A stretch of DNA of 32,000 nt, taken from positions 505,520-537,519 of the forward strand of contig OY781061.1 of NCBI GenBank assembly GCA_963676515.1, in the 5' to 3' direction. The DNA comes from Candidatus Cloacimonadota bacterium (lineage in GTDB: Bacteria; Cloacimonadota; Cloacimonadia; G963667145). The notes beneath the pieces are model-generated. The model worked only from the letters and a program-made list of their open reading frames with translations. It had not been told where the DNA came from and did not search any database. Shown one piece after another: positions 1-32,000 of this stretch. Positions within the stretch are counted from its first letter, which is position 1. Each line of letters begins with the position of its first letter. Position numbers and translations under genes: made by a program.

Positions 1-278
1 TTCTCAATTTTGCTGTCCAATCCAACATCTTCGGCTCTTTTTTGCACAATATCCAGCATCGCTTTTTGCAAATCAAGAGCAAAAACTTTGCCCCTATCAC
101 CAACCATTTTAGCCAGTGGCAAGGTGAAATAACCAGGTCCACAACCAATTTCCAAAACTTTGTCGCCACTTCGCACATAAGAAGCAAACATCTTTTTCGG
201 GTTGTGAACTAACTTGCGAATTTTGCTTAACAAGAATCCAGATTTTTCTACTGGACACACCCTTTTTTCGTTTTTCAT
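1..278 (-). CDS. Class I SAM-dependent methyltransferase, N-terminal part (runs off the window edge)
   Basis: Manual reverse translation gives MKNEKRVCPVEKSGFLLSKIRKLVHNPKKMFASYVRSGDKVLEIGCGPGYFTLPLAKMVGDRGKVFALDLQKAMLDIVQKRAEDVGLDSKIE. It contains the motif I signature LEIGCGPG. Its ATG (276-278) overlaps the TAA stop of the upstream exporter gene (TAATG), so it is the last gene of that operon. Confidence 0.75.
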   Translation of the reverse strand, partial: MKNEKRVCPVEKSGFLLSKIRKLVHNPKKMFASYVRSGDKVLEIGCGPGYFTLPLAKMVGDRGKVFALDLQKAMLDIVQKRAEDVGLDSKIE

Positions 279-2626
279 TATACTTTTCCTCTTTCAACCA
301 CTTTTTGGGGACCAAAGGGCTGGAGCATCCTGATCAAAACGGGAGTGATGAAAAAATCGGATAACAAGGCTGAGCTGATACCGATCATCGCTAAGATTCC
401 CATACTACGCAAAACTTCCGCCTGCGACACTAAGTACACGGAGTAGTTGAGGATCAGCACCAGAGATGTCATCACCAGAGCCACACCGATGGATGCAAAG
501 CAGTCCGAGGAAGCTCTTTTGTAGCTACCGGTCTTCTGATAATAGAGCTTATAGTGATTGATGAAGTGAATGGTATCGTCCACGGCAAGTCCCAGTACCA
601 TCGGCATAATCGTCACCGTGATCATATCCAGAGGTATATCCAGATAGCCCATCGCTCCACCTGCTAGCAGGGCTGGAGTAATGTTGGGAATCATCCCAAT
701 GAGTCCGATGCGGATACCACCAAAAGCGAGCATCAAAATTATCGCTATTATCACCAAAGCTAGCAAAAATGAGTAAATCTGTCCCCAAGTAACCCGCTCT
801 GCCATGGCGATCATCTTCGCCATCGTACCCACTTCTTGGATTTTGGCGGTAGGAAATAGCTCCGCCGCTTTCTTCTTAATCTTAGCAATATCTTTGTCCG
901 CTAAACCTGTATCCATTTCCGAGAGTTCCACCTGGATGCGGTAGCGGCGATAGTCGTAATCTATCCAGCGAGTTGCTTCCTTGCCTCCAGAGTTCTCATA
1001 GAGCAAAAGCTCTTGTGCTATTGCACTTTTTGTGTCTGGGATGCGAAATTCGCTTTCTTTATCATCAAAAAGCACTTTATTCAAATCTTTGAGGATTTTC
1101 ACGATGGAGGTAACTCTTTTGGTCAAGAGAGTCTCCGATTGGATGAACGAAACCAGTTTGTCCAACTTCCTCATATTCTCTGGCTCTTTCACAGATCCGT
1201 TTTCGGGAAATTCTATGATAATGTTGTAAGAGTTCAGCGACCCTATCTGCGATCTAGCAACTTTCATTATTCTTTTCACATAAGGAACTTCCGCTCCCAC
1301 AGTGTCTTCGGCATCAAAAGATATACGAAACAATGAAAAGCCAAAACAGCCCAGCAAAGTTATGAGGATGTAGAAAAAGATTATTTTTTTGCTGTTACCA
1401 AATATCCAATCGCTAAGTTGCCTTAGCCAACCAGTTGCCCACCGCAGATGTGCTACCGTCTCTGCCAAATTTGCTTGCTTGTCTTTACCAAAAGAGAAGA
1501 GAATCGGTGTAAGGCTCAGCACCAAAAGAAAGCTGACCAAGACGATGGCAGCCGAGGTCAAGCCTATCCATTGCAAGATTGGCGAGGAGATAAAAATGAA
1601 AGAGCAAAGTGCCAAAACCGTGGTCAACGCCGTGAAGAGAATAGGCCAGCCCGTTTCTTTTAGTGCATAATAAACGGACTCTTTGCGTTTACCTGTTTCG
1701 GCAAATTCAGTCTTAAAAAAGTTGAAGAAGTGGATGTTGTAACCCACCGCCACAGCAAGTCCCAAGAAAATAGGCATCGTTACCACCGTAGGGTCGAAAG
1801 TTAGCCCCAAATGCCCTTGCAACCCAAAAACCAGCATCAGTCCGAAGACGATAGTCAAAAAGGGAACGAGCATCCCACGCAAAGAGCGAAATGCGAACAA
1901 AAGAATAATGAAAACTACCAAGAAAGAGAACTTCATCACTCGGGGAACTTCCGATGCAAAGAAGTCAGTTTTCCCATACATTACCACTGGTATACCCGTA
2001 GCTTTGGGGTTCAGCTGAGCGTAGGCTGGATTTCGGGATATATCTAGCACCGCCTTGCCTATGTGCAAAGAAGCGTCGTCATCCTCTTTGTCATACCTGA
2101 GTAGTCGCAAGATTATCCATGCTTCTTTACTGTCTGGGCTTATCAGTTGCCCTTTTATTAGCTCTTTGGAAAGAGCCTTAGTGCGTAACTCTTCCAGAGC
2201 TTGCTTGTCCGTAGGAATCTCCTCGGGTATCAGATCCTCTATCACCATACCCCAGTCTGTGCCTTGGCTAAACTCCAATGCGGTGATGCTCAAAACATCA
2301 TCGGCATAAGGGACTTTGTCTTCTAGCTCATATCCCATTTGTCTTATTAACTGTAAATTCTCTTGCGTGAAAACATCGTCACAGCTGATATGCACAGCCG
2401 CCATCTCCGTATTGCCAAAAATCGCCTCCATCTGGTTTTGATCGACGATAGTTTTATCCTCATCACCAAACCAGTTGTCTTCGTCCGAAGATTTCTTTAG
2501 GTGTGGCAAGCCAAAAGCCGTGACCACCAAAAGAGCCAGCAAGCAAAAAAGATACACCCATCTGCGTTTTACGATCCAGTTACCATAGCGGTAAAACCAA
2601 CTATTTATCTTGAGCAAATCTAACAT
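278..2626 (-). CDS. MMPL/RND-superfamily membrane exporter (about 12 TM helices, two large periplasmic loops)
   Basis: 782 aa ORF. It has an N-terminal TM helix, a large soluble loop, a block of 5 hydrophobic helices (GIPVVMYGKTDFFASEV...), a second loop and a second 5-6 helix block ending in VDDTIHFINHY. This is the typical MMPL / predicted RND exporter layout. Confidence 0.85.
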   Translation of the reverse strand: MLDLLKINSWFYRYGNWIVKRRWVYLFCLLALLVVTAFGLPHLKKSSDEDNWFGDEDKTIVDQNQMEAIFGNTEMAAVHISCDDVFTQENLQLIRQMGYELEDKVPYADDVLSITALEFSQGTDWGMVIEDLIPEEIPTDKQALEELRTKALSKELIKGQLISPDSKEAWIILRLLRYDKEDDDASLHIGKAVLDISRNPAYAQLNPKATGIPVVMYGKTDFFASEVPRVMKFSFLVVFIILLFAFRSLRGMLVPFLTIVFGLMLVFGLQGHLGLTFDPTVVTMPIFLGLAVAVGYNIHFFNFFKTEFAETGKRKESVYYALKETGWPILFTALTTVLALCSFIFISSPILQWIGLTSAAIVLVSFLLVLSLTPILFSFGKDKQANLAETVAHLRWATGWLRQLSDWIFGNSKKIIFFYILITLLGCFGFSLFRISFDAEDTVGAEVPYVKRIMKVARSQIGSLNSYNIIIEFPENGSVKEPENMRKLDKLVSFIQSETLLTKRVTSIVKILKDLNKVLFDDKESEFRIPDTKSAIAQELLLYENSGGKEATRWIDYDYRRYRIQVELSEMDTGLADKDIAKIKKKAAELFPTAKIQEVGTMAKMIAMAERVTWGQIYSFLLALVIIAIILMLAFGGIRIGLIGMIPNITPALLAGGAMGYLDIPLDMITVTIMPMVLGLAVDDTIHFINHYKLYYQKTGSYKRASSDCFASIGVALVMTSLVLILNYSVYLVSQAEVLRSMGILAMIGISSALLSDFFITPVLIRMLQPFGPQKVVERGKV

Positions 2627-2641
2627 TTTATCTCCTATTCT

Positions 2642-3796
2642 TTAAAAAGAGTATTCCGCTTTACACCACGCCATGGAGTTATCGGAAAATTTACCAAAAT
2701 TGCCTTGCTGGTCGCCGTCGTAATAGTCGTAACCTAGCAAAATGTGCAGCCCTTGACTGCAATCGTAGTCGCCACTAAATTTACAAAAAATATCTTGCCG
2801 AGCAAGGCTATTCACCGCTTGAGCAGTAAATTCTAACTGCTGACGAAAAACTTTCTTCTTGAGCGTGAGGGTCAGCAAGCTCTCCGACTCATCCCTTTGC
2901 ACATCGACAGAGTAGTCGCAAACCAAATCGGCTGTTAGCTGAGCTGTAATAGTCCAGTCGTTCCCCGGATAGCAGTCTATCCCCAGCAATCCATCCAGCC
3001 ACGGCTTCTCTACCGTTCCTCCAGCAAAAAACTTCCGCTGGTAATAAGCAGACTCCAGACGATACACAAAAGAGCCTTGTGCTGCGGAAGCTTCCACGCC
3101 TACATAGCCAGTTCGCTTGTAGTCTATCACCAAGTCACCTGCCGAGAAACTTTGCACAGGCAACCAGAAATAGTAGCCACTCACTGCAAAATCAACCGCT
3201 CCCAAGTTTTTACCCAACCTGCCTGCTATTTGGGCAGATTCTAGCGTCTTCTCGGGCAAATCGTGCTCCACACCCTTATAACCAATAACATTCCACAAAG
3301 AGTCCGCCAATGGGTACTCTGCTCTGGTCATGTACGGCAGATAGATGATGTCGAGGTCAAAATAATCGGGAGAGTAGCTGAACTTGCATGCATCCACCGC
3401 TAGGCGACTGTCTTGCAAATCTTGGCTGAGTCCCAGCGAAAAGTCTTGCGAGCAGATAATGTCCGTGATACGCAGTCCGTCGGCTTTCCCCCAAGCGATG
3501 ATCTGGCGACCAATCCTCACATCCCAAGAGTCGGCAAAGTAATCGAAATAAGCTTCCTTGAGTTCAAAACTGCTCTGGTCTGTATTATTATCACGCATCG
3601 CCTTCAAGCTAGAAAAGAAGTAGGTGCTTTGCTTGTCTTGGCTCAGTTCCAGCAAAAGCCAGTTCTTATCCAGCAAACTTTGCTGCTCGCCTTGACTCTG
3701 CCAGCCGTGATGCGAAGCAACTTTACCTGCCACATCTAGGGCAAAAATTTGCCAGCAAAAAAAAGTGAGCATTAATAGAAAAAGTTTTTTCATCAA
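2642..3796 (-). CDS. Outer-membrane beta-barrel protein (DUF1302-like)
   Basis: 384 aa. Signal peptide MMKKLFLLMLTFFCWQIFA, the motif RIGRQIIAWGKADGLRITD typical of DUF1302-type barrels, alternating hydrophobic pattern, and a C-terminal aromatic end ...KAEYSF. Its start overlaps the upstream gene's stop (ATGA). Confidence 0.65.
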   Translation of the reverse strand: MMKKLFLLMLTFFCWQIFALDVAGKVASHHGWQSQGEQQSLLDKNWLLLELSQDKQSTYFFSSLKAMRDNNTDQSSFELKEAYFDYFADSWDVRIGRQIIAWGKADGLRITDIICSQDFSLGLSQDLQDSRLAVDACKFSYSPDYFDLDIIYLPYMTRAEYPLADSLWNVIGYKGVEHDLPEKTLESAQIAGRLGKNLGAVDFAVSGYYFWLPVQSFSAGDLVIDYKRTGYVGVEASAAQGSFVYRLESAYYQRKFFAGGTVEKPWLDGLLGIDCYPGNDWTITAQLTADLVCDYSVDVQRDESESLLTLTLKKKVFRQQLEFTAQAVNSLARQDIFCKFSGDYDCSQGLHILLGYDYYDGDQQGNFGKFSDNSMAWCKAEYSF

Positions 3797-4557
3797 AACT
3801 TACCTCTTTTAAGATTTGCAACTTTGAAAATTCTATCAGACACCTCTTGGTTATATTTCACCGATTGTATTTCCAGCAATGTCGTGTGTTTCTCCTGCTC
3901 ATTGTCCATAAAGCGAGAAAACGCTGTCCAGATACCGTCGATTTTTTGGAAATTACTGGCTGTCATCCTCTTCAAAAATCTACCTCTTTTATCGTAAAAC
4001 TCACCTTTTACCACCAGCAAATAATCTTTACTCACCCACTTCACCACTTTGGAGTACTGGTACCCTTCCTCTTTGGGAGTAGACTCCACCACCCAGCAAT
4101 CCGTGTCAGCAAACTTCTCCTCTTGCAGAAGTTTATGCGTATCTTCCTCTGGCTCTCTTTGTCCCATATCGTCATAGGTAAAATCTGTCCCCATAAAGTA
4201 GTCGCTCGTGCTAGAAGAAGCTATCCGCCTTACTTTCCGCAATGCTGGCATATATAGCCATTTGTCGTCATCTTTCGTAGCGTCATCGTACGACCAGTTC
4301 AAAAAAGCTGTCCCCGCAACATCGGCAGGTTGCAAAAACACAAACAGCGATTTCTCATCTTGCCCAAAATCTTTACGAATCATCTTCGTCTGCCTCTCCC
4401 TTGTTCTGCCTTGTCTATTGGTCAGCACCATCTTACTTTCGGAAACCATCGTCTTCCCATCGTCTCTTGCGTCCACTTGCTCCATTATCTCCAATCCCGT
4501 GATCGAAAACAGGCTACTCCCAACCGCTAAAACTATAAATACAAATAAACTTCTCAT
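3793..4557 (-). CDS. LolA-like outer-membrane lipoprotein-sorting family protein
   Basis: 254 aa with a signal peptide. The motif WLYMPALRKVRRIASSSTSDYFMGTDFTYDDM matches the conserved core of the LolA_like family, which usually sits next to DUF1302 proteins and RND exporters. Confidence 0.75.
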   Translation of the reverse strand: MRSLFVFIVLAVGSSLFSITGLEIMEQVDARDDGKTMVSESKMVLTNRQGRTRERQTKMIRKDFGQDEKSLFVFLQPADVAGTAFLNWSYDDATKDDDKWLYMPALRKVRRIASSSTSDYFMGTDFTYDDMGQREPEEDTHKLLQEEKFADTDCWVVESTPKEEGYQYSKVVKWVSKDYLLVVKGEFYDKRGRFLKRMTASNFQKIDGIWTAFSRFMDNEQEKHTTLLEIQSVKYNQEVSDRIFKVANLKRGKF

Positions 4558-4581
4558 TTTAAAACCGCCTTTAAATATTTT

Positions 4582-4608
4582 TGAACACTGTTTACTGAAC
4601 AGCGTTCA
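4582..4608. promoter_or_regulatory. Imperfect palindrome TGAACACTGTT-N5-AACAGCGTTCA, 25 nt upstream of the LolA-like start; candidate operator or 5' UTR hairpin
   Basis: The arms match 10 of 11 as reverse complements, read directly from the sequence. The site lies immediately upstream of the first gene of the minus-strand exporter operon. Confidence 0.35.
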
Positions 4609-4613
4609 TTGTC

Positions 4614-4640
4614 AAGGAGCAAAATGTTTTTTTGCTCCTT
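4614..4640. other. Strong 11 bp hairpin AAGGAGCAAAA-tgttt-TTTTGCTCCTT at the left edge of the noncoding region
   Basis: Perfect inverted repeat read from the sequence. Neither strand has a clean downstream U-tract, so a role as an intrinsic terminator is uncertain. Confidence 0.4.
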
Positions 4641-4799
4641 TCGCTTGCAACGACCAGACTGTCGCCCTTGGCTAGACGGTTTCGTCTTCTGTCAGATGAC
4701 TGGTTTACTAAATTTTCTCTCCTGACGGATGGTCTTACTTTTCCCTTTGGCTGACCAAAGCGAAAAGTAACAAAAGGTAAAATCAAAATACCAAATCAG

Positions 4800-5990
4800 T
4801 AAGCTAAATTCTAAACCTTCTTTACACGCTGAAAGGCTTGTGCTAGAAATCACAACTGTTTAATAGAGGTGATATAGCACATCGCTCTTCAGCGTAAACT
4901 CAGGGCGGCTAACGAATTTAACGCTTCCTGCTTTATGTATTTATTAGCCCAACCCTTCCTTGGGTTCCCGCTTCCGCGGGAATCCATTCTCTCACACTAT
5001 GCTAAAAACTACCACCAGACACTGTTTCCACTCAGCACGAGCTTTTTGTAGCCACCACCTGCCACAAGAAACCACCCAATAAAAACTTTAAGCAACTAGC
5101 ATACAATTACTTACGCCTTGCGGAGCTACGCTGGCGGCGACGAGCTATATCACCAAAAAGTGACAGATGTGATTCATAGCTCAAGACTGACAGCGTGCGA
5201 GGCGAGGCTTAGTAATTTTGCTAGGAGCTTAGGTTTTTTGACTTTTTCTTTCCTTCTACTTCTTTTTGGTCTGTCAAAAAGAAATAGAAAACCCTGCGTT
5301 AGCAGAGCCAACTAAATAAATAACCGACAGTGTCCGAAATAAAGTATGGCAGTCAATTAATTAACACATATACACTCCCAAGCTGGAGCTTGGGAGCGAG
5401 AAAAAACGCCAACCCATCCTTGGATTCCCGCTTCCGCGGGAATGAGGCGGATAAGGTGACTAAAGGGTTGGGTGATAACTCAAAGCCTGTGGTAAGCAGA
5501 GTCAGTGCTGGTGGATACTCAAAACTGGCAGTGGACGAAAGCAAACGCTTGTGAAGACACATAATTGTCTGTGGCACACGCCCGAGAGCTTCGCTGGCGT
5601 CGAGAGAGAATGCTGAGTAAGTCATTCAAGCCGAGGTTCGTAAACTTGTTTAAACGAATGAGCTAGTGGCTGTGCGACTTGGCTTAGGTCTCTTCTTTAG
5701 GCTGGCTTTAAAAGACTTTAAGCCTGAGTTACAGCCACCGTGAAGGTAGTTTTGCAAGTTAGAATCGAGGTTTATGACTTTGATTTTTTTTTGGCATTAC
5801 CTTTCTTTTTTATCACTAAAAGAAGAAAGGTAACATCCTGTGATAGCAAAAGTTAACGCCTTTCCAGCATCGTGTCAATGAATGGATTCCCGCTTCCGCT
5901 CAGGATGAGGATGGTGGTAACTCAAGACTGGTGGTAAATAGAAGCAAGGGCTAGTGGACAGTTTTCACCACAAGTGGCAAAGCCTAATTG
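4800..5990. repeat. Three degenerate tandem modules (period about 460 bp) of a hairpin-rich noncoding element
   Basis: The core TTCCCGC-TTCC-GCGGGAA recurs at 4965-4982 and 5425-5442, with a decayed copy at 5887-5900. The flanks are shared: AACCC(T/A)TCCTTGG upstream; GAGCT(A/T)CGCTGGCG at 5124 and 5586; A(C/T)CCTG(C/T)G(T/A)TAGCA at 5291 and 5835; GGTG(A/G)TAACTCAA at 5471 and 5913. There is no credible ORF. Confidence 0.65.
5409..5471. repeat. Best-preserved copy of the nested hairpin core
   Basis: Three nested stems can be drawn. These are CCAACCC (5409-5415) with GGGTTGG (5465-5471), ATCC with GGAT, and ATTCCCGC with GCGGGAAT closed by a TTCC loop. Confidence 0.55.
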
Positions 5991-6025
5991 AAAAGATAAA
6001 ATTATTGTCACACATAGTAAAAATG

Positions 6026-6062
6026 AATAAAAAAAGCCGCCCTTTGTTTAAAAAAGGACGGC
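6026..6062 (-). terminator. Rho-independent terminator of the permease gene
   Basis: On the minus strand, GCCGTCC - 13 nt loop - GGGCGGC is followed by TTTTTTTATT. It lies 24 nt downstream of the permease stop. Confidence 0.75.
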
Positions 6063-6085
6063 TCAATTACAAATCTAAATAAGTA

Positions 6086-7372
6086 TTACATGAAGAACTT
6101 GCCGATGAAAATCAAGGCAACGATGTAAGTAACAACACTAACTTCTTTAGCTCTACCTGAGCAAAGTTTCAATGCTGTGTAAGAGATGATACCAAAAGCA
6201 ATACCCTCAGAGATAGAGTAAGTAAGTGGCATGATAATCATAGCCAAGAAAGCTGGAAGACCTTCGGTAAAATCTGCGAAATCCACTTTCAAAATCGGAG
6301 TAAGCATAAAAAGACCCACAACGATAAGAACAGGAGCTGTAGCAGCACCAGGCACCATTGTAATCAGTGGAGAGATGAAAAGAGAAAGCAAGAACAGACC
6401 AGAGATAACCAAAGCGGTAAGACCAGTACGACCACCCTCTTCTACACCAGCGGCTGACTCTACATAAGTAGTAACAGTACAAGTTCCAAGTAGTGCACCA
6501 ACTGTAGTACCTACAGCATCAGCAAAGAGAGCTTTCTTCACGCCTGGCAATTTGCCATCAGAATCAAGCATATTAGCTTTAGAAGCCACACCAACCAAAG
6601 TACCCACTGTATCAAACATATCTACGAACAAGAATGTGAACAACACGGTAGCCATATCAAGACTAAAAACATTGCTAAAATCAAGTTTGAAAAAGATAGG
6701 AGCAAGGCTAGCAGGAGCAGAGAAAATGCCATTAAATTTGGCAGCACCCAAAATAAGAGCCAAAACAGTAGAAGAAAGAATCCCTATCATCAAAGCACCT
6801 TTGACTTTTTTGTGATGCAATACGCCAATCACCAAAACACCAAACACGCAGATCAAAGGGTTGACTGAAAGCATATCTCCCAGTCCCAGCAATACAGCAG
6901 GATTGTCAACGACAATAGAAGCTCCTTGCAAACCGATGAAAGCGATGAAAAGCCCGATACCAGCAGAGATAGCGTATTTCAAGTTAATCGGAATACTATT
7001 GACAATCGCCTCACGCACATTGAGGAAAGTCAAGATCAAGAAGATCACACCTTCCAAAAAAACTGCTGTAAGAGCAAACTCCCAAGAGTAACCCATACCC
7101 AAAACCACTGTAAAAGCAAAAAAGGCGTTCAGCCCCATACCTGGTGCAAGACCAAAAGGCATGTTTGCATACAAAGCCATCACCAAAGTAGCTATAGCCG
7201 AAGACAAAGCTGTCGCAGTGATAAGCGCCCCAAAAGGCATACCTGTTTTTGACAAGATAATGGGATTCACAATAAGGATGTAACCCATAGTCAAAAAAGT
7301 GGTGATACCAGCAAGGATTTCTGTTTTTACAGTCGTTCCATGCTCACTAAGTTTAAAGAATTTTTCGAACAT
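6086..7372 (-). CDS. NCS2/AzgA-family purine (adenine/guanine/hypoxanthine) permease
   Basis: MFEKFFKLSEHGTTVKTEILAGITTFLTMGYILIVNPIILS... is the characteristic N-terminus of AzgA/PbuG-type permeases, followed by about 12 TM helices. I moved the start to the ATG at 7372 because AGGAGG lies 4 nt upstream. The ORF-track start at 7408 has no RBS. Confidence 0.85.
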   Translation of the reverse strand: MFEKFFKLSEHGTTVKTEILAGITTFLTMGYILIVNPIILSKTGMPFGALITATALSSAIATLVMALYANMPFGLAPGMGLNAFFAFTVVLGMGYSWEFALTAVFLEGVIFLILTFLNVREAIVNSIPINLKYAISAGIGLFIAFIGLQGASIVVDNPAVLLGLGDMLSVNPLICVFGVLVIGVLHHKKVKGALMIGILSSTVLALILGAAKFNGIFSAPASLAPIFFKLDFSNVFSLDMATVLFTFLFVDMFDTVGTLVGVASKANMLDSDGKLPGVKKALFADAVGTTVGALLGTCTVTTYVESAAGVEEGGRTGLTALVISGLFLLSLFISPLITMVPGAATAPVLIVVGLFMLTPILKVDFADFTEGLPAFLAMIIMPLTYSISEGIAFGIISYTALKLCSGRAKEVSVVTYIVALIFIGKFFM

Positions 7373-7509
7373 TCTTCCTCCTAAATATATAAAGTTTCCC
7401 CAAAACAAAAAGGAGCAAGTTTCAAGTCAAGATTTTTCTTTATTTTCTTGACTCATTACAAGCACTAAACGAATTAAGTAACAATAAAATTTAACTCAAG
7501 GAGAAAATT

Positions 7510-8424
7510 ATGAAAATACTTGTAGCAACACAAAAACCTTTCGCAGCAGCGGCTGTGAACAAACTCAAAGAAGCAGTTGCCAAATCAGAGCACGAGCTTG
7601 TCCTTTTCGAGAGCTATGCCGAGCAAGCAGATTTGGTAGGAGCGGTCAGCGACTGTGATGCACTGATCATCAGAAGCGACAAAGTGACCAAAGAAGTCAT
7701 AGACGCTGCAAAAAACCTGAAAATCGTCGTCCGCGGTGGAGCTGGATACGACAATGTAGATTGCGCTGCCGCCAGTGCAAAAGGCATCGTGGTAATGAAC
7801 ACTCCGGGGCAAAATTCCAATGCAGTAGCTGAGCTGGCTCTGGGAATGATGATAATGGCTGCTCGCGGATGCTACAACGGCAAGTCTGGTAGCGAACTCA
7901 AAGGAAAGACTTTGGGTATTCACGCTTACGGTAATATCGGTTGCATCGTAGCACGCCTAGCCAAAGGTTTTGGGATGAATGTTATCGCTCACGATCCTTT
8001 CGTAGACCAATGCAAAATCACAGACGGTTGTGGAGCTTGTGCCGAATCGGTAGAAGAGCTTTACTCCAAGGCGGATTATCTATCTTTGCACATCCCTGCC
8101 AATGACAAAACCAAAGGCTCTATCAACTACGAACTTTTGGCAAAAATGCCCAAGGGAGCATGCCTGGTGAACACAGCACGCAAAGAGGTAATAGACGAAG
8201 ACGGACTTTTGCAAAAAATGAGCGAAGATAAAGGGTTCAAATATATGACCGACATCGCTCCTGCTAATTTGGACAAATTCCAAGCTTTCACCGATCGCTT
8301 CTTCGCTTCTCCCAAAAAAATGGGTGCACAAACTGCCGAAGCTAATATCAACGCTGCTGTAGCGGCTGCCGAACAAATTATCGCTTTTCTCAAAGACGGC
8401 ACTAACACTTTCCAAGTAAACTAA
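7510..8424 (+). CDS. D-isomer-specific 2-hydroxyacid dehydrogenase (short 3-phosphoglycerate dehydrogenase-like)
   Basis: 304 aa. It has GGAGYDNVD, the NAD-binding GIHAYGNIGCIVA motif, then HDPF and a catalytic-domain pattern typical of the family. AAGGAG lies upstream of the ATG. Confidence 0.8.
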   Translation: MKILVATQKPFAAAAVNKLKEAVAKSEHELVLFESYAEQADLVGAVSDCDALIIRSDKVTKEVIDAAKNLKIVVRGGAGYDNVDCAAASAKGIVVMNTPGQNSNAVAELALGMMIMAARGCYNGKSGSELKGKTLGIHAYGNIGCIVARLAKGFGMNVIAHDPFVDQCKITDGCGACAESVEELYSKADYLSLHIPANDKTKGSINYELLAKMPKGACLVNTARKEVIDEDGLLQKMSEDKGFKYMTDIAPANLDKFQAFTDRFFASPKKMGAQTAEANINAAVAAAEQIIAFLKDGTNTFQVN

Positions 8425-8447
8425 AATTACAAATAGCGAATTCAAAA

Positions 8448-8502
8448 GAAGGCAGGAAATATATCTCTTGTTTAGAGCATGTTCCCCTGCCTTCATTTTT
8501 TC
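8448..8502 (+). terminator. Possible terminator after the dehydrogenase gene
   Basis: GAAGGCAGG (8448-8456) pairs with CCTGCCTTC (8486-8494) and is followed by ATTTTTTC. The 29 nt loop is long for an intrinsic terminator. Confidence 0.4.
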
Positions 8503-8544
8503 TTTAATCCTTATCACTTTCGCTCAATATTTGATGTCTTCAAG

Positions 8545-9954
8545 ATGAATTATTCCACACTCGCACAATGGTGCAACGAGCCTCTACCTCAGTTCCTGAA
8601 ATTCAAGTCGATGGAAAGAGCCGCAGACCAATACCGCATCTCGTTCACCAAGAGTTATCTTTTCTTGCAAATAAACCTCTCGGGAAAAGACAACTTCTGC
8701 TTTTTTACCCAAGACGATACGCTGGACTTCACGCCTGCTTTTTCGGGGGTTATGAGCCTTTTCCAGAACGCTGTCCTCTCGGAAATAAGCCCACTTGGCA
8801 ACGACAGAATTTTAAGCTTCTTATTCCACAAAAGGTCTATTTACGGCGAAAATCTCCTGCTAAAAATTGTAGTGGAACTTATCCCGGGCAAACTGAATAT
8901 TATCTTCTTGGAAGAGAACAAGATTTTGCAAGCCAAAAAGATTTACTCTTTTGCCGACAATCCAGAGCGGCAAATACTCTCTGGGCAAAAATACCTCTTG
9001 CCTGTAAACAAAAACAAGCAAGAAATTTGCTACCGCCCTTTGCCGTGGCACGATCAAGACTACAGCTTCGAATCTGTAAACGACTATCTGGAGCATTTTT
9101 TTTACAACCACATCCACCTGCAAAGATTAGCTATTATCAAAAATAGAGAAGAGAATCAGCGTAAGAAAAAAATAGAGAAAGCTGAAACAAAACTCGCTCA
9201 TCTCAGGGCGACTTGGCAAGATTACAGCAAGACAGAATATTGGAAGATGGCTGGCGAACTGCTAAAATCGGCTTATCACACGATCACGCCAGGATTACAA
9301 GAGATCTCAATAGTAAACTACTGCGACCCTAAGATGCCCAAAATTATTATAAAACTAAAAAAAGAGCTCTCTCCAAGGCAAAATGTCGATCTCTACTTCA
9401 AAAAATATAAGAAAGGGATCAACGGGAAAAAAATCATCGAAAGTCGCATCAAAATGACAGAAGCCGAAATACAGAATCTGAAAAATCAGCCAGACTACAG
9501 TCAAGAAAAAGCAGAATACACGCCCAAAGCAAAACCTAATGAAAAAAAATCTCTGAAGCAGATCAAGATAAACGAAATTTTAAAAATCGTAATCGGCAGA
9601 AACGACGCCGAGAACAACACCATTACCTGCAAACTAGCAGGAAAAACAGATTTATGGTTTCACACCAGAGCTATCAGAGGCTCTCATATCGTGATATTTA
9701 ACCCTTACAAAAAAGATGTTCCCCAAAAAATAATCGAAATTGCAGCGGGTCTGGCTGCCTACTATTCCAAAGCCAAACATTCGGGGAAAGTAGCCGTAGA
9801 CTACACTCACATCCGTTATGTGTGGAAGATAAGAAAGGGTCGTTTAGGACAAGTAAACTACAAAAATCAAAAAACTGTGTTTACCAAACCAAGATCGATG
9901 CGGGAAGTAAAAAAAGAGTTAAACGAATTTATAAAAGATACTAGCAAAGGCTAG
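8545..9954 (+). CDS. NFACT-family protein with a DUF814 (NFACT-R) domain, RqcH/FbpA-like
   Basis: The C-terminal segment IVIGRNDAENNTITCKLAGKTDLWFHTRAIRGSHIVIFN is the DUF814 signature. A central coiled coil is present (REENQRKKKIEKAETKLAHL). The start is uncertain; I prefer MNYSTLAQW at 8545 over 8479, which would overlap the putative terminator. Confidence 0.7.
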   Translation: MNYSTLAQWCNEPLPQFLKFKSMERAADQYRISFTKSYLFLQINLSGKDNFCFFTQDDTLDFTPAFSGVMSLFQNAVLSEISPLGNDRILSFLFHKRSIYGENLLLKIVVELIPGKLNIIFLEENKILQAKKIYSFADNPERQILSGQKYLLPVNKNKQEICYRPLPWHDQDYSFESVNDYLEHFFYNHIHLQRLAIIKNREENQRKKKIEKAETKLAHLRATWQDYSKTEYWKMAGELLKSAYHTITPGLQEISIVNYCDPKMPKIIIKLKKELSPRQNVDLYFKKYKKGINGKKIIESRIKMTEAEIQNLKNQPDYSQEKAEYTPKAKPNEKKSLKQIKINEILKIVIGRNDAENNTITCKLAGKTDLWFHTRAIRGSHIVIFNPYKKDVPQKIIEIAAGLAAYYSKAKHSGKVAVDYTHIRYVWKIRKGRLGQVNYKNQKTVFTKPRSMREVKKELNEFIKDTSKG

Positions 9955-10604
9955 TGAATCTCGATAACTATCCGCCTATTAAGGTCACGATTGGACTGAA
10001 TAGGTCTGCCGCTAGAGTCTTTATTGGGAGCTAAAGGCTTAATATAAGCGTACCCAGAAGCTTTCATCTTATCCGGCGATATTCCCTCGATGATAAAGTA
10101 ACGGACAATATTTGAGGCTCTACCCACAGACAACTCCCAGTTAGAAGGAAAGCGTCTCGTGTTTATCGGCACATCGTCTGTATGCCCCTCGATATCTATA
10201 TTAGGGTCGTAGTAATTAATTGCCTGAATGGAATTAGCTATCTTTTCTAAAATCCCAATATTCTTTTTGATAATAGTGGCTTCTCCCGAACGATAAAGAG
10301 CGTCTGACAAGATGTTTATCGCAATAGATGAACGATTAAGTCGTACAGAAACTATTCCCGCCATCCTTTCCTCTAGAAGCATAGAATCCAAATCTGTTTT
10401 CATCCGCGATAAAGGTGTAGAAAAATCATCTTCGTTAGCTTCTATCTCAGCACGATAACCTTCTTTGAACTCCTGCCACATACCAGAGTTCGTAGTAGAC
10501 ATAGAAACCAACAAAACAAAAAAACAAAGAAGAAGAGTAACCAAATCAGAGTAAGTAGTCAGCCAAGACTCATCAATAAGAGTCTTTTTTCTTTCGAACT
10601 TCAT
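9951..10604 (-). CDS. MotB/OmpA-family stator subunit (peptidoglycan-anchored)
   Basis: 217 aa. The N-terminal TM segment WLTTYSDLVTLLLCFFVLLV carries the conserved channel Asp. The C-terminal OmpA-like domain reads IEGHTDDVPI...FPSNWELSVGRASNIVRYF...NRRIVIEI. Confidence 0.85.
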   Translation of the reverse strand: MKFERKKTLIDESWLTTYSDLVTLLLCFFVLLVSMSTTNSGMWQEFKEGYRAEIEANEDDFSTPLSRMKTDLDSMLLEERMAGIVSVRLNRSSIAINILSDALYRSGEATIIKKNIGILEKIANSIQAINYYDPNIDIEGHTDDVPINTRRFPSNWELSVGRASNIVRYFIIEGISPDKMKASGYAYIKPLAPNKDSSGRPIQSNRDLNRRIVIEIH

Positions 10605-10632
10605 TTAATAACTCTCTTGCCACACTTGACAA

Positions 10633-11433
10633 TCAAAAATCGTCACCAACATTCATAGCATTTTCTCCATTATCCTCTTTGTCCACTAGCGAACGCAAAA
10701 AATCTTCCACATAAAAAGAAGATTTTTCTTGTATAATAAGGATAACACCTTCCAAAATAAGGTTTTTACGAAACATAACAGACATAGCTATATCTACAGA
10801 TTTATTCGCTCCTGGAATAAAAAAAACTCTAGCTAAAATAAGTCCATAAAAAGTGGTAATCAGAGCCACCGCCATCGCAGGACCAATCTTGGATGGATCG
10901 TCTAATTGACTAAGCAAGATAACCAAACCTATCAAAGTACCCAACATACCAAAAGCTGGCGAAGAACCACCTAAACTTTTCAAAATCTCAGAAGTTTCTT
11001 CTGCGTTTTGATTCTCTCTGGATATTTCGTTCTGGATAAACTCTTTGGACTCTTCCAGAGAGTATCCTGTGGACAAAATAGAAAAAACATATTTATCAAA
11101 AGGGTCGGTAACTTCGGAATATATCTCATCATAAGCTTTCTTGCCACCACTTTGCACTCTTTCTGCCCAATCTTTGATACGACTAATTTCCTGAGTATAA
11201 CTTTTACTATCCATAGGGTACTTAAACATTACCCTGAAAGCAGCGAGAATTGCTTTGCTTGTCCTTACTACTCCACGACCTACAAATTCACTAATGAGCG
11301 TACCACCTACCACGATCAAAATACTGGGGTAGTTGATAAACACTTGCCAATTTGAGGTAGCACTCAATATAGATATTGCAATTACAACCCAAACGAGAAT
11401 AAAAGAGATAAAAGAACTTACAGAACCTATCAT
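10633..11433 (-). CDS. MotA/TolQ/ExbB-family proton-channel subunit (MotA/PomA-like size)
   Basis: 266 aa. It has two N-terminal TM helices, a cytoplasmic loop of about 100 aa, then SPAFGMLGTLIGLV and AVALITTFYGLILARVFFIPGANK. The two prolines are characteristic of MotA. Confidence 0.85.
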   Translation of the reverse strand: MIGSVSSFISFILVWVVIAISILSATSNWQVFINYPSILIVVGGTLISEFVGRGVVRTSKAILAAFRVMFKYPMDSKSYTQEISRIKDWAERVQSGGKKAYDEIYSEVTDPFDKYVFSILSTGYSLEESKEFIQNEISRENQNAEETSEILKSLGGSSPAFGMLGTLIGLVILLSQLDDPSKIGPAMAVALITTFYGLILARVFFIPGANKSVDIAMSVMFRKNLILEGVILIIQEKSSFYVEDFLRSLVDKEDNGENAMNVGDDF

Positions 11434-11436
11434 AAA

Positions 11437-12093
11437 TTAGTACCCTATTTTATTTAACATTTGCCTCACACCTTGGATACTATTATTTAAACGCAAAGAG
11501 TTTGTCCAATTTTTACGAGCCAATGATAAATTACCCAACATATAATAAACACTTCCTTTCAAAGCATAAGCTCTTGCGGTAGGTTTTTGATTTATAGAAC
11601 TGTTAACTTGCTGCAAAGCTTTTTCATAACTACCTGCATAAAAGCTATTTTGAGCTTGTACCAAAAAATCACTTTCTGAAGGACTTGAGCTTGCATTTTC
11701 ATCTTGAGAAGAAGGCGTTTCAACGCTAGCATAATCGTCTAGAGATTCACCTGTAGATCCAGATTTTGAAACATCTATCTGAACATTGTTATCTCTAGGG
11801 TCAAGGCTCAAAATCACTTCTGAAGATTTGTTTCGATACTTGATCAGAATCTCATTTTTTTGAGGACGAAGAGTGTTCTGTTGGATAATCGTAGTGCTTT
11901 GCTCTGTATCCTGATCCACTACTCCTACTCCCCTATCTATACTTTTACCTGCTACTGTTCCAGAAGAGCTAACCATAGCCTCTCTTTCCGAAACTGTACT
12001 TTCCTCTACTCCCCTTTTAAGAACATACTTATTCCAAAGGGAACATCCAGAAAACAAGAAAAGACTAGAAATTATAACTAAAATTAATCTCAT
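11437..12093 (-). CDS. TPR-containing lipoprotein
   Basis: Lipobox LFLFSGC, a low-complexity Ser/Glu/Asp-rich linker, and a C-terminal TPR-like segment YEKALQQVNSSINQKPTARAYALKGSVYYMLGNLSLARKNWTNSLRLN. It sits 3 nt upstream of motA. Confidence 0.6.
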   Translation of the reverse strand: MRLILVIISSLFLFSGCSLWNKYVLKRGVEESTVSEREAMVSSSGTVAGKSIDRGVGVVDQDTEQSTTIIQQNTLRPQKNEILIKYRNKSSEVILSLDPRDNNVQIDVSKSGSTGESLDDYASVETPSSQDENASSSPSESDFLVQAQNSFYAGSYEKALQQVNSSINQKPTARAYALKGSVYYMLGNLSLARKNWTNSLRLNNSIQGVRQMLNKIGY

Positions 12094-13216
12094 ACTTCAG
12101 CGCCCCAAACTCAATATAACTACTTTCATTTTGTTTCAATGTCCTACCAAACGGTATAACTCCCAGACCAAGACCTACTTCTATATCTTCGGTAAGATCG
12201 GATGTAGCACCAATCATGGTGGTCAAGAAGCTCCCAGAATAATTAATAGGAACAAAAAACTCACCTTTCATATATGGCTTAAGCCAATAATTGTCTTTTA
12301 AAGATTTAAGCTGACTTTCTTTTTTATAATATTTCGTCATCACTCCACCACCTGCGTAACCCAAGAAGGCTGTCGGTAAAGTGGAAAAACCCTCAATATT
12401 GTTTTCCAATGTCAGCTGGCAATTCACGATAGACAAGCCTGCCGAGAGAGTCATCATAACCTCTGCAAAAGAGAAGTTAGATTTTTGCTTACGCACAGCT
12501 CCTAGACGATAATCGATCATCCTTGCAGAGTTGCTACTACTTCCCCCATAATTACTGTCAAAGATAGACACTCCGTCTCTTTTGTAGTCGTTGACTGTAA
12601 AGAAGCCAACATTAAAATCAAGAGCGTACTGCTTTGGAATATCTATATCACGGTCGTTGTTAGGTCCTTCGATATAAGCTTTCGACCAAATAATCTCTCC
12701 TGTTTTGTTGCTTACCATCTTTAAGGAGAGCAAAACATCTCCGTAGGCACTACGAGTGCAATTCCCCTCGATGAAAGCGTCTATGTTGTACTTCTCTCCC
12801 ATATGTCGGAGCTCATCAAAAGATCTGGCAGAATTAACATAACTAAAAGAGGTATCGGTAATTTTTACTCTGGCGAGATTGAACTCTGGCACTACCACCA
12901 AATCTATCGCCTCGTTGTTTAAAAGGACTTGCTCTAGTTTCGACTTCACAAAACGCACCATCCCGATAGAAATAGCGTCCCGATCAGCTTTGACACGATA
13001 GACTGCAACCCTCTTGACCCCTAAAGGGAAATTGAGGACAGACTCCTGCACTCTGAGCATAATGCGAGAGATATTGCGAACTTCCGATCTGTCACTACGA
13101 GGATAAGAGCCCACAGCACTCATGTTCGAAAATTGATTATACTCAAACTGAGCAAAAAGAGAAGAAAAACAAACAGTTAAAACAAAAACAAATAAAACTT
13201 TCTTAATACTCTTCAT
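12065..13216 (-). CDS. Putative outer-membrane protein: periplasmic N-domain plus beta-barrel-like C-half
   Basis: Signal peptide MKSIKKVLFVFVLTVCFSSLFAQ (start moved to 13216, 10 nt after the upstream stop). The C-terminal half has an alternating pattern and ends ...EINFSYNF. The N-domain pattern (RVAVYRV..., IDAFIEGNCTR...DVLLSLKMVSNKTGEIIWS) recalls CsgG/LpoB/TolB-N-type periplasmic scaffold domains, but this is recollection only. Confidence 0.5.
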   Translation of the reverse strand: MKSIKKVLFVFVLTVCFSSLFAQFEYNQFSNMSAVGSYPRSDRSEVRNISRIMLRVQESVLNFPLGVKRVAVYRVKADRDAISIGMVRFVKSKLEQVLLNNEAIDLVVVPEFNLARVKITDTSFSYVNSARSFDELRHMGEKYNIDAFIEGNCTRSAYGDVLLSLKMVSNKTGEIIWSKAYIEGPNNDRDIDIPKQYALDFNVGFFTVNDYKRDGVSIFDSNYGGSSSNSARMIDYRLGAVRKQKSNFSFAEVMMTLSAGLSIVNCQLTLENNIEGFSTLPTAFLGYAGGGVMTKYYKKESQLKSLKDNYWLKPYMKGEFFVPINYSGSFLTTMIGATSDLTEDIEVGLGLGVIPFGRTLKQNESSYIEFGALKYEINFSYNF

Positions 13217-15182
13217 TTGCTGCTCTACCTTCACTTTGGTTTCCACCAATATTACGCCCGCCAGCTTCTCTAATCTCTTTTCTGATTACGGACATCATTT
13301 TTCTTCTGGATCTCTCTATATCATCTGCTTTTAATTTGTTTTCATTTATTCTCAGTTCTGACCTAATAATCTCTCTCATCCGCTCGGGAACATTAGACAA
13401 AATAGAGTTAATCCTCACCTCGTCTACTCCAACCAACGCTGCAGACAATAATTCTCTGTCCATTTTTTGGATAGCTCTGACCATAATATCTTCTTCCAAG
13501 TTGCCTAGGTCATCAAAAGCTATAAAGTATTTCAAGACTTTCTCTGCTGTCTCCACATCCGCTTTCGTGATGTCGTCGATAAACTCTTTTTGCTGAGATG
13601 TAGTGAGAGTATCCAATATCTCCAGCATCTTGCCAGCACCATCGGAAGAAACATACTCCATTCCTCGCATCTTGAGTGCCTCTTTTGCCAAACGACTAGA
13701 GACCTCTTTATACACAGAAGTCGGGATTTTGCCCAGTTTGCCCATATTTCCCATCACCGCAGACCGCTGCTCCAATGGATAAGACGCCAGTAGTTCCGAA
13801 GCTTTCTCTGCAGACACTTGAGTAATGACCAGTGCTTGCACGCCCTCAGGTTCGCCTTTGAGAGCTTGTCTTATCTGTTCTACGGACATTGCGTTCAAGA
13901 AACCAAACATCCCTGTGTCGTCCTTGCCATCGTCAGTGACGGTCAAAGAACTCCAAGCATTTTTAAAATTTTGCAACGCTTCCAACTTAGTTTTCGTGTC
14001 CAAATCTTCCATATTGCGAATATTCCAAGAAAGCAACTTGAAATCGTCGTGCGAAACTTTACCTTCCAAAAGGTCAAGCAAATTTTCATCTATAGCTTTG
14101 ATTAGCTTGGTAGCTTTATCTATACCTTCGTCTCCACCACTATCTACCCAACCTTGCAAGACAATGCCCACATTTTTCGCTTCTGCCAAAAATTTATTAA
14201 TCGCAAAAGAACGAAGTTTTTTGTATTCTGCAATCTCCATTTTTTCGGGCTCAGAAGTTCGATTGACTTTCCGAAGCTCCCGCATCTCTTGCATCAAACT
14301 ATCAAACTGCTCATCATATCGAGGGAAGTTTACTTTCGGTTGTACCATATTGGAGTCTTGCACTCCAGAGTTCTTTTTGGATATGAAGAAAAAAGCTACC
14401 AAAAATCCAATTAGCAACAACAAGCCTATCAATCCTGCGATTAAATAAGTTAAGAAGTCTGAGTTATCTTCGTCTGGAAGAGGCTCGTCTTGGACTTGCT
14501 CATCCTCCATCTCTTTTCTTCTTTTTTCTTCTTCTGCTAACCTAGCAGCCTCTTCTTCGGCTTTTTTAGCCTCTTCTATCATTTTTTGCTTTTGATTAGT
14601 AAACTTCACCAAAGTCACATTGACAATGTCGCCTCGGTAAATATCTATCCCAGCCTTCATCTTTACCAGTTCATCTATAAAAGAGACATCTTCTGGCGTA
14701 TAAGCAGATGCGTCCAACATTACATTTACAACTAGGTTGTCTATCTCATAGTCCGATGCTCCGCCCATGCCTGTAGGCACCCGACTCTCTGTAATGCTAG
14801 TCTGACTAGGCATCGAGATATCTCCTAGTCCTTCTAGATCGTCCACAAACTCGTTGACGAATCTTCCCTCGGTACCAGGCATTACCAAATTCCCAAGACC
14901 GATACCAGAACTTACAGCTTGTGATGTTTGCAACATCCCCATACCCAAACCCATACCTTGCCTAGCTTTCAGGTTGACAGCAATATCAACCTCGTAAGTC
15001 TCTTTTTCGCAATAAGATGCCAAAGTGGATGAAAGTCTTATTTCATAAGCTCTAGATATCTTGTCCGCGTACATTATGACGCTGAGAGGCTCACTACTCC
15101 CCTGCTCAAAAGAGTACTGAGCTTGTAATAGACTAAAAGCCCAAAAAACAAGTAAAAATAATCTAAATTTTCTTGTTTGCAT
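13203..15182 (-). CDS. Membrane protein fusing a FliF-like periplasmic ring-building motif, one TM helix and FliG middle + C-terminal domains
   Basis: 659 aa.
- Residues 1-21 form a signal/anchor.
- Residues 145-194 (YEIDNLVVNVMLDASAYTPEDVSFIDELVKMKAGIDIYRGDIVNVTLVKF) parallel the FliF C-terminal periplasmic signature (...LSVAVVVN...IEDL...G....RGD.L.V....F).
- An EK-rich coil follows, then a TM helix at 243-267.
- Residues 425-500 resemble FliG_M (IRQALKGEPEGVQALVITQVSAEKASELL).
- Residues 520-640 resemble FliG_C (KYFIAFDDL; NVPERMREIIRSELR aligns with the torque helix MSQRAADILRDDL). Confidence 0.7.
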   Translation of the reverse strand: MQTRKFRLFLLVFWAFSLLQAQYSFEQGSSEPLSVIMYADKISRAYEIRLSSTLASYCEKETYEVDIAVNLKARQGMGLGMGMLQTSQAVSSGIGLGNLVMPGTEGRFVNEFVDDLEGLGDISMPSQTSITESRVPTGMGGASDYEIDNLVVNVMLDASAYTPEDVSFIDELVKMKAGIDIYRGDIVNVTLVKFTNQKQKMIEEAKKAEEEAARLAEEEKRRKEMEDEQVQDEPLPDEDNSDFLTYLIAGLIGLLLLIGFLVAFFFISKKNSGVQDSNMVQPKVNFPRYDEQFDSLMQEMRELRKVNRTSEPEKMEIAEYKKLRSFAINKFLAEAKNVGIVLQGWVDSGGDEGIDKATKLIKAIDENLLDLLEGKVSHDDFKLLSWNIRNMEDLDTKTKLEALQNFKNAWSSLTVTDDGKDDTGMFGFLNAMSVEQIRQALKGEPEGVQALVITQVSAEKASELLASYPLEQRSAVMGNMGKLGKIPTSVYKEVSSRLAKEALKMRGMEYVSSDGAGKMLEILDTLTTSQQKEFIDDITKADVETAEKVLKYFIAFDDLGNLEEDIMVRAIQKMDRELLSAALVGVDEVRINSILSNVPERMREIIRSELRINENKLKADDIERSRRKMMSVIRKEIREAGGRNIGGNQSEGRAANEEY

Positions 15183-15457
15183 TTTTATTCCCGATATTAA
15201 ACAATGTGATACCTTTTTTTACTTCTTATCATCAAACGGAATTATAAATAGTATATGTGTCAAACCTTTTTTTCCTTTTTAAGATTTTCTTGCCCCTCTT
15301 TGTGTACTTAAATTCATACAAGCCTGTGTCTTAATTTCATTTTTTATTTTTTTTAAAATTTTATAAATTTTTATACTTTATTGCATAATTACAAGTTAAG
15401 TGCTTTTGCCTTTGGTTTAATTCTTGACTTATATCTGTTCTTTTTTAGAAACGGACT

Positions 15458-16447
15458 ATGAAAAAAAAATTACTTTTTTTACTCTTTTTTTGTTCTCTTT
15501 TTTTGATTTTTGTTTATAAACAACATTTGTCTTCAAAAAAAATCAGCAAAACAAGAATTGCTTTAGGAACTTTTATCGAGATCAGTCTGGAAGGAAATCC
15601 AAAGAGGATAGATAAATACATCGACACTTGCTTTGAGATTATCGAAGATTTACAACACAAACTGGGCTACCAAAATCCCAAAAGCGATCTAAGCTTTATA
15701 AATGGTTGCCAAAAAGCTCCTATCACTCCAGAGATTTTTTCTCTTTTAGATTTTTGCCAAGAGTTTTATCTTCTTTCAGAAAAAAGATTTGACCCAACCG
15801 TCGGAGCACTAATAGATCTTTGGGATTTTACTAAAAAAAGAGTGCCTACTCCTGCTAAGATAAAGCAAGCACAAAAAATTTGCGGGTTAGAAAAAGTCAA
15901 ATACGACACCCTTATGCTCATTAAACCTAAAAACCTGAAAATTCACCTGGGAGGAGTCGCCAAAGGGTTTATAATGCAAAAAGTTTGCGACTATCTACAA
16001 GAAAAGAAAATCAAAAGTGGATACATAAATGCTGGAGGAGATATTTCTATTTTTGGGAACGAATACAAGCAAATAGGAATTGCTCATCCTAGGCAAAAAG
16101 AAAAACTTATCGATACTATCCAAATAAAGACAGGTGCGGTAGTAACCTCGGGAGATTACGAGAGGTTTTTTGTAAAAAACGGTAAAAGGTATCATCACAT
16201 CATCGATCCTATCAGCGGATACCCCAGCGAAAACTGCGTCAGCGTTACGGTGGTGGATTCTAGCATCCTCAGAGCCGATGCCCTGGCTACCGCCTATTTC
16301 TTGATGCCCGTGGAAGAAGCTATCCTTATGGCTAATCGACGCAATCGACGCAAGAGTGCCGTTTTGATCTACTACCTAGACCACGAAGGAGCGTTGCAAA
16401 GCAGAGAGTCTTGCGAATTTGCTCAGTACAGGATGAAAAAAAGATGA
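15458..16447 (+). CDS. apbE: FAD:protein FMN transferase ApbE family
   Basis: 329 aa with a signal/anchor. Motifs RFDPTVGALIDLW, LGGVAKGF, INAGGDI and SGDYERFF..GKRYHHIIDPISGYP are typical ApbE signatures. Confidence 0.85.
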   Translation: MKKKLLFLLFFCSLFLIFVYKQHLSSKKISKTRIALGTFIEISLEGNPKRIDKYIDTCFEIIEDLQHKLGYQNPKSDLSFINGCQKAPITPEIFSLLDFCQEFYLLSEKRFDPTVGALIDLWDFTKKRVPTPAKIKQAQKICGLEKVKYDTLMLIKPKNLKIHLGGVAKGFIMQKVCDYLQEKKIKSGYINAGGDISIFGNEYKQIGIAHPRQKEKLIDTIQIKTGAVVTSGDYERFFVKNGKRYHHIIDPISGYPSENCVSVTVVDSSILRADALATAYFLMPVEEAILMANRRNRRKSAVLIYYLDHEGALQSRESCEFAQYRMKKR

Positions 16448-17445
16448 TAGATTTTAGCATCATCGTGCCTACCTACAATAGGTTAGAAGAGATAAAAGAG
16501 TTTTTGGATTTTGCAGACAAACTACATTACGAAAAAAAGAACTTTGAACTAATCATAGTCGATGACGGCTCACAAGACAACACGGTCGAATTTTTGCAAG
16601 AAGCAATAAATAAATTCCCCCGATTGAACATGCAATATTACAAACAAAAAAACCAAGGACCTGCTAAAGCCAGAAACAAGGGAGCTTCTCTTGCCAAAGG
16701 TAAATATCTTTTATTTGTAGATTCCGATTGCCTTTTGCCTGCAGAGTGGCTAAACGAAATTAAAAAAAAGTTAGACAAGCAAGAAGTACTATTTTTTGGT
16801 GGTCCAGATAGGGAACATATAAAATTCAGCAATATGCAAAAAGCGATTAGCTACGCAATGACGGGATTTTGGACGACTGGTGGCATTAGAGGCAAGAGGA
16901 AAAAGAACTTTCAACCACGAAGTTTTAATATGGGAATAGAGAATAAAGCTTTCCAAAATGTGACTGGATTTAATGATTTACGATTTGGAGAAGATATAGA
17001 CATTGGCATTAGGTTGAATGAAAAAGGCTACCAAAGTCACCTTTTCCCCGAGGCTTGGGTTTATCACAAGAGACGCTCAAATCTTAGACAATTTTTCAGA
17101 CAAGTGCTTAACTCTGGATCAGCTAGGGTAAACTTGGGAACTTTGCACTCAGGAAGTACGAAAGTTATCCACCTTTTGCCAGCTATTTTCACCTTAGGAT
17201 TTTTCGGTTTATTGGTTAGCAGTATTTTTTATCCCTACTTTTTGCTTCCACTTTTGGGATATACTTTGCTTCTTTATTTTGGAGCGATGTTTAAATACAA
17301 GAAGTTTTTTTTGCCTTTCCTGTGTGTAGTAGCTGGCTATACCCAACTGCTGGGTTATGGTTGCGGATATTTACTCGGTAGCATCAGAAAGGCTTTTACG
17401 GGCAAGAGTCGATACGATATTAAAGTGGAGAAATTTTATGATTGA
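16444..17445 (+). CDS. Family 2 glycosyltransferase with a C-terminal membrane domain
   Basis: IIVPTYNR...LIIVDDGSQD...FVDSDC is the GT2 DXD-type core, and 3-4 TM helices lie at the C-terminus. The start is set at 16444 (ATGA overlap with the apbE stop). Confidence 0.8.
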   Translation: MIDFSIIVPTYNRLEEIKEFLDFADKLHYEKKNFELIIVDDGSQDNTVEFLQEAINKFPRLNMQYYKQKNQGPAKARNKGASLAKGKYLLFVDSDCLLPAEWLNEIKKKLDKQEVLFFGGPDREHIKFSNMQKAISYAMTGFWTTGGIRGKRKKNFQPRSFNMGIENKAFQNVTGFNDLRFGEDIDIGIRLNEKGYQSHLFPEAWVYHKRRSNLRQFFRQVLNSGSARVNLGTLHSGSTKVIHLLPAIFTLGFFGLLVSSIFYPYFLLPLLGYTLLLYFGAMFKYKKFFLPFLCVVAGYTQLLGYGCGYLLGSIRKAFTGKSRYDIKVEKFYD

Positions 17446-18607
17446 TTTTTACGACAAAATAAAAGAGGATCCTAAAAATCCCGAACAATACATTGTTGAC
17501 GGTGAAACTTTCAAAGAAATTATTTCCGAAGAAGTTATTCAAAATTTCCCCTTAAACAACATAAAGTTTACCAACGGCAAACTCGTGGAGGGGGAAGAAG
17601 ACAGCGATGAAAAAAAATTCGTTATCCAAAACCACAACTTTGAAAGTGATCTCAAATTTAGCAATTGCATCTTTGAAGAAGAATTGTCTTTCATAAATTG
17701 CTCTTTTAGAGAAGATGTTACTTTTAAAAATTGCACTTTCAAAAACAAAGTAATCTTGGACGGAAACAAGCTTGCAAAATATCTTATTTTTGATAACCCA
17801 ACTTTTTGTAAGAATGTGTTTATCAAAAAAAGTTCCGACTTAGAGGGAAGTTTTTGCAAATTAAAATTTGATACTGTCTCTTTCCAAAAAATAAACGGAG
17901 AATATCCAGAGATTTTTTTGGAAAACAACTCTTTAGATAAACTCCACCTTAAATATTTCACAAATCAAGCTATAAACTTCCGCTTGATAAATACTAAAAT
18001 CATCAGCAAATTGCAACTAGAAAGTTCCACACTGGACAATATGGAATTCACAGGGCTCAATCTAGAAAATGCAGAGAAAATAAAAATCAAAAACTCCTCT
18101 TTTTACAAAACTCTTTTTAACAATGTAAAATGGGGTGATGTTACAGAAAATCGATTCAATACAGACAGCGATACTTTACGCCAGCTGAAACACGCCAATG
18201 ACCTGCAAGGCAACCATATCCAAGCTAATAAGTTTTATCGACTAGAGATGATAAAATACGGAAAAGAGCTAGAATGGTACAACTTTTTGGACAAGATAGT
18301 ATTCACTGCAGGGAAATATGTTTCTGATTTTTCGCAAAACTGGTTTTTACCACTATTTTGGTACTTTTGTATCGGAATAGTCCTTTTTGCTTTGGTTTGT
18401 TTTCAAGAAGTTAATCCTTCTTTTTTAGATTTTGCCAACTTCGTAAACCCTTTTGTAAATCCGTGTAATTTAGAAAAATTTACGAACCCAGAAGCCAGTA
18501 TAGCTGTAAAAAACACAATTATAATTTACTTTATTTTCCGATTTATCGCTATATTCATAGGCTACCAGTTGGTGATTTCTCTTCGGGCAAAAACTAGAAG
18601 AAGATAA
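17438..18607 (+). CDS. Pentapeptide-repeat-like protein with a C-terminal two-helix membrane anchor
   Basis: The central region has 5-residue periodicity (LKFSNCIFEEELSFINCSFREDVTFKNCTFKNKVILDG...). Two hydrophobic helices lie at the C-terminus. The start is set at 17438, with GTGGAG upstream and an 8 nt overlap with the GT2 stop. Confidence 0.55.
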   Translation: MIDFYDKIKEDPKNPEQYIVDGETFKEIISEEVIQNFPLNNIKFTNGKLVEGEEDSDEKKFVIQNHNFESDLKFSNCIFEEELSFINCSFREDVTFKNCTFKNKVILDGNKLAKYLIFDNPTFCKNVFIKKSSDLEGSFCKLKFDTVSFQKINGEYPEIFLENNSLDKLHLKYFTNQAINFRLINTKIISKLQLESSTLDNMEFTGLNLENAEKIKIKNSSFYKTLFNNVKWGDVTENRFNTDSDTLRQLKHANDLQGNHIQANKFYRLEMIKYGKELEWYNFLDKIVFTAGKYVSDFSQNWFLPLFWYFCIGIVLFALVCFQEVNPSFLDFANFVNPFVNPCNLEKFTNPEASIAVKNTIIIYFIFRFIAIFIGYQLVISLRAKTRRR

Positions 18608-18608
18608 A

Positions 18609-20006
18609 CTAAAATTCTATCTTCGCTCCCTCTTGGGTGTCTACCACTTTTAGCCCCAGTTTTTGTAAATCGTCTCTGATTTTGTCCGCCAACTTCCAGT
18701 TTTTCTCTTGCTTGGCAATAGTACGATATCTCAGCAGAAGACTCAAAAGTTGCTCTTCCAATCCTTGAATAGTTGGCTGAGCCGCTTTCTTTTTCAGTTG
18801 CTCCTCTAAGTCGGAAAAGAAACCCAAAACTTTGCCTAAAACTACCAAAGTAGCAGCTGCTTGCTGACGGATTTGAAGAGGATTGTTTTGCTTTTTGGCA
18901 AGTTTGGCTAACCCAAACAACACAGCTAAAGCTTTGGCGGTGTTGAAGTCGTCGTCCATAGCTATGACAAATGTAGCCACCTCTTCTTTCAAAAGCTCAC
19001 AATTGTCTATTTCTACTTTGTAAGAAAGATAATCCACAGATTGCAGAGCACTGATGAAGTTGTCCAAAGCTACTTTGGACTCTTGCATGATTTTTTTATT
19101 GAAGTCGATCGAAGTTCTGTAATGTTTAGACAAGAAAAACAAGCGGATAACATCGGCGGCGTAATGCTTCAAGATGTCACGAGCAGTAAAGAAATTATTC
19201 AGCGATTTGGACATCTTCTCGCCTTCGATGTTCAAAAATCCGTTGTGCATCCAATAACCGACAAACTTCTTGCTCGATAAAGCCTCAGCTTGAGCTATTT
19301 CGTTCTCATGATGCGGGAAGATGAGGTCTATACCTCCACCGTGGATGTCAAAGCTCTCTCCCAATAGGTCTCGGCTCATCACCACGCATTCGGAGTGCCA
19401 ACCAGGTCTGCCAGCTCCCCAAGGGCTATCCCAAGACGGCTCATCGGGTTTGGACGCTTTCCAGAGGGTGAAATCGGCTGGATGCTTCTTGGCAGAGTTT
19501 ACCTCTACTCTGGCTCCAGCTCGCAGATCTTCCAGCTTCTTCCCCGAAAGTTTGCCATATTCAGCAAATTTAGAGACTTGGAAATAAAGGTCTCCGCCTG
19601 CTTGATATGCGTAGCCTTTATTCTCTAGCTCTTGCAAAAATATTATCATCTTGTCGATGTATTCAGTTGCTTTGGGATTATAGTCGGCAGGCATAATATT
19701 TAAGGCTCTGGTATCTTCTTGAAAAGCTTCTATATATTTTTCGTTGATTTGCGAGATATCCACACCCTCTTTTTGAGCTTGAGCGATTATTTTGTCATCT
19801 ATATCGGTCAGATTTTGGACAAAAGTAACTTGATAACCTTGATAAAGGAAATATCTACGCACGACATCAAAAAAGAGAAACGGACGAGCATTGCCAATAT
19901 GAAAATAGTTGTAAACCGTGGGACCACACACATAGAGCTTGACCTTGCCTTCTTGCTGAGGGACAAATTCCCGCTTTTTTTTAGCCAATGTGTCAAAAAT
20001 TTTCAT
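18609..20006 (-). CDS. cysS: Cysteine--tRNA ligase
   Basis: 465 aa. It has the HIGH-type motif (HIGNARP), the KMSKS motif (GEKMSKSLNNF), and WHSECVVMS / IHGGGIDLIFPHHENE, which are typical of CysRS. Confidence 0.95.
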   Translation of the reverse strand: MKIFDTLAKKKREFVPQQEGKVKLYVCGPTVYNYFHIGNARPFLFFDVVRRYFLYQGYQVTFVQNLTDIDDKIIAQAQKEGVDISQINEKYIEAFQEDTRALNIMPADYNPKATEYIDKMIIFLQELENKGYAYQAGGDLYFQVSKFAEYGKLSGKKLEDLRAGARVEVNSAKKHPADFTLWKASKPDEPSWDSPWGAGRPGWHSECVVMSRDLLGESFDIHGGGIDLIFPHHENEIAQAEALSSKKFVGYWMHNGFLNIEGEKMSKSLNNFFTARDILKHYAADVIRLFFLSKHYRTSIDFNKKIMQESKVALDNFISALQSVDYLSYKVEIDNCELLKEEVATFVIAMDDDFNTAKALAVLFGLAKLAKKQNNPLQIRQQAAATLVVLGKVLGFFSDLEEQLKKKAAQPTIQGLEEQLLSLLLRYRTIAKQEKNWKLADKIRDDLQKLGLKVVDTQEGAKIEF

Positions 20007-21214
20007 CGTATCTCCTTTAAAACTAATCTATTTATTCTGTTGTTGCTAATTTTTTCTATCACCAGTTTTTTCGTGCTATCTATTTCCAAAAAATCACCTG
20101 GAGATGGCACTTTGTCCAGCTTGTCGTACACATATTCGGAGACATTATCGTACTCATCCGCTGGCAAATGCAGAGCAAATTCCTGATTGAGGAAATAGAG
20201 ATTGCAACTACCGTCTATCTTGTAACCCTCGCTGGTTTTCTCGACCATCGGCTCTTCCGTGTCGGACTCGTCTAAAATCTCGCCGACTAGCTCTTCCAAC
20301 ACATCTTCCATCGTAACTATACCGCAGGTGCCGCCGTACTCGTTCACCACCACCGCCATATGCTTACGACCTGATTTGAAGAGGTTCAGCACCTTAGCGA
20401 TAGGCATGTTCTCTGTAACAAACAATGGCTCTCGCATCAGCTTATCGATGCGAAAAAATTTTTCTTCTTGCAAAATAATATCTTTGGCGTAGATAAAACC
20501 AACGATGTTGTCTATCTCTTCCCGATAGACAGGAATGCGAGAGAATCCGCTCTCCACGATAACCTTAACCACCTCTCGTGGCGAATGCCCCAACTCAATA
20601 GCTACCATATCCACTCTGGGACTCATCACCTGAGCTATCTTGGTATCTGGAAATCGCAAAATATTTTTCATAAGTTTTTTTTGCTTCCGATCGAGGCTCA
20701 ATTTACCAGAATCAACCAAGTCTCCTATCTCTTTTTTGGTAACTGCATTATTTTTCTTATTTCTAGCCAACAACTTACCCATAAGCTCGATACCAAAAAT
20801 GAAAGGGAAAAGAAGATAAATCAGAGGCTCCAAAATAATGGCAGAGTTCCTCACCACGAACTTGGAATGTTTGTAGCAAAAAATCTTGGGCAATATCTCA
20901 CCGAAAACCAGCAAAAACAACCAAACTACGAAAATCTCTCCGCAAAGTGCCCATTCCAATTTCCAGCCATAATCTTCCGCCAACAGAAGTGCAAAGAAAG
21001 TGGCGACAGAAGCGATCATTACATTCACGACGGTGTTGGAGATGAGGATAGCCACCAATAGTCGATTGGGATAAGCGTAGAGCCGCTGCACTCTCTTGGA
21101 TAGTTGCCAGAGTCTGCGTTGCTCTATCTTGGAGATGGAAAAGTAGGCTGACTCTGCCCCAGAAAAAAAACTGGAAAGAAGAAAAAGCAAGGCTAAAATA
21201 TAAAGGTGGCTCAT
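20003..21214 (-). CDS. CNNM/DUF21 membrane protein with a CBS pair and a CorC_HlyC domain (hemolysin-family, putative Mg/Co efflux)
   Basis: 403 aa. It has four N-terminal TM helices (GEILPK motif), a CBS pair (VMSPRVDMVAI...; EYGGTCGIVTMEDVLEELVGEI) and a C-terminal transporter-associated domain. Confidence 0.85.
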   Translation of the reverse strand: MSHLYILALLFLLSSFFSGAESAYFSISKIEQRRLWQLSKRVQRLYAYPNRLLVAILISNTVVNVMIASVATFFALLLAEDYGWKLEWALCGEIFVVWLFLLVFGEILPKIFCYKHSKFVVRNSAIILEPLIYLLFPFIFGIELMGKLLARNKKNNAVTKKEIGDLVDSGKLSLDRKQKKLMKNILRFPDTKIAQVMSPRVDMVAIELGHSPREVVKVIVESGFSRIPVYREEIDNIVGFIYAKDIILQEEKFFRIDKLMREPLFVTENMPIAKVLNLFKSGRKHMAVVVNEYGGTCGIVTMEDVLEELVGEILDESDTEEPMVEKTSEGYKIDGSCNLYFLNQEFALHLPADEYDNVSEYVYDKLDKVPSPGDFLEIDSTKKLVIEKISNNRINRLVLKEIR

Positions 21215-21609
21215 TCGTCCGCCTGCAAGAGTGCTAGCTCTTTAGTTTGCATGGTTTTTTTTTGCTCGTCAGTAAAGTGATCATAGCCCGCCAGATGACA
21301 AACCCCGTGAGCAAAGACAGAGTGCAAATCTTGGGCTAGACCCTTTTTGCCACTTCTATCTCTCAGATATTCCAAGCAGATAAGCAAACTCCCGTAATTA
21401 CTACTCAGCTCAAAAGAAAGAATGTCCGTCTTTTGCTCTAGACCACGAAACTCTTTGTTTTGTCTGCAGATAAATTCGCTATCACACAAGCAGAGATCTA
21501 GCGTATAATCTTTGGGCAAAAGTTTAATCTGCTCAGCTTTAACATAGATTTCCTCCAGCGGAGAAAAATCTAGTTCGATTTTGGTTTGATTTTCAATATT
21601 TAGTATCAT
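21211..21609 (-). CDS. ybeY: Endoribonuclease YbeY (rRNA maturation)
   Basis: 132 aa with the zinc motif HGVCHLAGYDH. Its stop overlaps the downstream CNNM gene, which is the usual ybeY-corC neighbourhood. Confidence 0.85.
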   Translation of the reverse strand: MILNIENQTKIELDFSPLEEIYVKAEQIKLLPKDYTLDLCLCDSEFICRQNKEFRGLEQKTDILSFELSSNYGSLLICLEYLRDRSGKKGLAQDLHSVFAHGVCHLAGYDHFTDEQKKTMQTKELALLQADE

Positions 21610-21755
21610 AACTTAATTTCAACTTCATTTCTGCCCTAAGCGATGTCAACACAAATTTTCCTTGACGGCACTCTAAAAGATTTTTTTTTGCTATATAATA
21701 CTTTGCACTAATAAATAAACTCAAATGAGGTGATTATTTTAATCAACAAAAATTT

Positions 21756-23120
21756 ATGATAAAAGTTATAATTGACGAGAAACTAGATAATTACAAAAAG
21801 CAAATTAGAGATGTTATTGATCTTAGCTTTAACTATTTGGGTATTCAATACGAGATTATTTCGGGTCTAGTGGAGATAAATGTGGAGGATGTCCTCGTTT
21901 GTTACTCTCTACAAAAACCTTCCACACGAGAAATAACGGAACTTATCGGGCTTAGTGCCAGCACAAATATATTTTTTATCACTATCAATTTGGAGCTATA
22001 CGAAAAAATCGGTCTTTCTAGGCTAAAATCTCTGAAAAAAGAGTTTCACGATTTTTACATCTTAGGAAACGAACCGCCAACTATTGAGAAGAAAAAAGGC
22101 GAATTTGGCAACTTTTTCTTTTACAACTTCGACCTTTGGGGCAACCTTTTCCAGCTAGCTAACTACCAAAAAAATAGCTCCATACCCGTCTGCAATCTAC
22201 TAATATCTGATTTCTTGCAACTTGTCAAAAATTGTGTCTCTAACGACGAGTTTTTCCTCATTCGCACAAAACTTTGGCCAGAAAATCAGAAATTTGCTCT
22301 GTGTCTGACTGCAGAGATCGACAAACTATACAAATGGCAAAGCTACTCAAAAACTTTGAAAAAAATCTTACTCAACCTCTTTGCTCACCCTTTGGCAGCT
22401 CTGCAAGAGTACTTTGAACTAAATTTCAAAAGCGAAGAACCTTATTGGGTGTTCCCTCTCTTGCAATCTATCCCCAATATTACCTACTGTTTGCCCGCAA
22501 AAAATGACAACTTTGATCCGCAAGAGAAAAGTGTCGCTAATCAACTCTCAGCCTTGGAAAAACAACTAATTAAACTAGAGACCAAAAAGTTGCCCACCTA
22601 TAAGAGCTTTTTATTCCCGCTCTGTTACTCAGAGGTTTCCGTTTGTTTGAATAGTAGCGAGTTCGTAAAAGGTGGCTACAAACACCTGAGCGAATCTGCC
22701 GCCCAAGCTCTGGTCGCTACCAGCATAGACAATGGACACCTAGCTGGTGGCGTAACTTGTCTGGGCTTTAGATTTTCCGACCTCTACGACATACCCTACG
22801 CCTTCAAGATACTCGAAAATCTAGTAAAACTAGGGAAAAAACCCGCTGTTTACTTCGCCGACCAAAACCAAATCAAGAGTTGGCTAAAACTTCGCCAAAA
22901 AATCAAATGGGTAGTCGAGCAAAATAAGGTGAAAATCCTCAGCAACTACGATATAGAAAACCTTGTGCTAGAAATTATCGGAAATTACGAAGTGGAGTCC
23001 CACACAGGTTGTACTTTGCGAATCGAAAAAAACCTACTTTACATCAGCAATATCAAAAAATACACCACAGCAACTCTCACGCTGAAGAAATTTTATCGTC
23101 TTAATCGACGGATAGATTAA
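21756..23120 (+). CDS. Hypothetical protein (454 aa, no motif I can recognise)
   Basis: A long uninterrupted ORF with plausible codon usage and no strong hydrophobic segments. I recognise no family by eye. Confidence 0.5.
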   Translation: MIKVIIDEKLDNYKKQIRDVIDLSFNYLGIQYEIISGLVEINVEDVLVCYSLQKPSTREITELIGLSASTNIFFITINLELYEKIGLSRLKSLKKEFHDFYILGNEPPTIEKKKGEFGNFFFYNFDLWGNLFQLANYQKNSSIPVCNLLISDFLQLVKNCVSNDEFFLIRTKLWPENQKFALCLTAEIDKLYKWQSYSKTLKKILLNLFAHPLAALQEYFELNFKSEEPYWVFPLLQSIPNITYCLPAKNDNFDPQEKSVANQLSALEKQLIKLETKKLPTYKSFLFPLCYSEVSVCLNSSEFVKGGYKHLSESAAQALVATSIDNGHLAGGVTCLGFRFSDLYDIPYAFKILENLVKLGKKPAVYFADQNQIKSWLKLRQKIKWVVEQNKVKILSNYDIENLVLEIIGNYEVESHTGCTLRIEKNLLYISNIKKYTTATLTLKKFYRLNRRID

Positions 23121-23487
23121 TAATTCCAAAAGCAAAACAAACTTTTTTCTTAATTGACGATTGTCCCGAGAACCCCTCTCTATAAATCTGCACAAGCATT
23201 ACCTCTACCTTTCGATAGTCCGCTAACACCCGTGGTGTCTTCACCTTTCCCCCGCTCCAGCTGTGCAAAGAGAGGTGCTTTACTTTTTATGAGTGTCGAA
23301 GCAAATTATGGCTTCTTCTTGTCGGAAAGCTACGCTAAGGCAGTTGAACGCTCTGTCTTGAGCTTTTTGGGCAGATGACCACTCATCTGGGCTGCTCTAG
23401 TGCCTTCATAAGCGTTGAGTTTGCCACCGAAGGAGATGATGGAAACAGTTTGCGAGGTCAATTTTTGCAGTTTTATTTTTGTTTAAT

Positions 23488-23525
23488 AAAATAAAAAAGT
23501 CGTCCTTTTTTTACAAAGACGACTT
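23488..23525 (-). terminator. Rho-independent terminator of the tRNA operon
   Basis: On the minus strand, AAGTCGTC - 13 nt loop - GACGACTT is followed by TTTTTATTTTATT. It lies directly downstream of tRNA-Leu. Confidence 0.75.
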
Positions 23526-23533
23526 ATTATAAT

Positions 23534-23621
23534 TGGTACCAGAGACCGGACTTGAACCGGTACAGGCTAAAAGCCCGAGGGATTTTAAGTCCCTTGTGTC
23601 TACCAATTCCACCACTCCGGC
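23534..23621 (-). tRNA. tRNA-Leu (anticodon UAA), long variable arm, CCA encoded
   Basis: Reverse complement: GCCGGAGTGGTGGAATTGGTAGACACAAGGGACTTAAAATCCCTCGGGCTTTTAGCCTGTACCGGTTCAAGTCCGGTCTCTGGTACCA. It folds as a cloverleaf with anticodon loop CTTAAAA and T-arm ACCGG/CCGGT. The acceptor stem has two G-U pairs. Confidence 0.85.
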
Positions 23622-23635
23622 AATCTTTTGGAAAT

Positions 23636-23709
23636 TGGAGGCGACACCCAGATTCGAACTGGGGATGAGGATTTTGCAGACCCTTGCCTTACCACTTGGC
23701 GATGTCGCC
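23636..23709 (-). tRNA. tRNA-Cys (anticodon GCA), CCA encoded
   Basis: Reverse complement: GGCGACATCGCCAAGTGGTAAGGCAAGGGTCTGCAAAATCCTCATCCCCAGTTCGAATCTGGGTGTCGCCTCCA. Acceptor GGCGACA/TGTCGCC, anticodon loop CTGCAAA, T-loop TTCGAAT. Confidence 0.9.
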
Positions 23710-23719
23710 GCAAAAAAAA

Positions 23720-23794
23720 TGGAGCGGAAGACGAGAATTGAACTCGCGACCCTCACGTTGGCAACGTGATGCTCTACCGCTGAGCTACTCCCGC
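23720..23794 (-). tRNA. tRNA-Gly (anticodon GCC), CCA encoded
   Basis: Reverse complement: GCGGGAGTAGCTCAGCGGTAGAGCATCACGTTGCCAACGTGAGGGTCGCGAGTTCAATTCTCGTCTTCCGCTCCA. Anticodon stem TCACG/CGTGA, loop TTGCCAA. Confidence 0.9.
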
Positions 23795-23801
23795 AATTTT
23801 T

Positions 23802-23832
23802 CTCATAAAATTTTTGAGCGTTTTACTGTCAA
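23802..23832 (-). promoter_or_regulatory. Candidate sigma70-type promoter of the tRNA operon
   Basis: On the minus strand a perfect TTGACA (23832-23827) is followed by TTTATG at 17 nt spacing or TATGAG at 19 nt. It lies 8-10 nt upstream of the tRNA-Gly 5' end. Confidence 0.45.
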
Positions 23833-23879
23833 CTTGTTTTTCTGTTTTTGGTGGAAAGAAATAACGCTTCCGCTTCCAA

Positions 23880-24614
23880 CTATTTCGAGCTTGGGCAAAA
23901 GCGGTTTAATTCCAGTATCCCGCAAACACCTGCGGCGGTAGTGCCAAAGACTGCATAATCTTTGCCGAAAGTTTCGATAGCGTTCATTATTTTGTCGAAA
24001 GAGTCGTTGCAAAGCGTAGAGCCCGTGAAAAGGATAAAATCTCCTGTTTGGAGCAAATCGTCGTTCACCAGATTGCCATCTTCGATAGTGATGCCAAATT
24101 TCCGTTTGCCTATCCAGTCGGGATCTAGGTCGCTACATCGCACTTGCAATCCAGCATCCAGTAACTTTTGCAAGATAGCGGGATTAAGCCCAATCATCGA
24201 TATTTTGCCTTTTTGCTCTCGTAACTGCTCCGCTATCCAGCGTCCGCACTCTTCTGGCTCTTCGTCCTTACAATGAATGGTCTGCCCACAACAGCCCAGA
24301 TAAGCTGCCACGGCGTTTATCGTAGCCACCTGCAAAGCTCTATTGGCTGACTGTGAGCTATCCAGAGCGAAAACCTCTTGCAAAGTGCCCACAAATTCAG
24401 CAGGGTTGGTGGTAAAGGCTTGCCCTTTGAACCCCTGAAAATCGGCTTGGATCATGATCTCTTTGCCTTTTTGGATAGGAAAATCTTGCCTCTGGGGAGT
24501 GCCAATAGCCTCTGTTACACTCAATCCTTTAACATAGATAGCGACCTGCGTGTGTAGCTCGCCTACCAATAACTTGCCTATCTCGTGCAGGCTCAATCGT
24601 AAATAATCTTTCAC
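23880..24614 (-). CDS. DUF4213/DUF364-type putative heavy-metal chelation domain protein
   Basis: 244 aa. The N-terminal pattern (...VKGLSVTEAIGTPQRQDFPIQKGKEIMIQA...ANRALQVATINAVAAYL) and the Rossmann-like C-half (ISMIGLNPAILQKLL...) resemble that family. GTG start with a GTGA overlap on the upstream stop. Confidence 0.55.
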   Translation of the reverse strand: MKDYLRLSLHEIGKLLVGELHTQVAIYVKGLSVTEAIGTPQRQDFPIQKGKEIMIQADFQGFKGQAFTTNPAEFVGTLQEVFALDSSQSANRALQVATINAVAAYLGCCGQTIHCKDEEPEECGRWIAEQLREQKGKISMIGLNPAILQKLLDAGLQVRCSDLDPDWIGKRKFGITIEDGNLVNDDLLQTGDFILFTGSTLCNDSFDKIMNAIETFGKDYAVFGTTAAGVCGILELNRFCPSSK

Positions 24615-25474
24615 TTTATTTCCTTTTTGCGTAAATTTATAAAGCCGCTTTCCGTGAACTTGTCCAATGTGGACGACAATATAAGATACTCATAAAACTT
24701 TTTTAACTCGTCAGAACAATCTGAGATAAGAATAGCTTCAAACTCTATCTTGGGTACTTTGCTTTGCAATTGGTAGATTACCTGCACATTAGAGGAAATC
24801 TGGGCATCGGAATAAGCAACTATTCCCAGATCTACACTACCCGAAGCGACCATACTCAGAGCTGCCACATCGTTCATCGCACAGACGATTTTTTCTTGGG
24901 CAAACTGCCAGATGGCGTGATTTTCCAGATACTTCTTCACATACTTGCCCATCGGTGCGTGCGTGTAGTCAGCGATAACTATCTTGTCGGCTGTGAGGAT
25001 ATCTTTGGGGCTATTCACTTTTAATGCTGAGCCTTTGGGTGCTATCACTACCAAGCTGTTGCCCAAAATTGTCTGGCTATGTCTATAGTAGCCTTCCTTT
25101 TCCAGATAGCGACTCCACTTGCGATTACCGCTAATAATAACCCCATAAGCTCTGCCGTTTTGCAGTTGCTTGACCAGCACAGGAGGGGTAGCATAATTCA
25201 CAGTAAAGGGTCGCTCTATACCCAAATAATAGGCATCCAAAAGCGGTTCGAGGGTTTTTTCAAGACAAGGAGGAGCCCCCAATACCGCTATAGGAGCTCC
25301 CTTGTCTTTGTCTAGTAAGCCAAATTTATCACAAAAAAATAAAGCCAGAAGAATAAAACTTAGGAAAAGGAATAAAAAAGCTTTAAACCCCGGCTTTACT
25401 TTGTTTTTTAATTTAATGACTTCCTCTGGAATGTTCGGTGCAAGCAGATCCTTTGCTAATAAGATTATCGGCAA
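24611..25474 (-). CDS. ModA-like molybdate/tungstate substrate-binding protein with an N-terminal membrane anchor
   Basis: 287 aa. A TM anchor (FKAFLFLFLSFILLALFF) is followed by a type-2 periplasmic binding fold pattern (YGVIISGNRKW...GNSLVVIAPKGS...IADYTHAPMGKY...DLGIVAYSDA). The start is uncertain, because the ORF overlaps the upstream gene by 62 nt. Confidence 0.6.
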   Translation of the reverse strand: MPIILLAKDLLAPNIPEEVIKLKNKVKPGFKAFLFLFLSFILLALFFCDKFGLLDKDKGAPIAVLGAPPCLEKTLEPLLDAYYLGIERPFTVNYATPPVLVKQLQNGRAYGVIISGNRKWSRYLEKEGYYRHSQTILGNSLVVIAPKGSALKVNSPKDILTADKIVIADYTHAPMGKYVKKYLENHAIWQFAQEKIVCAMNDVAALSMVASGSVDLGIVAYSDAQISSNVQVIYQLQSKVPKIEFEAILISDCSDELKKFYEYLILSSTLDKFTESGFINLRKKEIK

Positions 25475-25763
25475 GATATTTGCTCACCAAATCTTCTATA
25501 ATTCCGCTAGCTCCTAGCACGGTCTTGATGCCTTGCTGAGCGAAAAGATCTATCGCCATAGAACCCATACCACCAGTGATAATCACATCCGCTTTTTGTT
25601 CGCCCAAAAATTTCGGCATCACTCCTGGAGCGTGCCCAGGTGATGCTACAAATTCTGTTTTCACTATTTTGCCGTCTGCTACATCCACCAAAGCGAAATA
25701 GGAACACTGTCCAAAATGTTCTTCAACGCTCTTTTTATCGTTAGTTGGAAAAGCTAATTTCAT
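25413..25763 (-). CDS. NifX/NifB-C-type (dinitrogenase FeMo-cofactor-binding fold) small protein
   Basis: 116 aa. MKLAFPTNDKKSVEEHFGQCSYFALVDV...ADVIITGGMGSMAIDLFAQQGIKTV matches the HFG...f.i.d / ...vi.g.iG core of that family. Confidence 0.75.
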   Translation of the reverse strand: MKLAFPTNDKKSVEEHFGQCSYFALVDVADGKIVKTEFVASPGHAPGVMPKFLGEQKADVIITGGMGSMAIDLFAQQGIKTVLGASGIIEDLVSKYLADNLISKGSACTEHSRGSH

Positions 25764-25776
25764 TTTTTCTCCTTGA

Positions 25777-26112
25777 TTAGAATAATTTTAATTCGCCATT
25801 TTTGTAAGCAGCGATAGCTTCCACTCCGCTCATAGCACCAGCTCCCACATACATCTTGACTCCCAGCTCGTCCAGCACTCTCTTGGCGTTCCCACCTGGA
25901 CCATTACCAGTAATGACCACCTCTACCTCTTTTCCTTCCAATTTGGAAGCTGTCAAAGGACCTACTCCGTGAGCTTGCTCTTTGCAAGCACTGTTGTCGA
26001 TGACTTCTATCACTTTCTCGTCTTCGCATATTAATAAAAATTCTGTTCTGCCAAATCTAGGGTCGATAGAATCTGTAAGAGTTTGACCTTTAGAAGTTAC
26101 TGCTATTTTCAT
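25777..26112 (-). CDS. NifX/NifB-C-type small protein (orange-protein-like)
   Basis: 111 aa. MKIAVTSKGQTLTDSIDPRFGRTEFLLICED...VEVVITGNGPGGNAKRVLDELGVKMY is the same fold family as the Desulfovibrio ORP protein. Confidence 0.75.
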   Translation of the reverse strand: MKIAVTSKGQTLTDSIDPRFGRTEFLLICEDEKVIEVIDNSACKEQAHGVGPLTASKLEGKEVEVVITGNGPGGNAKRVLDELGVKMYVGAGAMSGVEAIAAYKNGELKLF

Positions 26113-26999
26113 TTTTTCTCCTGTATTTCTTTAATTTTTTTGTATATTTTTGCAAACTTATCCCGATAACCTTCGTGCGATTCCACGACAGATTTCCCCT
26201 GCATCACTGCGTCGTAAAATGCTTTATCATAAGGAAGATAGCCCACTACTTCCACCTGAAATTGCCCTAAGTACTCTTTTATCTGGTTGGTGATGTTTTC
26301 GTTGAGGTCGTACTTATTGATGATGGCTACAGACTGGATGCTAAACTTGTTCACCAGCTCCAGCACCCTTTTCAGATCGTGAAATCCCGAAACAGTAGGC
26401 TCTACCACCAGCAACACCAGACTCGCTCCAGACAAGCTGGAAACCACGGGACAACCGATGCCGGGAGAACCATCTACCAACACGATTTTCTTGTTACTCT
26501 CTTTAGCTATTTTCTTAGCTCGGTTCTTCAGCTCTGCCACCAGTTTACCAGAGTTCTCGCCACCTACATCCAGATGAGCGTGCACCATCGTGGTCTTGGT
26601 CTTGATCTGAGAGATAAGCACCTCTCCAGTCAAGCGAGGCAGGTTCGTGATAGCCTCACTCGGACAAATTCTGGCACAGTAGCCACAACCTTCACAACGG
26701 AAAGGATCTATGGTGTACTCCCTTTCGCCAAGCTTGTCTATTGCCAAAAAACTGCAAGCCGTCTGGCATTTGCCACACCCGATGCACTTCTTAGCGTCTA
26801 TCTGGGCTAACTCGCCAGCGTAAAAAACTTCTCTTTCTCTCTCTACGGGCGAGACCACCAAGTGCAAATCTGGGGCGTCTACATCGCAATCTGCCAAGAT
26901 CAGCTCGCTACCTCCGATCACAGCCAAGGCAGCACTAACAGAGGTTTTTCCTGTGCCTCCCTTGCCCGAGATTACCACTATTTCTTGTATATCTTTCAT
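26109..26999 (-). CDS. MinD/ParA-type P-loop ATPase with an inserted double 4Fe-4S ferredoxin domain
   Basis: P-loop SGKGGTGKTS and two Cys clusters (CIGCGKCQTACSF, CEGCGYCARICPSEA). Stop/start overlaps with both neighbours. Confidence 0.85.
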   Translation of the reverse strand: MKDIQEIVVISGKGGTGKTSVSAALAVIGGSELILADCDVDAPDLHLVVSPVEREREVFYAGELAQIDAKKCIGCGKCQTACSFLAIDKLGEREYTIDPFRCEGCGYCARICPSEAITNLPRLTGEVLISQIKTKTTMVHAHLDVGGENSGKLVAELKNRAKKIAKESNKKIVLVDGSPGIGCPVVSSLSGASLVLLVVEPTVSGFHDLKRVLELVNKFSIQSVAIINKYDLNENITNQIKEYLGQFQVEVVGYLPYDKAFYDAVMQGKSVVESHEGYRDKFAKIYKKIKEIQEKK

Positions 27000-27901
27000 A
27001 ATTTTGCCCCCATTCCTGCCACTAGATAGTCGTAAATCGAACGCAGATTTTCCTGCACCTCTGGGTTATCCTCATAGATTAAGTTCCCTTTTGAATAATC
27101 TTCGGCGATTTTTTTGCTTTCCCCTATTTTGGCGATAATCTCCACCTGATTCTGCTGCACAAAGTCTGCTAACAGCTGATCATCAGCCACCCATTTATTG
27201 ACCACTACAGCCAAGGGCTTACCGAGTGCTTTGGCTACTGCCACCGCTAGAGAAGCATCGTAAAGCCCAAAAGGGGTCGGCTCTACTACCAGCAATACCA
27301 AATCTGCTCTACTGAAAGTCTCCACAGCTGGGCAAGCCGTTCCGGGAGGAGAGTCAATAATGGTTAGTCCTGAAAGCAAAATATTCTCGTCCAGATAATC
27401 CAGAACTTCCGCTATTACCGGAACAGCCTGTTCTTGCCCAACATCGAGTCTTCCCTCGATAAATTCCATATTCTCATCTTGAAAAAAGCTAATCTCTCCC
27501 ACTCTATACTCTTGTGGATGCAATGCCTTGGCAGGACAGAGCTCCCAGCACGCTTTGCAACTGTGGCAGAGCTGAGGGAAAGTCATCACCAAACTTTTGG
27601 TCTGAATGATAGCATTAAAATTGCAAACCTTTTGGCAGTTACCACAAAATAAGCAAAGCTCCTGATCCCAAGCGGGAATAGCTCTTTTCACTGGTCGCCG
27701 CTGCACCAAAGGCAACGCAAGAAAAAGCCCAGAGTTTGGCTCTTCTACATCCAGATCCGCTAGTCTTACTTTGCATTTTTGGGCTATCCAGCGGCTGAGA
27801 TTTACAGCCAAAGTGGTCTTGCCTGTGCCGCCTTTTCCGCTCGCTATAGCGACACGAAACTCTTTTTGCTTCGGGAAACTTTTTTCGCTACTTTTTTGCA
27901 T
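26996..27901 (-). CDS. MinD/ParA-type P-loop ATPase with an inserted double 4Fe-4S ferredoxin domain (paralog)
   Basis: P-loop SGKGGTGKTT and Cys clusters CLFCGNCQKVCNF and CHSCKACWELCPAKA. Confidence 0.85.
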   Translation of the reverse strand: MQKSSEKSFPKQKEFRVAIASGKGGTGKTTLAVNLSRWIAQKCKVRLADLDVEEPNSGLFLALPLVQRRPVKRAIPAWDQELCLFCGNCQKVCNFNAIIQTKSLVMTFPQLCHSCKACWELCPAKALHPQEYRVGEISFFQDENMEFIEGRLDVGQEQAVPVIAEVLDYLDENILLSGLTIIDSPPGTACPAVETFSRADLVLLVVEPTPFGLYDASLAVAVAKALGKPLAVVVNKWVADDQLLADFVQQNQVEIIAKIGESKKIAEDYSKGNLIYEDNPEVQENLRSIYDYLVAGMGAKL

Positions 27902-28106
27902 CGTTGTCTTTTGTTAAATTTTCTGAGAAAAAGCGATTTCCCCTGCCAAAACCTGCTCCTCTGCCTCTACCTCTGCCTCCGAATATTCCTCTTCCAGTTC
28001 CCACAGTCTCACCTTTCGTGGCAGCGTCTGCATCTGCGCATCTTCCTAGTCCTCTACCCGTCATGCTTCCTTGTCCGTTAGGACCTTTTCCGTCTAATCC
28101 TGGCAT
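27888..28106 (-). CDS. DUF5320-family small Gly/Arg-rich protein
   Basis: 72 aa. MPGLDGKGPNGQGSMTGRGLGRC... is the typical N-terminus of DUF5320 proteins, which are routinely found between Mrp and MinD-Fer4 genes. Confidence 0.65.
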   Translation of the reverse strand: MPGLDGKGPNGQGSMTGRGLGRCADADAATKGETVGTGRGIFGGRGRGRGAGFGRGNRFFSENLTKDNDAKK

Positions 28107-28107
28107 T

Positions 28108-28920
28108 TTAGCCCTCCTTGTTTTCGATTTTTTTCTCTATTTGATCTACGATAGCTACAAAGGGAGAGTCCGCATTCAAGCCTATGTGAGGAGTCCCATT
28201 GTCGCCTGCTTCCATTATCTTCGGATTGAGAGGCACTCTGCCCAAGAAATCCAGTCCGTACTCTTTGGCAGTGCTCTCTCCACCTCCGCTGTGGAAGATG
28301 TCGGTTACTTTGCCACAGTGCGGACAAACAAATCCGCTCATATTTTCGATCAGCCCGAGCACATTCATCTTGAGCAAACCAGCAAAGCCGATAGATTTGC
28401 GGGTGTCTGCCAGAGCCACCTCTTGTGGTGTGGTCACTATCACGCATCCATCGCACTCTGTGATGGTCTGGGCAATAGTCAGCGGCTCGTCACCCGTGCC
28501 GGGAGGTAGATCCACCAGCAGATAGTCGAGCTCTCCCCAGTTAATGTCGGAGAGAAGTTGGCGGATTACACCTATTTTGGCAGGTCCTCGCCATACAGCA
28601 GGGTCGTTCACATTCTGCGAGTAGAAGCTCAGTGATACTATCTCCAGATTGTCGCTAATCCGATAAGGCTTGCCCGGCTCTTGGGGATGTTTGCCGTGTT
28701 TACCGAACATCACGGGAATATTAGGTCCGTGCAAGTCGGCATCCAAGATTCCTACTTTATAGCCCTTTTGTGCCATTCCGAGGGCGATGTTGCTGGTTAC
28801 TGTCGATTTGCCCACACCACCTTTACCGCTCATTACTACTACTTTGTGCTTTATCTTGGATAAGGTCTCTTGTATTTTCTTGTCCTGCTCTGCCATTTGC
28901 GTGGCTCTATCTTGTTCCAT
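28108..28920 (-). CDS. Mrp/NBP35 (ApbC) family Fe-S cluster carrier ATPase
   Basis: 270 aa. Deviant Walker A SGKGGVGKST, LDADLHGPN, and the CXXC motif FVCPHCG. Confidence 0.9.
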   Translation of the reverse strand: MEQDRATQMAEQDKKIQETLSKIKHKVVVMSGKGGVGKSTVTSNIALGMAQKGYKVGILDADLHGPNIPVMFGKHGKHPQEPGKPYRISDNLEIVSLSFYSQNVNDPAVWRGPAKIGVIRQLLSDINWGELDYLLVDLPPGTGDEPLTIAQTITECDGCVIVTTPQEVALADTRKSIGFAGLLKMNVLGLIENMSGFVCPHCGKVTDIFHSGGGESTAKEYGLDFLGRVPLNPKIMEAGDNGTPHIGLNADSPFVAIVDQIEKKIENKEG

Positions 28921-29204
28921 TAGTTGTCCTCTCCCTTGACTATCAATACTTTGTTGTGCAGTATAGCTTCCAATATTTTCTTAGCTCCCGATGCCAAATC
29001 TCTCTGCAATGAACCGCGAGAAATGTGCATCTTTTCGGCTGCCTCAATCTGACTGCAACCCTCATAGTTACAGAGTCTCAGAGCTTCCAACTCCTCGGAA
29101 CTGATGACAACCTCACTCAGCTCACAGCCAGGAACACCCAGAGGCTTGAACACTCTGTCGTTCCCTAAATATCTGCAATTACGCATTTTACGGTTTCTGG
29201 TCAT
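28920..29204 (-). CDS. DUF134 (UPF0251) predicted DNA-binding protein
   Basis: MTRNRKMRNCRYLGNDRVFKPLGVP...SEELEALRLCNYEGCSQIEAAEKMHISRGSLQRDL is the DUF134 pattern with a sigma70-region-4-like HTH. The start is set at 29204, with AGGAGA 5 nt upstream. The 27-codon extension in the ORF track runs into repeat sequence. Confidence 0.8.
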   Translation of the reverse strand: MTRNRKMRNCRYLGNDRVFKPLGVPGCELSEVVISSEELEALRLCNYEGCSQIEAAEKMHISRGSLQRDLASGAKKILEAILHNKVLIVKGEDN

Positions 29205-29220
29205 CTCATCTCCTATTCTC

Positions 29221-29234
29221 TGTGCATATGCACA
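29221..29234. promoter_or_regulatory. Perfect 14 bp palindrome TGTGCATATGCACA in the leader of the DUF134 operon; candidate operator
   Basis: Self-complementary over all 14 positions. On the minus strand it lies between a TTGACA hexamer (29260-29255) and the RBS of the first operon gene. Confidence 0.5.
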
Positions 29235-29255
29235 AAATAAGCGTTCAAATTTTTT

Positions 29256-29346
29256 GTCAACGGTTTTTTTAGAGAACTTGAACACAACAAAACTCTTGAC
29301 GAAATTGAGGAGATAAAAAATATTCTGTGAAAATTTCCTGCTATGT
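29256..29346 (+). repeat. Leader repeat copy 1 (about 90 nt, contains a promoter-like TTGACG-17-AATATT)
   Basis: Near-identical to 30526-30615 and about 90 percent identical to 31794-31883. TTGACG lies at 29296-29301 and AATATT at 29319-24. Confidence 0.7.
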
Positions 29347-29428
29347 TAATCGCTTCTTTGCTTGTCAAAAAAAATAGTCACTAAAAACAAAATGCTTTGT
29401 TTTTAAAAATTAATTTTATCTAAAAACT

Positions 29429-30280
29429 ATGAAAAAAGAAAAATCAATGATTGTCTTCAACCAAAAAGAGGTTCGTCGTCATTGGGATAACGAAAATGAA
29501 CTTTGGTACTTTTCTGTTATCGATATTATTGAGATTCTCACGGAAAGTCCTCGACCAAGAAAGTATTGGAACGCTCTAAAAACAAAGTTATTAAAAGAAG
29601 GGAGTCAGTTGTCCCACGATATGGGACAACTGAAAATGAAATCTTCTGATGGGAAATTTTATGAAACAGATGTTTTGGACACGAAGAACATTTTAAGGCT
29701 TGTGCAATCTATTCCATCTCCCAAAGCAGAACCTTTTAAAGTTTGGCTAGCGAAAGTCGGATACGAAAGAATCGAAGAAACTGAAGATCCAGAGCTTGCT
29801 TTTGATAGGGCAATGCAAACTTATCTCAAAAAAGGTTATTCAAAAAACTGGATAAACCAAAGACTCAAAAGTATTGAAGTGAGAAAAGAGCTTACTGATG
29901 AATGGAAAGAAAGAGGGATGGAAGAAGGGTTAGATTATGCGATTTTGACGGATGAAATCACAAAAGCTTGGACAGGAAAATCGGTAAAAGAGTACAAAAA
30001 TTTCAAAGGTCTCAAAAAGCAAAACTTGCGAGATAATATGACCAATCTTGAGCTTGTTTTAAATATGTTAGCAGAAGCATCTACTTCTGAAATTTCAAAA
30101 GAACAAAATCCCAAAGGGCTAAGTGCAAATAAAAAGGTAGCAAAGGAAGGCGGGAATGTTGCCAAGCAAGCAAGGATAACATTAGAGAAGCAGACAAGAA
30201 AAAGTATTATTTCTCCTAAAAATGCTGCCGAATTACAAAAACAAAACAACCTTTTAGAAGAAGACAAGCAAGCAGAATAA
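29429..30280 (+). CDS. Bro-N domain / DinD-like (DNA-damage-inducible protein D family) protein, copy 1
   Basis: 283 aa. The N-terminal segment FNQKEVRRHWDNENELWYFSVIDIIEIL has the Bro-N pattern. The C-terminal part (KGLKKQNLRDNMTNLELVLNMLAEASTSEI...) parallels E. coli DinD (KGLKKNQKILDHMGSTELAANLFRATQTEE), from memory. Confidence 0.7.
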   Translation: MKKEKSMIVFNQKEVRRHWDNENELWYFSVIDIIEILTESPRPRKYWNALKTKLLKEGSQLSHDMGQLKMKSSDGKFYETDVLDTKNILRLVQSIPSPKAEPFKVWLAKVGYERIEETEDPELAFDRAMQTYLKKGYSKNWINQRLKSIEVRKELTDEWKERGMEEGLDYAILTDEITKAWTGKSVKEYKNFKGLKKQNLRDNMTNLELVLNMLAEASTSEISKEQNPKGLSANKKVAKEGGNVAKQARITLEKQTRKSIISPKNAAELQKQNNLLEEDKQAE

Positions 30281-30282
30281 TT

Positions 30283-30537
30283 TTAATGCTTAATTAACCC
30301 GTCCAGCTCTGCCAGAATCTCCCTGACTATCTTCTGGGTCGCCCCTGCGTGGCTCTGGACGAAATCGGCACAAGCTTTCCGCTGAGAGGCAAACTTTTCC
30401 CTATCGCTCAAGAAATCCCCTAGTAGCTTTTCCGCCTGCTGAGTATCGCTAAAAACCGTAGCTCCTCCCGCCAACACCAGCTGTTCCGCCTCGTGCGAGC
30501 TGTGGAATTTGTCACCAAACTTTCTGTCATCGGTTTT
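30283..30537 (-). pseudogene. 3' remnant of a Kdo transferase (kdtA/waaA)-like gene, copy 1
   Basis: The frame is open for 84 codons with no ATG. The translation is ...FGDKFHSSHEAEQLVLAGGATVFSDTQQAEKLLGDFLSDREKFASQRKACADFVQSHAGATQKIVREIL. It resembles the WaaA C-terminus (GPHTFNF...L...G....V.D...L...V..LL.D......G..A...V..N.GA). It is cut off exactly at the leader-repeat junction. Its GC content is visibly higher than its neighbours. Confidence 0.5.
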
Positions 30538-30615
30538 TTAGAGAACTTGAACACAACAAAACTCTTGACGAAATTGAGGAGATAAAAAATATTCTGTGAA
30601 AATTTCCTGCTATGT
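30526..30615 (+). repeat. Leader repeat copy 2
   Basis: See copy 1. TTGACG lies at 30565-30570 and AATATT at 30588-30593. Confidence 0.7.
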
Positions 30616-30697
30616 TAATCGCTTCTTTGCTTGTCAAAAAAAATAGTCACTAAAAACAAAATGCTTTGTTTTTAAAAATTAATTTTATCTAAAAACT

Positions 30698-31549
30698 ATG
30701 AAAAAAGAAAAATCAATGATTGTCTTCAACCAAAAAGAGGTTCGTCGTCATTGGGATAACGAAAATGAACTTTGGTACTTTTCTGTTATCGATATTATTG
30801 AGATTCTCACGGAAAGTCCTCGACCAAGAAAGTATTGGAACGCTCTAAAAACAAAGTTATTAAAAGAAGGGAGTCAGTTGTCCCACGATATGGGACAACT
30901 GAAAATGAAATCTTCTGATGGGAAATTTTATGAAACAGATGTTTTGGACACGAAGAACATTTTAAGGCTTGTGCAATCTATTCCATCTCCCAAAGCAGAA
31001 CCTTTTAAAGTTTGGCTAGCGAAAGTCGGATACGAAAGAATCGAAGAAACTGAAGATCCAGAGCTTTCTTTTGATAGGGCAATGCAAACTTATCTCAAAA
31101 AGGGTTATTCAAAAAACTGGATAAACCAAAGGCTCAAAAGTATTGAAGTGAGAAAAGAGCTTACTGATGAATGGAAAGAAAGAGGGCTGGAAAAGAGTTT
31201 AGATTATGCAATTTTGACGGATGAAATCACAAAAGCTTGGACTGGTAAATCGGTAAAAGAGTACAAGAATTTCAAAGGTCTCAAAAAGCAAAATTTGCGA
31301 GATAATATGACCAATCTTGAGCTTGTTTTAAATATGTTAGCAGAAGCATCTACTTCTGAAATTTCAAAAGAACAAAATCCCAAAGGGCTAAATGCAAATA
31401 AAAAAGTAGCAAAAGAAGGTGGTAATGTTGCCAAGCAAGCAAGGATAACATTAGAAAAGCAAACAAGAAAAAGTGTTGTTTCTCCTAAAAATGCTGCCGA
31501 TTTGCAAAAACAAAAAAACCTTTTAGAAGAAGATAAACAAGAAAAATAA
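30698..31549 (+). CDS. Bro-N domain / DinD-like protein, copy 2
   Basis: 283 aa, about 96 percent identical to copy 1. Differences include A124S, MEEG to LEKS and S232N, and most cluster in the last 30 residues. Confidence 0.7.
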   Translation: MKKEKSMIVFNQKEVRRHWDNENELWYFSVIDIIEILTESPRPRKYWNALKTKLLKEGSQLSHDMGQLKMKSSDGKFYETDVLDTKNILRLVQSIPSPKAEPFKVWLAKVGYERIEETEDPELSFDRAMQTYLKKGYSKNWINQRLKSIEVRKELTDEWKERGLEKSLDYAILTDEITKAWTGKSVKEYKNFKGLKKQNLRDNMTNLELVLNMLAEASTSEISKEQNPKGLNANKKVAKEGGNVAKQARITLEKQTRKSVVSPKNAADLQKQKNLLEEDKQEK

Positions 31550-31562
31550 TTTCAACACTTAA

Positions 31563-31805
31563 TTAGCCCTCCAGCTCTGCCAGAATCTCCCTGACTATCT
31601 TCTGGGTCGCCCCTGCGTGGCTCTGGACGAAATCGGCACAAGCTTTCCGCTGAGAGACAAACTTTTCCCTATCGCTCAAGAACTCCCCGAGGAGCTTTTC
31701 CGCCTGCTGAGTATCGCTAAGAACCGTAGCTCCTCCCGCCAACACCAGCTGTTCCGCCTCGTGCGAGCTGTGGAATTTGTCACCAAACTTTCTGTCATCG
31801 GTTTT
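31563..31805 (-). pseudogene. 3' remnant of a kdtA/waaA-like gene, copy 2
   Basis: Same truncated frame as 30283-30537, with a few substitutions and a different last 5 codons. It is cut at the same junction. Confidence 0.5.
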
Positions 31806-31883
31806 TTAGAGAACTTGAACACAACAAAACTCTTGACGAAATTGAAGAGATGAAAAACAATCTGTAAAAATTTCCTGCTATGT
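31794..31883 (+). repeat. Leader repeat copy 3 (diverged), here preceding radC
   Basis: Alignable to copies 1 and 2 up to ...CCTGCTATGT, after which the sequences differ. TTGACG lies at 31833-31838. Confidence 0.65.
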
Positions 31884-31922
31884 AAGTAAGTAAGCTAAAA
31901 ACTTTATTTTAAGTATAAAATT

Positions 31923-32000
31923 ATGACAAAAATTAAAAATACCCCTAGATTTCTTCGCCCAAGAGAAAAATTCCTTCAAAAAGGCTCTGATGCACTTTCA
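31923..32000 (+). CDS. radC: RadC-like (JAB/UPF0758) protein, N-terminal 26 codons only
   Basis: MTKIKNTPRFLRPREKFLQKGSDALS matches the usual RadC N-terminus (..RPREKL...G...LS). Only a short fragment lies in the window. Confidence 0.5.
   Translation, partial: MTKIKNTPRFLRPREKFLQKGSDALS

Follow-up and report, generated by a model that had tools for sequence, protein, structure and literature searches.

What occupies the 1.5 kb between the LolA-like gene (LolA_like, 3793-4557, minus strand) and the permease gene (Xan_ur_permease, 6086-7408, minus strand) in the window analysed here, a stretch of 32,000 nucleotides from a Candidatus Cloacimonadota genome? The first-pass annotation had read this gap as three decayed tandem modules of about 460 bp and had offered three explanations, namely tandem genes of a large structured RNA, an array of a nonautonomous mobile element, or a long leader of the exporter operon. 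The gene-free gap at 4558-6085 is real, and so are the landmarks described in it. Its GC content is ordinary (0.39-0.46 compared to 0.418 for the genome), and its five ORFs of 53-90 amino acids are indeed short and devoid of recognisable motifs, with no Pfam match even at E≤1. That spacers elsewhere measure 0-275 bp is roughly true, but a crude ORF tiling of the window also gives gaps of 909, 759 and 417 bp. The 759 bp gap is a tRNA cluster.

Based on the analysis below, we consider it likely, with a probability of about 80%, that dispersed repeats which carry hairpins and do not code for protein form a mosaic in this gap, an intergenic hotspot, similar to the NIMEs of Neisseria and to arrays of the Ssn-related motif (SRM). 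As the island is built around a hairpin recognised by a known nuclease, Ssn, it would represent a feature of a familiar kind rather than an RNA gene or a leader. A BLASTN search of the island against its own 1.58 Mb genome, as the first-pass annotation had suggested, finds dispersed relatives with 191 matches, and approximately 77% of the stretch 4617-6020 (about 1077 of 1404 bases) is multi-copy. The island combines five or more types of unit, unrelated or only distantly related to one another and present in both orientations, with single-copy filler (U1, F and U2) that adds up to about 340 bp and is not accounted for by the repeat families. It contains two copies of a unit A, inverted to each other, a unit B, a unit C and three copies of a 20 bp palindrome (ATTCCC-N8-GGGAAT), one of them intact, one chimeric and one decayed. 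No match to the island was obtained with BLASTN in phage and plasmid collections.

The palindrome links the island to a known family. The dRS3 element of Neisseria is defined as a 20 bp inverted repeat, ATTCCCNNNNNNNNGGGAAT, with the form ATTCCC-N8-GGGAAT (PMC1797815; PMC11893778), and the copy at 5424-5443 matches this definition exactly. In the whole genome the exact form occurs 49 times, compared to 0 in a reversed-genome control; a relaxed pattern gives 150 raw matches, of which 49 lie in a CRISPR array, leaving about 100 copies once the array is removed. The exact copy is part of hairpin unit H2 (5409-5447, minus strand), the only intact oriented copy in the island, which reads CCTC-ATTCCCGCGGAAGCGGGAAT-CCAAGG on the minus strand, carries its tag (GAGG on the plus strand) at 5444-5447 and folds at z -3.5; 57 near-full-length copies of this type of unit are found in the genome. 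Hairpin H1, GTTCCCGCTTCCGCGGGAAT, at 4964-4983 deviates by one base from the dRS3 pattern and has a DNA fold of -11 kcal/mol (z -5.2). It is chimeric, with the 'CCA' (3') type on both flanks and the CCTC tag on neither side. The third copy, H3 (5886-5906), had also been counted as a hairpin, but with its right arm disrupted it shows no folding (z +1.25). It lies in unit D (5859-5940, minus strand), with the tag GAGG at 5907-5910 and the second GGTGGTAACTCAA box at 5913, and on its 3' side unit D is flanked by the sequence next to H1 in inverted orientation (repeat I2).

In Neisseria the ssDNA nuclease SsnA acts on the NTS. Its binding depends most strongly on the C that directly follows the palindrome on the 3' side, and cleavage is most sensitive to the three bases that precede the palindrome (PMC11893778). 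In other bacteria the small GIY-YIG nuclease Ssn binds the dRS3/NTS palindrome as ssDNA, and a motif of this family is expected to be cut by its cognate Ssn on one strand only. The oriented consensus of 84 copies, CCTCATTCCCGCGAAAGCGGGAATCCAT (form CCTCATTCCCGCGRAAGCGGGAATCCA), matches the Neisseria NTS, CGTCATTCCCGCGMAVGCGGGAATCYRG, at 26 of 28 positions and has the NTS-type palindrome ATTCCCGCG-loop-GCGGGAAT with a C directly 3', so that the critical base is kept. The two differ in the 5' tag. The published SRM search pattern HGTCWY... requires (H)GTC at this position (PMC11893778), whereas the tag in this genome is CCTC instead of (C/T)GTC. The published pattern misses it, and strict SRM matches are not enriched (3 versus 2 in the control). 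Among 61 Cloacimonadota genomes sampled, CCTC is found only in this genus, other Cloacimonadota genera having YGTC. The tagged hairpins show no replichore bias (43 versus 40).

Between the hairpins lie the repeat units. A profile of unit A, a non-coding element of about 270 nt, gives 69 nhmmer matches in the genome, three of them inside the island and in both orientations. Copy 1 (4714-4983, plus strand; E 1e-80) ends in hairpin H1 and has an internal hairpin at 4735-4770 that folds at z -4.2. Copy 2 (5073-5310, minus strand; E 7.5e-55, model positions 4-239) belongs to another subfamily, matches copy 1, which lies on the opposite strand, with 67% identity and has no terminal hairpin; its internal hairpin maps to 5254-5289, and the first GAGCTACGCTGGCG box (5123) sits within it. 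The unit does not code for protein: copies overlap long open frames at only 12% compared to 92% for the genome, stops occur in all six frames and no 3-base periodicity was found. Copies are recurrently truncated at module borders, with modules swapped; complete A units have a hairpin at either end, in inverted orientation. In general, hairpin pairs with their tags outward are 249-551 bp apart and enclose the bodies of units, whereas back-to-back pairs, 51-207 bp apart, enclose linkers.

Unit B (5616-5850, minus strand) is a distant relative of A that reaches only E 1.7e-4 against the A profile in nhmmer. About six copies are present in this genome, further copies occur in all five sister genomes, and the internal hairpin at 5797-5833 folds at z -5.2. 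Unit C (5330-5408) harbours the hairpin CTCCCAAGC-TGGA-GCTTGGGAG at 5375-5396, which folds at z -5.0 and occurs nine times in exact form in the genome, compared to 0 in the control; the unit is also found in the sister genomes G003 and G004. The remainder consists of a low-copy linker E (4987-5072; at least two copies) and of single-copy filler. Filler F (5448-5615) holds the first GGTGATAACTCAA box (5471) and the second GAGCTTCGCTGGCG box (5586); no other copy was found in this genome or among the matches listed for the five sister genomes. Filler U2 (5941-6020) is likewise single-copy as judged from the copy count in its own genome.

An alternative is that units A and B are multicopy genes of a structured small RNA, of which the island would be a cluster. 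The local hairpins fold well, and the internal hairpin of A is kept paired by compensatory changes between subfamilies, with double changes in 7 of 16 pairs; 88% of cells pair compared to 78 ± 1% in shuffles, and none of 500 shuffles reaches this value. Most A copies, moreover, run in the direction of replication and hence in that of the majority of genes (35 versus 16, p 0.011; 17 versus 7 when counted by cluster). We nevertheless regard this explanation as unlikely. ssDNA-acting elements are equally expected to conserve hairpins, and the RNAalifold consensus of 40 A copies over 278 columns is weak on both strands (-8.7 and -16.2 kcal/mol). Unit A was found in only three of five same-genus genomes and in 0 of 35 others of the class; its truncation and module swapping, as well as the inversion of the two island copies to each other, also argue against RNA genes. 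The Rfam check that had been recommended did not reveal an RNA family in the gap: cmscan with Rfam 15 at gathering score finds three tRNAs in the whole window, all outside the gap, and a search of 4400-6250 at E≤10 yields only chance-level terminator-like matches. The absence of an Rfam match, the weak alignment fold and the patchy distribution within the genus likewise leave the tandem genes of a large structured RNA, as first suggested, without support.

Comparison with the sister genomes shows that the island is an insertion relative to one of them, G004. On the left, homology upstream of the LolA-like gene extends to 4615/4616 in four sister genomes and to 4633 in G005. This conserved region includes a palindrome, TGAACACTGTT-N5-AACAG(C/T)GTTCA, at 4583-4609, immediately upstream of the LolA-like gene, which folds at z -3.3; as a putative operator or promoter region it sits just beyond the island, whose left boundary it marks. 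The right boundary is marked by the intrinsic terminator of the permease gene (6034-6064, minus strand), which was identified by a terminator scan, is kept in G004 and G005 and likewise lies outside. BLASTN of the window against sister-genome loci delimits the inserted mosaic to 4617-6020. Its counterpart is missing from G004, where the orthologous spacer is only about 70 bp and the same two genes are about 200 bp apart; no duplication at the island borders is seen in this comparison. In G005 the orthologous spacer comprises 7 kb with hsdS, hsdM, an IS3 transposase and units B and D. With about 70 bp in one species and restriction-modification and IS3 genes in another, the site is a variable hotspot. 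Of six A loci examined in sister genomes, three flank the same genes as islands of this genome, two of these being differently arranged, and some islands occupy syntenic positions in G004 and G005 with differing content.

These data also bear on the idea that a gene cassette, like the restriction-modification and IS3 genes of G005, once occupied the site and lost its genes by deletion, so that the island is what remained of its repeat borders and debris. The G005 cassette lies between the same genes and is bordered by units B and D, and the roughly 340 bp of single-copy DNA might be such debris. As an explanation of the island we find this improbable, since the single-copy pieces show no Pfam match in any listed ORF and no DNA match in phages or plasmids, and nothing outside the repeats matches the G005 cassette. 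A history of this kind is compatible with the mosaic and would fit alongside it, without replacing it.

An old local triplication of a single module of about 460 bp, since decayed, would account for the period of 460-464 bp in the first-pass annotation. The hairpin core TTCCCGCTTCCGC does occur at 4965, 5425 and 5887 (spacing 460 and 462), the GAGCT(A/T)CGCTGGCG box at 5123 and 5586, and the GGTGRTAACTCAA box at 5471 and 5913, its only two occurrences in the genome. The additional hairpins CTCCCAAGC...GCTTGGGAG and TTACCTTTCTT... were located at 5375-5396, one base from the position given before, and at 5797-5833. Global identity between 'module 1' (4949-5408) and 'module 2' (5409-5870) is 53%, slightly above shuffles (49.3 ± 1.2%). 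However, Tandem Repeats Finder detects no tandem array, and the two segments share no more than the hairpin unit of 35 nt and a single short box. The strongest similarity within the island is inverted (4560-4948 versus 4949-5408, z 39), and each piece has relatives elsewhere in the genome that are 85-95% identical, far closer than the adjoining 'module' with about 50%. 'Module 1' is itself a composite, H1-E-A2-C (4964-5408), that recurs with 85-94% identity at three other loci (C1:945985, 1436335 and 1308782), while 'module 2' holds a different unit, B, and unique DNA. A triplication is therefore very improbable, and the description of three tandem modules has to be abandoned.

That the island serves the LolA-like/DUF1302-like/MMPL exporter operon as a long structured 5' leader or as a regulatory region, finally, is hardly credible despite the hairpin-rich DNA directly upstream. 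In G004 this operon and the palindrome upstream of it are likewise present, although the two genes are only about 200 bp apart, and the sequence conserved in four sister genomes extends no further than 4616.

Which enzyme could have acted on the hairpins of the mosaic? A small single-domain GIY-YIG gene (Ssn, cd10448-type), which typically has the motif on its flanks, was not found in this genome, although it contains 55-100 hairpins. Its only GIY-YIG match is a 598-codon open frame, presumably uvrC, and tblastn with the Ssn-type protein of G005 gives nothing, not even a remnant. A Y1 transposase (RAYT/IS200-IS605; PF01797) was not matched either, and no IS110 (Piv-type) transposase was found. 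The genome now holds no detectable enzyme able to move or cut the repeats. This weighs against the mosaic reading, as do the deviating tag, the single-copy filler and the failure to find target-site duplications or a parent element at the locus. The sister species G005, in contrast, encodes a 94-amino acid single-domain GIY-YIG protein between inverted CCTC hairpins, and a similar arrangement is present in G002. For relatives of the G005 protein (55-67% identity; 80 loci from many phyla), a strict SRM lies within 700 bp at 37 of the 80 loci, compared to 0 in the control, and on both sides of the gene at 14 of 80. In G001 and G003 the small GIY-YIG ORFs fall within 23S rRNA genes and hence are not Ssn cassettes. 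The A profile shares only the hairpin end with the ssn cassettes in nhmmer, so that A is not a recognisable decayed ssn gene.

Taken with the repeat data, this suggests how the mosaic may have formed. Repeats probably accumulated at a 'safe' position, with the permease terminator on one side and the promoter/operator of the LolA-like operon on the other. They are punctuated by the 20 bp palindrome of the dRS3/NTS/Ssn-related-motif family, with blocks A, B and C as lineage-specific filler, of which the complete form lies between two hairpins with tags outward. This layout corresponds to that of a hairpin-ssn-hairpin cassette minus the gene. The units may have been spread and shuffled by recombination or ssDNA processing at the hairpins, an Ssn-type enzyme probably being supplied in an ancestor or in trans. 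In the present genome the island would be inert, a relic on which at most recombination and the turnover of cassettes could act, and presumably no functional part of either neighbouring gene.

More tentatively, complete A units might be derived from the hairpin-ssn-hairpin cassette as non-autonomous elements that lack the gene and are moved in trans by an Ssn-type nuclease, in which case the genus-specific CCTC tag would reflect co-evolution of the cut-site preference of this nuclease. We consider this possible but doubtful. If the proposal were correct, A units would provide direct genomic evidence that Ssn cassettes are mobile elements with MITE-like offspring, and that the debris can persist in a lineage from which the enzyme has been lost.

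The closest known counterparts of the mosaic are the NIMEs, arrays of dRS3 hairpins separating RS elements in Neisseria (Bentley et al. 2007, PMC1797815), in which dRS3 flanks many families of repeat units of about 50-150 bp (19-214 bp) clustered in arrays (PMC1797815). Both share the 20 bp palindrome, arrays at syntenic spots with content that differs between related genomes, and insertion sequences and cassettes within arrays. The hairpins also appear to alternate with many non-coding filler families in both, although the filler bodies here are longer (250-310 bp versus 19-214 bp). The hairpins of the island are spaced by about 440-460 bp, and neither a filamentous-phage nor a Piv-type (IS110-like) recombinase was found in this genome. 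Since the name is bound to the genus Neisseria, the island of this member of the Cloacimonadota is best termed NIME-like. The NTS-ssnA-NTS arrangement (Chenal et al. 2025, PMC11893778) is mirrored by the sister-species gene between inverted hairpins, and relatives of its protein across phyla carry canonical SRMs at the gene borders. The genome studied here differs in its CCTC tag and in lacking the gene. REP/BIME elements with RAYT (E. coli; REPINs of Pseudomonas) are similar as short intergenic palindromes in mosaics with structure-preserving compensatory changes, but the Y1 transposase is missing here and the hairpin is of dRS3 and not REP type.

MITEs such as the Correia elements of Neisseria share with our units a size of a few hundred bp, non-coding character, tens of copies, a narrow lineage and, apparently, inverted termini; in contrast to uniform MITE copies, the units here are modular and recombine with each other, and neither a target-site duplication nor a parent IS was found at the locus. 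Of the explanations offered at the outset, the nonautonomous mobile element array comes closest: the repeats are dispersed, non-coding, hairpin-bearing and absent from the G004 spacer, but they are not one 460 bp module present three times.

With the mosaic reading, one candidate for a large novel RNA drops out and a conspicuous non-coding island of 1.5 kb is accounted for. The reading extends hairpin mosaics of the NIME/SRM type to a small-genome lineage of the Cloacimonadota, with CCTC as a tag variant overlooked by the published search pattern. It also flags an intergenic site as a hotspot at which restriction-modification and IS genes come and go. With species that have an Ssn-type gene and species that have only the hairpins, the genus offers a natural contrast for the effect of Ssn on repeats. 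Short-read contigs break at the repeats, and the island is present in assembled contigs from two samples of one study.

The gene-free gap recognised in the first-pass annotation lies between the start of a LolA_like gene (3793-4557, minus strand) and the end of a xanthine/uracil-type permease gene (6086-7408, minus strand), and the landmarks described there agree in position to within one base. When searched with BLASTN in the source genome (a single 1.58 Mb contig, GC 41.8%), as proposed there, the gap yielded 191 matches, and roughly 77% of 4617-6020 is multi-copy. This island is a repeat mosaic of the neisserial intergenic mosaic element (NIME) or Ssn-related motif (SRM) type in a Cloacimonadota genome. 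Unit A, the most frequent piece (278 nt consensus), has 69 profile matches in the genome, three of them in the island: a plus-strand copy at 4714-4983 (E 1e-80), a minus-strand copy at 5073-5310 (E 7.5e-55) and, weakly (E 1.7e-4), unit B at 5639-5850 on the minus strand, a distant subfamily of A. Unit C (5330-5408) contains a hairpin with nine exact copies in the genome, the 39 nt H2 hairpin unit has 57 near-full copies, and unit D is a piece carrying a decayed hairpin. Single-copy filler occupies 4617-4712, 5448-5615 and 5941-6020, about 340 bp in all. No similarity of the island to phages and plasmids was found.

The locus was then compared with sister genomes of the same genus. In G004 a spacer of about 200 bp separates the LolA-like from the permease gene; homology to the window extends on the left up to 4616, just beyond a conserved palindrome at 4583-4609, and resumes on the right at 6021, at the permease terminator, with only about 70 bp in between. 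In G005 this position is occupied by 7 kb that include hsdS, hsdM and an IS3-family transposase (orfA/orfB), with units B and D at the borders. Together, the near-empty spacer and the 7 kb cassette indicate that the island is an insertion in a variable hotspot. The operon does not need the island, given the short G004 spacing, which contradicts the proposal of a long leader for the exporter operon. Six A loci of sister genomes were examined: three are flanked by the same genes as islands of the source genome, two of these being arranged differently; NIME arrays in Neisseria are likewise syntenic but variably arranged (PMC1797815). The G005 locus (L034, G005:C1:599400-607000) encodes type I restriction-modification hsdS and hsdM without evident hsdR. 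The near-perfect palindrome 4583-4609 (TGAACACTGTT-TACTG-AACAG(C/T)GTTCA) sits some 25 bp before the LolA-like/DUF1302-like/MMPL operon start in a region conserved in four sister genomes, and is a candidate operator for a regulator. At the island's left edge, 4614-4640 forms a perfect 11 bp stem (AAGGAGCAAAA-N5-TTTTGCTCCTT) with no T-run on either strand, partly common to G005 and absent from G004.

Tandem copies of a large structured RNA gene had been another option for the gap. No match to an Rfam family was obtained, and an alignment of 40 A copies folds weakly (-8.7 and -16.2 kcal/mol). A search for RNA runs with this DNA came up empty; it listed three runs, of unrecorded type and in the form of assembled contigs, two of which belong to a single study and contain the island, with short-read contigs breaking at repeats. 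The three tandem modules of about 460 bp did not hold up either: Tandem Repeats Finder reports no tandem array, and 'module 1' (4949-5408) and 'module 2' (5409-5870) are 53% identical in global alignment compared with 49.3 ± 1.2% for shuffles, sharing only a 35 nt hairpin unit and a short box. The strongest similarity inside the gap is inverted (4560-4948 against 4949-5408, z 39). The module resembled a unit because the composite block H1-E-A2-C (4964-5408; hairpin H1, linker E, second A copy, unit C) recurs at three other loci with 85-94% identity (BLASTN, own genome).

Hairpin H2 is a perfect match to ATTCCC-N8-GGGAAT, the 20 bp palindrome that defines dRS3 in Neisseria (PMC1797815; PMC11893778). 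This exact form occurs 49 times in the genome and never in a reversed-sequence control. Relaxed copies number about 100 after removal of a CRISPR array (C1:1137508-1140917), whose repeat stem is similar enough to the hairpin to inflate relaxed counts; the array, outside the window, has about 50 repeats (GTTCATCCCCGCTTGTGCGGGGAAC) with a 61 bp period. The consensus of 84 copies oriented by their flanks, CCTCATTCCCGCGAAAGCGGGAATCCAT, has 26 of 28 positions in common with the Neisseria Transformation Sequence (NTS) CGTCATTCCCGCGMAVGCGGGAATCYRG, including the C after the palindrome, which is most critical for SsnA binding (Chenal et al., PMC11893778). The tag differs, being CCTC here and (C/T)GTC in NTS/SRM, and the published degenerate SRM pattern therefore misses these copies (3 matches versus 2 in the control). 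Among 61 sampled Cloacimonadota genomes the CCTC form is confined to this genus, and the copies in other genera, up to 200 per genome, are tagged TGTC or CGTC. Of the three hairpin copies previously described in the island, the first two fold (z -5.2 and -3.5), whereas the third, with a broken right arm, does not (z +1.25). H2 (minus strand) is an intact oriented copy, H3 retains the tag on a broken stem, and H1 lacks the tag and has two 3'-type flanks, as expected for exchange within the palindrome. Tagged hairpins have no replichore bias (43 versus 40).

Unit A does not encode protein: all frames contain stops, third-position periodicity is lacking, and its copies fall outside long open frames (overlap 12% versus 92% for the genome). 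It is modular, with copies repeatedly truncated at model positions 47, 152 and 262 and the internal hairpin module replaced by another hairpin in some. In both A and B the internal hairpin shows compensatory changes between subfamilies (double changes in 7 of 16 pairs; 88% of cells pair versus 78 ± 1% in shuffles, none of 500 reaching 88%), which show selection for hairpin formation without telling DNA from RNA. Across the genome, neighbouring hairpins whose tags point outward bracket a body, in most cases unit A, at a spacing of 249-551 bp, so that a complete A unit is laid out like a hairpin-ssn-hairpin cassette without the gene; sequence similarity to this cassette is gone beyond the hairpin end. 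Back-to-back hairpins are spaced 51-207 bp. GC skew, very strong over the whole contig (about ±0.15-0.25), switches near 820 kb (origin) and 45 kb (terminus). A copies show a modest bias towards co-orientation with replication (35 versus 16, p 0.011; by cluster 17 versus 7), which may simply follow gene orientation. Unit A is present in many copies in the source genome and G004 (about 90% identity), in few in G005 (75%) and as a fragment in G001; searches of G002, G003 and 35 further genomes of the class found none. All five sister genomes contain unit B. The largest non-coding repeat array of the genome (L011 3165-7352; G000:C1:894-898 kb) spans 4.2 kb without ORFs and consists of six units of about 660-750 bp, each with an A copy in the same orientation.

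The only GIY-YIG match in the source genome is a 598-codon frame, presumably uvrC. Neither Y1 nor IS110-type transposases were found in this genome, and tblastn with a sister-species GIY-YIG protein revealed no remnant. G005 encodes a 94-aa single-domain GIY-YIG protein, the length of N. meningitidis SsnA (PMC11893778), with a CCTC-tagged hairpin on either side, tags outward; in G002, copies of a similar gene lie amid such hairpins. Relatives of the G005 protein, 90-100 aa long and 60-70% identical, number >1300 and come from very different phyla. Scanning 80 of their loci, from named genomes, for strict SRM within 700 bp gave matches at 37 versus none in the reversed control, and at 14 on both sides, typically directly at the gene borders. 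This reproduces the Ssn-SRM association of the literature and places the sister-species gene in the operational Ssn family. The genus-specific CCTC tag, the large gene-less cassette-like units and a genome with hairpins but without the nuclease are modest new points. In G001 and G003, GIY-YIG ORFs of 84 aa were rejected as Ssn cassettes since they lie within 23S rRNA genes; at L040 (G001) and L038 (G003), about 1450-1760, they are intervening-sequence-type insertions in an apparent 23S rRNA gene. A 127-aa G003 protein with a weak GIY-YIG match (L042 607-990; L043 381-767) adjoins a unit C hairpin copy (CTCCCAAGC-TGGA-GCTTGGGAG) and a GTTCCCAAG...CTTGGGAAT hairpin, and may represent a second nuclease-hairpin pairing.

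Elsewhere in the window, 29429-31898 is a tandem duplication with a ~1.27 kb unit, comprising two 283-aa ORFs (29429-30280 and 30698-31549); the ~320 bp segments that follow them are 96% identical to each other.

Follow-up and report, generated by a model that had tools for sequence, protein, structure and literature searches.

A putative non-flagellar rotor-stator machine encoded by a conserved operon of FliF/FliG-like, MotA/MotB and envelope protein genes in Candidatus Cloacimonadota

Can a rotor-like protein and a flagellar-type stator form a machine of their own outside a flagellum? The question is raised by five overlapping or near-abutting minus-strand genes at positions 9951-15182 of a 32-kb window (the whole stretch of DNA analysed here) from the ~1.55 Mb chromosome of a Candidatus Cloacimonadota bacterium. 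The tight packing described in the original prediction was borne out, with every open reading frame (ORF) where that prediction had placed it and only small gaps or overlaps at the junctions (in gene order from the 659-aa gene, the first two pairs overlap by 47 and 29 nt and the next two are separated by 3 and 28 nt). The same prediction had reported the usual flagellar genes as missing, and none were found in the 32-kb window (fT3SS gate, rod, hook, filament, FliM/FliN). The features are listed below with the evidence on which each rests.

13203-15182, minus strand: rotor gene "FliFG", 659 aa (ORF, Pfam, AF2 model, Foldseek, family architecture)
14601-15086, minus strand: periplasmic ring-building motif, aa 33-194 (model secondary structure, YscJ_FliF_C match, Vibrio FliF alignment, column counts)
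14376-14465, minus strand: single transmembrane (TM) helix, aa 240-269 (model helix, family hydropathy scan)
13257-14255, minus strand: FliG-like cytoplasmic domain, aa ~310-642 (phmmer to solved FliGs, column statistics)
12065-13249, minus strand: protein X, 394 aa (ORF)
11437-12093, minus strand: TPR lipoprotein, 218 aa (ORF)
10633-11433, minus strand: MotA-type stator A subunit, 266 aa (ORF, MotA_ExbB)
9951-10604, minus strand: MotB-type stator B subunit, 217 aa (ORF, MotB_plug, OmpA)
15183-15457, strand not applicable: AT-rich intergenic stretch that separates the operon from divergent apbE, presumed promoter region

GC content drops to 0.315 across 15001-16000. No minus-strand sigma-70-like site was found in 15183-15457, and site counts over the scanned region did not exceed those in shuffles; the promoter is therefore placed by position only.

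The 659-aa protein starts with a signal peptide and a periplasmic domain resembling FliF RBM3; one TM helix then leads to a cytoplasmic FliG part with N, M and C domains. A lack of FliF/FliG profile matches had been set beforehand as grounds for refutation, but all three families matched above their gathering cut-offs: FliG_C (E = 1.6e-12, 48.1 bits), FliG_M (1.1e-9, 38.8 bits) and YscJ_FliF_C (3.3e-5, 24.8 bits vs a cut-off of 23.8, at aa 145-194). An AF2 model based on a 109-sequence alignment (pLDDT 80.9) matched full-length FliG in Foldseek over ~320 columns (E = 1e-9), and FliF in its RBM3/S-ring part only (E = 4e-3 to 3e-2, probability 1.0). The predicted arrangement FliF-RBM/TM/FliG_MC thus stood in all of its named domains, but "FliG_MC" was an understatement, since the full-length FliG match shows that a FliG_N-like region is also present.

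The periplasmic motif is modelled as an alpha-beta-beta-alpha-beta fold interrupted at aa 79-142 by a disordered insertion, which carries a family-invariant L/M-P-G motif (P102 in 109/109 sequences). The domain is closed by an invariant RGD (D185 in 109/109) that aligns to GRGDLLNV of Vibrio FliF. The model shows the collar region as disordered. Cytoplasmic Lys residues follow the TM helix, and a hydropathy scan of 161 family proteins placed one strong TM at ~aa 180-300 in most full-length members. The layout is not that of FliF (RBM1-RBM2-RBM3 and two TM helices): the single RBM contains an insertion, only one TM helix is present, and the signal peptide looks cleavable. Moreover, the likeness to RBM3 is modest, resting on a Foldseek E of ~4e-3 and a Pfam score barely above cut-off.

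Alignments to solved FliGs indicated that the cytoplasmic part keeps the FliG M-C architecture and hinge motif. R601 is equivalent to the torque-helix Arg of E. coli (R281), a position that is R or K in 106/109 family sequences, and the second charge pair (MotA R90 with FliG D288/D289) is conserved in part only. The FliM-binding EHPQR motif, on the other hand, is lost (EPEG...N in this protein), and column statistics showed that only its Glu is conserved across the family, with no conservation of the R160 equivalent.

The stator genes were also identified as predicted by Pfam, with matches of MotA to MotA_ExbB (1e-22) and of MotB to MotB_plug (1e-14, 54.3 bits) and OmpA (3.4e-14, 53.4 bits). 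The A subunit had been called flagellar in type rather than a long ZorA or Tol protein, and its 266-aa length and scores agree: 137 bits on the PomA equivalog model (cut-off 341), 27.8 bits on TolQ (cut-off 221), 14 bits on ExbB, and 102 bits against solved PomA, in an alignment that spans aa 27-251 and has no large gaps. By alignment only, it has Glu/Asp at the PomA E96/E97 positions and Gln at the R88 position. Across cassettes, MotAs reached 98-137 bits on flagellar stator models and ≤28 bits on TolQ, with every equivalog cut-off missed. On these sequence comparisons, MotA is a flagellar (PomA/MotP-like) stator A subunit. MotB consists of a TM helix with the channel Asp, a plug helix and an OmpA-like peptidoglycan-binding domain; the channel Asp, anticipated along with the OmpA-like domain, is D20 in the YSD of the TM (within WLTTYSDLVTLLL), aligned to solved B. 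subtilis and C. sporogenes MotB. The plug, OmpA-like domain and channel Asp are B-subunit traits shared with the FIT stators, whose A subunit has an expanded cytoplasmic torque-generating interface (Puente-Lelievre et al. 2025). A Zorya system was rejected (no ZorA, ZorC, ZorD or ZorE match in PADLOC, only a generic ZorB/MotB likeness, and a 266-aa MotA), as was a Tol-Pal/Ton/Agl-type motor, given TolQ and ExbB scores far below cut-off and a MotB with a plug.

Protein X had been described as a signal-peptide protein with a barrel-like C-terminal half ending in Phe, and this description is consistent with a signal peptide, at least eight amphipathic beta segments in the C-terminal half and a BAM-type C-terminal signal (YEINFSYNF). 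It is likely an outer-membrane beta-barrel protein with a periplasmic N-terminal domain, although its fold is not established: it matched no Pfam family and no PDB sequence. The N-terminal domain is possibly FlgO/LpoB-like, judging from sub-threshold matches only, and translation probably begins in fact at Met12 (13216). The call of a TPR lipoprotein is supported by a lipobox (LFSGC, from direct reading of the sequence), sub-threshold TPR_2/TPR_21 matches (E = 2e-4) and homologues in every sampled cassette (HMM E = 1e-11 to 1e-90). This protein has a conserved N-terminal beta segment and two to three TPRs at aa ~145-205.

The fusion protein is one of a large family without a name (1,951 matches at E<1e-3; at least 150 clusters at 50% identity), and almost all of the best 150 of these matches are 560-730 aa long with a signal peptide and one TM. 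FliG_C was detected in 70/70 family members, FliG_M in 69/70 and YscJ_FliF_C in 18/70 (E≤0.01). Conservation of the five-gene neighbourhood, a check called for by the original prediction, was evident in 12 independent genomic contexts spanning 37-69% GC and 18-44% identity: MotA-MotB lay directly beside the fusion gene in 12/12, the TPR gene was present in 12/12, and a clear X homologue in 10/12. HMMs trained on just one side found TPR and X homologues in other phyla; for example, an X model built only from FCB-type members recovered Vibrionaceae X at E = 7e-7 to 7e-5. Conservation of the cassette extends from Cloacimonadota to relatives of Vibrio, far beyond one genome, a spread of which the original prediction was unaware.

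Taken as a whole, we consider it probable, though well short of certain, that these five genes specify a stand-alone rotor-stator machine, non-flagellar and driven by ions, that is coupled to the outer membrane; the absence of flagellar genes was checked in the window, not the genome. The cassette shares with the flagellar motor core (FliF MS-ring, FliG, MotA5B2/PomA5B2) a homologous FliG N/M/C with the torque-helix Arg, a ring-building domain of the RBM3 type that likewise carries the RGD motif at its C-terminal end, and a flagellar-type stator that has a plug, the channel Asp and an anchor resembling OmpA. It differs in fusing FliF and FliG via one TM helix without RBM1/RBM2, in lacking the EHPQR motif and linked fT3SS, rod, hook, filament and C-ring genes (in the window and 11/12 contexts), and in being linked to a TPR lipoprotein and a likely barrel protein of the outer membrane.

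The envelope-spanning, ion-driven mechanism is an inference, and direct evidence is lacking that a ring forms, that it rotates or that it couples to X and the TPR protein; the output is likewise inferred. The 659-aa protein would be exported N-terminus first and held by its TM helix, and its periplasmic domain would oligomerise to a ring, like RBM3 in the MS-ring, so that FliG domains are arrayed as a ring on the cytoplasmic side. MotA5B2-type units, held to peptidoglycan by the OmpA domain of MotB and with the plug as their gate, would let ions flow through the channel Asp and push on the FliG torque helix, so that the ring is turned or dragged. Because the FliM-binding motif is absent, no C-ring and no switching would be expected. 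Within the periplasm, both the ring and its conserved loop with the LPG motif may be coupled to the TPR lipoprotein and the periplasmic domain of X.

A different use of the same parts is unlikely but retains some weight. The single-pass FliG protein may form no ring, with MotAB dragging or remodelling it, or with the FliG protein gating ion flux through MotAB; the result would be a Tol-Pal/Ton-like force transducer, a lateral conveyor or a signalling device. Tol-Pal, ExbBD-TonB, AglRQS-Glt, GldLM/PorLM and ZorAB similarly feed periplasmic or outer-membrane partners from an ion-driven inner-membrane motor. The operon logic is similar to that of Tol-Pal, and the component lists can be inferred to run parallel (a stator, a transducer in the inner membrane, a partner in the outer membrane that may carry a TolB_N/LpoB-like domain, and a CpoB-like TPR protein). 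The modest RBM3 similarity and disordered collar also count for this reading, as does one cassette (L008) that is co-operonic with MoxR-DUF58-VWA genes. Those 5:2 motors have TolQ/ExbB-type or GldL/ZorA-type A subunits and pass on force via either a TonB/TolA-like partner or the portion of the B subunit that lies in the periplasm, whereas here the A subunit is flagellar in type (TolQ 27.8 bits, no ZorA) and the partner is a cytoplasmic FliG domain. Against a non-rotary use, RBM domains build rings in every characterised case (FliF, SctJ/D, SpoIIIAG; PMC4768692), the invariant RGD and LPG motifs match the ring/collar region of FliF, and the FliG M-C architecture and hinge are retained.

We give little credence to the cassette as a flagellar accessory, i.e., a conditional second rotor/stator, a brake, or an assembly or storage platform used under other conditions (surfaces, viscosity, host). 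The Aliivibrio fischeri cassette is informative here, as primers and a TorZ neighbour identify its stator genes, orthologous to those of the operon, as the published motA2B2 pair (VF_A0186/VF_A0187). In Brennan et al. 2013 (PMC3948606), motA2B2 were described only as orphan motAB paralogues without effect on soft-agar motility: mutants swim normally, with soft agar the only assay, and the genes are not activated by FlrA and so lie outside the FlrA flagellar regulon. The stator was thus already noticed there without its rotor gene, a precedent likewise unknown to the original prediction, and no mention of the upstream FliF/FliG-like, TPR and X genes or of their wider distribution was found in the accessible text and supplements. 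The restriction to soft agar leaves room for an accessory role, and both genes fell ~2-fold along with some flagellar genes upon RscS overexpression. The cassette of V. agarivorans abuts flgT/O/P, cheR lies downstream in one metagenomic contig (L015), and X has a weak FlgO-like signal. Nonetheless, flagellar genes occurred within 10 kb in only 1/12 contexts, the V. fischeri stator is not FlrA-regulated, and a Bacteroidota-like contig carries the cassette together with T9SS-tail proteins. The cassette also occurs in Cloacimonadota, a phylum in which 41/46 surveyed genomes lack flagellar systems. Finally, with its own ring-building domain and no FliM-binding motif, the cassette rotor cannot plug into a C-ring.

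It is very improbable that the protein is simply the diverged, fused MS-ring/FliG of an ordinary flagellum whose complete regulon lies elsewhere in the genome, a case that the original prediction had also named as refuting. RBM1 and RBM2, which house the export gate, are absent and EHPQR is lost, and flagellated Vibrionaceae carry the orthologous cassette alongside flagellar genes (L009) while motA2B2 are dispensable for V. fischeri swimming in soft agar; together these contradict such a role, even though some Cloacimonadota carry flagellar genes and engineered FliF-FliG fusions work in Salmonella. The TIGR00207 fliG equivalog scored 84.3 bits (cut-off 226.7), cassette FliGs form a clade apart from those of Thermotoga, Aquifex, Salmonella and Vibrio (NJ, bootstrap 0.99), and the linkage is to TPR and X rather than to fliE, fliH or fliM. 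A natural fusion of shortened FliF with a FliG-like part is known from Chlamydiaceae, bacteria not thought to be flagellated, but that protein is ~330 aa long with RBM2, one further RBM-like domain, two TM segments and a FliG_M-like region only, has no MotAB linkage and was proposed to work with the injectisome (Bergeron 2016, PMC4768692). Membership of that group is ruled out by the 659-aa length (~600-660 aa compared with ~330 aa), RBM3-type domain, full FliG and adjacent MotAB. That the operon is a decaying, functionless relic of a lost flagellum can hardly be entertained: filament-less rotor proteins have been reported from 11% of non-motile genomes and are sometimes read as remnants, but here dN/dS is 0.03-0.17 in all five genes (strong purifying selection, with the rotor gene evolving more slowly than flanking apbE, GT2 and NFACT genes), the ORFs are intact in six Cloacimonadota genomes, key catalytic and structural residues are conserved, and the five-gene set, including its non-flagellar partners, is kept across phyla.

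The rotor-stator machine thus remains our preferred reading. In agreement with the original prediction, no described system of this rotor/stator/X/TPR composition was found in the searchable literature, and the cassette looks like an undescribed machine. Coupling of the ring to X and the TPR lipoprotein would hand inner-membrane ion-motive energy to the outer membrane, where the output could be movement of surface proteins, envelope maintenance or transport.

ORF calling recovered all five minus-strand genes that the original prediction had described, each at its predicted position:

Genes of the cassette (coordinates, strand, product)
13203-15182, minus strand, rotor protein ("FliFG"), 659 aa
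12065-13249, minus strand, protein X, 394 aa
11437-12093, minus strand, TPR lipoprotein, 218 aa
10633-11433, minus strand, MotA, 266 aa
9951-10604, minus strand, MotB, 217 aa

Consecutive genes overlap by 47 nt (FliFG/X) and 29 nt (X/TPR) or are separated by 3 nt (TPR/MotA) and 28 nt (MotA/MotB). An AT-rich gap of 275 bp lies between the operon and a divergent apbE, and a promoter scan returned nothing exceeding shuffles. The domains proposed for these proteins were backed by profile searches (Pfam, NCBIfam). The 659-aa protein matched FliG_C (E = 1.6e-12), FliG_M (1.1e-9) and YscJ_FliF_C (3.3e-5), all exceeding gathering scores, and MotA matched MotA_ExbB (Pfam). MotB has a plug and an OmpA-like domain, with the channel Asp located within WLTTYSDLVTLLL. 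The 218-aa protein carries a lipobox (LFSGC, identified by eye from the sequence) and sub-threshold TPR matches (Pfam), while protein X has a signal peptide, a C-terminal half with at least eight amphipathic beta segments, and a BAM-type C-terminus (YEINFSYNF). All other genes in the 32-kb window are housekeeping genes and none is flagellar, so the claimed lack of flagellar genes nearby holds for that window. Among candidate known systems, Zorya was ruled out (no ZorA match), as was a Tol/Ton-type motor, given that the top NCBIfam models for the window MotA were PomA/MotP (137 and 131 bits) versus 27.8 bits for TolQ. A phage origin of the cassette was likewise ruled out.

Several further features of the window lie outside the cassette:

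Other features of the window (coordinates, strand, description)
278-4557, minus strand, three co-directional genes: LolA-like/DUF1329, weak DUF1302-like, MMPL/RND-type transporter
21756-23120, plus strand, 454-aa ORF with no match in Pfam or PHROG
23534-23794, minus strand, three tRNA genes: Leu(TAA), Cys(GCA), Gly(GCC)
23880-28920, minus strand, co-directional genes: DUF364, SBP_bac_11 solute-binding protein, two CbiA/ParA-type P-loop proteins bearing 4Fe-4S domains, Mrp/NBP35-type ParA ATPase
29429-30280 and 30698-31549, plus strand, tandem paralogous 283-aa Bro-N genes, both matching phrog_15286 (E about 1e-114)

The trio at 278-4557 resembles an export module for envelope lipids or lipoproteins, and the genes at 23880-28920 may form a metal-cofactor or Fe-S assembly cluster. 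The stretch carrying the Bro-N pair, a possible remnant of a prophage or mobile element, has a GC content of 0.37-0.38 versus 0.49 just upstream.

Structure prediction of the rotor protein with AF2 was useless when based on 8 close homologues (pLDDT 42), whereas the 109-sequence alignment gave the model used here (pLDDT 80.9); a homologue search using the diverse alignment returned just the 8 close relatives. From N to C terminus, the model comprises a signal peptide, a periplasmic ring-building motif (RBM; alpha-beta-beta-alpha-beta, with a disordered stretch inserted at aa 79-142), a charged helix, a single TM helix (aa 240-269), and an all-helical cytoplasmic domain (aa 290-640). Foldseek searches of the PDB matched the cytoplasmic part to full-length FliG (8wiw, 3hjl; ~320 columns, E about 1e-9) and the periplasmic part to the FliF RBM3/S-ring (8t8p, 6scn, 8zdt; E = 4e-3 to 3e-2, probability 1.0). 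As the matches were to full-length FliG and to RBM3/S-ring only, the modeled 659-aa protein is interpreted as a FliF without RBM1 and RBM2 joined to a complete FliG. The RGD at the end of the RBM aligns with GRGDLLNV of Vibrio FliF, and its Asp (D185) is present in 109/109 family members, as is P102 in the L/M-P-G motif of the insertion. This insertion is placed by the model between strands 1 and 2 of the RBM. We take the beta-collar and disordered loop of FliF to occupy the same place, per published MS-ring structures, and positional equivalence of the two is inferred. The only other natural FliF-FliG fusion that we found described, in Chlamydiaceae, differs in being ~330 aa long, with RBM2 plus one further RBM-like domain, FliG_M only, and no MotAB link (PMC4768692).

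We aligned the FliG part to solved FliGs and counted residues over the 109 family members:

FliG residues (E. coli or T. maritima numbering), their window counterparts, and conservation
Torque-helix R281: R601; R or K in 106/109
D288 / D289: S608 / E609; partial
K264: V584; not conserved
R297: K618; not conserved
EHPQ (FliM-binding): EPEG; Glu alone conserved
R160 of EHPQR: N479; not conserved

The FxF hinge motif is also retained, and the MotA loop has Asp/Glu at the PomA E96/E97 positions and Gln at the R88 position. Judged by these residues, at least half of the MotA-FliG torque interface appears to have been kept and FliM docking lost; without such docking, we infer neither a C-ring nor switching.

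Searching 1.84 billion cluster representatives with a FliFG profile gave 1951 matches at E <1e-3, including 80 at E <1e-30. Nearly all of the best 150 of the 1951 are 560-730 aa long and carry an N-terminal signal plus a single TM in the central part. Pfam domains in the 70 members scanned were FliG_C (70/70), FliG_M (69/70), and YscJ_FliF_C (18/70), and no NCBIfam model reached its cut-off for this large but unnamed family. Its members come largely from MAGs or metagenome contigs, most without known taxonomy. A search for the five-gene neighborhood elsewhere bore out its conservation: in 12 independent lineages (18-44% identity to the window FliFG, 37-69% GC), genes for MotA (MotA_ExbB) and MotB (plug, OmpA) directly adjoin the fusion gene in every context (12/12). 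A short TPR protein is also encoded in all 12 and a clear X homologue in 10. The order FliFG-X-TPR-MotA-MotB is shared by the window lineage and loci L006, L010, L011, L015, L019, and L020, and the proteobacterial-type loci L009, L013, and L017 have X-TPR-FliFG-MotA-MotB. HMMs trained solely on loci with the former order detected all TPR partners (E = 1e-11 to 1e-20) as well as the Vibrionaceae X proteins (E = 7e-7 to 7e-5 for a search space of 5000 proteins). On one contig, cassette neighbors carry T9SS sorting tails.

Two of these contexts showed additional genes. In L008 (12805-16573 of a 2.17-Mb contig), the MotB gene shares 8 nt with the beginning of a run of MoxR AAA+, DUF58, DUF4381, and VWA (Bat-like) genes, and a pilin-like gene comes after that run. 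Near this cassette no X homologue was found, and the MoxR-DUF58-VWA run may be functionally linked to the cassette or may replace X. In L013, MotB is followed at 13581-14927 by a 448-aa protein with a signal-like N-terminus, a BAM-like end (...GVQQQF), and no Pfam family, which may be an extra or alternative outer-membrane partner; homology to X was not detectable for the 398-aa protein at the X position.

Overall, the likeliest reading, which we consider somewhat probable, is that the cassette encodes a non-flagellar, ion-driven rotor-stator machine, in which ring formation, rotation, coupling, and output are all inferred. The RBM3-like domain would assemble an inner-membrane ring carrying FliG, which MotAB, anchored in peptidoglycan, would rotate unidirectionally, and the periplasmic face of the ring, with its invariant LPG loop, would couple to the TPR lipoprotein and to X, a putative outer-membrane barrel, through the periplasmic domain of the latter. 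The fuller proposal remains tentative, namely that of a free-standing, filament-less engine in which a MotAB-turned FliF(RBM3)-FliG ring passes torque to an X/TPR complex, and which represents a widespread lineage, sister to the flagellar rotor-stator core, that works without any type III export apparatus. The identity of X itself is unresolved by searches of the PDB (by sequence) and Pfam, neither of which gave a match. Comparison with one FlgO gave E = 0.1 (hhalign), and the N-domain alone hit FlgO (3/10 members) and LpoB (1/10), all sub-threshold (E = 0.04-0.2). This FlgO/LpoB-like signal would fit a ring or scaffold beneath the outer membrane, which is not established. A non-rotary, Tol-Pal-like transducer or conveyor is unlikely but retains some weight as an alternative to a rotary machine.

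The named members of the FliFG family, from Vibrio agarivorans, Aliivibrio fischeri, and A. finisterrensis, bear on a further alternative, that the cassette is an accessory associated with flagella, which we regard as improbable. In V. agarivorans (L009, 1-13127), the cassette lies directly downstream of flgP/flgO/flgT, the FlgT there being a close match to that of V. alginolyticus, and this is the only one of the 12 contexts with flagellar genes within 10 kb. In A. fischeri (L017, 8415-13143), the cassette instead adjoins torYZ and a two-component system, and hence linkage to flagellar genes is not conserved even inside Vibrionaceae. The A. fischeri cassette lies on a 1.35-Mb contig (chromosome II per VF_A locus tags), where a molybdopterin gene (817 aa) and a NapC/NirT-type cytochrome gene (365 aa) come next; TorZ is the annotation given to VF_A0188. 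Because the published Campbell primers for motA2 and motB2 map within the cassette MotA (1 mismatch) and MotB (3 mismatches), the stator is motA2B2 (VF_A0186/VF_A0187), and the three upstream cassette genes are presumably VF_A0183-85. In the work of Brennan et al. 2013 (PMC3948606), mutants in motA1B1 lacked motility, and insertions in motA2 or motB2 left soft-agar motility normal. Of the two stator pairs, FlrA activates motA1B1 and not motA2B2, and the paralogues have, in the authors' view, probably diverged from motility; the accessible portions of the text and supplements make no mention of the upstream FliG-like gene. Expression of motA2 and motB2 is reduced about 2-fold upon RscS overexpression.

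In a neighbor-joining analysis of the FliG M-C region, the 109 cassette sequences were all separated, at a bootstrap of 99%, from five canonical (flagellar) FliGs (Thermotoga, Aquifex, Salmonella, Vibrio, and one further representative), and diversity within the cassette clade exceeded that among the canonical set. On this tree, which is distance-based, unrooted, and limited to five canonical sequences, the cassette FliG is a separate lineage and not a recent borrowing. Cassette MotAs from seven lineages scored 98-130 bits on every flagellar stator model, none reaching the cut-offs of 237-394; for example, V. agarivorans MotA scored 127 bits on the PomA model against a cut-off of 341. Two soluble FliG-like proteins without a TM, P0134 (310 aa) and P0146 (331 aa), share family-type motifs (F.FL...Q...LLK.E), and they may represent either split forms or intermediates linking flagellar FliG to the fusion family. 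The start of P0134 resembles a canonical FliG_N, and this protein grouped weakly with canonical FliGs (bootstrap 0.53). That FliFG is simply the organism's only flagellar rotor is very unlikely considering its lack of RBM1 and RBM2, the loss of EHPQR, and a clade apart from canonical FliG. FliFG orthologues (70-91% identical) occur on five complete Ca. Cloacimonadota/Cloacimonadales MAG chromosomes, each ~1.55 Mb, where the five cassette genes and flanks are syntenic. A decaying relic can be excluded with little reservation, as pairwise dN/dS was 0.03-0.17 for all five genes, and dN of the rotor gene was lower than that of the flanking apbE, glycosyltransferase, and NFACT genes.

No description of the cassette was found in the searchable literature, within which MotA is partnered by FliG only in flagella. 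A 2025 survey of MotAB homologues, as far as its content was accessible, deemed the plug, OmpA-type anchor, and expanded cytoplasmic interface flagellum-specific and described no FliG-fusion partner of a stator (PMC12505986). Rotor proteins without a filament have been reported in 11% of non-motile genomes, raising the question of another function for rotor components (bioRxiv 10.1101/2024.12.05.626484). Among Cloacimonadota, 5/46 surveyed genomes are flagellated, and the published "flagellar assembly" genes of this phylum are based on pathway annotation. Database names of FliFG proteins include "FliG C-terminal domain-containing protein," "hypothetical," and "flagellar motor switch protein FliG"; given the last of these, we infer that pathway-level "flagellar assembly" calls in uncultured lineages, such as Cloacimonadota, may be inflated. 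Cassette fliG, motA, and motB would be counted in such annotation, and we infer that flagellation of the phylum may be overstated.

The cassette holds up as a real finding that recurs reproducibly in distant bacteria. As a system it carries no annotation, it is made from known flagellar modules, and there is a substantial chance that it constitutes a distinct machine class. Its presence in the genetically tractable A. fischeri makes its function directly testable. A conserved cassette joining a FliG rotor and MotAB to outer-membrane proteins, and lacking a rod, hook, filament, and export gate, would be a new class among ion-driven 5:2-motor machines, and would help account for the filament-less rotor proteins noted in the bioRxiv study and for the orphan motA2B2 of V. 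fischeri. It also offers a natural minimal rotor-stator pair for studies of torque generation and flagellar motor origin. If the proposal of a filament-less engine is true, the torque module of flagella is able to exist without the flagellum and may also have arisen independently of it.

Follow-up and report, generated by a model that had tools for sequence, protein, structure and literature searches.

The window analysed here, a stretch of 32 kb from a 1.5-1.6 Mb Cloacimonadota chromosome, carries a five-gene operon in the order FliF-FliG, outer-membrane barrel protein, TPR lipoprotein, MotA and MotB, set among housekeeping genes with conserved synteny. The features are, from upstream to downstream:

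15183..15457, unstranded: AT-rich intergenic stretch of 275 bp that separates the operon from a divergent ApbE gene, presumed promoter region
13203..15182, reverse strand: gene 1, ORF of 659 aa, FliF(RBM3-TM-tail)::FliG(N-M-C) fusion
12065..13216, reverse strand: gene 2, ~383 aa, secreted; N-terminal domain periplasmic, C-terminal part beta-rich
11437..12093, reverse strand: gene 3, lipoprotein with LFSGC lipobox, low-complexity linker and a TPR at its C-terminus
10633..11433, reverse strand: gene 4, MotA/PomA-type stator A subunit, 266 aa (Pfam MotA_ExbB, E 1e-22)
9951..10604, reverse strand: gene 5, MotB-type stator B subunit, 217 aa, with channel Asp (YSD), plug and OmpA-like domain
9940..9955, reverse strand: terminator-like hairpin over the MotB stop codon (9951-9953) with a T-run just downstream, a consensus match only

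The block 15001-16000, which spans the intergenic region, has the lowest GC of the window (0.315). The complete five-gene order was found in 37 of 51 sources, is kept in 13 more that end at contig ends and differs in one; it persists down to ~25% identity, and no further conserved neighbour genes were found around the module. The search for other flagellar genes yielded none within the 32-kb window and none in the Pfam-annotated flanks of L001, L007-L011 and the 1.3-kb fragment L051. Some module loci come from T9SS-bearing organisms, and T9SS-type neighbours were seen at L008 and L010. Uninterrupted reading frames were seen in 44 distinct orthologues. In a library clustered at 50% identity, the family takes up 70 clusters at a threshold of E<1e-30 and 280 at E<1e-10. 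A 60-sequence profile search for homologous proteins recovered only 8 close relatives. Two candidate unfused FliG-only variants (P0087, P0135) both proved to be fragments at contig ends. The conserved operon with MotA, MotB, barrel protein and lipoprotein was unseen in the preliminary description of this DNA, and it is this context that gives the finding of a fusion its meaning.

Gene 1 joins the C-terminal half of FliF to a complete FliG

The product of gene 1 is the C-terminal half of FliF joined end-to-end to a complete FliG (N, M and C domains). Pfam, a family profile (139 members) compared with PDB sequences and an AlphaFold model agreed on the domain order of signal peptide, FliF RBM3, EK-rich helix, one TM helix, FliF C-terminal tail and FliG N-M-C, and so concur with the earlier proposal of a truncated FliF fused to FliG in one polypeptide. 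The parts of gene 1 are:

15117..15182, reverse strand: signal-peptide-like N-terminus (residues 1-22, ...LLQA/QY) replacing FliF TM1; the hydrophobic start ending in 'AQ' is family-wide
14949..15095, reverse strand: first half of RBM3, residues 30-78 (helix 33-55, strand 63-73; pLDDT ~89-97)
14763..14948, reverse strand: Gly/Met-rich low-confidence insert at the beta-collar position, residues 79-140 (pLDDT <50)
14595..14762, reverse strand: second half of RBM3 with RGD, residues 141-196 (strand 145-157, helix 163-177, strand 186-192; pLDDT ~97)
14457..14594, reverse strand: EK-rich periplasmic helix (spacer), residues 197-242 (model helix 197-229)
14373..14456, reverse strand: single transmembrane helix, residues 243-270, equivalent of FliF TM2 (hydropathy scan and model helix)
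14133..14372, reverse strand: cytoplasmic FliF C-terminal tail, residues 271-350, with the W345 motif at its end (profile alignment runs up to the C-terminus of FliF)
13911..14132, reverse strand: FliG_N-like domain, residues 351-424 (profile and Foldseek; dN/dS 0.005)
13593..13910, reverse strand: FliG_M, residues 425-530, with EPEG at the EHPQ position (Pfam, 1lkv alignment, column counts)
13263..13592, reverse strand: FliG_C with torque helix (P599, R601, S608, E609), residues 531-640 (Pfam, column counts)

Against PDB sequences, the 139-member profile matched FliG 1lkv (E 6.6e-50), the engineered Vibrio FliF-FliG fusion 8z4d as one collinear alignment (chain residues 267-938, E 1.8e-46) and FliF alone (E 3e-9 to 5e-8), matches which as sequence comparisons are far beyond chance. 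AlphaFold modelling with the 139-sequence alignment gave a pLDDT of 81.5 and superseded a model built with just 9 close homologues, which was unusable (pLDDT 40.7). Because the pTM is low (0.38), the placement of the domains relative to each other in the model is uninformative.

The FliF-like part is extracytoplasmic and the FliG part cytoplasmic. The putative signal peptide, presumably cleaved, is separated from RBM3 by only ~8 residues, and RBM1/RBM2 (Pfam YscJ_FliF) had no match in the gene 1 product or in 10 other members. In the family profile, the region of residues 30-78 aligns with Vibrio FliF from residue 267, and the profile further matches residues 236-559 of FliF 6scn (E 4.9e-8) and 251-579 of FliF 8z5s. 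Pfam YscJ_FliF_C (PF08345) matched residues 145-194 with 24.8 bits (cut-off 23.8), as the preliminary description had placed the C-terminal periplasmic part of FliF with its RGD, and one family member (P0096) matches PF08345 over the full profile. The RGD motif, which Vibrio FliF has at the corresponding place, contains the sole invariant residue of the family (D185), with G184 in 134/139 and R183 in 115/139 members. In the model this part adopts an RBM-type alpha-beta-(insert)-beta-alpha-beta fold, and Foldseek matched it to S-ring/RBM3 chains with E ~1e-3. SctJ/YscJ/PrgK and SpoIIIAG also have this alpha-beta-beta-alpha-beta ring-building motif, likewise interrupted by an insertion between the two strands; they differ from gene 1 in that they are without FliG, are not stator-driven and belong to secretion or sporulation channels.

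The Gly/Met-rich segment had been thought to replace RBM1-RBM2; it is instead an insert within RBM3 at the beta-collar position, and RBM1/2 are absent. It measures 62 aa in gene 1, is shorter in other family members and bears a conserved [LM]PG motif (P102 in 138/139 and G103 in 135/139 members) that aligns to the 'IPGALSNQPP' region of FliF. The EK-rich helix that follows is poorly conserved, its dN being above that of other parts, and leads into the one TM helix that had been predicted behind an EK-rich segment. At the end of the tail, the motif 'NP....V..W' (W345) directly precedes the 'G..KAA' start of FliG_N; the family W falls on the W of Vibrio 'NEPELAAQVVKNWMND' in a sub-profile alignment, and the W motif scores 11 bits against Vibrio 'VKNWMND' in a small search space.

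In the cytoplasmic part, FliG_M (PF14841) was matched by Pfam at residues 435-505 (E 1.1e-9, 38.8 bits, cut-off 25) and FliG_C (PF01706) at residues 537-638 (E 1.6e-12, 48.1 bits, cut-off 23.3), in line with the original assignment of both domains. FliG_N, which had been taken as missing, is there: the family profile aligned full-length Aquifex FliG 3hjl over its residues 11-328 (E 2e-44) and the FliG_N chain 5tdy_B (E 3.7e-4), and Foldseek against whole Salmonella FliG chains gave 312-333 aligned columns of 310-331 residues (E 1e-10). Pfam FliG_N itself gave just a below-cut-off cross-match at residues 450-541. Thus the idea of a minimal MS-ring/C-ring hybrid stood as far as it joins the FliF C-terminal half with FliG in one chain, and fell in its rationale that a fusion makes FliG_N dispensable, since the FliF tail with its W345 motif and the start of FliG_N are both retained.

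At the EHPQ positions only the Glu is conserved (E444, 122/139), the H, P and Q positions being S/P, P/E/D and G/R, so by the column counts the FliM-binding EHPQR motif is lost in the family. In the torque helix, alignment places R601 at E. coli R281, S608 at D288 and E609 at D289, the same residues that had been read from the single sequence (R281 equivalent kept, D289 to Glu, D288 to Ser). Of the 139 members, 135 have a basic residue at position 601; an acidic residue occupies position 608 in 30 of them and position 609 in 78. TIGR00207 (fliG) aligned with residues 425-642 and scored 84.3 bits, missing its equivalog cut-off of 226.7.

Gene 1 is under strong purifying selection. Against a 91%-identical orthologue its dN/dS is 0.032 with synonymous change saturated, and the ratio stays <0.08 in each domain that allowed an estimate. 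Among genomes classed as non-motile, 11% are reported to have rotor proteins without a filament (PMC12199754), and gene 1 might accordingly be a decaying remnant of a lost flagellum that has no present function. The low dN/dS, the intact frames of the 44 orthologues with their fixed five-gene order and the breadth of the family in the cluster library speak against decay, so that a remnant is extremely improbable; selection and synteny effectively refute a pseudogene.

Relation to the flagellar MS-ring and C-ring

Gene 1 shares with flagellar FliF and FliG (Salmonella, Vibrio, Thermotoga, Aquifex) the RBM3 with RGD, TM2, the tail with its W motif, the N, M and C armadillo domains, the torque helix with its R281 equivalent and the MotA/MotB stator partner. 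It differs from them in being one polypeptide instead of two, in having a signal peptide for TM1, in the absence of RBM1 and RBM2 and in a beta-collar apparently cut to a short, poorly ordered insert, as well as in the lost EHPQR, an operon without fliM, fliN and export genes, and a TIGR00207 score of 84 versus 227. Engineered or spontaneous fusions, in Vibrio (8Z4D/8Z4G, PMC11481574) and as a full-frame fusion in Salmonella (PMC6079021), assemble rings. They have the same head-to-tail order, and the Vibrio fusion aligned with the family in one collinear stretch; however, they retain a full-length FliF, RBM1/2 and both TM helices included, and function as part of a whole flagellum, while gene 1 is natural, N-terminally truncated and part of a five-gene operon.

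These likenesses would also suit an MS-ring/C-ring protein of a true but unusual flagellum, with the other flagellar genes elsewhere in the genome: every domain of gene 1 is flagellar, fused rings do form in the laboratory, and flagellar genes exist in some Cloacimonadota. Yet gene 1 lacks the RBM1/2 on which the export gate sits, has what appears to be no more than a short insert in place of the rod-holding collar, and does not keep the FliM-binding motif. Moreover, the operon partners are a barrel protein and a lipoprotein, not fliE/H/I, an arrangement fixed in all sources with sufficient DNA but one, and the window is devoid of other flagellar genes. An unusual flagellum is therefore quite improbable.

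Stator genes

The MotA/MotB pair shows the typical features of a flagellar-type stator, namely the channel Asp, the plug and the OmpA-like peptidoglycan anchor. Gene 4 encodes four TM helices with the conserved prolines and matches PomA structures with E 3e-28; gene 5 matches Pfam MotB_plug (E 1e-14) and OmpA (E 3e-14), and the channel Asp motif is present in 33/33 MotB orthologues. The best stator matches were PomA, MotP, MotD and MotS, all below the NCBIfam equivalog cut-offs (PomA 137 bits versus 341, MotD 154 bits versus 283). The pair thus resembles the PomAB/MotAB stators ('FIT' clade, PMC12505986) in the four TM helices and prolines of MotA and in the Asp, plug and OmpA-like domain of MotB, and departs from them in these scores, in the positions of PomA R88/K89, which are not basic (Q and S in gene 4), and in having a fused FliF-FliG as partner. 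The residues at PomA E96/E97/E99 are D, E and E, and the rotor-facing MotA positions vary across six orthologues.

MotAB-type motors also drive the Zorya anti-phage systems, and MotB did match ZorB models with E 6.5e-15. This match is generic, there were no matches to ZorA, ZorC or ZorD, MotA is closest to PomA, and the operon lies amid housekeeping genes in conserved synteny, all of which leaves a Zorya-like function with hardly any likelihood. We rejected membership of Zorya, as defined by a ZorA long tail and ZorC/D or ZorE, the generic MotB-to-ZorB match being the sole one.

Outer-membrane partners

Gene 2 homologues are always the second gene of the module. The C-terminus of gene 2 (...YEINFSYNF) is a beta-signal as in outer-membrane barrels, and 34 of 41 homologues end in F. 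No significant Pfam or PDB sequence match was found for gene 2; weak OMP_b-brl matches occur in 6 of 31 members together with weak PorP_SprF matches, and the weak matches to FlgO and TolB_N (E 0.07-0.14) are far below significance. In distant orthologues of the gene 3 lipoprotein, the TPR scores above its Pfam cut-off. FlgO/FlgP/FlgT, MotX/MotY and PflA/PflB are known cases of stators encoded beside lipoproteins, TPR-type scaffolds and outer-membrane proteins, a likeness which, with gene 2 matches of E 0.07-0.14 only, is a lead.

A proposed rotor-stator machine

We consider it fairly likely that the product of gene 1 is the rotor subunit in a compact rotor-stator machine that is driven by ions, is built from flagellar motor parts and has no flagellar secretion system or switch. 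The setting speaks for this too, in that the chromosome has 1.5-1.6 Mb and flagellar gene sets were reported in just 5 of 46 genomes of the phylum (bioRxiv 10.1101/2021.10.08.463351). We infer ring assembly, rotation, output and flagellum independence of the module as follows. The RBM3 domains would form an S-ring-like periplasmic ring, held above the membrane by the EK-rich helix, and the fused FliG domains a ring beneath the membrane. Peptidoglycan-anchored MotA5B2 would pass H+ or Na+ and push the torque helix of FliG_C, in which the R281 equivalent is kept and the acidic pair partly kept. The ring would turn in a single direction only, because EHPQR is not kept and the operon has no FliM/FliN gene. 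An export gate would have no seat where RBM1/2 are missing, and a rod no socket where the beta-collar seems to be lacking; output would for this reason pass through the conserved [LM]PG loop atop RBM3 to the TPR lipoprotein, to the barrel protein's periplasmic domain or to both, and drive some envelope or surface process. Counting against a rotor are the Q/S and variable residues at the PomA R88/K89 positions and the D288 equivalent, acidic in just 30/139.

Two distant members (P0090 and P0121) carry a periplasmic LysM domain, so that the supposed rotor would be tethered to peptidoglycan, which also counts against rotation. The LysM domains would fit a non-rotating energy transducer, in which MotAB ion flow works a static FliF-FliG scaffold and force reaches the outer membrane via genes 2 and 3, in the manner of Tol-Pal or TonB-ExbBD and not of a turning wheel. 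Such a device would likewise agree with an envelope-spanning module that includes a TPR lipoprotein and an outer-membrane barrel, and with stator-rotor charge pairs that are loosely conserved. On the other hand, the full FliG N-M-C, the ring-building motif and the basic R281 position (135/139) are features of a turning rotor, and MotB has the plug and OmpA anchor of a flagellar-type stator; we regard a static transducer as rather unlikely. The non-flagellar 5:2 motors GldLM/PorLM, ExbBD-TonB and TolQR-TolA also link an ion-driven inner-membrane motor to outer-membrane components; they act through an elongated periplasmic subunit and not through a FliG ring, whereas the A and B subunits of the module are of flagellar type.

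Taken to its full extent, the rotor-stator reading describes a flagellum-independent rotary nanomachine, widespread in Cloacimonadota and other uncultured lineages, in which a FliF-FliG ring is turned by MotAB and passes torque through the periplasm to the barrel protein and the TPR lipoprotein. We put this forward tentatively, with somewhat less than even confidence. In the literature searched, with subscription journals mostly outside it, we found no prior description of a FliF-FliG/MotAB module, and an earlier report is possible.

Databases annotate such proteins as 'flagellar motor switch protein FliG', and therefore genome surveys may count the fusion and MotAB as flagellar or motility genes; the module may account for some of the rotor proteins that have been reported where a filament is lacking (PMC12199754). 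If a flagellum-independent machine is real, it would be the first rotor-stator core that works without a type III export apparatus, rod and switch, and either a reduced descendant of the flagellar motor in a different role or a living counterpart of a stage of motor evolution that preceded secretion. If it rotates without a flagellum, the FliG-MotAB torque core would be a portable unit that is not confined to flagella, a further member would join the short list of biological rotary machines, and a minimal five-protein rotor-stator test system would be at hand without the ~40 other flagellar genes. Furthermore, it would bear on whether rotor and stator existed apart from the secretion apparatus in flagellar evolution.

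Gene 1 and its family

The ORF 13203..15182 was recovered on the minus strand and encodes 659 aa, and since the ORF, Pfam (YscJ_FliF_C, FliG_M and FliG_C) and NCBIfam (fliG) results agree, the coordinates and most of the domain calls of the preliminary description proved correct. A word-indexed search with gene 1 yielded only 8 close relatives, on chromosomes of ~1.55 Mb; when 1.84 billion cluster representatives were searched exhaustively, 2155 matched at E<1e-3, of which 280 passed E<1e-10 and 70 passed E<1e-30. Among the best 150 of these cluster matches, most are ~600 aa long and many cover the query between roughly residues 145 and 640. The first 60 family members share, by a simple hydropathy scan, a common plan of a hydrophobic N-terminus, ~180-230 residues, one strong transmembrane (TM) helix and ~350-400 residues. 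Where database names are given, they read “flagellar motor switch protein FliG” or “hypothetical”. Judged by these homologues, gene 1 is a member of a family and no one-off.

Compared with a 91%-identical orthologue, gene 1 has an overall dN/dS of 0.032; the ratio falls to 0.005 for the FliG_N-like domain, and the halves of RBM3 have 0.006 and 0.014. Because synonymous sites are near saturation these ratios are rough, while their direction is clear. Gene 1 is under strong constraint, and its reading as a relic was rejected on the overall ratio.

Domain architecture of the fusion

Using a 139-sequence family alignment, we raised the AlphaFold pLDDT for gene 1 to 81.5, against 40.7 with 9 close homologues.

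Features of the gene 1 protein (residues; structural elements from the AlphaFold model built on the family alignment)
33-55 and 63-73: helix and strand
79-140: low-confidence stretch
145-194: YscJ_FliF_C (Pfam, 24.8 bits, just over the 23.8 cut-off)
145-157, 163-177 and 186-192: strand, helix and strand
197-229: long helix
243-270: TM helix
after the TM helix, up to 639: series of helices
435-505: FliG_M (Pfam, E 1.1e-9)
537-638: FliG_C (Pfam, E 1.6e-12)

Positions 111-325 of NCBIfam fliG align with residues 425-642, but the score of 84 bits falls short of the equivalog cut-off, 227. The family profile, run against PDB sequences, matched Thermotoga FliG_MC (1lkv, E 6.6e-50) and FliF alone (6scn residues 236-559, E 4.9e-8; 8z5s residues 251-579, E 3e-9), and its positions 26-599 aligned in a single collinear stretch with residues 267-938 of the engineered Vibrio FliF-FliG fusion 8z4d (E 1.8e-46). 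In the structural comparison proposed earlier, Foldseek against the PDB retrieved whole FliG chains from C-ring structures of Salmonella (312-333 columns aligned, chain lengths 310-331 residues, E to 1e-10), followed by FliF S-ring/RBM3 chains (E ~1e-3, target TM-scores 0.5-0.59). Two earlier claims did not hold. FliG_N, described as seemingly missing, is covered by the profile match to full-length Aquifex FliG (3hjl residues 11-328, E 2e-44), by that to the FliG_N chain 5tdy_B (E 3.7e-4) and by the Foldseek alignments over whole FliG chains. The Gly/Met-rich segment, said to replace RBM1-2, is an insert within RBM3, located where the beta-collar would lie; in the model, helix 33-55 and strand 63-73 together with the elements at 145-192 make up one ring-building motif split by this insert.

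RBM1 and RBM2 are absent, with zero Pfam YscJ_FliF matches in gene 1 and ten other members, and in gene 1 the place of FliF's first TM helix is taken by a signal-peptide-like N-terminus whose last residues are “AQ”. That gene 1 encodes the MS/C-ring of a real flagellum, as its FliF and FliG parts could suggest, is unlikely because RBM1/2 and apparently the collar are missing.

The sole invariant residue among the 139 sequences is D185 of the RGD motif, and profile alignment places an RGD of Vibrio FliF at the equivalent position. Within the insert, P102 is kept in 138/139 and G103 in 135/139 members. Torque-helix position 601 (R here, R281 in E. coli) has a basic residue in 135/139 members, whereas S608 (D288) is acidic in 30/139 and E609 (D289) in 78/139; of the EHPQ positions, the family retains Glu alone.

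At the junction, the sub-profile of residues 318-425 places the Vibrio FliF C-terminal residues “NEPELAAQVVKNWMND” on the family's “gnpelvaevleswie”, W over W, and once the first 20 residues of Vibrio FliG, an N-terminal extension, are left off, the alignment continues unbroken to the beginning of FliG_N, “G..KAA” (33 bits; the junction E-values come from a four-sequence search and are indicative only). Because the W motif alignment runs straight into the FliG_N start, gene 1 is an end-to-end fusion in which both sides of the FliF-tail/FliG_N interface are kept.

A conserved five-gene operon

Gene 1 is followed by four same-strand genes that overlap or lie a few bases apart.

Genes downstream of gene 1
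Gene 2, minus strand: secreted protein, 383 aa
Gene 3, minus strand: lipoprotein, 218 aa, C-terminal TPR
Gene 4, minus strand: MotA/PomA-type (Pfam E 1e-22; PomA structures E 3e-28)
Gene 5, minus strand: MotB-type, plug and OmpA-like domains

The five-gene order is identical in relatives of 71%, 30% and ~25% identity. We screened all ORFs of the window and of 50 fetched loci with HMMs of the five proteins; all five genes stood in order in 37 of the 51 sources, and in 13 the sequence ends at contig ends, the order being kept as far as the DNA goes. Only in one locus (L011) is the arrangement different and MotAB not adjacent: its positions 1-6683 hold a divergent member (P0078, 724 aa) with a TPR protein upstream, no adjoining MotAB, and on its downstream side a 212-aa and a 945-aa TPR protein. 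Clustering of flanking ORFs found no other conserved gene family around the module, which is thus self-contained. Downstream of its main operon, at a distance of ~2 kb, locus L009 holds a second gene 2-gene 3 pair (14185-15676; HMM E 4e-35 and 5e-15); therefore the outer-membrane pair can duplicate independently of rotor and stator.

A single distant locus (L007) has a stand-alone PilZ-domain gene (5409-5813) upstream of its operon; PilZ proteins in other bacteria brake or stabilise flagellar stators. An ApbE flavin-transferase gene adjoins the operon in the window (15458-16447, plus strand) and in two Cloacimonadota-type relatives (L001, 8750-9727; L009, 12602-13555). Since ApbE matures Na+-pumping Nqr/Rnf complexes, its position beside the operon might point to the coupling ion; alternatively, the arrangement may be plain lineage synteny.

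In 34 of 41 distinct sequences, the last residue of the gene 2 protein is Phe, and before it comes an alternating pattern resembling the beta-signal of outer-membrane barrels; weak OMP_b-brl matches (6/31 members) are leads only, and so are the very weak matches to FlgO, TolB_N and PorP_SprF. The gene 3 product is a lipoprotein in most members, with TPR significant in distant orthologues. The channel Asp motif of MotB is present in 33/33 orthologues. MotA carries acidic residues at the positions of PomA E96, E97 and E99, and Q and S at those of R88 and K89, a region that varies across orthologues.

Genomic surroundings

The closest loci lie on complete chromosomes of 1.54-1.59 Mb labelled Candidatus Cloacimonadota or Cloacimonadales; of the distant loci, some have T9SS-type genes nearby (PorZ_N, Por_Secre_tail), and others were recovered from marine Tara metagenomes. 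Flagellar gene sets were reported in only 5 of 46 Cloacimonadota genomes surveyed (bioRxiv 10.1101/2021.10.08.463351). Among the window's other scanned ORFs of at least 150 aa we found no flagellar genes; these are housekeeping or transport genes and two Bro-N genes.

Other features of the window
278-4557, minus strand: MMPL-family transporter, DUF1302-like and LolA-like/DUF1329 proteins in a row, an export-type cluster (lipid or lipoprotein) with no link to the gene 1 operon
21756-23120, plus strand: 454-aa ORF without Pfam match, its position conserved in relative L001 (3216-4580)
23534-23794, minus strand: three tRNA genes (Leu-TAA, Cys-GCA, Gly-GCC)
26109-28920, minus strand: three successive P-loop NTPase genes of MinD/ParA/Mrp type, two of the three with 4Fe-4S ferredoxin inserts
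29429-30280 and 30698-31549, plus strand: tandem 283-aa Bro-N genes, 97% identical (272/281), in a lower-GC block; recently duplicated, and of possible phage or mobile origin

A candidate rotary module

Our analysis shows gene 1 to be a natural FliF(RBM3-TM-tail)::FliG(N-M-C) fusion at the head of a fixed operon that also encodes a flagellar-type stator and two outer-membrane proteins. The gene 1 protein would assemble into a ring resembling the S-ring, underlain by a FliG ring, and MotAB units would rotate it through ion flow; such a ring would be unable to hold an export gate or rod, and the module would work without a FliM/FliN switch. Its output may leave through the conserved RBM3 loop and reach the products of genes 2 and 3. 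The main rival is a non-rotating, Tol/Ton-like energy transducer, in favour of which stand the loosely conserved charge pairs and two distant members (P0090 and P0121) with an N-terminal periplasmic LysM domain before the RBM3-like part, a domain with which a freely turning ring is hard to reconcile. The Zorya reading was rejected.

A full-text literature search yielded engineered FliF-FliG fusions and surveys of filament-less rotor proteins and no prior description of the five-gene module; rotor proteins without filaments have been noted in such surveys (PMC12199754), and the searched passages of a recent MotAB evolution study do not mention the module. If flagellum-free rotation is shown, the module would merit the name of a new kind of machine.
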